Both the position numbers and the translations under genes were made by a program. From Limisphaerales bacterium (lineage in GTDB: Bacteria; Verrucomicrobiota; Verrucomicrobiia; Limisphaerales; AAA164-E04), in assembly GCA_965203425.1 (NCBI GenBank), contig OZ241891.1, positions 172,247 to 236,246 of the forward strand: a DNA stretch of 64,000 bases, given 5' to 3'. The notes under the pieces were generated by a model that was not told the origin of the DNA, did no database searches, and saw only the letters and a program-made list of their open reading frames with translations. Shown here piece by piece: positions 1 through 64,000 of this stretch (its first letter is position 1; each line of letters starts with the position of its first letter).

Positions 1-33
1 GAGAGGGAAGAAGAAGGTCATTGGACGGCGCAT

Positions 34-935
34 CTAATGGTTGTTTTGAGCGAGTTTGTCTGGCTTTGGGTTGTTGGGGTTGTCTTCTAGTTGTTGGCCG
101 ATGTCGGCGATGGTTTTGTGGCCGGCTTTGAAGGCTTCGCTTTTCTCTCCGCATTTCTCTGGCAACTGAACCATGATGAACTTCTGGTTGCCGCCGTCTT
201 CTTTGTTTCGCTTCATCACCGCATGCGCCGTCGGGCAACTGCCCGCAAAGAAATCTAAGACTATATCACCGTCTGCCCTTTTTGGCGGGGCCTTTTTGTC
301 CTAGTTGGCCTACCTTTTGGATTGCTAATCTAAGTGAATCTGTTGACAAAGTTACAAGCGCCGAAGATTTCGTCCATGATTTTGCGCAAGTTATGTTGTT
401 CGTGGTCGTCGATGGAGATGAAGATAGCGCCGTTGTCTGCCAACAGTTGTCGGGCGAGGTAGAGGCGGGGATACATTATAGAAAGCCAGTTGGAATGAAA
501 GCGGCCATCGGAATTCGGATTGGCTATCAGACGGCCTTCCTCGTCGCGCTCGGCGGTTTGCTTGTTCCATTCTTTTTTGGAAATGCGCCAGTTGTCTTTG
601 TAAAGGAAGTCTTTGCCGGTGTTATACGGCGGGTCAATGTAAATGGATTGGATTTTGCCAAAATAAGTTTCCTGCAAAAGTTTGAGCGCGTCCAAGTTGT
701 CACCTTCTAGGAAGAAGTTCGGCGTGGTTTCAAAGTGGACACTCTCGGCGCGGCGAGGAAAGAAGGCTTTGCGGATGGGCTGGTTGGCGGCGAGGAGGGA
801 TTGGCGTTTGCCCGTCCAGTTGAGTTGGTAGCGTTCGGTTGGGCCTTCGATGAGGCAGTCAGAGCGTTCTTGGCGCAGGAGGTCAAAGTCGATGGCGGAT
901 TGGATTTGGCCGTCTTTGGTTTTCGTTTCGGTCAT
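34..935 (-). pseudogene. Remnant of a beta-class (DPPY then FxGxG) DNA methyltransferase, type III Mod-like, with the central region deleted
   Basis: ORF 330..935 (ATG at 935, MTETKTKDGQ...) carries motif IV IYIDPPYNTG and stops at 330. ORF 34..219 plus its in-frame upstream extension to about 280 reads GDIVLDFFAGSCPTAHAVMKRNKEDGGNQKFIMVQLPE. That is a degenerate motif I plus the conserved Mod-type C-terminal tail. Only about 50 nt separate the two pieces, so the target-recognition region is missing. Confidence 0.6.
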
Positions 936-1255
936 GCAGGGGGGGAAAGTGCTGGCGAATGGCGTCGATGAGTTTGTTGGTTTGGGTATGTTCTTGTGCA
1001 TGAGTTGAACAAAAATTGAGATTAGCGGGCAGATGTCGACGGACAATTCTTCCACTGATTTGAGGATGGGACGGACAGCGAGAAAATTCAGTTCAAAGGC
1101 TTTGGCGGTGAATTGGTCTTTATCGGGTCGCCCATAGAGTGGAATCGTCCGCTTCTTGAAAAGTCGGGCAAAAGCCGCCAATGCCGGCGAACATACAGCC
1201 AACGGTTGTTTTTGCTTTCTTCAAATTTTTTCCCATTTGCAAAGCGCAGGCTTTT

Positions 1256-2660
1256 TCAAATGAATCCGCTAAACGCAAATCGTTTTACCTTCTCGGCGGG
1301 TTCATCATGCTTTGCGCTGTAGGCAGAGGAACTTCTTCTTTTGAATGGCGGCATAGTTTTTACCGGAAGGCAGCTTGGGAAAGTCTTTCCTCCATAGAAT
1401 TGGGTTGGAGGAAAGAGGGGTTGGACGTGGGTTTTTTTGGAGAATTCGTAGCTGGAGGGAAGGATGATTCCTTTTTCGCCCATTCCGGCGGCGGCGCGTT
1501 TTTGGGCCATAACTTTGAAGAGCTGGGCAAAGTTGTCGTGGGCGACTTTGGGGTGAATCTCCGCGGGAGAGGGCTTCGAAGAGTTGATCATAGGGGCGGA
1601 GGGCAAGTTTCATTTTGCTGACCATGCCTGACATCGGAGCCAATCATAAAGCGATCGGGATAGCGTTGGATGAGTTTTACCCAGTCTTCGAGGTTGGGCA
1701 GTATGTAATCAGGGAAGACAACCCAAGAGAGATCGATGTAGAGTTGGTCGCCGTAGCGGGCAAGTATCTCATCGATCCAGAAGTGCAGGTTTTTCACAAC
1801 AATGCGCCGGCTAATGCCGGAGTGTCACCAGATGAAGGTTGTCGATTGTTGGCAGTCGCCGTTGCCTGCCCGGCAGTATTCGATAAGTTGGACGAATTCG
1901 TTGAGGTAGTAGGGCAGTTTGACTTCGGTGCTGTTCCGGGAAATTGGAGCGATGTTGTGATGGATCCTGACCGGCAGGTGGTGCTCGCCGGCGAATCGGC
2001 AGACGCGCACTAATACGGGATGGTTGGCAAGAGGGCGTTCGCCGGTGGTGAGGTTTGTGAGGTCGTCGTGCCGAGACATAACTTCGCCGACGGTTTTCCA
2101 TATACCGGGGAATTCCTTGATCCGTTTGATGAGCAGATCAACGGCGCCGAGGTCGGTTGTGCCAAAGCCGCAAAGAGAATGGTGAATTCGGCGCAGCTGG
2201 ATGATTTTGCCGGGATTTTCGGCGTATTTGAGTTGGTAGTCGGCGATGGCAGAGCCGACGGAAACATCGCTGTCGCGAGCGGGCTTGACGCAGGAAGGGC
2301 TGTCGAGATAGTAGCGGGGCCGCATAAAGGGCTCGTTTGCGACCATTTTTTAAGAAAGGGCATGCCGGAGATAAGGGCGTATTTGACTTTGGCGTTATCC
2401 ATGCTTTCGAGCAGCGGCTCAATGCGTCGGCCTCGTTCGCCGTAGGGAAGCGAAACAAATCGGCCGGTTTCTGCCTGCTTGCCGTAAGGGCCGCCGGGAA
2501 ACTTCCCGTCGGTGTTGAGGAACTCTCCGTTTTGAAGAAAGTCCAGCAGATGCACGTGGGCGTCGGCATATCGTTCCACCAGCCGAGCGTCGTTTTTGGG
2601 CGCGCTCCGGTTGGTTGGAATGATGTCGGATTGAACGAGGATTCTTCTTCCTATTATCAT
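1256..2660 (-). pseudogene. Metal-dependent amidohydrolase (TIM-barrel, HxH motif) carrying several frameshifts and an in-frame stop
   Basis: The N-terminal piece (frame of 2010..2660) has ADAHVHLLDF. The reading continues in another frame after an A6 run at 2346-2351 (LKK/MVANEPFMRPRYYLD). An in-frame TGA at 1825-1827 interrupts TTFIW*HSGISRR. Near 1560-1640 the sensible reading DRFMIGSDV / SGMVSKMKLALRPYDQLFEALS / PAEIHPKVAHDNFAQLF needs two more frame changes. Confidence 0.7.
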
Positions 2661-2699
2661 GGAGTCTTTTCGTTTCCATTATCTCGATCTTCTGTAAAG

Positions 2700-3077
2700 A
2701 TGGGGGCGGTGGTTTCCCCTTCGGATTGTGTGGCTCTTGGCGATACTTCGGGGTGGGTGATTGCTAATGTCTATGAGAATAATCGCGGTCGGATTCCTTG
2801 GGGAGTAAATTCTCCTTTTCTTTCTCCTATTGCTCGTATTGGAGTAGTTCCTCGTTATTCTTTCTATTTGACGCGTCGGCATTATGGCAATGCGAATATT
2901 GCCTTTTTGGATGGGCATGTGGAGCATGGGAGTTTGCGGGATTGGACGTTGCCGATTGAGCCAGTTCATCGCCGTTGGCATTACGATGGCAAGGCGCATT
3001 TGGATCGCTTGGTTTATCGAGATGCGGAGAATTGGGCGACTCTTCGGGGCATGGATGAAGAAATCCCGGATGATTGA
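2700..3077 (+). pseudogene. C-terminal fragment of an H-X9-DG (DUF1559-type, prepilin-like) protein lacking the N-terminal prepilin signal
   Basis: The translation contains RRHYGNANIAFLDGHVEH, an exact H-x9-DG spacing. Only about 125 codons are readable from ATG 2700. The upstream part of the 2337..3077 ORF is antisense to the amidohydrolase remnant. Confidence 0.5.
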
Positions 3078-3975
3078 TTTGTCGTCTTCCTGCTCTTCTT
3101 TCTTAAATCTGGTTTTTCCAAAACGGGCCGGTCAAGCCGTTCTGAGTGCGTTGTCGTTGTTTTTCCCTCTTTTAGCGGGAATTTCCTATTCCTTTTTCGC
3201 CATCTTTCCTGTTGGCTATTAATCTTCGGGGCGGTTAGTTTTTGGCCACTGGCGTTTTGCCTCTTTGATGCCTGCTTGGATCGCTTTGGAAATCTCTCTT
3301 TTTGTTTTGGATCTATCGTTTCCTTGGATCCATATTTTGTGATTGTACGGTGCAGTTTTTTTTCTATGGCTTTAAGCAAGTTTTCAATTTTCTTTGCGGT
3401 GTTGGTATTCGGAATGCAAGTGCAGAGGCTTTGGGAGGTGGGTTTTTGGGATTTCTGGAGAAAAATGCTTAACATGAAGTTGACATAACACGACAAGAAC
3501 CTTGTTTGCGCGTGTTGTGTCTTTATCTCATCTAGCAATTTGTCGAGACGATTGAGCTGCTTTCAAAATCTCTCAGATTTCTTCTTCTTGGATTCTATCT
3601 TCCACGAATAGCTTGAGGTCGTTTAGTGCGCTGTTGGGTTTGTCGGCTTCTGTCCCCAATTTGGTTTCATCGTCTGGTACCGGGTAGGCCGGCGATTCGT
3701 TTTCGTTGATGATTTTCAAGCCGGATTTTCGCTGTTCTTTTGTCATGGCTGGCGTTGTGTTGTTTTTAGGATGCGCTTGGCTAGCGGTGGTGAATGCGGA
3801 AATTTTTGGATTTTTTTCTTGTGTTGCGGCGGCGGTTGGCTAAATTATGGGTGTGTTCTTTGTTTACCGGGATCGGCGTTTGTGGGTTGTTCGTTGTTCC
3901 GTCGTTTTCTGGTTTACTGAGTTCATAAACAGCTCTTAGCTTGTTTTTCGGTTAATCTTTTTCTGGCTAAGGGCG

Positions 3976-4013
3976 CCTCGCCTTGACCTGACCGTGTTGG
4001 GGCGAGGTTTTTT
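3976..4013 (+). terminator. Rho-independent terminator-like hairpin with no convincing upstream plus-strand gene
   Basis: cctcgcc (3976-3982) pairs with ggcgagg (4001-4007) and is followed by tttttt (4008-4013). The reverse orientation has no T-tract. Confidence 0.4.
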
Positions 4014-4119
4014 GTTTGGTAGCGAAGAACTGAGGGCTTTTTTGGAATCTCGTTTCTTGGGAATTGTTTGGCGGAATTTTTGAGAGAGGTTGGGGAGGGT
4101 GCGTGTTTGTTTTGGCGGG

Positions 4120-4359
4120 TTAATCTAGGTGGTTGTGGGATCCGTCGCAGAAGGGTGTTTTTTTCGAGTGTTTGCAGGCGCACCAAGCGATAGAGCGGGT
4201 TTCGGTGATTTCTACTTTCTTCGGCGTCATTGTTGTTCCTTGGTGGGATCCATCGCAGAAGGGTTGGTTGGCGGAGCGTCCGCAGGCGCACCACCAATAG
4301 ACGCCGGGCGCAGTTGGGCGAACGATAGGAGACTTTTGAAAGATTTTCGGGGTTGCCAT
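4120..4359 (-). CDS. CDGSH-type iron-sulfur domain protein (two CDGSH motifs)
   Basis: From ATG 4359: MATPKIF...WWCACGRSANQPFCDGSHQG...IAWCACKHSKKTPFCDGSHNHLD, with two C-x-C-x(n)-CDGSH motifs. Confidence 0.85.
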   Translation of the reverse strand: MATPKIFQKSPIVRPTAPGVYWWCACGRSANQPFCDGSHQGTTMTPKKVEITETRSIAWCACKHSKKTPFCDGSHNHLD

Positions 4360-4549
4360 AATTTTACTGGTTGGGCAAAAACGCGTTTCTGTCGTTTGTT
4401 TTGTGCCGAAGATTATGGACCGCTTGGTCGAAGATTGCAAGGAAAAAAGAGGGGAAGCAATTCCGCTCTCGTTTTTAGCTGAATTCCGGAGTATAAGTTG
4501 GTGATGGGCAAGATGCGTTTGCGCCGGAGGCCGGCGACTGCCTAAAAAG

Positions 4550-5590
4550 ATGCCAATGGTTCCGCATGAAGCAGTTTTTGCCGAGTCTGGATTGGCGTCG
4601 TCTTTGGCGTCTCGCCGGCTGTTGGAAGCTTTTCGCTGGATGTTGACGGCGCGTTTGCTGGATGAGAGATTGGCCGCGATGTATCGCGCCGGCAAAATTC
4701 ACGGCGGCGTGTTTCTCGGCAAGGGGCAGGAAGCGCTCAGCGTGGCGTTGGGGCAAGCCTTGCGTCCTACGGACGTTTACGCGCCTTTGATCCGCGACGG
4801 CGCCGGGCGGCTGGCTTTTGGAGAAACGATTGTAGATGCGCTTCGCACTTGTTTAGGATCTCCCCAAGGGCCTATGCACGCTCGAGATGGGAACGTTCAT
4901 CGCGGCCGTCCCCGCGAGGGATGCCTTCCTATGATCAGCCACCTTGGCGCTATGATTTCGACGGTTGGCGGCATGTTGCTGGCAAAACGAATTCGGGGGG
5001 GAAAAAACGCGGTGGGCGCGACTTGCATTGGCGACGGCGGCGTTTCTACCGGCGCTTTTCACGAAGCGGTGAACTTGGCGGCCGTCGAAAAACTGCCGCT
5101 CGTAGTCGTGATCGCCAACAATCACTACGCTTACTCGACGCCCATCGAAAAACAGTTTGCCGGCAAGTCTTTGGTGGACAAGGCTATTGGCTACGGAGTG
5201 GAGGGATGCTCAGTTGACGGCACAGACTTGGTCGCCTGTTGCAAGGTGGTTCGCGGCGCCGTTGGCCGGGCCCGCGACGGCGCCGGACCGCAGTTAATCG
5301 TGGGAGAACTCCTCCGTCTTTGCGGCCACGGAGAACATGATGACGCTGGCTACATCGATGAAGAGTTGAAAAATTCTCCCGTGGGGAGGGACTGCATGGA
5401 AGTCGCCGCGCAGAAACTCATGGAAATGGGCATCATTAAGCCGGACACCGTCCGAGAATTCAAAGCGGCGATTGCTCAAGAAATAGAAACAGCGGTTCAA
5501 CTCGTTGAGAGGGAAGGGGGGCCGGATCCTTTTTCCCACGATTGGTGCGCTTTGGCGACGCGAAGTTTGGCCGATCCGCCGCTGTTGTGA
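4550..5590 (+). CDS. Thiamine-diphosphate-dependent 2-oxoacid (pyruvate/branched-chain) dehydrogenase E1 alpha subunit
   Basis: 346 aa with E1-alpha hallmarks (GDGGVSTGAFHEAVNLAAVEKLPLVVVIANNHYAYSTP, CGHGEHDD). It is followed by the E1 beta and E2 genes. Confidence 0.9.
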   Translation: MPMVPHEAVFAESGLASSLASRRLLEAFRWMLTARLLDERLAAMYRAGKIHGGVFLGKGQEALSVALGQALRPTDVYAPLIRDGAGRLAFGETIVDALRTCLGSPQGPMHARDGNVHRGRPREGCLPMISHLGAMISTVGGMLLAKRIRGGKNAVGATCIGDGGVSTGAFHEAVNLAAVEKLPLVVVIANNHYAYSTPIEKQFAGKSLVDKAIGYGVEGCSVDGTDLVACCKVVRGAVGRARDGAGPQLIVGELLRLCGHGEHDDAGYIDEELKNSPVGRDCMEVAAQKLMEMGIIKPDTVREFKAAIAQEIETAVQLVEREGGPDPFSHDWCALATRSLADPPLL

Positions 5591-5631
5591 ACGCCGAAAT
5601 TCGCCACTTTGTCGCCTGAATCTGACAGACA

Positions 5632-6597
5632 ATGCCGCTCACTTACCTCAACGCCATTCGCGAAGCGCAATATTATCTGTTGAAGACGGACCCGCGCGTG
5701 CTGATCTATGGGCAGGACGTCGGCCGGTTTGGCGGCGCGTTTAAGGCGACCAAAGGCTTGGCCGAGATGTTTCCCGATCGGGTTCTAGATGCGCCGATCA
5801 GCGAGGACGCCATTGTGGGAACCGCCATCGGAGCGGCCGTCGAGGGATTGAGGCCCATTATCGAGATGCAGTTTGCAGATTTCTCGACAGTTGGCTTCAA
5901 TCAGATCGTCAACCATGCAGGCGCCTTTTTCTGGCGGACAAACGTTCCCGTGCCTATCACTGTTCGCCTGCCCAGCGGCGGCACTTCCGGCGGCGGTCCT
6001 TTCCATTCCCAAAGCCTGGAAGCCGTTTACGCCCACTATCCGGGGTTGATTGTGATGACGCCGGCCACGGTTGAAGACGCCTACGCCATGTTGCTGGAAG
6101 CAGTAAAGATTGACGATCCTGTGATCTTTTGCGAGCATAAATACCTTTACTATCACTTGAAGGCCGACGCGTTGCCTTCTGAATCTCTGCCGGCCGGAAA
6201 AGCCCGTGTCGCCCGCGTCGGCCGCGATATGACCGTTGTAACTTACAGCGCCATGCTTCACGAAGTCTTCGAAGCCGCAGACGAGCTGGCCAACGAAGAC
6301 ATCCAATTGGAAATTATCGACCTGCGCACCGTGAAACCCTTGGACACCGACACCGTAATGGCCTCCGTCGCTCGAACTGGGCGGCTCCTTTGTGTTGCCG
6401 AAGCGTGGCCTTGGGGAGGAGTCGCCGCCGAAGTTGTCGCTCGAATCGCCGCCGAAGGATTTCACCTTCTGGACGCTCCCCCGATGCGGGTAAACGCCAA
6501 AGACACGCCGATCCCCTATCATCCGGATCTCTGGTCCGTCCATCGTCCCACGGCTCGAAGCATCCTCCTTGCCGTCCGAAACCTTTTGCGAATCTAA
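5632..6597 (+). CDS. 2-oxoacid dehydrogenase E1 beta subunit
   Basis: 321 aa with a transketolase-like pyrimidine-binding and C-terminal domain pattern (VLDAPISEDAIVGTAIGAA, IEMQFADF, IDLRTVKPLD). Confidence 0.9.
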   Translation: MPLTYLNAIREAQYYLLKTDPRVLIYGQDVGRFGGAFKATKGLAEMFPDRVLDAPISEDAIVGTAIGAAVEGLRPIIEMQFADFSTVGFNQIVNHAGAFFWRTNVPVPITVRLPSGGTSGGGPFHSQSLEAVYAHYPGLIVMTPATVEDAYAMLLEAVKIDDPVIFCEHKYLYYHLKADALPSESLPAGKARVARVGRDMTVVTYSAMLHEVFEAADELANEDIQLEIIDLRTVKPLDTDTVMASVARTGRLLCVAEAWPWGGVAAEVVARIAAEGFHLLDAPPMRVNAKDTPIPYHPDLWSVHRPTARSILLAVRNLLRI

Positions 6598-6616
6598 TCC
6601 CGACAACCAATTGCCC

Positions 6617-7828
6617 ATGCAACGCGTTCCCATTGTCATGCCGCAACTCGGCGAGTCCATCGCCGAAGCCACCGTCATCGAATTTTTGGCCGCCGAAGGC
6701 GACTTCGTCAAAGCAGGCCAAGACATTATTGAAGTCGAAACCAACAAAGCCGCCATGAACGTCACCGCCTCGGACTCCGGCCTCCTCAAGGAATACACGG
6801 CGACCGTCGACGAAAGCTACGCCGTGGGCGCCATCCTCGGCTACATCGAAATCGGTTCGGAAAGCTCGGAATCCTCCGGCGCCGACAAAGACCAATCGGC
6901 CGGCTTTTTCCGCTCTAAATCCGCGCCGCAATCGCCCGCCGCGCCAAACAAAAGCGGAGGAAACGTTCCCCGAGAAGTGAAGCCCACCGTTGGCAATCTT
7001 CCCGTGCCTGCCGAAAGCCTTGGCGTCTCCTACCTCTCTCCCCGTCTCAAAGCCCGCATGCAAGAGTTGGGACTTCGCAGTGCAGACCTCGCCGGCATCG
7101 CCGGATCCGGCGCCGGCGGCCGCGTCACCATTCAAGACTTTGAAAAATTTATCGCTGAACTGGAACAAACCAAACTCAGCGAAGCCTCCACCATGCGCGT
7201 TGCCGTGGCGGACGCAATGCGCCGCAGTTGGACTCGTCCGCTGGTCACCGCCGGCCTGCCCGTCGTTTTGGACAGCCTCCTCCAACACCGCAAAACTCTT
7301 GTCCCTTGCCCCGGCCCCGCTCTTTACGCCATCCGCGCTTTGGCACTGGCTCTGCGCGAAAACAGCACGCCCGCAGGCCGGCTTATCGGACGCAACATCG
7401 CCCATCCATCAGACATCGACATCGGCTTCGCCGTTGAAGCCGAAGATGGCGTCCTCGTCCCCATCCTGCGCCAAGCCGACAAACAACCGCTCGCCGAAAT
7501 GACGCCGCGCTACCAAGAACTCGTCCACCAAGCCAGAGAACGACGCCTTTCATCCCAATCTATCGGAGGTTCCATCGCCACCGTCACTAACTTCGGAACC
7601 TTCGGCCTCACATGGGCTACGCCCATCCCCCTGCCCGAACAAACCCTTGTCCTCGGCATGGGCGCCGGACGCAAACAACCCGTCTGGGACGAAGAAACCG
7701 GCGGATTCGTTCCCCAAACCGAAGCCTGCCTCACACTCAGCTTCGATCACCGAGTCATCGACGGCGGCGCCGCAGGCCGACTCCTTTCCAAAATTGCCGA
7801 ACTCATGTCCCAACCAGAGACACTCTAA
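6617..7828 (+). CDS. Dihydrolipoamide acyltransferase E2 component
   Basis: Lipoyl domain (IEVETNKAAMNVTA), E3/E1-binding domain (LSPRLKARMQELGLRSADLAGIAGSGAGGRVTIQDF) and catalytic motif SFDHRVIDGG. ATG 6617 (MQRVPIVMPQLGES) is preferred over the 6569 start, which overlaps E1 beta. Confidence 0.9.
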   Translation: MQRVPIVMPQLGESIAEATVIEFLAAEGDFVKAGQDIIEVETNKAAMNVTASDSGLLKEYTATVDESYAVGAILGYIEIGSESSESSGADKDQSAGFFRSKSAPQSPAAPNKSGGNVPREVKPTVGNLPVPAESLGVSYLSPRLKARMQELGLRSADLAGIAGSGAGGRVTIQDFEKFIAELEQTKLSEASTMRVAVADAMRRSWTRPLVTAGLPVVLDSLLQHRKTLVPCPGPALYAIRALALALRENSTPAGRLIGRNIAHPSDIDIGFAVEAEDGVLVPILRQADKQPLAEMTPRYQELVHQARERRLSSQSIGGSIATVTNFGTFGLTWATPIPLPEQTLVLGMGAGRKQPVWDEETGGFVPQTEACLTLSFDHRVIDGGAAGRLLSKIAELMSQPETL

Positions 7829-7936
7829 AACATCCAAGAACACTACTCATCACCAACCTCTAACTACACTGATGTCTTTTCTAGAAAAAGATTAGCAATT
7901 CCACGAATCTAACAACACTAGTCGAAAAGAAAAACT

Positions 7937-8332
7937 ATGAGCATGGATCAGATGAACCACTACCAGCGCAAGTTAGTTTACGAAATGGATTCGGCGGATC
8001 TCTACGTGGCTTTGGGTGAGAACGAACCCATCGTCATCGTCGATGGTCGTTCTGACGAAGCCTATACCGAAGAGCGTATTCCGGGCGCGATCAATCTGCC
8101 CCACAAGGCGATCTGTTCCAATTCTGTCGAGTCGCTCGACTCGTCCAAGGTCTATGTCTGCTACTGCGATGGCATCGGTTGCAACGCCTCGACAAAAACG
8201 GCACTGAAACTGCTGACGCTGGGCTATCAAGTGCACGAATTGATCGGCGGGCTCGACTGGTGGAAGCGAGATGGCTACGCCACGGAAGGCGATCGTGCGC
8301 AGCCGGGGATCGAGATTGGATGCGGATGCTAA
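7937..8332 (+). CDS. Rhodanese-like sulfurtransferase domain protein
   Basis: 131 aa with IPGAINLP and the active-site loop CYCDGIGCNAS typical of single-domain rhodaneses. Confidence 0.8.
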   Translation: MSMDQMNHYQRKLVYEMDSADLYVALGENEPIVIVDGRSDEAYTEERIPGAINLPHKAICSNSVESLDSSKVYVCYCDGIGCNASTKTALKLLTLGYQVHELIGGLDWWKRDGYATEGDRAQPGIEIGCGC

Positions 8333-8386
8333 GTCAGTGCGCGCGGGACTGAACCGAAGGGGAGCGCGCTAAGATGGCACTGGAAA

Positions 8387-8605
8387 TTGCGAACGGAATG
8401 CGAGAGATGCCACGTGCCGCTGACGCACATGGCAAAGGCATTTATCTGTTCCTACGAATGCACCTTCTGTCTGAACTGCATGGCTTCAACAGATGCGATC
8501 CGTCCCAATTGCTGTGGCGAGTTGGTCTGGCGTCCGACCCGATGGCTCAGTAGCGATCCAGACGCCGGAAACTCCTTGCGCCCGCCTCAGCATGACATGT
8601 CTTAA
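8387..8605 (+). CDS. DUF1272-like Cys-rich zinc-ribbon protein
   Basis: RTECERCHVPL...ICSYECTFCLNCM...RPNCCGELVWRPTR matches the DUF1272 cysteine pattern as I remember it. The start is TTG 8387; see the finding on the out-of-frame ATG at 8373. Confidence 0.6.
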   Translation: MRTECERCHVPLTHMAKAFICSYECTFCLNCMASTDAIRPNCCGELVWRPTRWLSSDPDAGNSLRPPQHDMS

Positions 8606-9112
8606 TTTAATCCATTTAGTCTAACCGCTGGCTAGTTGGCGCAAGGAGCGCAGTTTTCTTTGCGCTTGACAAGCAAAGGCCCTAGCCCACACAAACCGAC
8701 CCCCATGCCAAAAAAGATCATCTAAGCAACTGCATCATTCCATGAAAACCAGTCTCCAACGAAAACCAATGGCGGCAAGACAACCGGCGCCAAGCAAAAA
8801 ACGACAAACAACCAAACAGAAACCTTCATCGAGCTTTTGGATCGCAACCCCCACCAAACCCCGACAACTTGTGAAGAGCGCAGCTCATAATAATCGATCA
8901 ACATCCAACCTAGATGAAACAACAAGAACAACCGCCAATGATCGTCCCGCAAAACCTCAAATGGATCCGAAGAAAACAAATCCAACATAAAAAACATTTG
9001 CAAAAAATGACAACCAACTAATCCTTGGACTTTGCTAACCAAGCGAAGGACGCAACCCCGAACGCAAACCGCTAACTACCTGCTCGCTGGCCAAAGGCGT
9101 GACTAATATCAA

Positions 9113-9385
9113 CTACAGCATCCCGCAAGCCCGATCCGTTTGAATGGGCCACGGCGCCTCCAACGCCACCAACCAGCGAACCACTATCTCCATAAGAATC
9201 ACCGTCAATAAAGCAAACCCGCCCCAATTGGTTTCCAAATAAGACTCGCCACGAACCAACAGTGTCAACGCAAAGGAAAGAAATATGGCCGCTAAAAACC
9301 AGCGAGACAACTGATAAAAGAGCGTGCCCCTACCATAAGCCAAAGCCAGTTTTTCATAAGGATTGTCCCCGTCGCTAAAACCCAA
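9113..9385 (-). CDS. Hypothetical small membrane protein
   Basis: 90-aa ORF with two hydrophobic segments (WFLAAIFLSFALTLLV, GGFALLTVILMEIVV). I recognise no family. Confidence 0.35.
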   Translation of the reverse strand: MGFSDGDNPYEKLALAYGRGTLFYQLSRWFLAAIFLSFALTLLVRGESYLETNWGGFALLTVILMEIVVRWLVALEAPWPIQTDRACGML

Positions 9386-9899
9386 CTTACGTCGGCGCCT
9401 TTCTAATAACTTAAGACGCTTTTTCCCTAGCTTCCTATGCGCAAAGACCGTGTCGCCGCTTGGGGATTCTTATCCCTTGCCCAAACTATCGAAAAGGTAA
9501 TCTACGCCCCCAGCAAAAAATACCAAGCCCAGCCCCAACACGCCGCCAACATTCCACAGTAAAAATCTACCATTGATTTGCCATATTTTTCCGTTTTCTC
9601 CGCCGCGAACTTGGCTGGAAGAAACATGAAAACAGGCCGACAAACATCCACTCAAATGGCGGCGAGCCCATCATTCCCTTCTATCTTCGTTTGGCTACTT
9701 TTCGATTTGAAATATAAGGCGGATTGGCGAGTATTTCCACAATCTAAATTTATCACTCTTTATGAAACAAAAAAACTCCGCTTGGAAAATCCCAAAGCGA
9801 GATTGATCTTGAAAAACGAGGCCGATTTCAACGAAGCCAAAACTCAAACCACTAGCCATGCACTGCTAGCCGCTATTTGCCGGTCAATCTTTTAGAAAA

Positions 9900-10511
9900 A
9901 TGGCAAGCGAGCAGGAAAGCGAGGAAGTCCAGCGTTTCAAGGCGACGCGAGAAAAAGCCGAGCAAGGAGATGCCAGAGCGCAATTCAGACTTAGCGAGAT
10001 GTATTCTAAAGGCGAAGGCGTGCCTCCGAATTATGTAGAAGCGGTAAAGTGGTCTGGAAAGGCGCGAAAGACGGCCGAAGAAGGGGATGCCGAGACGCAA
10101 TTCAAGATTGGCGTGATGTATCACAAAATGAAGGATTACGATAAAGCGGCGAGGTGGTATGAGATGGCGGCCGAGCAAGGGCATGCCAAGACGCAAAGGG
10201 AACTTGGCTGTATGTATGCCAACGGCGAAGGCGTGCGGCAGAATTATGACAAAGCGGCAAAATGGCTTTGGAAAAGGCAAGACAAAGACAAGTCGCCGCA
10301 ACTTGTGATTGGCGCGCTGTATTTATTCGGCAGCCGCGTACGGAAGGATGATGTTGAGGCCTACGCTTGGTTTCTCTTGTCAAAAGAAAATGGAGACGAA
10401 AAATCATTCAGAGAACTGATTTCCTCCATCGAAGAGGATCTCACGGCGGAGCAGATTAAGAAAGGGAAAGAGCGGGCGGCGGAACTGCCTCGCTTGATTG
10501 TCGCAAAATGA
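9900..10511 (+). CDS. Sel1-like repeat (SLR/TPR-like) protein
   Basis: Repeated units of the form GDAxAQFxLGxMYxxGEGVxxNYxxAxKW, at least 4 copies. Confidence 0.85.
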   Translation: MASEQESEEVQRFKATREKAEQGDARAQFRLSEMYSKGEGVPPNYVEAVKWSGKARKTAEEGDAETQFKIGVMYHKMKDYDKAARWYEMAAEQGHAKTQRELGCMYANGEGVRQNYDKAAKWLWKRQDKDKSPQLVIGALYLFGSRVRKDDVEAYAWFLLSKENGDEKSFRELISSIEEDLTAEQIKKGKERAAELPRLIVAK

Positions 10512-10641
10512 TTTTTCTATTCTGGTTAATTGGGTAGGCTTGTGTCACTGAATGAACGGATTGATCAACGGGTTTGATTTTGTTTTGGAGGAAGTCGCGT
10601 GGAAACACCGAGTTTCCCAAGTCCGTGTTGCCGATAAAGCC

Positions 10642-12621
10642 ATGCGATTTTTTAGAGAACAACGATGGGGAGTCTGGATTTTGTGGATTTCGATGGTTGC
10701 GTTGGTCGGCGATTTTCTGTCAGCGTCTGCGCAAGATTCCAAGCTGACTTCCTTCGCCAACTTTGCCCGGCCATTTATTCAACAATACTGCGCCAATTGC
10801 CACGGCAACGAGAAGCAAAAGGCCGATCTCAATCTGGAAGCCTTTGAGCGGCAACCCGCCCTTTACAAAAAACGAGAACTTTGGGAAAGCGTGCGAGATA
10901 TGTTGGCTGAGCGCGAAATGCCTCCTGAAAAAAAGCCGCAACCCAGCGAAGAAGAACGCATCCGCATGGTTCAATTTATCAACGAAGAGTTGGCGAAATT
11001 TGACTGCGCAGAACTCAGTCGGCCGGGCCGGGTAACGCTTCGGCGGCTCAATCGCGCGGAATACAACAACACGATTCGAGACCTGATGGGCGTGGAATTC
11101 TCGCCGGCTGCGGATTTTCCTTTGGATGAAGTCGGCTACGGTTTTGACAACATTGGCGACGTTCTGTCACTTTCTCCAATTCTCATGGAGAAGTATTTGG
11201 CGGCGGCCGAGCAGATCGTTTCTCAAGCCGTTTTGTCCGAGCTTCCTGGATGTCCTCCACTGCTTTCGGAATCACGCGCTCATCCGTCTCCAAAAGCCTT
11301 GGCGCCGGATCAACATTCAAAAAAATCTGCGAGAGCGAAAGAGGCGGAGTTGGAGTCTGCCCGGCGATTCCTTGCGGTTTTTGTTCCCCGCGCTTATCGC
11401 CGCCCGGCTTCGTCTGAGGAAATTCGACGACTGCTCGCCTTGACGGCGAACGCGCTAGAACAAAACGCAAATCTTGAAGAATCCGTTGGAATTGCCGTGC
11501 AAGCGGTGCTGGCTTCGCCCAGTTTTCTCTATCGTTGGGAGCTGGATCCGGAGGTCGAGGACAGGGATTCGCAAAACTTGGCCGGCGACGCTGTCCGCTC
11601 TCTAAATTCATACGAGTTTGCGTCTCGTCTTTCCTACTTTCTCTGGAGCAGCATGCCCGATGACGTCTTGTTTGAGTTGGCGGCGGCGGGAACTCTCTTG
11701 GAGCCGGCCGTTGTTGAAACCCAAGTCCGGCGGATGTTGGCCGATCCCAAAGCCAAGTCTCTCGCAACCAACTTCGCCGGCCAGTGGCTACAATTTCGCC
11801 AGATTGAAACCATTGCGCCGGACCCGGAATTGTTTCCCGCCTTTGACGAGGAGTTGCGTCAAGCCATGCGCCGGGAAAGCGAACTTTTCTTCGAATCAGT
11901 CATGCGGGAGGATCGAAGCATTCTTGAGTTTCTGGACGCCGACTTCACTTTTGTGAATGCCCGCCTCGCGGATCACTACCAAATCGGCGGCGAATTCGGC
12001 GCTGAATTTCAGCGCGTCCGCCTGGATGATCAGAGCATGCGCGGCGGGATTTTGACCCAAGCCGGCACTCTTGCCTTGACCGCGAACCCAACGCGCACCT
12101 CGCCGGTCATCCGCGGCAAATGGGTGCTGGAACAAATCCTGGGTACGCCTCCCCCGCCTCCGCCGCCCGAAGTGGAAGAACTGGAAGAAAGCCAAGAAGC
12201 TGCCGCTTCGCTTCGGGAACGGCTTGAAATCCACCGATCCCAAGCCGAATGCGCTGTTTGCCACGCCAAAATGGATCCCATCGGATTCGCCTTTGAAAAC
12301 TTTGATGCCGTTGGCGCCTGGCGCGAGTTTGACGGCGCCTTTCCCATAGACGCCTCCGGCGAACTGCCGGACGGACGCCGCTTCAACGGCCACAAAGAAC
12401 TCATCGCCATTCTGAAAACCGAAGAAACCTTCCCTCGAACAGTCGTCGAAAAAATGTTGACCTTTGCGCTAGGTCGGGGTTTAGAATACTATGACAAATG
12501 CGCAACCGATGAAATTTTGGCGGCGGCCAAAAAAGCCGACTTTCAGTTTTCCGCCTTAGTCATCGCCATTGTAATGAGCGATCCATTTCAAAAAGTCAGT
12601 TTACAACACGAATCCCAATGA
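10642..12621 (+). CDS. DUF1592/DUF1588/DUF1585-family protein with N-terminal planctomycete cytochrome-c-like CxxCH domain
   Basis: Signal anchor, then YCANCHGNEKQKADLNL. Later come PVIRGKWVLEQILG and a CAVCHAKMDPIGFAFENFD motif typical of this PVC family. Its stop overlaps the start of the DUF1552 gene (ATGA at 12618). Confidence 0.8.
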   Translation: MRFFREQRWGVWILWISMVALVGDFLSASAQDSKLTSFANFARPFIQQYCANCHGNEKQKADLNLEAFERQPALYKKRELWESVRDMLAEREMPPEKKPQPSEEERIRMVQFINEELAKFDCAELSRPGRVTLRRLNRAEYNNTIRDLMGVEFSPAADFPLDEVGYGFDNIGDVLSLSPILMEKYLAAAEQIVSQAVLSELPGCPPLLSESRAHPSPKALAPDQHSKKSARAKEAELESARRFLAVFVPRAYRRPASSEEIRRLLALTANALEQNANLEESVGIAVQAVLASPSFLYRWELDPEVEDRDSQNLAGDAVRSLNSYEFASRLSYFLWSSMPDDVLFELAAAGTLLEPAVVETQVRRMLADPKAKSLATNFAGQWLQFRQIETIAPDPELFPAFDEELRQAMRRESELFFESVMREDRSILEFLDADFTFVNARLADHYQIGGEFGAEFQRVRLDDQSMRGGILTQAGTLALTANPTRTSPVIRGKWVLEQILGTPPPPPPPEVEELEESQEAAASLRERLEIHRSQAECAVCHAKMDPIGFAFENFDAVGAWREFDGAFPIDASGELPDGRRFNGHKELIAILKTEETFPRTVVEKMLTFALGRGLEYYDKCATDEILAAAKKADFQFSALVIAIVMSDPFQKVSLQHESQ

Positions 12622-13976
12622 ATGCAGTCCATCCCCTTGACCGTCGAACCTTCCTACGCGGACTAGGCGCCGCCGTGTCCCTGCCGCTCTTGGACGCCAT
12701 GATTCCTCTCCGCTGCTTGGCTTCCACCGCAAACCGGAATCCCGTCCGAATGGCCTTTCTATTCGTCCCTAACGGAATACACATGCCCGACTGGACGCCA
12801 AGCCGGGAAGGCCGCTACTTCGACTTGCCAAAAATTTTGCACACCATGGCGCCCGTGAAACAGGATCTCACCGTCTTAAGCGGATTGACCCATGACAAAG
12901 CCCGAGGCAACGGCGACGGTCCCGGCGATCACGCCCGTTCTGCCAGCGTCTTTTTGACCGGCGCGCAACCTCTCAAAAGCGAAGGATCGGAAATCCACGC
13001 CGGAATCTCCATCGACCAAGAAGCCGCCAAGGCTGTTGGGCGTCAAACTCGTTTTGCTTCCCTGGAACTAGGCACCGAAAAAGGCAGACAATCCGGCAAA
13101 TGCGACTCCGGCTACGCCTGCTCCTACTCCAACAACATCTCCTGGCGCGACGCCGCCACTCCCCTAGCCAAAGAAACCAACCCTCGCCTGCTCTTCGAGC
13201 GCCTCTTCGGCAACAACAACGCCGCTGAAAAAACTGAAAGCGCCCTCCGAAGACAACGATTCCAAAACAGCATTCTCGATTTCATCCTCGAAGACGCCAA
13301 ACGATTGAGCCGCAAAGTCGACAACAAAGACCGCGCCAAGCTGGACGAATACCTTACCGCTGTCCGCGAAATCGAACTGCGGTTAGAACGCGCCGAAAAG
13401 AATGGCAGACAACAGCGCGATAAAGCCCTCGCCGAATGGAGCACACCCGAAGGCATCCCCGACTCCTACGAAGAACACATCCGCCTTATGGGAGACATGA
13501 TGATCCTCGCCTTCCAAACCGATGCCTCTCGCATCGCCACCTTCATGCTCGCCAACGAAGGAAGCAACAAAAGCTACCGCTTCATCGGCGTCCACGAAGG
13601 CCATCACTCGCTCTCCCATCACCAAAACGATCCCGCAAAACAGCGAAAAATCAGCGACATCAACCAGTTTCACGCCCGCCAAGTCTCCTACATTCTGCAA
13701 CGCCTCAAATCCATCCCCGAAGGAAATGGCAGCCTTCTGGATAACTGCATGATCCTCTACGGCGCCGGAATCAGCGACGGCAACCGCCACAACAACGAAA
13801 ACCTCCCCATCCTCCTCGCCGGCAAAGCCGGCGGCGCCCTCCAGCCCGGTCGTCACCTTCGTTACCACTTTGAAACCCCGATGGCCAATCTCTACCTCTC
13901 CATGCTGGATCAACTCGGCGTCCGCAAAGACCGCTTTGGCGACAGCACGGGCCGCCTCCCCGGATTGTTTATCTAA
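12618..13976 (+). CDS. DUF1552 domain protein (Tat signal), partner of the DUF1592-family protein
   Basis: Twin-arginine signal DRRTFLRGLGAAVSLPLL, plus GDGPGDHARS and HHSLSHHQND motifs. It shows the canonical pairing with the upstream gene. Confidence 0.8.
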   Translation: MNAVHPLDRRTFLRGLGAAVSLPLLDAMIPLRCLASTANRNPVRMAFLFVPNGIHMPDWTPSREGRYFDLPKILHTMAPVKQDLTVLSGLTHDKARGNGDGPGDHARSASVFLTGAQPLKSEGSEIHAGISIDQEAAKAVGRQTRFASLELGTEKGRQSGKCDSGYACSYSNNISWRDAATPLAKETNPRLLFERLFGNNNAAEKTESALRRQRFQNSILDFILEDAKRLSRKVDNKDRAKLDEYLTAVREIELRLERAEKNGRQQRDKALAEWSTPEGIPDSYEEHIRLMGDMMILAFQTDASRIATFMLANEGSNKSYRFIGVHEGHHSLSHHQNDPAKQRKISDINQFHARQVSYILQRLKSIPEGNGSLLDNCMILYGAGISDGNRHNNENLPILLAGKAGGALQPGRHLRYHFETPMANLYLSMLDQLGVRKDRFGDSTGRLPGLFI

Positions 13977-14042
13977 CGCAAAAACCGCCGAACGCCGAGT
14001 AGCCAACCAAGCCCAAAAGGAAGAAATCCTCGAAGGAAAACG

Positions 14043-14327
14043 ATGACAAAACAACAAGCACTTTGCATCGCACTGCTTGCCGCTGCAACCAACATGACTG
14101 GATGCGCAACACTACTCATCGATAGGGAAGCGGAAGAACTTGTCAAGAAAATCAAAGAATACAACCGGCAAGTCAGCGAATACTATCGGCAACTAGACAA
14201 ATACGAACAATTCAAGTGGACGATGATAGAACAACCCCTCCCAGTCAGACTCATATTCTTGGTAGGAAATGCGGAAACAATCAACGAGAAACGAAAGGAA
14301 CTCAAAAAAGAAGAGACGAACTCGTAA
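14043..14327 (+). CDS. Hypothetical lipoprotein
   Basis: Lipobox-like LLAAATNMTGC followed by a charged helical region. Confidence 0.45.
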   Translation: MTKQQALCIALLAAATNMTGCATLLIDREAEELVKKIKEYNRQVSEYYRQLDKYEQFKWTMIEQPLPVRLIFLVGNAETINEKRKELKKEETNS

Positions 14328-14369
14328 AACAATCCGACCGAATCGACAGAAAATGAAAAGCACTCCTCT

Positions 14370-14939
14370 ATGACTAGCGAACAATCCGACCGAATCGACG
14401 AGAAGCTCGACCGCATCGCCGAAGGCCTCGAAAATCTCGCCGGCAAAAAGAAGAAAGACGACCTCGACGATGTAGCGGACGAAGACTCAGAAATAGTGAA
14501 CAACAACAAAGAGTTTTCCGTTGTCGACATCGGCAACGGGAAATTCACCGTGACGCGAAACGGAGTCTCCATCGAGATGGAGATACAGAGTACAGGCATG
14601 GACACGGCAGGCTACGAAAAATTCCAAGCGGAAATTGCACGGCCTGCTGACATGGTCAAAATTGGACAATGGATTGGAAAAGACGCTGCGACACAAGCCG
14701 TTGCGTCAAAATTCGCCATGTTCCTCTGGCATCTGGCAAATCGCTCAGAAAACAGAGGGAAAGACCCAAAGACATGGCTGACCTTGTTGGACTTTGGGCT
14801 GAAGCCCAAAGTCAAATCTACCAAACTCAAAAACCCCCAAACAAACAAACCGCTGACCGCCAAGCAAAAGGTGCGCTATGAAACCGCACTCGATTTTGGC
14901 AAAAGTGACGAACAGGCATTAGAATACGCTTGCCAGTAA
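14370..14939 (+). CDS. Hypothetical protein
   Basis: 189-aa ORF with coding-like composition and no recognised motif. Confidence 0.4.
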   Translation: MTSEQSDRIDEKLDRIAEGLENLAGKKKKDDLDDVADEDSEIVNNNKEFSVVDIGNGKFTVTRNGVSIEMEIQSTGMDTAGYEKFQAEIARPADMVKIGQWIGKDAATQAVASKFAMFLWHLANRSENRGKDPKTWLTLLDFGLKPKVKSTKLKNPQTNKPLTAKQKVRYETALDFGKSDEQALEYACQ

Positions 14940-15109
14940 CGGATAACCAACAGCAAGCCAGCTGGAAGAGAAACAAAACGTCCTCAAGAAACGTCCGCCA
15001 AAAGACAAAAAAGGAAGACAAACAATGAGCCAAAAGAAACGGTACAAACTGATTCTCAAACGTCACCCGCCGGGCATGCCTTGCGCCGAAGCCAACTTTT
15101 AATTGCGCT

Positions 15110-17368
15110 ATGACTTTCCGAATCCTCCAAAGCCGATGGGTGCTTTTACTCTTGGCTGTTTGCCTTCGCCTTTGCCAACCGTCCGCTCAAGAGAACGGCC
15201 GCGCAATTTCACAACTCATCGACGATCTGCAATCGGGAAACACGCAAGAGCGCCGCAACGCCGCCCGGTCACTCAGCGAACTGGGACCGGAAGCCGCCAC
15301 CGCCCTCCCGGCATTGATCCCAGCGCTTGACGATGGAGACGAGCAAGTCTGGTTCCACGCCGTCACCGCCATCGCCCGCATTGGACCGCAAGCCTTGCCG
15401 GCCGTTCCCGCGCTACTGGAAGACTTGGCAGAATCGGGGCGCAAAGGCGCCAACCCAAAATGGTACCGCTCTGCCTTTGCCCTCGGCAGCATCGGCCCCG
15501 TCGCTCTTCCCAAACTGCGCCCCGCCTTAAAAAACCCCGACTCCCGCATTCGATCCGGAGCCGCCAAAGCCTTAAGCTGGTTTGGCGAAAAAGCCGCTCC
15601 CGCAATTCCCGATCTTGTCAAACTCCTAAACGACGAGAACGAAAACGTCCGCCTCCACGCGGCGGAAACGCTGGGAAAAATTGGCCCGCCCGCTCTTCCC
15701 GCTCTCCGCAAATGCCTGCAAGGAACCGACCGGCAACTCCAATTGTCCGCTCTATCGGCCGTGCAGACGATGGGGGTCAAAGCGCGCCCGCTCTCTGAAA
15801 TTCTCATCTCCATCGCCAGCGACGACCCCGCGCTCGAACTGCAAATCCAAGCACTGCACGCCCTTCGCCGCATCCAGCCGGAACCAGAGTTTTACGCCCC
15901 GGTTCTTTGGCCTCTCGCCCTCCATGCCAATGCGGAAATTCGCCGCGAAGCCGCCGAAGGCGTCCTCGCTTTGCCCGCCGAACTTAGCGTTCCTCGCCTC
16001 GCCAAAATGTTGAACAACGCCGACGCTGCCGCACAACTTTGGGCGGCGGACATCCTTGGAAGAATCGGCCCCGCCGCCGCCGCCGCCGCTCCCGAACTCA
16101 TCCAACGAATAGAACAAAACAACTTGCCGGAAACTGTCGAAACCTTCAAAATCGCCCTTGTCTCGATGGGAACCGCTGCCGTTGACGCCCTCTTCCAACA
16201 CATAGCCGAAATAGGAAGCGGCCTCATCAGCTCCGATCATTGGGCCATTCACAGCCTTATCGGAGCCGGCATCCCCGGCCTAGCAAAACTTGCCGACGCC
16301 TTGCAGCACGAAAACGACGCCATTCGGCTCGCCGCCATCTACGGCATCCAAAAATTAGGCGCCGACGGCCGAACCGCCCTGCCGAAAATAGAACGACTTC
16401 TCCACGATCCCAACGACCGAGTTCGGGCCGCTGGCCTCCAGTGTCTCGTCACCGTTTCGCGCAAACCGGACCTCTACCAAAACGACGTCCATCGGTTTCT
16501 GGAAGATGACAGCGCAGAAGTTCGCCAAGCCGCCGCAATTTCCCTCCCCGCGCTTTCCTCAGTCGACGAACCCATCATCAGCGTGTTGGAAAAACTTCTC
16601 CGCGACCGCAGTGACAAAGTTCGTCTCGCCTCCCTCCGCGCCTTCAAGAGCCTCGAAGGCCGAGCATCTGCTCACGCCGAATCCATTGCAACCCTCCTAG
16701 TGGAACAAAACGAAGATGCCCAAGTTGCCGCGGTGGAAGCCCTCGGCGCTATTGGTCAAGCGCCGCCGTTGGCAGTCAATCAAATTCTTCACCTCGCCTC
16801 ACAAGCCTCGGCCCCCCTTCAACTGGCCGCCCTTCGCAGTTTGGCAAAACTCGCCGAAGCAGGGACTCAAACAGCCGACGTCTATCGCGCCTCCCTCATC
16901 CATCAAAACCACGAAATCCGGGAAGCCGCCTTGGTCGGTTTTGGGAAAACCGCTTCGGAAACATCCAAAGTTCTTTCCCTCAGCATTGCCGCTTTGGAAG
17001 ATAAATCAGACAAAGTCAAACTGGCGGCGGCCGCCAACCTTGGCCGTCTCGGTGAAAAAGCCGTGCCCGCAACCCAACCGCTCATGAATCTTTTGACAAG
17101 CCGTAGCGATCATTTCGCGCGTTTTTTGGAAGCGTTGAAGCAAATTCCGGCGCACTCCAGCCAAATAGAAACCTATTTAGAAGGACTCAACCACCCCAAC
17201 CCTGCAATCCGCGCCTATGCTTGCGAGCAACTCGGCAAACTCAAAGAAAAAGCCAAGCCAGCCATCCCCAAACTCAAACTTTTAGCTCGGCGAGACCGAT
17301 ACAGCGCCGTCAAACAGCGCGCCAGAAAAGCCCTCGAAAACATCGTCGGCGCAAACCGCGGCGATTGA
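15110..17368 (+). CDS. HEAT-repeat (PBS lyase HEAT-like) protein with signal peptide
   Basis: 752 aa. It has a signal-like N-terminus, then many units of the form D.D..VR..AA.ALG.IG..A..A.P.L..LL. Confidence 0.85.
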   Translation: MTFRILQSRWVLLLLAVCLRLCQPSAQENGRAISQLIDDLQSGNTQERRNAARSLSELGPEAATALPALIPALDDGDEQVWFHAVTAIARIGPQALPAVPALLEDLAESGRKGANPKWYRSAFALGSIGPVALPKLRPALKNPDSRIRSGAAKALSWFGEKAAPAIPDLVKLLNDENENVRLHAAETLGKIGPPALPALRKCLQGTDRQLQLSALSAVQTMGVKARPLSEILISIASDDPALELQIQALHALRRIQPEPEFYAPVLWPLALHANAEIRREAAEGVLALPAELSVPRLAKMLNNADAAAQLWAADILGRIGPAAAAAAPELIQRIEQNNLPETVETFKIALVSMGTAAVDALFQHIAEIGSGLISSDHWAIHSLIGAGIPGLAKLADALQHENDAIRLAAIYGIQKLGADGRTALPKIERLLHDPNDRVRAAGLQCLVTVSRKPDLYQNDVHRFLEDDSAEVRQAAAISLPALSSVDEPIISVLEKLLRDRSDKVRLASLRAFKSLEGRASAHAESIATLLVEQNEDAQVAAVEALGAIGQAPPLAVNQILHLASQASAPLQLAALRSLAKLAEAGTQTADVYRASLIHQNHEIREAALVGFGKTASETSKVLSLSIAALEDKSDKVKLAAAANLGRLGEKAVPATQPLMNLLTSRSDHFARFLEALKQIPAHSSQIETYLEGLNHPNPAIRAYACEQLGKLKEKAKPAIPKLKLLARRDRYSAVKQRARKALENIVGANRGD

Positions 17369-17376
17369 ATCGCATT

Positions 17377-17823
17377 CTATTCCCCTGTTATTTCGCCGCC
17401 GGCAGTAGTCTCCAAAGCCTTATCCAACTGGGCAAGATACTTTGCTGGATCCGCCTGAAAATCCTCAATGCAGCTCTTGCAACAAAACATCACTAACCGC
17501 CCTTCGTGAACATACTCTGCAGGATCCCCCATCGCGCCCAACTCGCTGCCTTCCACCAAACAAACTTTTAGCGGATACGCTGCTTTCTGCGCTGTCAAAT
17601 CCTCTTCAGCCAAAGACGACGTCGGGCCGTCGGCATCGGAATCTTCCGTCCCATGATGTTCGCGGCCATCTTCATCCTGTACGTGAGGATGATCATGATC
17701 TGGATCATCATGATCATGCTCGCCTTGACCGCATCCAACCAAGCAGATCGCCGCCAAAACCGCAGTTGCCAAAACCGCCCCTTGCAAAACTCTCTCGATT
17801 ACACTTTTCATCACTCCAATCAA
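17377..17823 (-). CDS. Lipoprotein with His/Asp-rich tract and YHS/TRASH-like Cys motif (putative metal binding)
   Basis: Lipobox AICLVGCG, then GEHDHDDPDHDHPHVQDEDGREHHGTEDSD. The C-terminal KVCLVEGSELG...YVHEGRLVMFCCKSCIEDFQADPAKY resembles YHS-type domains. Confidence 0.5.
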   Translation of the reverse strand: MIGVMKSVIERVLQGAVLATAVLAAICLVGCGQGEHDHDDPDHDHPHVQDEDGREHHGTEDSDADGPTSSLAEEDLTAQKAAYPLKVCLVEGSELGAMGDPAEYVHEGRLVMFCCKSCIEDFQADPAKYLAQLDKALETTAGGEITGE

Positions 17824-18828
17824 ATACCGTATTCAAAAAGCCGTATTTAGACACACGCCAAACCACAAAGCAAGCCTAAACCTTCCGAAAAACAACAACC
17901 GCTTCTGCTCTTCCTTTTCCTTGAACGCCTCGTCGATTTTTTGTCGCGGCACAACAACACTGTTTTTCATCGATAATCTTCGCCATCCAAACCATCACGA
18001 AAAAAAACGCCGAGACAGAACTCGACGATTGCAAAGCAAAGGCCAAACCCAACTTTACTTGCCAATCAATTTCTCTACCAACGAAAAATAGGGATCTATC
18101 CAACCGTCATCTCCACTAGTCTCTGCGGGTGGGGCAAGCGTCTTCAACAACCTGTCAATGCAGTTCTCGACGAGCAACGCCCCGTATTCAGACATCTTCC
18201 CGTCCTGGCAAAGCCATCGGTATCGGCTCTTCCTCCACTGCTCCTTCCCACGGCAAATCCGCGTTTGCCCCGCCATCTTTCCCTCGCCTTATTGTTCCCT
18301 ATCTTCTAACGGCAAAACCTAATCCAATTCTAGCAAGAAGAATTTTCCCCGCTAACGCAACGAACGCTGTTGTGGTGCGGAATTCTAGGGGAGGGGGGAG
18401 GTTGTTGTTGTTATTGAAGTCAAGGCGCAAGACGGGATATTCCTGCCGCTAGCCGAACTCCCATGCCTCTCCCGCATCCCCATCTATATCTATATCGACC
18501 TTCCAAGTCTCCTAGATTGCCCTTCCCAATAACCCAACCCGCTTGCCAAAACGCCCCTGGCCTAGCTGAACGCAGCAGCTCGCCCCCTGCTTGCGGCGGC
18601 GGCGCGGCCTTCGCTCTCGCTAGAACGGCTTTCTCCGAGCGCGCCCGCGAGAAATCCTTGAATGGATCCCCCCTCTTCTCCCCCGCAATCGTTCCCCAAC
18701 CAAACAACCAAGAAACTCCTTTTGCCCTCCTCCACCGGCCGATGAATCCCCATAGCCACCTCCCTCTCTGAGATTGCTCTTGCTCTCCAGTCATCAAAGA
18801 AAATGCGGAGATTATGCAGGGTTTGCTC

Positions 18829-21157
18829 CTAACGAGCCGCCGGCGTCCCAAAGCCCACTAAACCAAGAGTCTCTTGCCCTAGCGCCGAACTCCCCTCAAT
18901 CAATCCCCCCACATTCCAGCCCACTAAGCCTCCCACGCTAGTCTCTCCCCGAACTTCCCCTCGAACATGACTATCCGCTATCTCCCCAAAGTTATGACCA
19001 ACTAATCCCCCCACACTATTATAACCAACCACTCGTCCCCGAACAGAGCAATTCACTAGAACCCCTTGACTCAATCCCGCTAAGGCGCCTACCCAGTTCA
19101 CCCCTCTTATCTCTACCCCCTCCAAAACTACATGGACGATTTGCGCCCGATGCCCGACCGCCCCGAACAAGCCGGAAGGTTCATTAGCGAAGAGAGCGGG
19201 AGCGCTCTGGTTTTGAAACAAGTTGTCGATGGTATGACCGTTGCCTTCAAAAACAGCTTGGAAAGGTTCGGAGAAAGAGCCGATGGACGGCCAGCCGTTT
19301 CCCTTGTTCCAAAAGGCGTCTTCTTCATTGATGGTTTTGTCTCCATTCGTGTCGAAGGTCAGGTTCGTTGCGAGTTCGTAGCCTTGGGCTTGGATATGGT
19401 TGGGAACGCCCATGTTGGCGATAGCGCTGGGGAAGGCTTGCTTGTAAGCTGCCGCCACCTCTTCTTTGTCCGGCTGGCCGTCGCCATTCAAGTCAAAGCG
19501 AAGGGCATGAAGTTGCGCAAGGTGGCTGACTTCAATCAAGCCGTCATCATCTAAATCATAGTCGGTCGGCGGCAGTTGGGGTTCGGGGGCAACCGGTTCT
19601 TCGGGGTCTACGCTGTCTTGGCTGTTAGGTTTCTCCATAACCTTATGAGCAATCGTTAGAGAAACGGCGCCGGCGTCGTTTCTAGCGATGAAGCCTTCGC
19701 TGGCGGGGATGGAATGCATGATATATGCTTGCTTGTTCGTGTCGGCGGCGGCGGCGCTGGCAGTCACGGTCACGGTTTGGTAAGACTGCCAATCGTTTTG
19801 ATTGAAGACCAGTCTGTTGGGATTGATGGTGATTCCGGGATGCGCCATTTCTATGTTGACGGTCATGTCTATGACTGGGTCGGCAGTGCTGCGTACCAGA
19901 TATGTGCTGAATTCGCCTTCGGAGAGGGATAAATCGCTTGTGCTGAACATGAGAACCGACCCGCCAGACGGCGATGTAGTCCCAATTGTCGACAATGGCG
20001 GGCTGTTCATGTTGGTGACCGGCGCCAGAACAGTCTCATCGTCGTCAAAGATGAGGATTTCGCGCTCGAAGATTTCCAAGATCACGTTATCGTTGTTGGA
20101 AGAGCAGATGCGGGCGCGGACTGTAAATTGCTCGGTTGGATCATCTCTGTTGTCGTGAATAATGGGAAAAAGATGCTCTTCTTGTGGTGTTCACGGCCAA
20201 ACCAGTAGACGTCGGGCCCGTCTTCTATTACTTGGTGGTATCTTGGGGCTGGAGTTACGATGTATGCACCCCTATTGATTGTGAGACTTGCGTGAAGGTG
20301 AGCGTGCCGCGGAGAGGCTTGTAGTCTTGACCTGCCGTCGAAGAGTCGAATAGTTTGCCTTCTCATCGGTAGCGCTGTCGCCGTCTTCCGTCCAGTATTC
20401 GACCACAACGAAATTGGTGGTTCCGCCGGTTCTGGCGAGGTATTCGCTATAATCTTCCCAAGGTTTATAGCGTTGCCGTTCGGAAAGCTGACTTGAATAT
20501 CCCATAGATCGATCTGCCGCGCTCCTCATGGGTGAGGTCTTGCTCCCAGTAACTGTGACGATCGATCGGATAATGCCGATTGAAACGAAAGTATTCGGTA
20601 ATATAGAGTTCATCGAACTCAGGAGGAATCGTGACATGATAGTCAGGATGCTGAATACGATTATGTCTGCGATAGTATTCACCCGCATTGATGTCTTTGT
20701 ACTCATAATAATAATATCGGTCATGAGGGTGATTAGGGTGAATCGCATACGAAGGAGGATCCTCCGCAGTACCAGCAAAAACACCTATTTCTCGAAGCCT
20801 GCTATTAAAGCGAGGATCAGGCGGATAATACCTATCTACGAGATCAGACCAGTATTCAAAAGAATACGCAGCCTGATATTCTGGGCGTGAGTGCCATGCT
20901 TCTTTATACCTTCTATTCGCCTCTTTTAGTCCCGTTAAGTATTCGTCTAGGGTTGCAGACCAAGCAACCAGCTCATGAAAAGTTTTTGAAGGCAAGGGGA
21001 TATAGCCTTGGCCTTCGTTTATTCCTTCGAATGTGAATGTCTCACCGATACCACCAACACCAATGTGATCGTTACCAAAGTCTACGATCTGGATTTGCCC
21101 CCAAGCCGCCGGCATTCCAAAGGCAAAAATCAAAACGATCCAAAATGAATTCTTCAT
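18829..21157 (-). pseudogene. Secreted Calx-beta / Ca-binding / GLUG-motif adhesin-like protein, multiply frameshifted
   Basis: Signal peptide MKNSFWIVLIFAFGMPAAWG at ATG 21157. Calx-beta signatures are spread over three frames between 20082 and 20500 (VVVEYWTEDGDSA; TAGQDYKPLRGTLTFTQVS from 20338 downward; FPIIHDNRDDPTEQFTVRARICSSNNDNVILEIFEREILIFDDDE). The intact 3' part (18829..20085) has DxDxDG loops and GLUG-type repeats (VGGLVGHNFGEI, VGGLVGWNVGGLI). Confidence 0.6.
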
Positions 21158-21196
21158 CGTCTGCATATCTTTCTTCCACATACGGTGTACTGTTGT

Positions 21197-21214
21197 CCCC
21201 CCCCCCCCCCCCCC
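21197..21214. repeat. C18 homopolymer (G18 on the coding strand of the adjacent gene)
   Basis: Uninterrupted run of 18 C counted at 21197-21214, 40 nt upstream of ATG 21157 on the minus strand. Confidence 0.95.
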
Positions 21215-21241
21215 GCGCAAAATAAAGCAAAATTTTCCAGT

Positions 21242-28965: not shown

Positions 28966-31900
28966 TTAAAAGGTGTAGGCCGCTTTCAAGTAGTAGAAAC
29001 CGCCGTTAAACCCATACGGCGAAGATTCGGGATAGGAGGTGCCAACACCAGCACTCGCGCCGGGATGACTTCTCTCTGGATAGGTGTCGAAAATGTTTTG
29101 CGCGCCCAAAGCAAGACTAACACCGTTATCGAAGTTGTACTCCACTTCCGTATCCACTAACAATCGGCTGCCTGCATCAAGTCTCCAACCCGGATAGTTG
29201 GCGGCGGTATGTTCCACAAAGCTGCTGTAGTAGCGCAGGCGAGGCAGAAGAATGCGCCAAGGCCCCATCATGTGGGTCGCGCTCAATGTCAACCGCGTGT
29301 CCGGCAAGGCGTTTTCCAACAAATCCACTCGGTCGTCTCCGATGATTGCCTCATCTCGTTCGTCCACACTGGTATCGCTGATGTTGCCGGCAAAGGTTAG
29401 AACAGTGGAGCCGCCCGAATGTTCAATGGGATAGGTAGCCACAATGTCAATGCCCTGCGTTGTGGTGTCAAAGGCATTGGCAAACCAACCCACGGCGGTG
29501 TAGTTGTCCGGGTTGGGAACTTCTAACGGCCAAACTACCGGGCTGGTCAAACCAATTCGATCCTCCACTTTGATGTGGTAGTAATCCAAAGTGAGGTCCA
29601 GTTTGCCAATGTTGATCGCTGTGCCGATGCTGAAGTTGACGGAGGTTTCTTCTTCTAGTGGTTTGGCACCTAAAGCGGCGGGAACTTCACTTGCCGGCAA
29701 AGTGGCCTTGTCTCGCAAGCCGTAACCACCGCCGGGCAGAGAGCCAAACTCGGTGGTCACATTGCGAACGCTTGTCTGCCCGATGGTTGGCACTCGAAAA
29801 CCGGTGCTGACGGATCCGCGCAAGGCGAGGTTGTCTCCCATTTGAACACGGGAAGCCAGTTTGAAGTTTAGAGTGTCGCCGAAGTTGTCGTAGTTCTCAT
29901 AGCGGAGCGCAAAACCGGCCAGCCAGTCTTCCACTACGTCGGCTTCCAAATCTAGATAAGCCGCATAGCTGCCGCGGTCGGTTACTCCCGCAATCCGGGG
30001 CGGAAAAGCGGGAAAGCCATTGGAACCGACGCCAAAACCTTGGGCTGCTATTCCGCCTTGTCTGCGGTCTGCCCAGTGAGCATATTCTTCTCCGGCTTCA
30101 ATCTCAAACTCCTCCACGCGATATTCCAAACCGGCGGCAAAGTTCAAAGGAGAATGAAACATGCTCGTTTCGAAAGGACGGGAGACGTCCACGTTGAGAA
30201 CGTAGTCGGTTTCGATGTAGCTGCCGGGTCTCAGGTTGGTGGGAATGCTGGCGGGATTCGCTCTGAAATCCTCGTGAGCGATAAGCTGCGGGTTGATGGT
30301 GTTTCTCATGTAGAACTCGGTTTTGTGTTGCCCGATGAAGGCGCTGGCGTCGTAGTTCCATTCGCTTTCCAACTCGCCGCGCAGGCCGCCGCCGATGCTC
30401 ATGTCCGTTACCACGCCGCCGAACTGCGGAGTGAATCCACCCGGAAACTTCTCGTTGAAAGCGAAGAGAGCGGGATCGGTAACCACGGCACCAAGTGCGT
30501 CTTGATTGGGTGATCCGTCTGGATTGATTCTTACAACTTCATCTGGGATTTCACCAGCTTCGGTGTTATATGCACCCGATTCATAAGCCTCGACCAATGC
30601 GGGGTCCAAAACAGCCACTTTGACGGTGGGATATGTCCCTTCAGATTCAATCTCTCCCGAAATTCTTTGATCGATTCTTTGACTAACTAATCCTTCAGTA
30701 ATCAATCCATCAATTTCTTCATCAATCGCTTTATTGTGATCTATCTGCTCCATAGTGAGATCGTCAGAAACGATGTAGCCCTTTTCTGCTCGGAATTCTG
30801 ATCGTAGTTCTTCTCGTATTTCATCCGGAGGAATTTCGCTCCGACGTTTATTTGAGTAGAATGTTCCGCGATGTGAATTTGCTCCATAGTGTGCTTCAGT
30901 TTGATGGGTAAGAGCAAAACGATTGGGTCCCCTCCATATTCCGCCTCTGTTGGTGGGGTTGCGGAAGAAGAAGCCGCCTTCGACTTTGCGCTTGGCAAAG
31001 CTAGGGATGATGTAAAGTTGGGCGCGGTCGCCGAGGTCGATGCCGATGTTGCCAAAGAACTTGTAATCGTATTCCACATCAGGCGATCCCCAGATTTGAG
31101 CGTAGGGTTCGCGGACTGGAAGGCCGGCGTCAATGAGGGCTTGGGCGTCGGCGCGTTGGACGCTGCGGATGGTGGATTGGCTTTCGGTGTATTCGATGCT
31201 GAAGTTGGCGAAGCCGTTTTGCTCGCCTTGGCGCATCAAAGGCATGCCGGCGTTGGCGGCGATTGTCCACGAGGCGCCGTCGTCTTCGTAGTATTGTCCC
31301 CAGCGGGTTTCCACTCTGCCTCCTTGGGCGTCGTCTTTGAGAACGAAGTTCAAAACGCCGGCAATGGCGTCCGAGCCGTATTGAGCGGAGGCGCCGTCGC
31401 GCAAGACTTCCACTCGCTCCAAAGCAATGTAGGGAATGGAGGCGAGGTCGGGGCCTTGCGAGCCGTCGGAAACGCCGCCGCCAAGGAAGGTGATGACCGA
31501 AGCGCGGTGGCGTCGTTTGCCGTTGATTAGCACCAGCGTGGAGTCCGGCGGCAATCCGCGCAGGTTGGCCGGGCGGACGAAGGTCGCAGCGTCGCTAATC
31601 GGCTGGGTGTTGACGTTGTAGGAAGGAATGACGGTGGAGAGCATGGAGTCCATGTCCGTGTAGCCTTGCGTGGCAAAGTCTTCGCCGTCGATGACGTCGA
31701 CCGGCACTGGGGAATCGGCCACAGAGCGGTCTTGTCGGCGAGAGCCGACAAACACGAATTCTTCGAGTTCGACGGCCATTTCTTCGTCTTGCCCTTCTTG
31801 GGGCATAGGTTCGGCCATTGTTTCCGGCGGCGGTGATTCACCACCGGGCGAGGCGGTTTCGGGGGTTTCTTCCTGCGCCCAAGCGTTGCTTGCGGGGAGC

Positions 31901-31989
31901 GCCAGCGCGGCCAATAAGGCGAATGGATACAGTTTCTTGATAAACGGTGTCGTTTTCATAGGTTTCTTTTGCGTCATATTAATGTGCAA
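28966..31989 (-). CDS. TonB-dependent outer-membrane receptor
   Basis: Signal peptide ending NAWAQ, plug region (FVFVGSRRQDRSVADSPVPVDVIDGEDF...NLRGL), a long beta-barrel and the terminal AAYTF aromatic. Confidence 0.9.
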   Translation of the reverse strand: MHINMTQKKPMKTTPFIKKLYPFALLAALALPASNAWAQEETPETASPGGESPPPETMAEPMPQEGQDEEMAVELEEFVFVGSRRQDRSVADSPVPVDVIDGEDFATQGYTDMDSMLSTVIPSYNVNTQPISDAATFVRPANLRGLPPDSTLVLINGKRRHRASVITFLGGGVSDGSQGPDLASIPYIALERVEVLRDGASAQYGSDAIAGVLNFVLKDDAQGGRVETRWGQYYEDDGASWTIAANAGMPLMRQGEQNGFANFSIEYTESQSTIRSVQRADAQALIDAGLPVREPYAQIWGSPDVEYDYKFFGNIGIDLGDRAQLYIIPSFAKRKVEGGFFFRNPTNRGGIWRGPNRFALTHQTEAHYGANSHRGTFYSNKRRSEIPPDEIREELRSEFRAEKGYIVSDDLTMEQIDHNKAIDEEIDGLITEGLVSQRIDQRISGEIESEGTYPTVKVAVLDPALVEAYESGAYNTEAGEIPDEVVRINPDGSPNQDALGAVVTDPALFAFNEKFPGGFTPQFGGVVTDMSIGGGLRGELESEWNYDASAFIGQHKTEFYMRNTINPQLIAHEDFRANPASIPTNLRPGSYIETDYVLNVDVSRPFETSMFHSPLNFAAGLEYRVEEFEIEAGEEYAHWADRRQGGIAAQGFGVGSNGFPAFPPRIAGVTDRGSYAAYLDLEADVVEDWLAGFALRYENYDNFGDTLNFKLASRVQMGDNLALRGSVSTGFRVPTIGQTSVRNVTTEFGSLPGGGYGLRDKATLPASEVPAALGAKPLEEETSVNFSIGTAINIGKLDLTLDYYHIKVEDRIGLTSPVVWPLEVPNPDNYTAVGWFANAFDTTTQGIDIVATYPIEHSGGSTVLTFAGNISDTSVDERDEAIIGDDRVDLLENALPDTRLTLSATHMMGPWRILLPRLRYYSSFVEHTAANYPGWRLDAGSRLLVDTEVEYNFDNGVSLALGAQNIFDTYPERSHPGASAGVGTSYPESSPYGFNGGFYYLKAAYTF

Positions 31990-32066
31990 TGCGTTTTGAA
32001 ATAACGGTTTCAGATTCGTTTCGCAAGCTTTTTTTAATTTTTTTTCGCTGATGTTGAATTTTTTTC

Positions 32067-33452
32067 TTAATTTTGAGCGTCGAGTCGTTTTTGCAGGGCA
32101 TCCAAATAGTTGCGGATGTTGGGGTTGGATTGGATTTGCTCGGCTTCGCGCAGGTATTGGACAGCTTGGGGAAGGTCTCCTTTGGCAACGGAAGTTTGGC
32201 CGAGGGCGACAAGGGCTTGGTGGCGAAAGCCGGGCGCAGACAAAGCGCGTTCAAAGGCAAAGGCGGCTTGTTCGTAGTCGGCGTTGGCGTGGTTGTATTC
32301 GCCAAGGAGAAGCCAAGCATCGCCGTTGAGGGGGTCTTTCTTGACGGCGTCTTGGAGTTGGTCAACGGCTTTTTGCGGATCGCCGAGTTCCATATCGATT
32401 TTGGCTTGGGCAAGTTGGATGCGGTTTTGGCTTTCGTCGGTTGGCGGCGGGTTTTGGCCTTGCTGGAGCCTGTTGAGATAATCGCGGGCTTCTGGGTAAA
32501 GACGGCGGTCGAGCAGTTGGTCGAGAGGTTTGATCAGAGATTTCCAGTTTGAGGAGCGTTTTTCGCCGTTGAGCGCGCGCAAGTAGGCGTTTAGGGCTTG
32601 GCGCGGGACGTCTTCGCTGAGGTAAAGGTCTCCCAGCAAGGCAAGCGCGCTCCAGTCGGTTTGGTTTTGCTGGAGGTCTGCGGCGATTTCGAGGTTGGCG
32701 ATGGCTTTGGCGCGTTGGCCGTCGGCCAGAAAGCCGTTGGCCTGCATCAGCCAGAAGTCGGCGGTTTCGGGCTGTTCGGCGATGAGTTCGTCAAAGAGGG
32801 CCAGGGCGGCTTGGGTTTGGTGAGTGAAGAGGAGGCAGTGAGCTTGGCCGCGGCGGAAGTCGACGCTGTCGGGTTTGAACATTCTGGCCATTCGGTAGGC
32901 GGCGAGGCCGGATTCGTATTTCTCGCCGATGAGATAGGCGTAGCCAAGGAGTCCGTAGCTTTGGGCATCGCCGCCGCCAAGCCGAATGACGGTCAAGAGC
33001 GGTTGGATGGCTTGGGCAAATTGGCTTCGCTGGATGTGGATTAAGGCAAGCGTGCGGTGGGCGCGTCGAAAGGAGGGAAGTTTTTTGACGGCTTGGCGCA
33101 AGTGTTTTTCGGCATTGTCGTAGTCGTTGACTTGGTAATAGAGATTGCCAAGGAGAAAAGAGAAGGCCGGGTTGCTGTCGGGCTTGAGTTTGGCCAGGAC
33201 GATTTGGATGGCTTGGCGCGGTTGGGAGCGGAGAAAGGGAAGCGCTTGTTCGTAAAGGGGACGATCTTGGGCGGTGAGTTTGGGTTCGATGGCTTCGTTG
33301 ACACCGTAGGAAGCGAGGAAGCGGTTGCGGAATTCCGGGCTGTCGGGGTCAGAATCGGCTAATGGAAAGGGCGCAGCGCATAAGGCGGCGGTTGTCGCCG
33401 CAAGGAAAAAGCTGCAAAGGAAGGTTTTCTTCATGGCGTTGGCAGATTGCAT
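32067..33452 (-). CDS. Periplasmic TPR-repeat protein (TtpD-like component of TonB2-type clusters)
   Basis: Signal peptide, then multiple TPR units (e.g. AWLLLGEYNHANADYEQAAFAFERAL). Position is immediately after tonB. Confidence 0.75.
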   Translation of the reverse strand: MQSANAMKKTFLCSFFLAATTAALCAAPFPLADSDPDSPEFRNRFLASYGVNEAIEPKLTAQDRPLYEQALPFLRSQPRQAIQIVLAKLKPDSNPAFSFLLGNLYYQVNDYDNAEKHLRQAVKKLPSFRRAHRTLALIHIQRSQFAQAIQPLLTVIRLGGGDAQSYGLLGYAYLIGEKYESGLAAYRMARMFKPDSVDFRRGQAHCLLFTHQTQAALALFDELIAEQPETADFWLMQANGFLADGQRAKAIANLEIAADLQQNQTDWSALALLGDLYLSEDVPRQALNAYLRALNGEKRSSNWKSLIKPLDQLLDRRLYPEARDYLNRLQQGQNPPPTDESQNRIQLAQAKIDMELGDPQKAVDQLQDAVKKDPLNGDAWLLLGEYNHANADYEQAAFAFERALSAPGFRHQALVALGQTSVAKGDLPQAVQYLREAEQIQSNPNIRNYLDALQKRLDAQN

Positions 33453-34132
33453 TAGTGCGGAGCTTGCAGGGTAAGAGGAAACTTGGCGCGCACTTTGACG
33501 GGTTGACCGTCGACTTTGGTGATGGTAAAGCGCAAAAGATTTCCAAGACGACGGGCTTCCTGATCCAGCTTGGAATGGGAATGGGAAGAAGCGAGGATTT
33601 TTTGGAAGCGGGCTTTGCCTTTTTGGTCGATGAGGATTTCTAGGGTGAGTTTGACTTCTTTGACACCGCGTCGTTCTAGTTCGCGCGGGAAATCGGGTTT
33701 GATCATGCGGCCGTTGATGAGGTCGGGAGGCCGTTCTAGTTCGGCAAAGTCAAAAATTTTCTCAATGTCGCCGATGGCGTCCACATTGACTTCAAAGGCT
33801 CCGGCCTGAACGCCCATAGAAAGGGCTTCGCCGACGCCGGGATTGAGGGAAAGTTCTAGTTGGCTGAGTTCCAGTTCGGGTGGTTCAGGTTCCAGTTCGG
33901 GAATTTTGTCCGGCGTTTTTTCGATCTGGCGTTTTTCTTCGATGACTGGGGGCTTGGGCGGAGTCAAGACAACGGGCTCTACTTCACGGAGGATTACGGT
34001 TTGAATGTCGCTGTCTTGGAGCGCTTGGCTGATGGGGATGATGAGAAAGAGGAGCGCGGCCAAGAAGACGGCGCCGGCCAAGGCCAAAAGGCCAGTCAGA
34101 TTGCGATTGGGTTGAGGCAGTTGGACGGGCAT
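33452..34132 (-). CDS. tonB: TonB-family energy transducer
   Basis: N-terminal anchor LLALAGAVFLAALLFLII, a Pro/Glu-rich spacer (PPKPPVIEE...PELEPEPPELE) and a C-terminal TonB-like domain. Confidence 0.8.
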   Translation of the reverse strand: MPVQLPQPNRNLTGLLALAGAVFLAALLFLIIPISQALQDSDIQTVILREVEPVVLTPPKPPVIEEKRQIEKTPDKIPELEPEPPELELSQLELSLNPGVGEALSMGVQAGAFEVNVDAIGDIEKIFDFAELERPPDLINGRMIKPDFPRELERRGVKEVKLTLEILIDQKGKARFQKILASSHSHSKLDQEARRLGNLLRFTITKVDGQPVKVRAKFPLTLQAPH

Positions 34133-34539
34133 TATTGTCGAGTGGCCATGTTGATGCGCAAAGCGCCGGCTAAGGCGGCCTGATCATGCACTTTTGAGTA
34201 GATATCGAGGGTGGCCGCTTTGTCTCCCTGGACGATCACAGGCTGGTCTTTTTTCTGTTTTAGTAACCGTTTGACAACGCCGCGAACCCCGCGCACGCCG
34301 ATTTCGTTGCCTCCGTGGATGACGGTGCCGTCTGCGGTGATGGCAATCAGGATGGATTGTTTTTCGAGTTGGGAGGCGGAGGCGGCTTGCGGTCTGCGGA
34401 CTTCGACGCCGGTTTCTTCGACAAAGACGGTGGTGACAATGAAAAAGATCAGGAGAATGAAAACGATATCGATCAACGGGGAGACGTTGATTTCATCTGA
34501 ATGCGCAGGGGCGTTGAAGAGTTGACGGCGGTGTTTCAC
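34132..34539 (-). CDS. exbD: ExbD/TolR biopolymer transport protein
   Basis: INVSPLIDIVFILLIFFIV anchor and an ExbD fold pattern. GTG 34539 (VKHRRQLF) forms a GTGA overlap with the exbB stop. The annotated ATG 34632 would overlap exbB by 97 nt. Confidence 0.8.
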   Translation of the reverse strand: MKHRRQLFNAPAHSDEINVSPLIDIVFILLIFFIVTTVFVEETGVEVRRPQAASASQLEKQSILIAITADGTVIHGGNEIGVRGVRGVVKRLLKQKKDQPVIVQGDKAATLDIYSKVHDQAALAGALRINMATRQ

Positions 34540-35228
34540 GAGGGGTTGCTTTGTGTTGACGGCGGATTTTCCTTTGGCGGAAGCGGCGTTGGCGTTTGGT
34601 CTGCGTTTTCCGGTTCTTCGGGGAAGAGCCATTCGACGTGGAGCATCCAGTAGGTGTTGTAGCGTTCTAGGCGGAGAATGGCCCGCTGTAAAAGATTGCG
34701 CCGTTGGACAATCAAAGAAAGGAGAACTAAGCCGGGAATGGAAATGATCAAGCCTGTTTGCGTGGTGATTAAAGCTTCGGAAATGCCGGTCACGACGCTG
34801 TCCAGACGGGAGTTGTGGCTAGCGGCCATGCCGCTGAAGGTGGAAAGCATTCCGGTGACAGTTCCCAGCAGGCCGATCAAGGGGCCGACGGCGATGAGAA
34901 CCGCCAAGAATTTGATGCGGCGATTGACTGGCGAAAGATATTCGTTGTGGATTTCTTCAAAATGCCGCTTCACTTCGCGGGCGGTAGATGCGCCAATGTC
35001 CAGCAAGTCCCATAACACTCGCCAGCGGCCGCTAATTCGCTCGGCGATCTCTTTGTCCGACCAATCATAAACGCGGGCGCGGATGAGAAAGTGGAACTGA
35101 AGGTTCAAAAACAACTTCAGCGCGGTGTAGTAGAGTGCCACCGCCAGCAGAAAAAGCGGGATCATCAGCCAACCGCCGCTGACCCAAATCAAAGTCATGT
35201 CTTGGAAAAAGCCTTCTGAATCACTCAC
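34536..35228 (-). CDS. exbB: MotA/TolQ/ExbB proton-channel protein
   Basis: 230 aa with three TM segments and the conserved GLLGTVTGM...ALITTQTGLIISIP motif. Confidence 0.85.
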   Translation of the reverse strand: MSDSEGFFQDMTLIWVSGGWLMIPLFLLAVALYYTALKLFLNLQFHFLIRARVYDWSDKEIAERISGRWRVLWDLLDIGASTAREVKRHFEEIHNEYLSPVNRRIKFLAVLIAVGPLIGLLGTVTGMLSTFSGMAASHNSRLDSVVTGISEALITTQTGLIISIPGLVLLSLIVQRRNLLQRAILRLERYNTYWMLHVEWLFPEEPENADQTPTPLPPKENPPSTQSNPS

Positions 35229-36678
35229 GGACGCCTCCTTCGTTGGGAGATTTGGCCGCTTCGGACTGCCCGCGGGACAAGCCGTTGACGAATTCTAAGG
35301 CAAAGCGCTCCAACCGAGCCAGAACGCTGGCCGCTTTGCGGGAAAGAAGCGCATGCACAATTAGAGCCGGAATGGCCAGCACGAGGCCGAGTTCGGTTGT
35401 AATCAAAGCTTCGGAGATGCCGGAAATCAAAGGCTTGGGGTCTCCCGCGCCAAAGGCCTGCATTAACTTGAAGGTTTTGATGATGCCGGTCACAGTGCCG
35501 AGCAATCCAAGAAGGGGCGCAGTAGCGGCGGTCACGGCAATCAAGTTGAGAAAACGCTCCAGCCGAGGTTGCACGTCCAACATGGATTCATACATGACTT
35601 CCTCTACCAATTCGACCGGTTCGTTAGAATGCTCGACGCCGGCAGAGAGCAAAGAAGAGGCGGGCTGTGGTTGCTTTTGGGCTAATTCCAGAGCTTCGGT
35701 TTTCTTGCCGTCCCGCAACAGCTTGACGATTTTGCCCACTACCCAGTGTTGCGGTTGTCGGATGCTGAAGATTTGGATGCCTTTGTAAGCGCCAACCAAA
35801 GAAGAAATCAATGCAAAAAACACAATCGGCCAGACCCAAATGCCGCCCTTTTTTAGGTGTTCTCTCAAGGATTCTTTGGTTTCTCGAATTTCAATGGCGT
35901 CGCCAACGGTAGGATCCGTCGGCAAATCCCCTTTGCCATTCTGGACGATTTCAGTGATCTTTTGCCCCTGGCTTTTTTCCAAAGGGCGGATTTGCGGTTG
36001 CAAAGATCGGCTTTCATCGACCCATCCGACCGTTTCGCCTGATTCATCGGAGAAATACAAGAGCGGACCCACTTGAACAAACTGCCCATTCATCAACTGG
36101 CCTTCTCGGCTCAGAACTTGGCCGGAATACCGCTTCCCGCCGATCAAGGATTCCAACCGTTCGGCCGCCGTGCGAAGCAGGGATAAAGTTCGATCCATTT
36201 TTTCCTGATCCGTGGCTTCTTCGTTTTCCAAAAAAAGATTGAGGTCTTGAATGGACTCTCTTCGAAGCGATAACTCACCAATGGAAAGGGAAGTTTCGTA
36301 GCCGGCAATGAACTCACCCGAAAGCACTCGCGCAATATAGTCGTATTCCTTCTGCCTCTCTTCCACTTGGGACTCCATCGCCTCCAAGCTGATGCTTCGG
36401 CTATCGCGGACGGCTTGAAGTTCTCGCGCCGTTGTGCGAAGGGTTTTGACTTCTTGCTGAAGGTTGTTCCATTCCTCGGCCAGCGGCACTTGGGACTCTT
36501 GAACGGCTTCCCGCTGTTCGCTCAAACGGCGGATTGCGTCCTGCAGCTTGGCCTGTTGCCGATCAGCCAGCGCGTCCAAAGACTGCGCAGACGCACCCAA
36601 CGAAGGCGCGGCGATTAAGCAGATTGCCGCCGTTCGAAAAATCCAGATCCTCGCAAAATGACAAAAACTTCGCCTCAT
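35221..36678 (-). CDS. Large MotA/TolQ/ExbB-family protein with N-terminal periplasmic coiled-coil domain (TtpC-like)
   Basis: 485 aa. The C-terminal third carries LLGLLGTVTGIIKTF...ALITTELGLVLAIPAL. Confidence 0.8.
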   Translation of the reverse strand: MRRSFCHFARIWIFRTAAICLIAAPSLGASAQSLDALADRQQAKLQDAIRRLSEQREAVQESQVPLAEEWNNLQQEVKTLRTTARELQAVRDSRSISLEAMESQVEERQKEYDYIARVLSGEFIAGYETSLSIGELSLRRESIQDLNLFLENEEATDQEKMDRTLSLLRTAAERLESLIGGKRYSGQVLSREGQLMNGQFVQVGPLLYFSDESGETVGWVDESRSLQPQIRPLEKSQGQKITEIVQNGKGDLPTDPTVGDAIEIRETKESLREHLKKGGIWVWPIVFFALISSLVGAYKGIQIFSIRQPQHWVVGKIVKLLRDGKKTEALELAQKQPQPASSLLSAGVEHSNEPVELVEEVMYESMLDVQPRLERFLNLIAVTAATAPLLGLLGTVTGIIKTFKLMQAFGAGDPKPLISGISEALITTELGLVLAIPALIVHALLSRKAASVLARLERFALEFVNGLSRGQSEAAKSPNEGGVRE

Positions 36679-37523
36679 TCCACTTGCTTCAAACCCTGCA
36701 CCGGCAACAGCACAAACCGCGCCTCCGTCTTCTGCTCAATCATAGCAATGGCTTCTTTCACCGCTTCGGCAATCTCCGGCCGGGAAACCCAACTCCATCC
36801 TTTATCAGAAGGCACGCCAAAACCCGCATCCTCATCAGATTCGGAAAAGAAATAGGCCGATCCTAAACCCAAGTAAAGAGTCTGAACCGCTCCCACAGAA
36901 CCATCGGCCAAAGTCCGCACTTCCTCAAAAACCTGCGCGACGCCGTCAAATTTCTGAATGGCGTCCAGAATGCTGACCACGCCTTGCATTCGCGCTGCCA
37001 ATCCCTGCCGAGAGGAAGCCGCATCCTCCGGAAGGTTTTTGAAGTGACCGGCCAAAGAGTCTTGCAACGGCTGCGGCAATCGCGCTTTGAGATTGCGGAG
37101 ACGCTGCTCCATTGCGGCAAGGAATCGAAGCACGGCTTCGGCGCTGGCATCCAACTCCTGCCGCTGGGATACAAGCTCTGCCCGTTTTTGATCAGCGGCG
37201 CTGGCGGTCTGCTTGGCTTCGGCGATTTGCGCATTCAAATTCTCGCGCTCAGAGCGAGCGGAGCTAATCATATCCCGCAAAAGCCGCTCCTTTTCTTTCC
37301 ACGCAGAGGCCTCTTCGGATATCGTCTTCTCAATCGAAACCCACTGCTCAACCACGGCTCGCACACCGCCCGCGCCGCCATCCGCCGCCCTACCCGTTGG
37401 AATCGCCGCAAGCAATCCCAACAAAACAGCCGTCCGCAGATTCCTAAATGGAATCCAATACCAAATGCACTGCATCATCGCCTCCAAAAACAACCAACCG
37501 CAATTTCTTTTCCTCGCCGACAA
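36675..37523 (-). CDS. DUF3450-like coiled-coil periplasmic protein (first gene of TonB2-type cluster)
   Basis: Signal-like segment LLGLLAAIPTGRAADG followed by a long coiled coil. It has a 4-nt overlap with the next gene. The true start may be the internal MMQC. Confidence 0.6.
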   Translation of the reverse strand: MSARKRNCGWLFLEAMMQCIWYWIPFRNLRTAVLLGLLAAIPTGRAADGGAGGVRAVVEQWVSIEKTISEEASAWKEKERLLRDMISSARSERENLNAQIAEAKQTASAADQKRAELVSQRQELDASAEAVLRFLAAMEQRLRNLKARLPQPLQDSLAGHFKNLPEDAASSRQGLAARMQGVVSILDAIQKFDGVAQVFEEVRTLADGSVGAVQTLYLGLGSAYFFSESDEDAGFGVPSDKGWSWVSRPEIAEAVKEAIAMIEQKTEARFVLLPVQGLKQVE

Positions 37524-37576
37524 AGTGCACGACTCTATCCCATTCCAATTGCAGAGCCAAACTTTTTCTCCCCTTT

Positions 37577-40300
37577 CTATCGAGCGAGGTAGAACATCAT
37601 GCCCGCCGGCTCATCGCCCGCGGTCGGATCAACAAGGAACGGATTGGGCGCATCCGCTATCTCATGGAACGGGCCGTCCACTTGCTTGGCGCCGTGCAAT
37701 CTTCCTGTGTATTCGATTACGATTACGCCCTCGGTGTTGACGGACACAGAAATACTCGCAGGCTCCATCGGCGGCTCGGGAGACTCCACTTCGGGCAAAA
37801 ATTCCGTCGCACCCAACGCAATGGGAACGGTGTCATTAAACTCGCCGGTGTTGCTCAAATAGAAATCGTCCAGCCGGAAAATCCTCCCCGTTTCACTGGC
37901 GGTTAACACGGTCATGAACAAAGTGTCCAACTGCGGTTGCACGCCGCCAAGATCGACAGAGCCGGCCGGATTGCGATCCGAAACAAGGTCTTCGGCCAAC
38001 GTCTTTCGCTCGCCGCCGATTTCTTGGATATGAATGTTAAACGTGTCTCCGTCTTCAATGGATCGATTGTCCACCTCCAGCCAAACATTGTAAGTCGTGC
38101 CATATTCCAAAGCGTCGTCCGGCTCCGCAATAAAATCGAGACTACCGCCAACGCCGTTGATGGCCTTCAATTCCAAGAATCCCTCGGACTCTCCAGTATT
38201 GTCAAACTGGATGAACGGCCCCACGTCGTTGTCGAAGTCGCCGACAAATCGAATCGGCTTCTCGGACAGACCGACGTTGAAATTCAAAGTGTCGCCATCC
38301 GCGTCCGGCGTCACATACATCCGGAAAAACACAGTGGTCTGCTCGCCTTCCTCAATCGTCAACGACTTCAATTCAACAGCATTAAGCGCCTGCGCCGCGC
38401 CGAAGATTAAAGACTGACTGGGATGATTGGAATCGCTTTCCAACACTTCCGCCGCTCCCACCGGGTTCTTCCAAGAGCCAAGCCCTTTGATGCTCCCCGC
38501 CGGCCAAGCGTCAAAGTTGTCAATCAGCGTCCAACCATCGCTCACGCCGTCCAGCGCGCTGACTTTGAAATCAGCCGAAACAGAATCGCCACCGCGCTCC
38601 GCCGTCAAAGTAAAAGTCTTCGTCGCCTCAAGAGAAACCTCCTTGCTCCCCACGCCAAAAACGGAATCCGCCGTAACATCGCCCACGCCATGATTAATGC
38701 TCAAAGTAGCATCCGCGCTGGCATCCCAACGCAACACGACGGAACCATCCTTCACCACCGCCGGAAAATCAGCGACAAAACTGCGAATCACAAGCGGCTG
38801 CGTCCGAGAAAGCGATTCCGGCACGCCGCTGTCTTGGATTTCGGCGATTTCCTCCTCTGACAAAGCGCGCTTCCATATCGCCACCTCATCCAAAACCCCG
38901 TTCACCCAATGCGACGCCGACGCCCGCAATATCCCTCCAATCGATGTGTTGTTCAAAGGCCAACCCCCCTCCGCCGGCTGCGCCGCAATCTCTAACTCAT
39001 CCAAAACCCCATCGATGTAAACCGCCCGCGCCCCATTCTCCTGCACAAACACAATATGATGCCAATCCCCGTCAAACGGCTCGCCCACCGTGTAAATATG
39101 CCCCACCACCGGCCAGCCCGAACCGTTATTCCGTATGAAAATATCCAACTGATCAGAACCGCCCCCGTTGTGCGTCCCTAAGTTGAACAACGGATCGCTG
39201 TTCTCCGTGTTCCCTTCGGAAAAAATCCGCAGATCATTCTGCCCCGTGCCTTCCAACTTCGCCCAAATCGACAAAGTCCAAGACTCATGCTGATTAGCCG
39301 GCAAGTCTTCGCCCGCCTGATGCACCCGCGAAAGCAAAGTCTGCCGATCAAAGCTGAACTCAAAGGCCATCCCCGTCTGGCCGTCCACCAAGTCTTCCGC
39401 CGACAAATTCGTCAAATCCATATCATAACCGCCAATCACATCCGGCGTCTTCGTCCCTTGCACCTCATCCAACGGCCAATGCGAAACCAAACCTCTGGCC
39501 AAAGGCGAGAGTATCGAGCTCATCCCGTTGTCTTGGATTTCGGCGATTTCCTCCTCTGACAAAGCGCGCTTCCATATCGCCACCTCATCCAAAACCCCGT
39601 TCACCCAATGCGACGCCGACGCCCGCAATATCCCTCCTATCGAAGTGTTGTTCACCAGCCAATCCCCCTCCGGCTTCTCCGACAATCCCTCAATCCCATC
39701 CAACTCCCCGTCGATGTAAACCGCCCGCGCCCCATTCTCCTGCACAAACACAATATGATGCCAATCCCCGTCAAACGGCTCGCCCACCGTGTAAATATGC
39801 CCCACCACCGGCCAGCCATCTTGCCGAATATACACATCCAACTGCCCGGATGCTCCCTGATTGTGCGTCCCCAAGTTAAACAACGGATTGCTGTCCTCCG
39901 TGTTCCCCTCAGAAAAAATCCGCAGATCATTCTGCCCCGTGCCTTCCAACTTCGCCCAAATCGACAAAGTCCAAGACTCATGCTGATTAGCCGGCAAGTC
40001 TTCGCCCGCCTGATGCACCCGCGAAAGCAAAGTCTGCCGATCAAAGCTGAACTCAAAGGCCATCCCCGTCTGGCCGTCCACCAAGTCTTCCGCTGACAAA
40101 TTCGTCAAATCCATATCATAACCGCCAATCACATCCGGCGTCTTCGTCCCGCGAACTTCGTCCAACGGCCAATAAGAGACCAAGCCGTCTTTCAAGTCTT
40201 GGGCTTCCAAACGGCTCAAACCAGCCAACAAAACCAGCGCGGCAACCAACCGAGCCGCGTTCCGCGAGAAACGGGGGGGGGGGGGGGTAAAACTATGCAT
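37577..40300 (-). CDS. Secreted protein with two tandem LamG (concanavalin A-like lectin) domains plus C-terminal beta-rich region
   Basis: ATG 40300: MHSFTPPPPRFSRNAARLVAALVLLAGLSRLEAQ. Two units of about 231-233 aa follow, containing WPLDEV...LRIFSEGN...GDWHHIVFVQENGARAVYIDG...LDEVAIWKRALSEEEI. Confidence 0.8.
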   Translation of the reverse strand: MHSFTPPPPRFSRNAARLVAALVLLAGLSRLEAQDLKDGLVSYWPLDEVRGTKTPDVIGGYDMDLTNLSAEDLVDGQTGMAFEFSFDRQTLLSRVHQAGEDLPANQHESWTLSIWAKLEGTGQNDLRIFSEGNTEDSNPLFNLGTHNQGASGQLDVYIRQDGWPVVGHIYTVGEPFDGDWHHIVFVQENGARAVYIDGELDGIEGLSEKPEGDWLVNNTSIGGILRASASHWVNGVLDEVAIWKRALSEEEIAEIQDNGMSSILSPLARGLVSHWPLDEVQGTKTPDVIGGYDMDLTNLSAEDLVDGQTGMAFEFSFDRQTLLSRVHQAGEDLPANQHESWTLSIWAKLEGTGQNDLRIFSEGNTENSDPLFNLGTHNGGGSDQLDIFIRNNGSGWPVVGHIYTVGEPFDGDWHHIVFVQENGARAVYIDGVLDELEIAAQPAEGGWPLNNTSIGGILRASASHWVNGVLDEVAIWKRALSEEEIAEIQDSGVPESLSRTQPLVIRSFVADFPAVVKDGSVVLRWDASADATLSINHGVGDVTADSVFGVGSKEVSLEATKTFTLTAERGGDSVSADFKVSALDGVSDGWTLIDNFDAWPAGSIKGLGSWKNPVGAAEVLESDSNHPSQSLIFGAAQALNAVELKSLTIEEGEQTTVFFRMYVTPDADGDTLNFNVGLSEKPIRFVGDFDNDVGPFIQFDNTGESEGFLELKAINGVGGSLDFIAEPDDALEYGTTYNVWLEVDNRSIEDGDTFNIHIQEIGGERKTLAEDLVSDRNPAGSVDLGGVQPQLDTLFMTVLTASETGRIFRLDDFYLSNTGEFNDTVPIALGATEFLPEVESPEPPMEPASISVSVNTEGVIVIEYTGRLHGAKQVDGPFHEIADAPNPFLVDPTAGDEPAGMMFYLAR
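38800..40195 (-). repeat. Tandem duplication of a ~693-699-nt LamG-domain unit inside the CDS
   Basis: 38831.. matches 39530.. at an offset of 699. 39226.. matches 39919.. at an offset of 693. I see only one mismatch over roughly 260 nt (about 39226-39480 versus 39919-40170). Confidence 0.9.
40273..40287. repeat. G15 homopolymer (C15 on the coding strand) inside codons 5-10 of the LamG gene
   Basis: 15 G counted at 40273-40287. The tract encodes T-P-P-P-P-R in the signal-peptide n-region. Confidence 0.95.
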
Positions 40301-40930
40301 ATCTAAGTCTTTCTTTACTAAGTCTTTCTTCAAAATTTTCGGATTACGGGAAAGAGAAAAAACCAATCGAGCAATCCATGCAAGAAAAAAATCTAATTTT
40401 TTGGCGAAAAAAAATAAACACGCCGCCCCCATTTTGTCCTCAATGACCGCAAAATCTCCCCTGCAAGACTTTCCGCTCTCCAAAAAACAACGCGAATTCA
40501 TTTTCATTCCGACAAAAAACCGCGCCCCTTCCTTTGAAACCATAAAGCAAAAATCCCACCTCCCCGCAAAAAACAAAATCCTTCAAACAAGACCTTGGCC
40601 TCCCATCCACTTCCCGCCACTCAACGACGTCGCCATCCAACAACAGAAAACACGGAAAGCCCAGCGTTTTATGCGCCGCCAAGACGCAATCGCGGCAAAT
40701 CAGCAACGCGCGCCCTCCCAAACGATAACCCTTTTGCATCCGCAAAGGAATCAAGACCGGCATTTATCGCCCTCAACAAAACGCCAAAATGCCTCCCACT
40801 CAAGTCGAGAACCCGCGCTTTTGGAACGTTTCCTAAAAAATACTCCTTCCAACACTCTTTCCGCTCTTTCCAATTTCGATTGCCCATGAATTGCTCCTCC
40901 GGGCTGAATTGAAATCCCTTTGGCAATCCA

Positions 40931-41239
40931 TTAGTCAATGCCCAATAATATCGTCAAGAGCACAAATAGGTTGGCCAAAGGGAAAAAGGACAACAAGAGC
41001 GCAAGAATTCTTTGCCAGCGTTTCCCCCATATCAAAACGGAGAATAGAAAAAGCGGGATCGATTGGAAAAACATCTCCTCAATCTTCCTTCCAAAAGCTT
41101 CCCAAGGCGTAGGATGGTGAGAGCCGAGAGCACTAGCAATAAGCACGAAATACAGAAAAATGAACAGAGAGCCAGTCAGCCGATACCCGGCGCATTTGTA
41201 TCGTTTTCCTAGAAAGTAGTTTTTGTAATCTCGTTTCAT
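40931..41239 (-). CDS. Hypothetical membrane protein
   Basis: 102-aa ORF with three hydrophobic segments, located in an A/T-rich region. Confidence 0.35.
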   Translation of the reverse strand: MKRDYKNYFLGKRYKCAGYRLTGSLFIFLYFVLIASALGSHHPTPWEAFGRKIEEMFFQSIPLFLFSVLIWGKRWQRILALLLSFFPLANLFVLLTILLGID

Positions 41240-41260
41240 CGTTTTCCTTATTGTTTATAG

Positions 41261-41566
41261 TCACGGTCCATTTCGTCTCAGATCCTGACAACCATAAATT
41301 TTGTAATTCTCCATTCCCCTAAATTTATCTATGCCCAGTATCGTTCCCTCCAATGCCTTGTGCACGAAAGCATTCATGCATACATCCAAGGGGCGGTTGG
41401 CCATCCAGTTGGCAAAGAAAGCGCTTAAAGCCTCTGCCATTTTGCTATGTTGAAGTGCTTGTCGTCCCCACATATTCCAGAAATTGGCGCCCGCTGGTGC
41501 ATCAATATCAGTTTCCCAGAGCACAATGGCGCGGGGTTTACGTTGTAATGCTTGATATTCTGCCAC
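41261..41566 (-). CDS. Hypothetical protein with unclear start
   Basis: The frame stays open upstream to about 41663 (KLNQHPYCLVILIGCETDGINWCNAFGITQKSST) and contains no ATG, GTG or TTG before GTG 41566. Confidence 0.3.
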   Translation of the reverse strand: MAEYQALQRKPRAIVLWETDIDAPAGANFWNMWGRQALQHSKMAEALSAFFANWMANRPLDVCMNAFVHKALEGTILGIDKFRGMENYKIYGCQDLRRNGP

Positions 41567-41661
41567 CGTGCTAGACTTTTGAGTGATCCCGAAGGCATTG
41601 CACCAATTGATCCCATCTGTTTCACAACCTATTAGAATAACAAGGCAGTAGGGATGTTGAT

Positions 41662-42240
41662 TTAGTTTTCATTGCGCTCTTCTTTGAGGATTGGTTCGGG
41701 GATGTTTTCCGTTTCTAGTTTGAAGCCGAGCCAAGGCCATCTGTCTATTCGGTCGTCAAAAAATAGCATGGCATCTTCTACCAGCTCCCCATCTTTCAAA
41801 ACGCCTCTCCAGACGTAAATTCCTGATAAAAACCGAGACCATAGCAATGCAGGGTAGTCCAAGTTTTTCGAATAATCTTCATGAACTCGTTTCTTTAACT
41901 CCTCAAAAGTTTCCGTAAAATACCAATAAAATATGGCGGCCGTCCCATCTTCCCAACGATCCGAAACAACTACATTGCGGCCGTTCTCCCAGAGGTTTTT
42001 CGCCCATAGCTTATTCTCAACATCAGGACAAGTAAAACCCATTCCTAACAACAAGTTGTCTTTGGACACAATAGGATCGTATTCAAAGAAGCCTATGTCG
42101 GGGAGGTTCTCGTAAATACGATTCAAGTAACGACAACGACGTTTTTCGTAATCGTCACAATTACGAGTTGGAAAATAATCCGCCATCTTTACCCTTTGCG
42201 ACAACGGATCGTAAAACACTACTCTTTGCATCTCGTTCAT
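41662..42240 (-). CDS. Hypothetical cytoplasmic protein (possible immunity-type orphan)
   Basis: 192-aa ORF, Trp/Tyr/Asp-rich, with no signal peptide and no recognised family. Confidence 0.45.
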   Translation of the reverse strand: MNEMQRVVFYDPLSQRVKMADYFPTRNCDDYEKRRCRYLNRIYENLPDIGFFEYDPIVSKDNLLLGMGFTCPDVENKLWAKNLWENGRNVVVSDRWEDGTAAIFYWYFTETFEELKKRVHEDYSKNLDYPALLWSRFLSGIYVWRGVLKDGELVEDAMLFFDDRIDRWPWLGFKLETENIPEPILKEERNEN

Positions 42241-42250
42241 GATTTCTCTC

Positions 42251-42487
42251 TTACCAGCGAATGAAATTCAACACAACGTTGCCAGAACCGGGCGCCAGAT
42301 TGTTGCACTCCGCGGCCAGAATGGCCGCATTGAGGAGGATGAGCGCATCGTCATTTCTAACCAAGGATCTAGCGTAATCTTCAAATGCGTCCGCAAAAGA
42401 TTCTGAATTGCTTTCCCAATCCAGCAAAATGAAACCACCCACGAAGGGAATGAACTTTCCGATGCCTCGCGCACCTTTTCTGAGCAA
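42251..42487 (-). CDS. Hypothetical small protein
   Basis: 78-aa ORF immediately downstream of the chimeric gene. It contains GKFIPFVGGFILLDW. Confidence 0.3.
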   Translation of the reverse strand: MLRKGARGIGKFIPFVGGFILLDWESNSESFADAFEDYARSLVRNDDALILLNAAILAAECNNLAPGSGNVVLNFIRW

Positions 42488-42532
42488 AGCACGATGGGCG
42501 GCGGTCTGGCGATTCTTTTGATTCGCTATGTG

Positions 42533-43945
42533 TTATCTCAATTTTCTCACTACTCGATCATCTTCATCATGTCCCTGCTGAATCAATATTGCAATTCTTT
42601 TCTTCTGCCTTTGGCGTCCATAATAAGCTTCTGATGCCGCTTTTCGCAAGAAATCTTCGGAGAGATCATCGTACAGATCGTGATTAATGCGAGGCAGAAC
42701 ACGATAATTTGGGTCACTCCATCCGTCACCATTGGCTTTTGTGAGTGTCTTTTTTGCATCGGGATGGTTCGCTAGCACGTAACCTGGCGGTGGATCGTAG
42801 GGATCATCTGGAAGATTGCGAGGGCTTAATGGAATAAATGAGGATGTGCTTGAGGCGGCACCGCCTGAACGAGAGACAAACATCTGGCTGGTGATTTTGA
42901 GTTGGTTGTCGCCCGGAACGCTGACGCTTAAGGCTACCATTGTGTTTCCATATCCAGAGACGGCAACGCCGGCGTGCACGCTCAATTCCGAAGCGGTGCC
43001 GACGGTGTTTAGTATAACTGAAGACTCGTGATAGCCCGGCTCTAAGGTAACGACAATGTCCAAGTAATCTTCGTAGTCGGTGATGCCGTCGTTATTGAAA
43101 TCTTCGTCGGAGTCGTTGGTTCCGTCGTTGTCGGAGTCGCTTCGGAAGGGGTTGGTGCCTAGATAATACTCGGCTTCGTTGCGCAGGTTGTCCGGCTCAA
43201 AGTCTTCTTCGGAATCATAAACGCCATTGCCGGCCAGTCCGGTGAAGGCGTCTATTTGGCCGTCTCCGTTTCGGTCGACTGCGGAGTCTGGGTTGGTAGG
43301 GTTGGTTTTGCTGACCAGCAGCTCAAAGCCATCGGTAAGGCCGTCTTGGTCGGTATCGGCTCGGCTGCCGCCGGTAAAGAAGCCTTGCGGCGAGGCGAAC
43401 CGAGAAACGGGAAGAGAAATAACTCCGGTGCCAACCCATTCTTTGATCCGCCGCATCCCGTTGAAAGTATGCCCTTGGTTGCCCATTTGCGTGATTACAT
43501 TGTAATGCTTAGCCGCTTTTCGCAAGGCGCGCAACTGCCGCACATTATGCGCCAAGGGTTTCTGCACAAACACGTGCTTGCCTCGTTCCATCGCGTCCAT
43601 TGCGGCCGCAAAATGCGTGTGATCCGGCGTGGAAACGGCGACGGCGTCGATTTCCTTCCACATTTTGTCGAGCATGACTCGGAAGTCCTTGAAGCGTCTG
43701 GCTTGGGGATGCTCTTTGAAAGCGGCGGCGGCTCGCGCGTCGTCCACATCGCAAAGCGCCACCAAGTTTTCCGAAGCGCCCTGTCTCACGGCATACCGCC
43801 CCATGCCTCCAGCGCCGACTACGGCCACGTTGATTTTGTGATGCGCCGCCCAAGCGGATCGCGTGATGGAAAAGCTGGGCAACGCCAAAGTGCCCGCCGC
43901 CAAACCCGCGGACTTAAGAAATACTCGTCGATTTGATTTCTTCAT
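42533..43945 (-). CDS. Chimeric protein: Tat-signal Gfo/Idh/MocA oxidoreductase N-terminal Rossmann domain fused to Ca-binding (TSP3/dockerin-like) repeats and an unrelated C-terminal region
   Basis: MKKSNRRVFLKSAGLAAGTLALP...INVAVVGAGGMGRY...HVFVQKPLA...ITQMGNQGH ends near residue 176. After that come DTDQDGLTDGFE...TNPTNPDS...DRNGDGQID...DSDNDGTNDSDEDFNNDGITDYED. The usual oxidoreductase C-terminal domain is absent. Confidence 0.65.
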   Translation of the reverse strand: MKKSNRRVFLKSAGLAAGTLALPSFSITRSAWAAHHKINVAVVGAGGMGRYAVRQGASENLVALCDVDDARAAAAFKEHPQARRFKDFRVMLDKMWKEIDAVAVSTPDHTHFAAAMDAMERGKHVFVQKPLAHNVRQLRALRKAAKHYNVITQMGNQGHTFNGMRRIKEWVGTGVISLPVSRFASPQGFFTGGSRADTDQDGLTDGFELLVSKTNPTNPDSAVDRNGDGQIDAFTGLAGNGVYDSEEDFEPDNLRNEAEYYLGTNPFRSDSDNDGTNDSDEDFNNDGITDYEDYLDIVVTLEPGYHESSVILNTVGTASELSVHAGVAVSGYGNTMVALSVSVPGDNQLKITSQMFVSRSGGAASSTSSFIPLSPRNLPDDPYDPPPGYVLANHPDAKKTLTKANGDGWSDPNYRVLPRINHDLYDDLSEDFLRKAASEAYYGRQRQKKRIAILIQQGHDEDDRVVRKLR

Positions 43946-44060
43946 ACAATTGTTCCTCCGAAAAATACGCAAATAAACTCCAAAGGCGCCGTTCCATCGG
44001 CGTCACTTGAAAATCATAATGCTGTTTAGCGACTCATTTTACGATGCAAAAAAACTCCGC

Positions 44061-44273
44061 TCATTTCCCGGAAACTCCCTGCTTCGTCGCCTCGGTGATT
44101 TCATAAGTTCTCGGCGAAGAAGTCCGAGTCATTTTTACACCTCGTTGCTTTAGAAACGGCCAGATTTCATTGATCAAGTAGTTGCCGAATGTGTCTCCCC
44201 TCGCTGCATCGGGATGTTGCGGCCAACGTTTTTTAACAATATTTAGCGCATCTGCCACTTTAAATTTGCCCAC
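44061..44273 (-). CDS. Probable 3' part of the NYN gene, in another frame
   Basis: The frame is open from the homopolymer onward (RANSASNKPSEKRIANVLIRELPVGKFKVADALNIVKKRWPQHPDAARGDTFGNYLINEIWPFLKQRGV...). The only start is GTG 44273. Confidence 0.45.
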   Translation of the reverse strand: MGKFKVADALNIVKKRWPQHPDAARGDTFGNYLINEIWPFLKQRGVKMTRTSSPRTYEITEATKQGVSGK

Positions 44274-44899
44274 TGGAAGTTCTCGAATGAGGACGTTCGC
44301 AATTCTCTTTTCGGAAGGTTTGTTGCTGGCGGAATTTGCGCGGGGGGGGGGGGGGGGGGGGCGTCGACTTCTTTGATGTTAATGTTGGGCAGGTCCCAGC
44401 GGTTGCCTTTGGGGACGAACATTTTGACGTTGGGCGAGAGATTGCCACCCGATACCGTGATCCAGAGAAACGGCGTCGAATCCATGCCTTTGGCGAGGGT
44501 CATTTCACGCAGTTTGGCAAACAGCACGCCAAAGTCGCTGTCGTTGCTGACAACGGCCGCGGCGGCAATCCGGCCGGTCACAAAGTCATCCACAACATCC
44601 GCCGTGATGGAAATGTCTGCGGCATTCTTGCTCTCCGCCCTGCTAAAGTGCTGGACACCGCGAACGCGGACGGAAATCTTTGACCAACGAGATTCCGCCC
44701 AAATCCGCCACACTTCCACTTGTGCGCTGTCAACGGACAGATAAAGGAGACGAAGCGGCGGCTGTTTTTCCGGCCATTTGGTAATCACATAATCAATGAC
44801 GGATTGCGCATTGGCTGCGCCTCCAAGGTTTTCCACGTCCACATAAACAGCGGCGCCGTTTGGCGCGCTTGCAGTCTTTATCGGTGATTGCACTTCCAT
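44243..44899 (-). CDS. NYN (LabA/DUF88-like) domain protein, 5' part of a gene split at a homopolymer
   Basis: From ATG 44899: AAVYVDVENLGG...VVSNDSDFGVLFAKLRE, the NYN acidic signature. This is followed by VDAPPPPPPA, encoded by the C20 tract, and then a short out-of-context tail. Confidence 0.65.
   Translation of the reverse strand: MEVQSPIKTASAPNGAAVYVDVENLGGAANAQSVIDYVITKWPEKQPPLRLLYLSVDSAQVEVWRIWAESRWSKISVRVRGVQHFSRAESKNAADISITADVVDDFVTGRIAAAAVVSNDSDFGVLFAKLREMTLAKGMDSTPFLWITVSGGNLSPNVKMFVPKGNRWDLPNINIKEVDAPPPPPPAQIPPATNLPKRELRTSSFENFQWANLKWQMR
44342..44361. repeat. G20 homopolymer (C20 on the coding strand) inside the NYN gene
   Basis: 20 G counted at 44342-44361. Confidence 0.95.
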
Positions 44900-45124
44900 A
44901 GCCAACTTCCAATTATTCCGAGAAAGCGGAATTTTAGCGGCGATTGCCGGGCGATGCAATCCATTTCTTCCACTTACCGCCAGCGCCATTTTCCGCAAAC
45001 GCAATCGCTTGCATTCAACCCCCCAATTCCACCAAACCGCATAGACGAAAGAATCACCCGCGCCGCGGAAATAAGGCTTTGCCGCCAAGTTCGTTTCCGT
45101 TATACTTGCTCGCTCTAAATCATT

Positions 45125-47143
45125 ATGACACAAAAAGCACACTTCCAAACTTGTTTAGGTTGCGCTGTTTTCTTCGTCCTGCTCGCGACAACCGCCATAG
45201 CGCAAACTTCTGAGGCAAAAGTTCATCCGGCCGGCTTCAAAATAGAGAAAATTTACGACGTTCCCAAAGATGCCCAAGGCTCTTGGGTTTCCATGGCGGT
45301 GGACGACAAAGGCCGGCTCTACTGCGCCGATCAAGGAAAACAAGGCATCTACCGAATCGCTCTCAAAGACGGTCAACCAACAAAGGTGGAGCGAATCCCA
45401 GCCGCCATTTCTTCGGCTCACGGAATGCTTTGGGCATTGGACAGCCTGTATGTAGTCGTGAACGGCGGAGGCATCGGCGGCCACGATTCCGGCCTGTATC
45501 GAGTCACCGATTCCAACGGCGACGACCAACTTGACCGCGTCCAATTGCTCCGCAAACTCCAAGGCCGAGGCGAACACGGCCCCCACGCCGTTGTGCTTGC
45601 GCCAGACAGCGAATCGTTGTTTGTATTAGGAGGCAATCACACCCAAACTCCGAATCCCGAAACCTCCGCCGTAATCCTCAACTACGCCGAAGATCAACTT
45701 CTTCCCCGAATGACAGACGCCCGCGGCCACGCCCGCAACATCAAAGCCCCCGGCGGTTGGATTGCCCAAACCGACCTCGAAGGCAAATCCTGGCGACTCT
45801 ATTCCACCGGCTTTCGCAACCAATATGACATCGCCTTCAACGCCGATGGCGAAATGTTCACCTACGATTCCGACATGGAATGGGACAGCGGCACGCCTTG
45901 GTATCGACCCACCCGAATTTACCACTGCACCAGCGGAAGCGAATTCGGCTGGCGCACCGGAACCGGCAAATTCCCCGCTTGGTATCCCGACGTTTTACCG
46001 CCCGCTTTGGATGTCGGCCCCGGCTCTCCCACGGGAGTCGTCTCCGGCCTCGGCGCCGCCTTCCCCTCCAAATATCAACATGCCCTCTACGCATTCGATT
46101 GGACTTATGGAACAATTTACGCTGTTCACCTGAGGCCTGAAGGATCCACTTACCGCGCGGAAAAAGAAGAATTCGTCACCGGCATTCCCTTGCACGTCAC
46201 AGACGGAGTCATCGGCAAAGACGGCGCCTTTTACTTTGCCGTCGGCGGACGCAACACTCCGTCAGCCCTTTACCGAGTTCGCTATACCGGCTCGGAATCC
46301 ATTCAATTCGTCCCAAAAGAAAACGCCGAATCCGCAAGCCTGCGTCAACTGCGCCGCTCCATCGAACGCTTCCATAGCCCAAAAAACCCCGAAGCAGTGG
46401 ACGCCATCTGGCCTCACCTCGGACACAAAGACCGCTTCATTCGCTTCGCCGCCCGAGTCGCCCTAGAACATCAACCCGTCTACCAATGGCAAGAACGCGC
46501 CCTAGCCGAAACCGACCGCCAAACCGCTCTCTCCGCCCTGCTCGCCCTTGCCCGACAAGGCGACGACGCCCAACAAGAACCGCTCATCGAAGCCTTCGGC
46601 AAATTCCCCTTCGCAGAAATGAGCGAAACCGAAAAACTCTCCAGCCTTCGCATCCTGGCACTCAGCTTCATTCGCATGGGTAAACCCAATCCCGACCTGT
46701 CGGCCGAAATCGCCGAAGCCCTCTCCCCGCACTACCCAGCGCCCACAGACGCCCTAAACCGCGAACTTGTCTCCCTCCTCGTCTATCTAAACGCGCCCGA
46801 CGTCGTCGCCAAAACCGTTCCCTTGATGAGTCAAGACGCCGTCAGCCCCGAAGAAATCGAATGGGACGACCGCCTGCTCAACCGATCCAAAAACTACGGC
46901 GACTCTTTCCTCAACCAAAAAGCCAACAACCCCCAACGCCAGCAAATCCATTACGCCTACGCCCTCAAAAACGTCGAACACGGCTGGACAACCGCCCTGC
47001 GCAAAGACTTCTTCACCTGGTTCGCCAAAGCCCAAAACTTCAAAGGCGGCAACAGCTTCGGCGGCTTCCTCGAAAACTTCCGCAAACAAGCCCTCCTCAC
47101 AATCCCCGACCACGAAGAACAAAAAGCCATGAACAACCTCTAG
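45125..47143 (+). CDS. Beta-propeller 'putative membrane-bound dehydrogenase domain' (TIGR02604-like) protein with HEAT-like C-terminal repeats
   Basis: Signal peptide, then GFRNQYDIAFNADGEMFTYDSDMEWDSGTPWYRPTRIYHCTSGSEFGWRTGTGKFPAWYPD, which is characteristic of this PVC family. No CxxCH motif is present. Confidence 0.65.
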   Translation: MTQKAHFQTCLGCAVFFVLLATTAIAQTSEAKVHPAGFKIEKIYDVPKDAQGSWVSMAVDDKGRLYCADQGKQGIYRIALKDGQPTKVERIPAAISSAHGMLWALDSLYVVVNGGGIGGHDSGLYRVTDSNGDDQLDRVQLLRKLQGRGEHGPHAVVLAPDSESLFVLGGNHTQTPNPETSAVILNYAEDQLLPRMTDARGHARNIKAPGGWIAQTDLEGKSWRLYSTGFRNQYDIAFNADGEMFTYDSDMEWDSGTPWYRPTRIYHCTSGSEFGWRTGTGKFPAWYPDVLPPALDVGPGSPTGVVSGLGAAFPSKYQHALYAFDWTYGTIYAVHLRPEGSTYRAEKEEFVTGIPLHVTDGVIGKDGAFYFAVGGRNTPSALYRVRYTGSESIQFVPKENAESASLRQLRRSIERFHSPKNPEAVDAIWPHLGHKDRFIRFAARVALEHQPVYQWQERALAETDRQTALSALLALARQGDDAQQEPLIEAFGKFPFAEMSETEKLSSLRILALSFIRMGKPNPDLSAEIAEALSPHYPAPTDALNRELVSLLVYLNAPDVVAKTVPLMSQDAVSPEEIEWDDRLLNRSKNYGDSFLNQKANNPQRQQIHYAYALKNVEHGWTTALRKDFFTWFAKAQNFKGGNSFGGFLENFRKQALLTIPDHEEQKAMNNL

Positions 47144-47236
47144 GCAGGGTTGGCGGTGGATGGGTTGTTTATGCGGTGGGCGCGCATTTTCTGTGTCTGG
47201 CGTCAAAAAGTTCGGTTTGCTTGCGTCAATCGTTTT

Positions 47237-48379
47237 TTAGAGGGGAAGGCGACTTTTTTGAGGACGGGAGGGCATGAGTATCCACTGGACGGATATTGAG
47301 TTTGGGTTGCTGACGCCGAGTTGCAGGAGGGCGGCGTTTTCGTAAAGGGCGGGGTTTTGGCGGGGCGGGGAGATTGCTTTTTGGGCGCGTTGTTTTTCCA
47401 ATTCGTCGATGGAAAGCACGTCGAGAGCGACGGGATCGGCGCTAAAACGAAGTTCGTTCAAGACGGCGGAGTCTTGAAGCCTTGCTTGGGTTTCGCCTTG
47501 GTATTGGGCAATTAAGGCGTCCACTACGTTAAGGACGATGCGGTCGCCCATTTCTGGGAGGGCGATGATTTCGGGAATGGCGATGGCCAATCGTCCGGGA
47601 TCAGATTGAAAGCGGAGTGTGTTGTCCACGCCGGCGAGAGCCAGGCCGACGAGGTTGCCGCAGACGCCGGCTTGATTGTGATTCAGGAGCGGGGCGAGGT
47701 TGATGATTTTGGTGATTTTTTGGGTGAGCAGTTTTGTTACAAAGGATCGCCGGCCGATACCTTCGCCTGTTTTTCCAAATTCGTGGTCGCCCCAAACCAA
47801 AGCGCCGATTAGGGAAGATTCGTAGAAAGCATTCTGGTCATAGCCCGCTTGGCGGGCGCCTTCCACTTGGATGCCGAATTCGTCTTGGAAGGAAAGGTAG
47901 CCGGCCGCCCGGAGGGATGAGAGTTGATAATCCCAGAGGATGATTCGGCTGGCTTCATGCCCGCTGTCAAGCAGGCTTTGCAGCAAGGCGGCCGCCACGG
48001 CCGGGCGCGAGCCGCCGGTTTTGCCGGGCGCTGAGTGGACGCGGATGCCGACGACGTCGTCCGGCAAGATGCAGGAGCGCCAAGCTTCGGTGGCGTTCGG
48101 TGTTTTCCATAATGCGGACAGTCCGCGCTCTACCATGCTGCGAATTTTGTCGCGTTGAGGGGTAAAGGTTATCGTCGCCTTGGGGTGGCGCACGATGACG
48201 ACGCGGGCGTTGTCGCGAATTTCGGCGGGCGTTGAGGCAAGGGGAAGAGGCGATTTTATGGCGCTACCGAGGCAAAGAACGATGACGAACAGCCGGAGAA
48301 GTTGTCGACGGCAGCCGACGGACGACGAACGGGAGATTGTGTTTTGCCTTTGATGCATGCGATCCACTCTCTTGGGCAA
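47237..48379 (-). CDS. DUF362-like protein
   Basis: The VVGIRVHS...GGSRPAVAAALLQSLLDSG...INLAPLLNHNQAGVCGNLVG...LNVVDALIAQYQG pattern resembles DUF362. The true start may be the internal Met at 48358. Confidence 0.45.
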   Translation of the reverse strand: MPKRVDRMHQRQNTISRSSSVGCRRQLLRLFVIVLCLGSAIKSPLPLASTPAEIRDNARVVIVRHPKATITFTPQRDKIRSMVERGLSALWKTPNATEAWRSCILPDDVVGIRVHSAPGKTGGSRPAVAAALLQSLLDSGHEASRIILWDYQLSSLRAAGYLSFQDEFGIQVEGARQAGYDQNAFYESSLIGALVWGDHEFGKTGEGIGRRSFVTKLLTQKITKIINLAPLLNHNQAGVCGNLVGLALAGVDNTLRFQSDPGRLAIAIPEIIALPEMGDRIVLNVVDALIAQYQGETQARLQDSAVLNELRFSADPVALDVLSIDELEKQRAQKAISPPRQNPALYENAALLQLGVSNPNSISVQWILMPSRPQKSRLPL

Positions 48380-48409
48380 CTTGACTCGTAAGAGCCGGAA
48401 TGCTACATA

Positions 48410-50431
48410 ATGCAGGCCATGAAAGCCATGAAAATTGCGGGGGCGTATCTGCTCTTATTCGTTGGGGCATTGTGTTTTCTTACGGGATGCACGCCTCCGG
48501 GGCCGGCGGCTTTGCTGAAGGGAGAATTTCTTTTGAATCGGGGAGAATTTCCCGCCGCAATCCGAAAACTCCGCCAAGCGACGGAATTGTTGGCAGAAGA
48601 CCCCCGCTCTTGGAATCTGCTGGCCTTGGCCTACCATCGCTCTGGGAAAGCGAAAGAGGCCGAGCAAGCTTACCGCAAGTCTCTGACTCTGGATTCGGAC
48701 TTTGCCGCCGCGCGTTACAATTTGGGTTGTTTGCTTTTGGAGAACGGAAAGTTTGCGGAAGCGGAAGAACATTTCAAACGCAGCGAGAATTGGGCGAACG
48801 AGAATCCGATGATTTGGGTAAAACGAGGAACTGCCCAATTAGGCAATGAAAAATTGGAGGAAGCAGAAGAATTCTACAAGACGGCTTTGGATCAAAATCC
48901 CGCCTTGCCGGAAGCCTGGAACGGACTGGGCTTGATTCATGCAAAGAGAAACCAGCCGCAAAAAGCGTGGAACTCTTTCAGCAACGCCATCATGCGAGAT
49001 GAAAAATACGCTCTGGCCTTTCTCAATCAGGCGGTGATTTCCCAACGTCAGGCAATGCAGAGCCAAGTCTCAGATAAGCAACGGCGCCAGAATCTCTTGC
49101 TGGCGCAGTCCAAGTACCGCCGATTCTTGCATTGGGCGCCCCCCTCCACACTCTACGATTCTGTTGAGGAATTGACAAACGGCATAGAAAAAACACTGCG
49201 GTCGCCGAAACCAGCCGCTCCCGCCATTGCGGCGGAGACAACCAAGCCGCCGCGCGAAGAAGTCCATGTCTCCTCCCCTCGGCCTGTTGCCGAATCAGAG
49301 AACGTTGCCAGCGCGAAAACAGCGGAATCTTCTGCGGAGACAAACCCGCCGCCAATCCAAGAAATCGCCCAAGTTGAAGAGATTGCAACGGCGGAAGAAA
49401 CAAGCCCGTCTGACGTCAATTTCCCGCCGCCTCAACCGCTCTCTGATTCCCAAGAAGCCGACAAAATTGCTTCGTTCGAAAAATCGACCGGCGAGAACTT
49501 GCGGCAACCGGAGAAACCAAACGGATTGGAAGCCGATTCAATAAAGAATGCAGAATCGGAAGGAGTCTTAGAAACAGTCGGCGATCCAGAAGAAGAACCG
49601 ACCGAGACGGCGGACATTGCCCCAAAAGTTGATCCCGCGCCGACTTCCGTCTTTTTCCAAGAAACGGAAACCAAATCCTCCCAGTCTGAACCGCCAACTG
49701 GATTGGAGGAAGAAAATCCGTTAGACGGTCAATGGAGAACGGTTTCCGTGCGTCGTTCTGGTTTTGGCATTCCCCTCGGACGCATTGGGCGACGTCTGTT
49801 CGGCTCTTCAGAAGCCTCCTCAAAAGCCGAAGATTCCTCACTCGCCGCGTTGCCTGAATCCGCTTCGGCGCCGACTCGGGAAACGCCTCCTCGGCAGGCG
49901 GAAGCGCGGCGAGTAGCTGGAACGCCTTACGCCTATCAATCGCCGGCCGTTCCCCAAGCGGGAGATCGACAAAAGGCGCTTCCCCACTACCAAAAAGGGA
50001 ACCGAGAATATCTGGCCGGGCGGATTTCAGAGGCGATTGTGGCCTATCGAGAAGCGGTCGCCACAGACCCTGCCTTCTTTGAAGCGTATTACAATTGGGG
50101 ATTGTCCGCGATCCGGGCAGAGTTCACCCAAGACGCGCTACAATCCTACGAATGGGCGCTGGCTATTCGGCCGTCGCACCGAAACGCCCGTTACAACTTT
50201 GCTCTCGCTCTCAAAAAAGGCCGACACTTCAACGAAGCCGCATCCAAACTGCAAACAATAATCGACGACCGTTCAGACGACGTTGACGCCCATTTTGAAC
50301 TGGCCAAACTGTATGCAAACCAACTGGGAAATGCCGAATCCGCCCGCAGACACTACAAGCGAGTATTAGAGCTAAACCCCAACCACCCCCAAGCCGTTTT
50401 GATCCGATACCGATTGAGCGCCGAGCGTTAA
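48410..50431 (+). CDS. TPR-repeat lipoprotein with long acidic disordered linker
   Basis: Lipobox LCFLTGC with TPR units at both ends. A Pro/Glu/Ser-rich middle region spans about residues 270-480. Confidence 0.75.
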   Translation: MQAMKAMKIAGAYLLLFVGALCFLTGCTPPGPAALLKGEFLLNRGEFPAAIRKLRQATELLAEDPRSWNLLALAYHRSGKAKEAEQAYRKSLTLDSDFAAARYNLGCLLLENGKFAEAEEHFKRSENWANENPMIWVKRGTAQLGNEKLEEAEEFYKTALDQNPALPEAWNGLGLIHAKRNQPQKAWNSFSNAIMRDEKYALAFLNQAVISQRQAMQSQVSDKQRRQNLLLAQSKYRRFLHWAPPSTLYDSVEELTNGIEKTLRSPKPAAPAIAAETTKPPREEVHVSSPRPVAESENVASAKTAESSAETNPPPIQEIAQVEEIATAEETSPSDVNFPPPQPLSDSQEADKIASFEKSTGENLRQPEKPNGLEADSIKNAESEGVLETVGDPEEEPTETADIAPKVDPAPTSVFFQETETKSSQSEPPTGLEEENPLDGQWRTVSVRRSGFGIPLGRIGRRLFGSSEASSKAEDSSLAALPESASAPTRETPPRQAEARRVAGTPYAYQSPAVPQAGDRQKALPHYQKGNREYLAGRISEAIVAYREAVATDPAFFEAYYNWGLSAIRAEFTQDALQSYEWALAIRPSHRNARYNFALALKKGRHFNEAASKLQTIIDDRSDDVDAHFELAKLYANQLGNAESARRHYKRVLELNPNHPQAVLIRYRLSAER

Positions 50432-50631
50432 CAGGCATTCCTGAAATTCCACGAAGAAACAAACATAGGAAAAACATAGGAAGCCAGAGAAAATGGAAAC
50501 AGAAACAATCTATTACGGAGACTGCCTCAAACCCATGAGAAAAATGAAACAAACAAAGAAAAGAATTTTTACAATATCGGACAAGTAGATTGGATCTACT
50601 TTCCTAAGGTTTCTATCTTTGTAAAGTTGTT

Positions 50632-52434
50632 ATGAGCGGAGAGGATTTGAAGGAGCGGATTCGGGAGGCGAGCGATATTGTCGAGGTCGTCAACGGATAC
50701 GTTCCACTTAAAAGGGCGGGGGCGAATTTTGTGGCGCTGTGTCCGTTTCATCAGGAAAAGACGCCGAGTTTTCACGTCAATCCGGCAAAGCAGATTTTTT
50801 ATTGTTTTGGATGTCACAAGGGGGGCGACGTATTCACTTTTGTGCGGGAATACGAAAAGCTTTCGTTTCCGGAGGCGCTTCGGCGTTTGGCAGAGCGGGC
50901 AAAGATTCCGATAAGCGAGGATTCTCGTTTTGGCAGTCGAGGGCAGGGTCGGGACAAAGAGACACTTTACAAGATTCACGAAGAGTTGACGGCCCGTTGG
51001 CATCGCTTATTGCGAAGCGACCAACGGGGACGCGAAGGCCGCCAATACATCAAAGACCGGGGCATCGGCGAGGCTGCGGCGATTGCCTTTCGTTTGGGCT
51101 TTGCGCCCGGCGAGTGGGATGACGTTCTCCGCTGGGGCGAGAGGCAGGGATACGGCGCCGATCTATTGGAAAAGGCGGGGCTGGTCTGCCGCAAGGAAGA
51201 CACCGAACGTCGCTATGATCGGTTTCGGCGGCGGTTGATGTTTCCTATAACGGATGTTCAAGGACGAGTCATTGGGTTCAGCGGACGGCTGGTTGACTCT
51301 GCAGATTCTGCCATCGCCAAGTATGTCAATTCGCCGGAAACGGAGATTTTCAAGAAAGGCAAAGTTTTGTACGGGTTGAACAAGGCGCGGGCGGCGGCTT
51401 TGGAAGCGAAGTCTATGATCCTTTGCGAAGGGCAGCTCGACGTGATTGCTTGCCACGCTAACGGGATACAAAACGTCGTGGCTCCCCAAGGAACCGCTTT
51501 GACAACGGATCACGCGCGCATTTTGAAGAGATACGTTTCCGAAGCCATTCTTTGCTTTGATTCGGACGACGCCGGGCAAAACGCTGTCCATCGTTCCGCC
51601 AACGATATTCTCCAATTCGGCTTGGCGGTTCGTGTGACTTCGTTGCCTGCGCCGCACGATCCCGATAGTTTTTTTGGAGAAAAAGGCGCAGCGGCGTTTC
51701 GCGAGATTGTCGAGCAATCGCCCGGTTACTTCGACTATTTGTTGGAAAGCCTTTGCCGAACGCACGACGCGCAAAGCGATCGGGGAAGAAACGCAATCCT
51801 CCGCGATATGGGATTGGCCGTGAACCAAACCGGCAACGCCGTGACGGTGGACGCTTACGCCCAAAAAACCAGCCTTCGTTTAGGCGTTTCGACGGATGCT
51901 GTGAGGAGCGAGTTTTCAAAAGCCGTTTCTCGGCCGGCTAGAGAAACAAAAGTCAAAGAGGAAGCGATTCCTCAAGTGGATCGCCCGGCAGATAATGAGT
52001 TTTGGCTTTTGGAGCGCATTCTAGGCGACATGGATCCAGCGCTGGCGGAATGGATTTTCCAACATCTGGATATGGAGTGGGTGCAACATCCCATCGTCAA
52101 ACAAGCGCTCCTTTTTCGATGGGATTGCTTGTTAGAGGATCGCCCGTTTGAAGTTGGCCGGTTGTTGGGCGCAATCAAAGACGCAGCGCCGGCCAGTTGG
52201 ATCACAGAAGCGGCGATGGCCGACGATCTGCGAAAAGTTTCTCATCCGCAGAGACTGCTAACGGATATTCTTTTGCGCTTGCGCAACAGGCCTATCCAAC
52301 AGCAGATGCAGCAAATTGACCGCGCTTTGAGCAATCCCCAACTCAAAGAGAAAGAACAAAACGACCTTTGCGTGGAACTTCAAGAACTGCAAAAAATGAA
52401 GCGTCAACCTCTCCAACCGCTGGCCGACGCTTAA
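50632..52434 (+). CDS. dnaG: DNA primase
   Basis: CHC2 zinc finger CPFHQEKTPSFHVNPAKQIFYCFGCHKGGDVFTFV and a TOPRIM region with LCEGQLDVI and CFDSDDAGQNA. Confidence 0.95.
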   Translation: MSGEDLKERIREASDIVEVVNGYVPLKRAGANFVALCPFHQEKTPSFHVNPAKQIFYCFGCHKGGDVFTFVREYEKLSFPEALRRLAERAKIPISEDSRFGSRGQGRDKETLYKIHEELTARWHRLLRSDQRGREGRQYIKDRGIGEAAAIAFRLGFAPGEWDDVLRWGERQGYGADLLEKAGLVCRKEDTERRYDRFRRRLMFPITDVQGRVIGFSGRLVDSADSAIAKYVNSPETEIFKKGKVLYGLNKARAAALEAKSMILCEGQLDVIACHANGIQNVVAPQGTALTTDHARILKRYVSEAILCFDSDDAGQNAVHRSANDILQFGLAVRVTSLPAPHDPDSFFGEKGAAAFREIVEQSPGYFDYLLESLCRTHDAQSDRGRNAILRDMGLAVNQTGNAVTVDAYAQKTSLRLGVSTDAVRSEFSKAVSRPARETKVKEEAIPQVDRPADNEFWLLERILGDMDPALAEWIFQHLDMEWVQHPIVKQALLFRWDCLLEDRPFEVGRLLGAIKDAAPASWITEAAMADDLRKVSHPQRLLTDILLRLRNRPIQQQMQQIDRALSNPQLKEKEQNDLCVELQELQKMKRQPLQPLADA

Positions 52435-52491
52435 ATCGCGGGAAGACAAGGTTGGAAAAGCGCTTGTCCGAATTCGCCAACCAAAGCGGAG

Positions 52492-52618
52492 GCATTCCCA
52501 TTAGAGCGGACTTCTCCAATCCGACGGCGTCTTTGGCAAGGGACGAAAAAACTCAATCGCCGTCCGCGCGCAACAGACGCCGGCCCATCACTAAACGCTA
52601 CTCCGCCCGCACGCGGAA
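52492..52618. repeat. Copy A of a ~130-bp dispersed direct repeat (copy B at 53167-53296)
   Basis: gcattcccattagagcgg..ttctccaatccgacggcgtctttggcaaggga... is shared by both copies at roughly 85-90% identity by eye. Confidence 0.8.
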
Positions 52619-52694
52619 AATTCGGCTTGGCAGTTCTCTTTGTTTTGAGGCTGGGTGTTGACAACGGGAGGCGTCGTTTTGTAGACTGGGAGGT

Positions 52695-53036
52695 ATGGAA
52701 GGGGAGAACATGAACGAGTGCCTAAACCGGATTGGTGGTTTGGAGAAGAGCGTCAGCTCGTTAAATGCCCGCGTTGGCAAGTTGGAGACGGTCATTGAAG
52801 AGCGGTTCCAGCATTTTGAAAAGCATTTGGAGAAAATGGAATCCAGCCTGACGGCCAAGCTCGACAAAATAGACGAAGACATTCGCGGCAACGGCAAAGA
52901 CGGCATCAACGTTCGCTTAGATCGCTTGGAAAATTCCCAGAAGTTAGCGAGCCTCTGGTTTTGGATCCTTGTCGGAGCGGCCGCTCCCGCTTTAGTGGGC
53001 ATTTATCTTTCATGGCTGGGCATCACGGTCCATTGA
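52695..53036 (+). CDS. Small tail-anchored coiled-coil protein, GNGK-motif family (XhlA-like architecture), paralog 1
   Basis: 113 aa: a coiled coil, then DEDIRGNGKDGINVRLDRLE, then the C-terminal TM LWFWILVGAAAPALVGIYLSWL. Confidence 0.55.
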   Translation: MEGENMNECLNRIGGLEKSVSSLNARVGKLETVIEERFQHFEKHLEKMESSLTAKLDKIDEDIRGNGKDGINVRLDRLENSQKLASLWFWILVGAAAPALVGIYLSWLGITVH

Positions 53037-53166
53037 AGAGAAACGCCGGTGTTGATGGCGGATCTTCAAAAGCAGACGTTGCCTTTGCCCGAGCTGGACA
53101 TTGTCGAGGAGATGCTGCGGCTTCTCGTCACCGCCAAAGAAACTCACGAGCGCGGGAACTGCTTCC

Positions 53167-53296
53167 GCATTCCCATTAGAGCGGGTTTCTCCAATCCGAC
53201 GGCGTCTTTGGCAAGGGAACGAAAAGACTCAATCGCCATCCGCGCGCAACAGATGCTAGCCCATCCGCTAAACGCTACTCCGCACGCACACGGAAG
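53167..53296. repeat. Copy B of the ~130-bp repeat; covers the last codons and 3' flank of the LRR gene
   Basis: On the minus strand both copies end an ORF with the same residues: FFRVRAE* in copy B (the LRR gene) and IFRVRAE* in copy A. About 105 nt of conserved downstream sequence follows. Confidence 0.8.
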
Positions 53297-54771
53297 AATT
53301 CTGCGGGAATCGAAGGGCTAACTTGCAACGGACTGGTTTCATCGATGTTTTGCCAAGGGCCTTCAATACCGGTAGACTTTTGCAAAACACCGCTCCAAGA
53401 GATTTCCAAACCGCCGTCTTTGCGAGTAATCGATAGCGAGACAGGCAGTTCATAAAACTCAAGGAAGAAAAGATTATCAGGGGACAACAAGCTATTAGCC
53501 GAACTTCCATTGAGGGCAATGCGTCCCACTCTATCGCGCATCCCAGAAGGCAATTGCAATCGTCGCAATGAAGGAGGCAGATGGATCACTCTCAAGCTCC
53601 TCAATCCACCGGGCAAGGTGACGCTAGTCAACGGATGATTCCGCAGATCGAGCCAGTACAAACGGAACAAGTCGTTGGGCAAAGTGACGCTGACCAACTG
53701 ATTACCCCGCAGATGGAGCGCACTCAATCTCCTCAAGCCATCGGGCAAAATGATGCTGAGCAACTGATTCCTCTCCAGATTGAGATATTCCAAACTAGGC
53801 AAGCCATCAGGCAAAGTAATGCTTCGCAACTGATTCTCCTGCAGATAAAGTCGTTCCAAACTGGGCAAGTCGTCGGGAAAAACAACATTGGTCAAGTTAT
53901 TCCCATTCAAATAGAGATATTCCAGACTGGGCAAATCATCAGGCAAAACAACATTAGTCAAGTTATTCCCGTCCAAATAGAGATATTCCAGACTGGGTAA
54001 GTCCTCAGGAAAAGTGATGCCGGCCAACGAATTCCCTCGTAGATCGAGAACTCTCAATCTCGCCAAGCCATCAGGCAAAACAAGGTTGGTCAATCCATTA
54101 GAGGATAGATCGAGATATTCCAATCTTGCCAAGCCATCAGGCAAAACAACGTTGGTCAGCCCACTAAATGATAGATGAAGAAATTTCAATCTCGCCAAGC
54201 CATCAGGCAAAGTGATGCTGCCCAGCCGATTTCCAGAGAGATTGAGAAATTCCAAACTGGACAAGTTGTAGGGAAAAACAATGCTGGTCAACTGATTCCC
54301 CTGCAAATAGAGCGTTTTCAAGCTCCCCAAGTCATCGGGCAAAACAACGTTGGTCAACCCATTAGAGGATAGCCAGAGCGTTTCCAAACTCACCAAACCA
54401 GCCGGCAAAGTAATGCTGGTCAACGTGCTGGTCCAAAAATAATTCCCAAAATGCCCACTTTGCTTTCGATTCGAAGAGAGATCAAGCGTTTCCAAACTCA
54501 CCAAACCACCGGGCAAAGTGAGGTTGGTCAACGAATTAAGCCTTAGATCGAGATATTTCAAGCTCCTCAAGCCATCGGGCAAGGTGATGCTGGTATAGCC
54601 CCTTTCGCGAAGCTCCAAAAAATCAACATCTCTATCCACCCGCAGAGGAGAACCGCTCGGTCCAGTGTAGTCAATTTCCAGAGTTTGCGCTCGTGCTTGG
54701 ATTGCGCCAAAGCAGGCGACGGCGGCCAATAACGACAAAGACTTTTTCCAGTTAGACATTTTCATGTTCAA
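53275..54771 (-). CDS. Secreted leucine-rich repeat (LRR) protein
   Basis: Signal peptide LLAAVACFGAIQARAQ and about 18-20 units of 22-23 aa (LPDGLxSLEYLxLxxNxLTNVV). The C-terminal domain ends FFRVRAE. Confidence 0.85.
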   Translation of the reverse strand: MNMKMSNWKKSLSLLAAVACFGAIQARAQTLEIDYTGPSGSPLRVDRDVDFLELRERGYTSITLPDGLRSLKYLDLRLNSLTNLTLPGGLVSLETLDLSSNRKQSGHFGNYFWTSTLTSITLPAGLVSLETLWLSSNGLTNVVLPDDLGSLKTLYLQGNQLTSIVFPYNLSSLEFLNLSGNRLGSITLPDGLARLKFLHLSFSGLTNVVLPDGLARLEYLDLSSNGLTNLVLPDGLARLRVLDLRGNSLAGITFPEDLPSLEYLYLDGNNLTNVVLPDDLPSLEYLYLNGNNLTNVVFPDDLPSLERLYLQENQLRSITLPDGLPSLEYLNLERNQLLSIILPDGLRRLSALHLRGNQLVSVTLPNDLFRLYWLDLRNHPLTSVTLPGGLRSLRVIHLPPSLRRLQLPSGMRDRVGRIALNGSSANSLLSPDNLFFLEFYELPVSLSITRKDGGLEISWSGVLQKSTGIEGPWQNIDETSPLQVSPSIPAEFFRVRAE

Positions 54772-55216
54772 TATTCTTCTTAAATGACGGTTTCAAACCG
54801 AAATCGCTTTGCTTTTTAGGCTCTTTGGCGGAAGGAGTCAATCTCTAAAAAAAGAATTGTTTGCGTCCATGGCGGCGTTGCGGCGGCGAGTGGGTTTGGC
54901 GGTTGGGGGTTTTTGTGAGGTGTTTTGGATGGCTCGGTAAGCGGTCTGAGACGGCTTAGTATCGGCTTAGTCTCGGTTTTGAAGGGGATTTTTTTGGATT
55001 TCTTGGGATGGGTTGGCTTGGTGTTTTCTGCGGGGCGCATGGGAAGGGCGGATTTTGCGGGAGAGGGAATTTTCGTTGGGATTGCTTGGGTTCGCTTTTC
55101 TCTTGGATGTCCGCCTCGCCGAAGCGGGAACGCGGCCTAGTCCGTTCGCCGAAGCACCGCATCGGGATCAATTCGCTTGCCTTCGGCCGCAGCGAGGCTA
55201 TGGTTTTTCCTTCCTT

Positions 55217-55672
55217 ATGGTTGTGATTGCCATCTTGTTGGTTGCCGGGATTTTGTTGCTGGTTTCGGAGATTTTTCTGCCGGGGATGATTGCCGGCTCC
55301 GTGGGTTGCCTTTGTTTGGCGGCCGCCGTGCTTTTGGGGTTTGGCGAGTTTGGAGCGGTGGGCGGCAGCGGGTTGTTGGTGGGCGTGTTGATTGCGTTGC
55401 TGGCGGGGTTCATCTTTTGGTTGTGGTGGTTTCCGGGCAGCAAAGTATCCAAACCCTTCGTTTCCAAAGGGGAAATCGGGGACATTGGAACGGATCGGCC
55501 GGATTTGTTGGGCAAGGAAGGCGTTGCCCTAACTCCTTTGCGGCCTTCGGGGACGGCGATTATCGATCAATGTCCCGTGGATGTGGTCACGGCGGGAGAG
55601 ATGATTGAAAAGAACAAACGGGTAAAAGTCATTCACGTCGAAGGAATGCGGGTGGTGGTTCGGCAGATTTGA
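55217..55672 (+). CDS. NfeD-family membrane protein (C-terminal OB-fold)
   Basis: Hydrophobic N-terminal half, then GKEGVALTPLRPSGTAIIDQCPVDVVTAGEMIEKNKRVKVIHVEGMRVVVRQI. ATG 55217 is preferred over the long 55013 ORF. Confidence 0.65.
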   Translation: MVVIAILLVAGILLLVSEIFLPGMIAGSVGCLCLAAAVLLGFGEFGAVGGSGLLVGVLIALLAGFIFWLWWFPGSKVSKPFVSKGEIGDIGTDRPDLLGKEGVALTPLRPSGTAIIDQCPVDVVTAGEMIEKNKRVKVIHVEGMRVVVRQI

Positions 55673-55687
55673 AGAAAGCCCGTTGCA

Positions 55688-55722
55688 GGTTGCGCCCGCA
55701 ACCGCGGCATTGTGAATTTTTT
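55688..55722 (+). terminator. Weak terminator-like hairpin after nfeD-like gene
   Basis: ggttgcg/cgcaacc inverted repeat at 55688-55703 with a T6 run at 55717-55722. The loop is very short and the T-run is distant, so support is weak. Confidence 0.25.
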
Positions 55723-56190
55723 GATGCGTCCAGCATTCTGAGCTTGCCGTGTCGTCTCTTTTTGCGTTAATTTGTCGGAAGCGACAGGTTATGGTTTGTC
55801 CCTGTCGCTCTGGATCAGGCGCAGGTGTTCAGTCTTGGATTCTACATATTCGAGAGAGCCATGGGGTTTGTTTTTGTAAGACTCTTCGTGACCTCATTCA
55901 TGATTCTTTTTCGGGCAAGGATCTGGCAACGGCGTCGCCCGTTATCCCGCAAAACGGATGCGAGAAGACGCTTTGTTCGGGGCTGGAAATCGATTTTGTG
56001 AAGAGGCTTTGGCTTCCTGATTTGTCGGCGGCTTGAGAAGAATTAGAGGAAAACCCCTCAAACCTGCAGACAAAAAATCAAAAAAGACGAATTGCTAAAA
56101 AATACTTGCGCTCTTTTGAAAATCTATTATGCTTTACAAAGTAGCTTGTTATGAGAAGATTAAAAAGCAAAAGCTAATGGCGCGTTAGTC

Positions 56191-56532
56191 ATGCCGGATT
56201 TTTTCGACAATTGGACCGTTCAAATGCGGAAAGGCATCGTGGAACTCTGCATCCTGCGATCCCTCTCTTGCGCGGAGCGGTACGGATACGACTTGGTCAA
56301 ATCCCTCGTCGTCCTTCCCGGATTGCATACAACCGAAGGAACGGTTTATCCCTTGCTTTCGAGATTGCGCTCCGGCGGATTGATACAGTCCCGTTTGGTA
56401 GAATCTTCCGAAGGGCCGGCCCGCAAATACTATTCCCTGACCGCTCACGGCCGCCGCCAACTTGAGCGGATGAACGCCTATTTGGAAACCATGTCGCAGA
56501 CTTTGAGCGACGCCAAAGAGAAAGGAACCTAA
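56191..56532 (+). CDS. PadR-family transcriptional regulator
   Basis: ERYGYDLVKSL...TEGTVYPLLSRLRSGGLIQSRLVESSEGPARKYYSLTAHGRRQLE is a canonical PadR winged helix. Confidence 0.9.
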   Translation: MPDFFDNWTVQMRKGIVELCILRSLSCAERYGYDLVKSLVVLPGLHTTEGTVYPLLSRLRSGGLIQSRLVESSEGPARKYYSLTAHGRRQLERMNAYLETMSQTLSDAKEKGT

Positions 56533-56533
56533 A

Positions 56534-59248
56534 ATGCCCCAATGGTCAAAAGAAGCCGCAAACGAGCTGGAAGCCTACTTGTCCGGCGAACGCAACGCCT
56601 TAGACAAGTCGGACGTCGACACCGATGAAGTGTTGGAAGACCTCCGCGCTCACGTCGATGAAGAAATCAAAAGCCGCAAGCTTCCAGTCGTCACTCGCAG
56701 GGATGTGTCCGAAATCCTTCGGCGCATCGGCCCCTTGGCAGGCCGGGAAGATGAGAAAACCGCGAACGGCGAGGCGCCGGACGCTTCCAAAACTCAATTC
56801 AAAACCGCGCCCGGCCCCGCTTTGGCTATTTTCGGAGTCGTCCTCCCGACAATCTCCATTGTAGTTGAACTGTGCACGCGAGCCTGCGCCAGAGCCTTTT
56901 TTGATCCGATCCCGACTTGGTGGCACGTTCTCCTGATCTCCTCTGTGCCGGCCGCCAACGCCCTTGTCATTTCCCAAATCCGCAGGGGATCGCGTTGCTG
57001 TCCCCAACTCCTTATGGCTATCAACGCAGTCGCCATAACCGTCGCCGCATTTTATGCCGTCGCGTTTGTCCCCTTGCTTTTGCCGGGGGTTGTTGCTGTC
57101 CTTTACTTCGGCTTTGGACTGCTTCCAATGGGGCCTTTGTTCGCCCTTGTCGCCGCCATTTGCTGTCGATGCCGCTTGTCGTCGTTTTTCGGAAAATTTC
57201 GCCGAACCGCTGGAGCGCAACTACTGGGCTATGCGGCCGCCATTGCCTTTCTGGGCGCTTTGGAGTTCCCCAACATTGCCGCCCGCATCGGCTTGGAACT
57301 GGCTGATTCCCAAAACCCCGCCGTGCAAACAAAAGGCGTGCGTCTTCTTCGAAGTGTTGGCAGCGAGGCAACGATGCTTCGCGCTTGTTACGAACGCCCC
57401 CGAAAATTCACCAACTTGGCCGCCTTTTTGATTTCGCCCGAAAATCCCGTTCGCCAACAGGAAGCGCGCATGATTTTCTTTCGGGTGACGGGAAAACCGT
57501 TCAACTCCGTTCCCCCTCCCCGCCTTTATTATTCCGCAGGCCGCTGGAACGCATTGGACGAGTTGGCTTGGGACTTGGACGAAGGATTAGGAGGCTCGAC
57601 GGTGGCGGGACGCGTGCGCGGTTTGGACCTCGCCGGCTCTCGGCTGGACGGCCGCATTCACGGACAAGCGGGACTCGCCTATCTGGAATGGACATTCGAG
57701 TTTGCCAATCATTCCTCTCGGCAGCGCGAAGCTCGCGCCCAAATTTTGCTCCCAACCGACGGAGTCATCTCCCGTCTTACCCTTTGGGTGAACGGAGAAG
57801 AGCGGGAAGCCGCCTTCGCTGGCCGCGCGCAAACCCGCGCCGCCTACCAAGAAGTCGCCGTGCGTCAACGGCGCGATCCCGTCCTCATCACAACCTCCGG
57901 CCCAAACCGCATCCTCATGCAATGTTTCCCCATTCCTCCTGACGGCGGCGCCATGAAAGTTCGGCTCGGCATCACCGCGCCACTGGCGATGTCCGATCTT
58001 CGCAACGGCAGAATCCCGCTCCCCAAAATTATCGAGCGCAACTTTCGCCTGCCCCCCGGCCTCGAACACGCGCTTTGGATTGAATCAGGATCCAAATTGT
58101 CCAGCCCTCTGGAAAACTTGGAACCAGGCATCATCCGAGAAAAATCCGCCAACGAAGAAACATTTAATGAAATACCGACGCTTCGCGGACAGATTGCCGA
58201 CGCCGACCTGCTCTCCAACCGCGCCGCCTTGCGCGTCCACCTTCTCGAAGCCTCCATCCGCGTCCGAACGGCCGGCCTTAACCCAAACGGATCGCAAAAT
58301 GTGGAAAAAACAGGAAACAAATCCGCCGTTATCCTACAAGAGCTGGCCGCCGAACCGCCGCTGGATATCGACCGATTAGCCATCGTCATCGACGGATCCA
58401 GCAACATGGCGACTTTCTACCCCGAAATCGCCCGAAGCCTAGCGCAACTACCGCCTTCAATCGAACTCTTCCTCATCCACGCCTCAAACGAACAAACGGT
58501 CAACAAAAACGGACGACACAGCGCAGACAAGACTATCGCCAAAGATGCCGCTGCCGCCAAAGTTCACCGCTTTCAAGCCGTTGGCGGCCAAGACAACCTC
58601 GACGGCCTCGTGCGGGCTTGGGACACCGCTTCTGCCGGAAAAAACAGCGCTGTCCTTTGGATTCACGGGCCGCAACCAGTCAACCTCAGTTCAGACGCTG
58701 CCCTTCGGCAACGTTTGGAAAGAAGCCCAGCGCATCCCCAACTGTTTGCAATCCAAACCGCCGCCGGACCCAATCGGCTTCTGGAACAACTGGCCGGCGG
58801 GGCCGTTCAATCCCTTCCTCGTTGGAACTCGCTGGAAAACGACTTGGCCGATTGGTTCCACCAACTCAGCGCCAAAACAGGTCCGTGGCGCTTCCAACGT
58901 CGCGCCGTTTCTCCGGACGCCATCCCCGACCTTGACAAAGTTCCCAAAGTCACCGATCACGTTCGCCGCCTCTACGCCGCCGATCAAATCGAAACATTAG
59001 CCTCCACAGGCGACCGCGAAAAAGCAGTGCAAATGGCCGGCCAACACCAGCTGGTCACTTCCGTTTCCGGCGCCGTCGTCTTGGAAACAAAAGAACAATT
59101 CGACCGCGCCGGACTCTCTCCCGTTGACCCTGCCGAAGTTCCCGTAATCCCGGAACCAACGAGCTGGCTTCTGCTAGGCCTCGGCCTTTGCTTGGGAATG
59201 TTGCGCCATTTTCGCCAGCGCCGCCGCGCTAACGCCTCGTTGCCGTGA
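56534..59248 (+). CDS. Multi-pass membrane protein with N-terminal DUF1700/HAAS-like module, VIT domain, vWA-like domain and C-terminal PEP-CTERM anchor
   Basis: The N-terminus is EAANELEAYL...VLEDLRAHVDEEI...DVSEILRRIGP. At least 5 TM segments lie between residues 95 and 260. The VIT-like part is LEWTFEFANHSSRQREARAQILLPTDGVISRLTLWVNGEE...YQEVA. The vWA-like part is LAIVIDGSSNM...VLWIHGPQP. The protein ends VPVIPEPTSWLLLGLGLCLGMLRHFRQRRR. Confidence 0.7.
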   Translation: MPQWSKEAANELEAYLSGERNALDKSDVDTDEVLEDLRAHVDEEIKSRKLPVVTRRDVSEILRRIGPLAGREDEKTANGEAPDASKTQFKTAPGPALAIFGVVLPTISIVVELCTRACARAFFDPIPTWWHVLLISSVPAANALVISQIRRGSRCCPQLLMAINAVAITVAAFYAVAFVPLLLPGVVAVLYFGFGLLPMGPLFALVAAICCRCRLSSFFGKFRRTAGAQLLGYAAAIAFLGALEFPNIAARIGLELADSQNPAVQTKGVRLLRSVGSEATMLRACYERPRKFTNLAAFLISPENPVRQQEARMIFFRVTGKPFNSVPPPRLYYSAGRWNALDELAWDLDEGLGGSTVAGRVRGLDLAGSRLDGRIHGQAGLAYLEWTFEFANHSSRQREARAQILLPTDGVISRLTLWVNGEEREAAFAGRAQTRAAYQEVAVRQRRDPVLITTSGPNRILMQCFPIPPDGGAMKVRLGITAPLAMSDLRNGRIPLPKIIERNFRLPPGLEHALWIESGSKLSSPLENLEPGIIREKSANEETFNEIPTLRGQIADADLLSNRAALRVHLLEASIRVRTAGLNPNGSQNVEKTGNKSAVILQELAAEPPLDIDRLAIVIDGSSNMATFYPEIARSLAQLPPSIELFLIHASNEQTVNKNGRHSADKTIAKDAAAAKVHRFQAVGGQDNLDGLVRAWDTASAGKNSAVLWIHGPQPVNLSSDAALRQRLERSPAHPQLFAIQTAAGPNRLLEQLAGGAVQSLPRWNSLENDLADWFHQLSAKTGPWRFQRRAVSPDAIPDLDKVPKVTDHVRRLYAADQIETLASTGDREKAVQMAGQHQLVTSVSGAVVLETKEQFDRAGLSPVDPAEVPVIPEPTSWLLLGLGLCLGMLRHFRQRRRANASLP

Positions 59249-59643
59249 AACCAATCCGCTTCTTCCAACTCCCAATGTTCGACCAACTTCACTGGCTTGC
59301 GGCATTGTCGCCATTGGCCGTCCCAATCGTCTTTTACAGCCTAATCGGCCACGCCGCTCTCTTGACCGGCGAATGGCCTTCCCCAAAAGGAATGCAAATG
59401 GAAGAAGCGCAAAAAGCCTCCGCTCTCTTCGGATTCCACTCCGTTATCGCCTTCCTCAGCATAATTGCGTTGAGCCTGCTGCCAATCGCCTGGCTCATCC
59501 TTCTAGATCAAGCGCGCTTATATCCCAACCTCGCCGCCTATGGAATTCGCTTTGCCGTGTTTGCCGTCAACCTAACCTTTTGCCTCTGGCTCGGCCTCGC
59601 CGATCCCGGCCAATTCCTCCGCTGGTTTCTAAACGGCTTCTAA
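59245..59643 (+). CDS. Hypothetical membrane protein
   Basis: 132 aa with four hydrophobic segments. Its start forms a 4-nt overlap with the preceding gene. Confidence 0.5.
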   Translation: MKPIRFFQLPMFDQLHWLAALSPLAVPIVFYSLIGHAALLTGEWPSPKGMQMEEAQKASALFGFHSVIAFLSIIALSLLPIAWLILLDQARLYPNLAAYGIRFAVFAVNLTFCLWLGLADPGQFLRWFLNGF

Positions 59644-60142
59644 CCCACCGCCGCAAAACCATAAATTCTACGGAGACTTCTTGGATTTCTTCTTCGCATA
59701 TTCCAAACCGTCCCCCCTGATACACATGGATGAGAGTCTGCCGCACAGAAGCGAGGGCGCGGCTGACTCGACGGCGCATATTGGAGCAGGTTGTATGCTC
59801 TTCCTCCGCCATTTTCTCGTAAGACGCGCCCTCGATGTAGCGACGATAGAGTAACCTCGTTGCGCTATCCTCCGACTGCTCCAAATACCGAACCAACCGA
59901 CGCGCCGCCGCTTCCTTCTCTTCTTGTTCCATCGCCTCGTCCGGTTGTATCGACCGAAGCGACTCAATCGACTCATCAGTCAACCGCTCCAAATCCAAAT
60001 CATCCTTCTCGCCATCGTCCGGCATCTTCGACGCCATCTCCGCCCGGAACACCACCCGCTTCTGCCGACAAACCAGCCTCCGATGCGAAGCAATCCCTAG
60101 GCGACTCGCAATCACCGACAGCCAACCGGCCAAACCAACCAA
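59567..60142 (-). pseudogene. Sigma-70/ECF-type sigma factor lacking region 2 (5'-truncated), with an aberrant C-terminal extension
   Basis: Region 4 is clear (RLLYRRYIEGASYEKMAEEEHTTCSNMRRRVSRALASVRQTL). Upstream only GWLSVIASRLGIASHRR is left before an in-frame stop at 60221-60223. An Arg-rich tail of about 45 aa overlaps the convergent gene. Confidence 0.5.
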
Positions 60143-60155
60143 AACACCGTGGCAC

Positions 60156-60755
60156 TTGCGCTTCGCGCCCGGAGCCTTGAAACCGAAGGAAATCGCCGCA
60201 ACCGCTGGCGTAGCCGTGATTTACGGCTTGCTCTTCACCGGCCTCTTGTTCGCGCCGTTGCTGCCGCACCTGGCCGCGCAAAGCAACTCGCCAACCAACA
60301 ACAGCCCCACCAACAGCGTCTCCACTCCGACGCCAACCGATCATCCTACCGGGCTGGGAGACTATGACAACGCCCGCAGCGAAGCCGATTGCTACGAAAT
60401 TTGGAACAAGAAGAGAGAATTGGAGTGGGGGAAGTACCTAGATGCCCAGAGAGCTGCAGACGCTGCTTGGGGATTGTGTGCGACGAATCGGAATTTGAGT
60501 CTGCAGCTGAATGAAGCCAACCTTCAACTCGCCATAATCCAAGCAGACGTCGCTGCCGAAAGTAACTTTTGGGGGTGTCTAGGCTTTGGCGGCGGTCCGG
60601 CAACAGGGGTGACCATTGTAGGCACTCGCACAGTTGTTCGCTGGGTAAAAGGCGGCGCCGTGGCCGCAGGTCGATTAATCAGCGGCATTGCCGGCGGCGG
60701 CGTGGCTCTTGGTTCCCCTTTGTCGCCTGCCGAACTTTGGCGAACAACGATCTAG
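60156..60755 (+). CDS. Hypothetical secreted protein, possibly continuing to 60994 in another frame
   Basis: TTG start and a signal-like AGVAVIYGLLFTGLLFAPLLPHLAAQ. The region 60750-60994 reads well in another frame (DLARVIEAANDVKDIQDAIAE...). Confidence 0.4.
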   Translation: MRFAPGALKPKEIAATAGVAVIYGLLFTGLLFAPLLPHLAAQSNSPTNNSPTNSVSTPTPTDHPTGLGDYDNARSEADCYEIWNKKRELEWGKYLDAQRAADAAWGLCATNRNLSLQLNEANLQLAIIQADVAAESNFWGCLGFGGGPATGVTIVGTRTVVRWVKGGAVAAGRLISGIAGGGVALGSPLSPAELWRTTI

Positions 60756-60996
60756 CGAGGGTCATAGAAGCGGCCAATGATGTCAAAGATATCCAAGACG
60801 CAATAGCGGAGACTACATTTAGCCAATGCAAAAAATCAGCGAATGTCAAGGCATTATCAGCCGAAGCAAATCGGCTGAAAGCAAAATATTACAGACACTA
60901 CAGCCATTGGAAAAGACAATACGACCGATGCGTGGAATTTTTTGAAGACCAAGAAGACGAAAACCAAGACGGAAACTGCGCAACAATTGACTAACC

Positions 60997-61224
60997 ATGG
61001 AAATTGGGGACTACATTTCTGATTTGCAACAAAGTCTAATTCTGGATGCAAATCTAACTCGAATTCAAATAGGACATTTGGGTTGGAAGTTAACTTGGAT
61101 GATTTGGCAGTTAAGCGTAATATTCATCATGCTGATGATTATTAGTTCTCAATTGAGCAAATTGAACAAGAAACTAGAATCAAAGAAACAGACGAACAAC
61201 GATAACAAAACAAGCACTAAGTAA
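60997..61224 (+). CDS. Hypothetical small membrane protein
   Basis: 75 aa with one TM (WMIWQLSVIFIMLMIISS) and a Lys-rich tail. The region is A/T-rich. Confidence 0.35.
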   Translation: MEIGDYISDLQQSLILDANLTRIQIGHLGWKLTWMIWQLSVIFIMLMIISSQLSKLNKKLESKKQTNNDNKTSTK

Positions 61225-61262
61225 CGACGCACTAAGAACGACACTTTTACGAAACTAAGACA

Positions 61263-62546
61263 ATGAAAACTTTACTTGACAATATTTTTTGGGGCGGAAT
61301 TGCGCTGGCATTTATGCTGGCTCTGTTTGTATTACACCACTGGCCTGCGCATTAGCGGGTCACCACTGTTCTGGCCGCGCAGGAGACCGGACCGCCAACA
61401 CAAAATGCGGACGATTCACTCGGCGGCTTGCTGAACGAAGAAACCGCGACGGAAACCACGGCGGACGAAAACGCGCCGCCGCGTTCCATCCTCGCTCAAT
61501 TGATCGACTTCATGTCAGATGAGGAGTTTTTGGTCTTTCTGGCTTTGACCGGCCACTCAGCCGAAGAACTGGACAAGGAGGAAAACGAGTACGTCAAACT
61601 CATTCAATCGAATCCGAAACTTTGGGATGAACATTTGGATGAAGCAATAGCGCAAAGCGCAGAAAGTACTCGCACGGCCGTGGAGGAAACTTTGGGAGTG
61701 GACTATGAGAACATCGACACCAACAACTTCTTCATCCAGATGATGATCTTCAAAGAGGCGGAAGACAAAGCCATAGAGCGCATGAGAAATGGAACGCCAA
61801 CTCAACAGCAACAGGAAGAAGCGGATATGAAACAGATTCTGGATCGCGAGTTGGAAGCCTATCAATACCAAACCAACAACATTGCTGAATGGAAAGAACA
61901 CGTGAGATGGGATGCGGAGCGGGAAAAGGAGAATCCAAACGACGTGAACTACAAATACCTCAGGATGGAGTCAGAACTACGTTTGGCGCAGCAACAGTCG
62001 GTGTTAGAAGTCTTCCGACCGCTTTGGGTTCATCTGGGCATTCTGCCGGAAGACGAAGTCAACAAACAGGACGAGACGCTAAACAACGGCGCCTTGCTAA
62101 AAATATGGACGGACGCAAGAAACAATGCAGACCGGCGGGAGCAAGCGATATGGGACAGACAATCTCAAGAGTTCAAAATATGGAAGGCTGGACAGGAAAT
62201 GATAGAAGTTCGGGTATCCACCTTGACTGAAGAAGAATTGGACCGTTGGATTGACATAGAATTGTGGTCTTCGACAGAGGCAGGGCGCATTGCGTTGGAT
62301 GATGCTAAGTTTGCGCTTTGGCGGGCCAGCGTCAATGAAGCCGCCGCTTCTCCCGCGCAAAATCCCGGTGGATTGCTGTTGGAAGAAACCTCGCCTCTTC
62401 CCGCTCCGGTGACCAACACCGATGCCGGCGAAGAAACCTCGCCAACGCCTCCGCCCAGTTCCGGCAGTGAGGAAGAAACCACTAGCGGTGGCCTTGGTGA
62501 TGATGCAACACCCAACAGTCCCACCGTTCCCGGTGGACTAGAGTAA
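61263..62546 (+). pseudogene. Acidic helical secreted/anchored protein interrupted by an in-frame TAG at 61353
   Basis: ATG 61263 encodes MKTLLDNIFWGGIALAFMLALFVLHHWPAH. TAG follows, and then the same frame continues RVTTVLAAQETGPP...GGLLNEETATE into the 372-aa ORF (61428..62546). Confidence 0.5.
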
Positions 62547-62564
62547 TCGCCGTAAAAAGTAGAG

Positions 62565-62810
62565 ATGAAAGATCCAGAGATAAAAACCATTAACGAACTG
62601 AAGATTTTCATCGCCGGCGAGTTTTCCAAGATTCACAAGGACTTGAAGGAGATAAACAAGATTCTCCAAGGCAATGGGAAGGCAAGCATGGAAGTTCGAA
62701 TTGATCGTTTGGAAAAGTTAAAGAACTGGGTTTTGATAGTGGCGTCCATAGTGATAACCGCTTTGCTCGGTGGTTTCTTTGCTCATTATTTTTCGTTGTT
62801 AGAAAAATAA
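62565..62810 (+). CDS. Small tail-anchored coiled-coil protein, GNGK-motif family, paralog 2
   Basis: 81 aa: INELKIFIAGEF...LQGNGKASMEVRIDRLEKLKNW plus a TM and HYFSLLEK. Confidence 0.55.
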   Translation: MKDPEIKTINELKIFIAGEFSKIHKDLKEINKILQGNGKASMEVRIDRLEKLKNWVLIVASIVITALLGGFFAHYFSLLEK

Positions 62811-62892
62811 CGAGAGTCAGACGCTGCAGAGAAGAAGAAACCACCAACGGCGGCATCCTTGGCGATGACGCAAATTGAGGGAGGGCGAGAAA

Positions 62893-63318
62893 ATGAACTG
62901 GACAACACCATTCGCGTGGATCGGAGTCGTTTTAATCTGCGTCCATGTGAATTACATCGCCGCCGCCAAATTGCTCCAACCGCAGAAAGAAACGACCCTT
63001 GGAGAATTGAAGGTGTTCATTGCCGGGGAGTTTCAGCGGATTGACGAGCGGTTTAATCAAGTGGACGGACGGTTCGATAGGATTGAAACTGGATTGGATA
63101 AGATAGAAGGGGGTTTGAAAAAAATCGACGATGATATTCGAGGGAATGGAAAAGACAGACTCAATGTTCGGGTAGTTCGTTTGGAAAGTATTAGAAACTG
63201 GGCTCTTTGGATAACTGCGTTGGCCGTAATCCCGGTAATAACTGCTTTTCTGGGCGCTTCCTTTGTTCATTATTTCTCGAATTTAGAGAAATGGCGAAAA
63301 GCAGAATTCTCTGGCTAA
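62893..63318 (+). CDS. Small coiled-coil protein with N- and C-terminal TM segments, GNGK-motif family, paralog 3
   Basis: ATG 62893 is preceded by gagggagggcgag. The sequence reads LGELKVFIAGEF...DDDIRGNGKDRLNVRVVRLESIRNW plus a TM and HYFSNLEK. Confidence 0.55.
   Translation: MNWTTPFAWIGVVLICVHVNYIAAAKLLQPQKETTLGELKVFIAGEFQRIDERFNQVDGRFDRIETGLDKIEGGLKKIDDDIRGNGKDRLNVRVVRLESIRNWALWITALAVIPVITAFLGASFVHYFSNLEKWRKAEFSG

Positions 63319-64000: not shown

Follow-up and report, generated by a model that had tools for sequence, protein, structure and literature searches.

The window, the whole 64-kb stretch of DNA analyzed here, contains a gene pair on its forward strand. The first gene, padR (56191–56532), encodes a PadR-family winged-helix regulator of 113 residues. 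The second, herein called the large gene (56534–59248), encodes a protein of 904 residues with a polytopic N terminus, an ectodomain comprising a VIT and a vWA domain, and a PEP-CTERM tail. Both open reading frames and the 1-nt gap between them are found as described in the original prediction: the junction reads TAA-A-ATG, and a Shine–Dalgarno-like site (AAGGAA) is located inside the 3' end of padR, 7 nt 5' of the large-gene ATG. The assignment of padR is confirmed by its match to Pfam PF03551 over residues 21–92, which passes the gathering score with 68 bits (cutoff 27; E 7e-19).

Of the 66 relatives that bear the N-terminal module described below, 65 have a padR orthologue (blastp E 1e-39 to 1e-80) immediately 5' of the large gene. 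At 86%, 53%, and 40% identity, the relatives have a 113-residue padR that stops 1 nt short of the large gene, and other neighboring genes vary around the pair (loci with called genes). Tight or overlapping spacing is recurrent among the relatives, which supports an operon-like unit; the co-translation originally proposed is better termed translational coupling or co-transcription. On the 3' side of the large gene follows a small membrane ORF (59275–59643, forward strand) of 122 residues from the ATG at 59275, or 132 residues from a GTG at 59245. Its homologues occupy this place only in closer relatives (blastp E 1e-33 to 1e-92), with genes called at the equivalent position in L001 and L002, and profile searches returned no family match for it. 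Possibly, it is the third operon gene in this clade.

A putative padR promoter (56106–56133) is suggested by comparative conservation only. It consists of a −35-like TTGCGC (56106–56111), a 16-nt spacer, and a −10-like TATGCT (56128–56133), the latter overlapped by TATTAT at 56125–56130. These positions are kept in relatives, and L025, L035, and L037 have TTGACA there. A consensus promoter scan did not flag the site because its −35 element is weak. Abutting the −10-like element on its 3' side, 40 nt 5' of the padR ATG, is the imperfect inverted repeat TTACAAAGTAGCTTGTTA (56134–56151), which occurs a single time within the 64-kb window. Relatives carry the same element at the same place, and in L008 it forms a perfect palindrome, ATAACAAG-GTAT-CTTGTTAT. 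With at most one mismatch, ACAAG-N4-CTTGT is present in 7 of 64 upstream regions as opposed to 0.5% of shuffled regions, and half-sites of the CAAGGTA type are present in 30 of the 64. From its position and conservation, we infer that the palindrome is the putative PadR operator.

Architecture of the 904-residue protein

The N terminus forms a predicted cytoplasmic three-helix module (residues 1–68; 56534–56737), termed HAAS-like on the basis of the AlphaFold2 (AF2) model, profile matches within the family, and the PadR context. HAAS–PadR pairs have been modeled as an alternative to two-component systems, with HAAS forming the N terminus of diverse multi-TM sensors, and HAAS is recognized by three helices in succession, the last of which ends at a conserved GxP kink (PMC11237479). 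It is expected at the N terminus of a multi-TM or sensor protein and always beside a stand-alone gene for a PadR-like wHTH protein. In the AF2 model, the helices span residues 6–23, 30–47, and 55–65 and are followed by G66-P67. G66 is present in 37 of 40 family members and a proline at +2 in 22 of 40; the window copy has GP instead of GxP. With 15.3 bits (E 0.026, residues 15–67), the 904-residue protein does not reach the cutoff of 27 of Pfam HAAS (PF22564), and the Pfam search returned no DUF1700 match for it. Foldseek found no significant neighbor of the N-terminal model in the PDB, and the best 150 matches of an exhaustive profile search all belong to the same family. Nevertheless, 7 of 40 family members match HAAS at E ≤ 0.01 (best 1.5e-5), a PF22564 match is precomputed for P0015, a relative of 68% identity, and hhalign relates the module to the N terminus of another PadR-adjacent membrane protein (P 0.0018).

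Among 80 loci surveyed, an adjacent padR accompanies 65 of 66 copies with the module (the exception being L047) as opposed to none of 11 copies without it; this two-by-two association overstates the number of independent events because the copies lacking the module are phylogenetically clustered, mostly in Pyrinomonadaceae. The module and padR are gained and lost together, as in HAAS–PadR dyads. Family-level and contextual evidence, thus, supports a module that behaves as a HAAS-like PadR partner. Hence, the helical module that had been expected next to PadR stands by its behavior, and its match to the Pfam HAAS cutoff or DUF1700 does not. The original prediction had staked itself on profiles at both ends: formally, the N terminus misses HAAS and DUF1700, and the C terminus passes the PEP-CTERM models.

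The module is connected by a linker (residues 69–94; 56738–56815), probably disordered judging from a pLDDT below 50 at residues 68–90, to a membrane bundle (residues 95–257; 56816–57304). From hydropathy and AF2, the bundle consists of about five TM helices (95–115, 129–151, a kinked 157–192, 196–219, and 223–257), in agreement with the five or more segments claimed earlier, and a further helix, 877–901, lies at the C terminus of the protein. Basic clusters at 150–154 and 212–224 fit the positive-inside rule; the bundle is predicted to have its N terminus in the cytoplasm and its C terminus in the periplasm. It is followed by a periplasmic helical region (residues 258–363; 57305–57622; AF2 helices 262–347), for which no family match was found. 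This region contains the conserved motif TMLRACYERPR, and L272, R273, G276, C285, and Y286 are invariant.

The ectodomain begins with a VIT β-sandwich (residues 364–555; 57623–58198). Pfam PF08487 matches residues 381–478 with 34.7 bits (cutoff 26.5; E 2e-8) as well as all 40 family members, and the VIT part of the family profile aligns to residues 32–124 of ITIH4. Next is a divergent vWA α/β domain (residues 599–792; 58328–58909), identified by profile-to-PDB comparison and fold. No Pfam vWA model (PF00092, PF13768, and related) matches the 904-residue protein, and VWA_3 is matched by 1 of 40 family members (E 0.0099). The vWA fold behind the VIT domain is recovered by the family profile, which aligns to residues 269–359 of the ITIH4 vWA domain (E 2e-5), and by Foldseek of the AF2 model, which retrieves ITIH1 (6fpy; E 1.5e-18, about 650 aligned columns) as well as a vWA structure, 4fx5 (E 1.6e-5). 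The predicted VIT and vWA ectodomain is real, but its vWA part is reached via profile and fold and not via the Pfam models proposed at first. The canonical MIDAS pattern, DxSxS...T...D, is absent; the MIDAS positions are taken by D620, S622, Q686, and H711. D620 and S622 are conserved, position 624 varies (G/S/A/N), and the threonine position is Q686 (39 of 40) in GGQDN. H711 is invariant in a WIHGPQP strand, where the MIDAS aspartate was placed by eye and not by alignment.

An ITIH-like C-terminal region (residues 793–870; 58910–59143) with the motifs RRLYA and LVTSVSGAVVLE completes the ectodomain. Compared with ITIH4 residues 513–599, veRLWA pairs with MERLWAY, and LVTPVSGAVVLE with FVTPLTSMVVTK. 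Judged by three sequence blocks and the modeled fold, the VIT and divergent vWA domains together are a homologue of ITIH heavy chains. Animal ITIH1–4 (PDB 6FPY, 9C4F) share the order of VIT, vWA, and conserved C-terminal region, and in both, a C-terminal processing site, predicted for the bacterial family, comes after a conserved VTP..S..VV strand. ITIH chains are secreted proteins that lack a TM bundle and carry the canonical MIDAS; DPHFII is their processing site, and an ester bond links them to chondroitin sulfate or hyaluronan. The bacterial family differs by its D-x-S, Gln, and His at the MIDAS positions and by having a PEP-CTERM signal instead.

This signal (residues 871–904; 59144–59248) is located at the extreme C terminus and reads VIPEP-TSWLLLGLGLCLGML-RHFRQRRR: a V-I-P-E-P motif, a hydrophobic helix, and a basic end directly before the stop codon. 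Both PEP-CTERM cutoffs are passed narrowly (PF07589, 21.0 versus 20.7 bits; TIGR02595, 18.8 versus 16). Across the family, the motif VP.[IV]PEP hardly varies: V869, P870, E874, and P875 are the same in all 40 members and P873 in 39 of them, at an overall identity of only about 40%. Typically, a PEP-CTERM protein starts with a signal peptide and lacks TM segments in its interior (Haft 2006), a plan from which the 904-residue protein departs by its polytopic N terminus.

Family spread, locus types, and exosortases

More than 1,400 homologues of the 904-residue protein were found, and the family is present in at least 581 species-representative genomes. Full-length relatives down to 35–40% identity retain every module and are conserved from end to end, which is far more than expected by chance. 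The architecture survey that had been called for, thus, confirms the gene pair and shows that hundreds of bacterial species have kept it. The 80 related loci fall into three arrangements. Sixty-one, including the window (type C), have the PadR and HAAS form with no exosortase in the sequence covered; 12 are without HAAS and PadR and carry an XrtQ-like exosortase and an EpsI-like gene directly 3'; and four (L036, L038, L061, and L073) carry all four genes.

In total, an exosortase gene adjoins the large gene directly 3' in 16 of the 80 loci, all from other phyla, which, together with the profile scores and the near-invariant motif, bears out the PEP-CTERM signal. The downstream gene of type A and type B loci matches Pfam Exosortase_EpsH, of the EpsH/exosortase family (PF09721, TIGR02602), with E 1.8e-24. 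In eight aligned copies, Cys, N-x-x-R, and H-x-x-x-G, the exosortase motifs named in PMC1569441, are invariant. The closest NCBIfam type is exosortase Q (XrtQ, NF012182), with 183 bits versus a cutoff of 270, so the cassette exosortase is a related but separate type. Neither the 64-kb window nor the surroundings of the 61 type-C loci, 39 of which extend 5 kb or more on the 3' side, contain an exosortase gene, and no entry with a Verrucomicrobiota name is among the 120 best matches to the cassette exosortase. The flanks of all retrieved loci hold one other PEP-CTERM-like ORF only. In Verrucomicrobiota, an exosortase acting on the protein would be unlinked to the operon, with its gene at another place in the genome.

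Three NCBIfam families are also long (models of 822–922 positions), with a membrane-embedded N-terminal region, a central VIT domain, and an exosortase-type signal at the C terminus: TIGR04477 (XrtN-system VIT protein), TIGR04286 (MSEP-CTERM), and TIGR02921 (PEP_integral). Each of the three models aligns with the window protein across its VIT region, and in L036, the region homologous to the membrane bundle aligns to positions 206–317 of the MSEP-CTERM model. The whole-protein cutoffs are missed by a wide margin (114 versus 250, 33.6 versus 150, and 20.2 versus 200 bits, respectively), and they are missed also by cassette-type relatives (115–139 bits on these models), which likewise adjoin a dedicated exosortase. 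By these alignments, the window family is related to the three and a member of none. In addition, it differs in that its linked exosortase is nearest to XrtQ, not XrtN or XrtK, and the names of the three families imply no PadR/HAAS front end. With this plan shared by three families and the protein encoded in 581 or more species-level genomes, the topology is not the oddity that it had been taken for. Release of the ectodomain, also suggested at first, is unlikely since the N-terminal five-TM bundle would still anchor it after cleavage at the PEP motif; re-anchoring of its C-terminal end is possible.

A proposed HAAS–PadR switch with an exosortase substrate

The locus is probably an autoregulated HAAS–PadR one-step transmembrane signaling module of two, here perhaps three, genes, whose partner protein is an ITIH-heavy-chain-like exosortase substrate. 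Herein, PadR would bind the palindrome that overlaps its own transcript start and repress the operon. The 904-residue protein is predicted to insert with the HAAS-like module in the cytoplasm, about five TM helices in the membrane, and an ectodomain of about 620 residues in the periplasm; the PEP-CTERM helix would recross the membrane and leave the basic tail in the cytoplasm, which fits the positive-inside rule. In keeping with the published HAAS–PadR model, the cytoplasmic module would bind or release PadR depending on what state the ectodomain and the bundle are in. The tail would be a true exosortase signal whose cleavage frees or transfers the C-terminal end only, with the N-terminal bundle holding the cleaved protein in the inner membrane. 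What is sensed may, hence, be an "unprocessed" state, a "processed or attached" one, or the binding of a ligand to the vWA site.

The system resembles known HAAS–PadR-like wHTH dyads (PF22564/DUF1700/DUF1048; PMC11237479) in its stand-alone short PadR gene directly 5' of a membrane protein and in the predicted cytoplasmic N-terminal three-helix module with a Gly/Pro kink that is fused to a multi-TM region. It differs by the sub-cutoff profile score and by its partner, an ITIH-like VIT–vWA ectodomain with PEP-CTERM. The fusions listed there are PspC, LiaI-LiaF-TM, Toastrack, FtsX/MacB, FtsW/RodA, VanZ, and uncharacterized domains of 2–6 TM segments, and the main text of that article makes no mention of the VIT–vWA/PEP-CTERM architecture. 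The link of a one-step gene switch to an exosortase cargo is previously undescribed.

In a different and rather unlikely scenario, the large protein serves chiefly as a structural or adhesive part of the envelope, and PadR and the module provide homeostatic feedback on its abundance or membrane insertion: free cytoplasmic module would titrate PadR, and no external signal would be sensed. The same protein occurs without HAAS or PadR in the 12 cassette loci, so its core works without the regulator. The operator-like site, unique in the window, fits pure autoregulation, and the structural match is to VIT–vWA domains of the animal ITIH type, which are matrix-binding modules. Against this, HAAS–PadR pairs are read as signal transduction from fused sensor domains (PMC11237479), and the module and padR are retained in relatives down to 35–40% identity; feedback and signaling are, moreover, not mutually exclusive.

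It is improbable that the Verrucomicrobiota tail is no longer processed, its dedicated exosortase having been lost, and serves as a sixth TM anchor pinning both ends of the ectodomain. The lack of exosortases in the sequence covered for the window and the type-C loci, the lack of Verrucomicrobiota entries among the 120 best matches to the cassette exosortase, and the scarcity of other PEP-CTERM-like ORFs in the flanks would agree with such a loss. However, a plain TM anchor would need no motif as constant as VP.[IV]PEP, and PEP-CTERM systems normally have unlinked exosortases that serve many substrates. Verrucomicrobia, furthermore, reportedly abound in PEP-CTERM proteins, of which V. spinosum has 65, and have exosortase as well (PMC1569441). 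That padR lies upstream by chance or that the ORFs are annotation artefacts, for which nothing more than the sub-threshold HAAS score speaks, is refuted by the locus survey, in which the tight or overlapping junction recurs in 65 of 66 relatives amid differing neighborhoods (loci with called genes), and is opposed by conservation over the full protein length and a confident AF2 model (pLDDT 86.5, pTM 0.79).

Within the signaling module, a speculative and rather improbable extension is that exosortase acts in analogy to the maturation of animal ITIH heavy chains: it would cut at the PEP motif after the conserved VTPVSGAVVLE strand and link the new C terminus by a covalent bond to a glycan of the envelope or to exopolysaccharide. 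With its N-terminal bundle still in the inner membrane, the protein would then be a covalent tether from there to the matrix, and its attachment state would be read by HAAS–PadR as a transcriptional signal. If true, such maturation would give exosortases a single defined substrate, an acceptor logic, and a built-in reporter. The 2006 paper defining PEP-CTERM proposed cleavage and further sorting and identified no acceptor. For the question of how exosortases act on their substrates, this family is a simpler case: it offers one large, well-folded substrate, homologous to a class of animal proteins that are C-terminally cleaved and ester-linked to a glycan. PEP-CTERM systems mostly have dozens of substrates. 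In some phyla, the protein has one dedicated exosortase and one EpsI-like partner alongside; in others, a PadR switch is attached via the HAAS-like module. The loci with all four genes are the setting where exosortase processing could bear on transcription, and the padR promoter could be a natural reporter of exosortase activity. To the HAAS–PadR signaling systems, which so far are computational predictions only, the family adds a large extracytoplasmic sensor type that is found in hundreds of Verrucomicrobiota and Planctomycetota species.

The padR pair and its neighborhood

The pair comprises two plus-strand open reading frames, a 113-aa padR at 56191-56532 and a 904-aa large gene at 56534-59248. 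Both frames and the 1-nt gap between them had been described correctly in the original prediction. The junction reads TAA-A-ATG, and an AAGGAA Shine-Dalgarno-like site lies within the 3' end of padR, 7 nt ahead of the ATG of the large gene. The 113-aa product clearly belongs to the PadR family (PF03551, E 7e-19). In three relatives (86%, 53%, and 40% identity), a 113-aa padR stops exactly 1 nt 5' of the large gene, and all other neighbors differ.

A putative padR promoter consists of a -35-like TTGCGC (56106-56111) and a -10-like TATGCT (56128-56133) on the plus strand, both common to close relatives; at greater distance, the -35-like position of relatives reads TTGACA. The inverted repeat TTACAAAGTAGCTTGTTA (56134-56151) follows immediately 3' of the -10-like element and occurs once in the 64-kb window. 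Its counterpart in L008, one of 80 related loci surveyed, is a perfect palindrome, ATAACAAG-GTAT-CTTGTTAT. Situated over the expected transcription start, the repeat looks like the operator of an autoregulatory repressor, to which PadR would bind.

The genes around the pair are unrelated to it. Upstream are genes for a DnaG primase, a TPR protein, an LRR protein, and an NfeD-like protein. Directly 3' of the large gene lies a small plus-strand membrane ORF (59245/59275-59643; 122-132 aa) without a family match, whose homologues occur 3' of the large gene in closer relatives only (blastp E 1e-33 to 1e-92) and which could represent a third operon member particular to this clade. It was considered as a degenerate exosortase and rejected, given the lack of a family match and of the Cys, NxxR, and HxxxG motifs. 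A minus-strand ORF (59567-60142), which matches ECF-type sigma-70 factors in region 4, the C-terminal half, only (TIGR02937 E 7e-8, below cutoff), converges on the small ORF, with ~77 nt of overlap at the 3' end of the latter. Farther off, at 33452-40576 on the minus strand, is an ExbB/ExbD/TonB cluster; it includes two DUF3450-containing genes and is next to the gene of a 999-aa Laminin_G_3 protein. No exopolysaccharide genes are found near the pair in the window. Three paralogous small ORFs, all on the plus strand (52695-53036, 62565-62810, and 62875-63318), are alike in having a segment of coiled coil, the motif D(E/D)DIRGNGKD...VR(L/V).RLE, and a TM helix at the C terminus; their sole family match is a faint one to HSBP1, and a similar gene is present in the syntenic region of the related locus L001.

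The N-terminal module and its association with PadR

The strongest evidence that residues 1-68 of the large protein are a PadR-partner module is co-variation with padR. For 66 of the surveyed copies with the module, the upstream sequence is long enough for a judgment; in 65 of these, an orthologous padR immediately precedes the large gene, mostly separated by a gap of a few nucleotides or overlapping by 4-8 nt, with 53-113 nt between the genes in three. The sole exception is L047 (9500-10060), where another gene stops ~250 nt 5' of the copy. Eleven copies begin at the equivalent of residues 92-101, just ahead of TM helix 1, and hence lack the module; none of the 11 has an adjacent padR. A Fisher test of the association yields p ~2e-12, with the reservation that the module-less copies belong mostly to one family, the Pyrinomonadaceae, so that the independent events are far fewer than the counts imply.

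This coupled gain and loss agrees with the published description of HAAS, a domain of three helices with a Gly/Pro kink in the third that always occurs beside a stand-alone PadR and N-terminal to multi-TM sensors (PMC11237479). The helical module of the original prediction behaves as a PadR partner; its label of HAAS/DUF1700 is not borne out by the models that were named, and direct tests for homology to HAAS are weak. The large protein reaches 15.3 bits against the Pfam HAAS model (PF22564; cutoff 27, E 0.026, residues 15-67), and the Pfam and NCBIfam scans give no DUF1700 match. Pfam HAAS is matched by seven of 40 family members (best E 1.5e-5). G66 is present in 37 of the 40 and a proline at +2 in 22; the window copy has GP, not GxP.

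Searches with the isolated module stayed within the family. Its profile retrieved only same-family fragments from a word-indexed database, and the best 150 of 694 matches in an exhaustive HMMER search all belong to the family, with no bridge to canonical HAAS proteins. Against PDB sequences, no match fell below E 0.1 and 2O3L was not recovered, and a fold search found nothing outside the family. Two surveyed loci contain a second, unrelated PadR pair; the partner is an FtsX/MacB-type permease in L031 (1703-4757) and a 158-aa membrane protein in L074 (6320-7141). The N termini of both partners have the pattern EE(L/M)RxHL...LRRFG in common with the large protein, and hhalign relates them weakly to the module (P 0.0018 and 0.04, respectively). 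Neither partner is detected by Pfam HAAS. Since the FtsX/MacB-type architecture is among the HAAS fusions named in PMC11237479, the Pfam model is evidently insensitive.

Architecture of the large protein

AlphaFold2, run on a family alignment of 40 sequences, gives a confident model (pLDDT 86.5, pTM 0.79). It contains three N-terminal helices (residues 6-23, 30-47, and 55-65), a low-confidence linker (68-90), a helical membrane bundle (95-257), and a helical region (262-347). These are followed by a β-sandwich (364-555), an α/β domain (599-792), a helix-helix-strand-helix segment (809-859), and a terminal helix (877-901). The hydropathy profile is consistent with this anatomy. Basic clusters at 150-154 (RRGSR) and 212-224 (RCR...KFRR) and an acidic stretch after residue 244 are in line with the positive-inside rule, given a predicted topology of a cytoplasmic N terminus, five membrane passes, a ~620-residue periplasmic ectodomain, and the PEP-CTERM helix as the last pass. 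The polytopic N terminus of the original prediction is supported. According to this topology, the PEP-CTERM helix is predicted to cross back, leaving RHFRQRRR in the cytoplasm. C285 (57386-57388), in the helical region, is invariant, and C118 (56885-56887), in the TM1-TM2 loop, is found in 90% or more of members. The two residues, predicted to be periplasmic, could form a disulfide that would link the bundle with the helical region.

The ectodomain is homologous to the heavy chains of inter-alpha-inhibitor. Residues 381-478 match Pfam VIT above cutoff, and the top Foldseek match is human ITIH1 (6FPY; E 1.5e-18, ~650 alignment columns), with the bacterial vWA structure 4FX5 also among the matches. 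Against ITIH4, the family profile aligns in three separate blocks. The first is the VIT domain, the second the start of the vWA (vvDgS with VIDKSGSM, GGqdN with GGTNI), and the third the C-terminal part of ITIH (veRLWA with MERLWAY, LVTPVSGAVVLE with FVTPLTSMVVTK). No vWA and no ITI_HC_C model of Pfam or NCBIfam matches the large protein, so the vWA is established by profile-to-PDB comparison and fold; the domain put forward originally is real but divergent, and the models proposed for it are silent. Its MIDAS positions (58391-58666 for D620 to H711) are noncanonical and strongly conserved: D620 in 40 of 40 members, S622 and Q686 in 39 (Q686, within GGQDN, standing where Thr is expected), and H711, within WIHGPQP and set opposite the MIDAS Asp by eye without an alignment, in all 40. 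Such conservation points more to a metal or ligand site that has been altered than to one that has decayed.

The C-terminal signal recognized in the original prediction passes both curated cutoffs narrowly (PF07589, 21.0 versus 20.7 bits; TIGR02595, 18.8 versus 16). Its motif VP.[IV]PEP is near-invariant across all three gene arrangements described below, and an exosortase gene adjoins in 16 of 80 loci; hence, the tail is a credible exosortase signal. A strict regular expression counted one further PEP-CTERM tail in all fetched flanks.

Exosortase linkage, family range, and proposed mechanism

Clustering of the neighbor genes of all 80 loci resolves three arrangements. Type A (12 loci) consists of the VIT protein, an exosortase, and an EpsI-like protein; type B (four loci) of PadR, the HAAS-VIT protein, the exosortase, and the EpsI-like protein; and type C (61 loci, the window included) of PadR and the HAAS-VIT protein only. 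The remaining three are L047 and two copies cut at a contig edge. The exosortase gene lies directly 3' of the large gene in 12 of 12 module-less loci and in four module-bearing ones (L036, L038, L061, and L073; ~10001-14000 in each), the latter from Planctomycetota and unclassified MAGs. Its product matches Pfam Exosortase_EpsH (E 1.8e-24) and is nearest to the NCBIfam type XrtQ (183 bits, cutoff 270). Eight aligned cassette exosortases have invariant Cys174, Asn216-x-x-Arg219, and His238-x-x-x-Gly242, the motifs named for exosortases in 2006 (PMC1569441). The EpsI-like protein that follows (~200 aa) is similar to the C-terminal part of exosortase T; in L061, one 724-aa ORF holds both exosortase and EpsI-like part. 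For 39 of the 61 type C loci, 5 kb or more of sequence is available downstream, which makes the absence of an exosortase there meaningful. The 64-kb window contains no many-TM candidate, and an HMM of the cassette exosortases matches nothing in it; no Verrucomicrobiota name is found among the best 120 matches to the exosortase profile.

More than 1400 database proteins match the large protein, and full-length relatives (97-100% coverage) reach down to ~40% identity; an exact-protein lookup returned no record. Scanning a single genome for each species gave at least 581 loci, with Verrucomicrobiota as the majority of those listed. The closest matches listed are Limisphaerales MAG chromosomes (86-89% identity), which makes it very probable that the window, too, belongs to this order, and Planctomycetota, Kiritimatiellales, Chlamydiota, Acidobacteriota, and a Desulfomonile are also among them. 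No curated model covers the family. The best NCBIfam matches, all far below cutoff, are TIGR04477 (XrtN-system VIT protein, 114 bits), TIGR04286 (MSEP-CTERM protein), and TIGR02921 (PEP_integral), which are likewise long proteins with a VIT in the middle and an exosortase signal at the C terminus; the membrane region of L036 can be aligned to the MSEP-CTERM model. The paper that defined PEP-CTERM proteins describes them as lacking internal TM segments as a rule, with an integral-membrane family as the exception (PMC1569441). A polytopic N terminus with an exosortase tail is, therefore, a recurring design, and the topology once called odd recurs in this large family and in these cargo families. 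Residues 595-684 of L036, in the vWA region, also resemble TIGR03788, a "marine proteobacterial sortase target protein." It therefore seems that different sorting enzymes repeatedly have an ITIH-like VIT-vWA protein as their dedicated single substrate, namely a sortase, the exosortases to which the MSEP-CTERM and XrtN-system names point, and the XrtQ-like type at the surveyed loci.

In its workings, the system resembles both a HAAS-PadR dyad and the families of dedicated exosortase cargo; being below each curated cutoff, it is not assigned to HAAS, TIGR04477, TIGR04286, or TIGR02921. Most likely, padR and the large gene act as a HAAS-PadR one-step signaling module. PadR would repress its own operon through the putative operator, and the cytoplasmic three-helix module would hold or release PadR, by a presumed contact, depending on the state that a presumed signal imposes on the membrane bundle and ectodomain. 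The ectodomain would be an exosortase substrate, and cleavage at PEP would free or transfer its C-terminal end only. Release of the ectodomain, as originally suggested, is unlikely because the N-terminal bundle would still hold the protein in the inner membrane; re-anchoring of its C terminus is possible. A pure feedback on protein abundance, with no external signal, is a rather unlikely alternative. That the tail is no longer processed in Verrucomicrobiota is disfavored as improbable, the invariance of its motif speaking against it. As a long shot, by analogy with ITIH heavy chains, the exosortase might join the C terminus to a glycan and PadR might report the state of attachment.

VIT, vWA, PEP-CTERM, exosortase, and Verrucomicrobia are all absent from the main text of the HAAS paper (PMC11237479), and searches of the available literature for these features in combination returned nothing relevant. 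The main interest lies in type B, where one operon brings together an exosortase, the ITIH-like protein that is its single substrate, and a transcription switch. These cassettes open a long-standing question, the action of exosortases on their substrates, to experiment.
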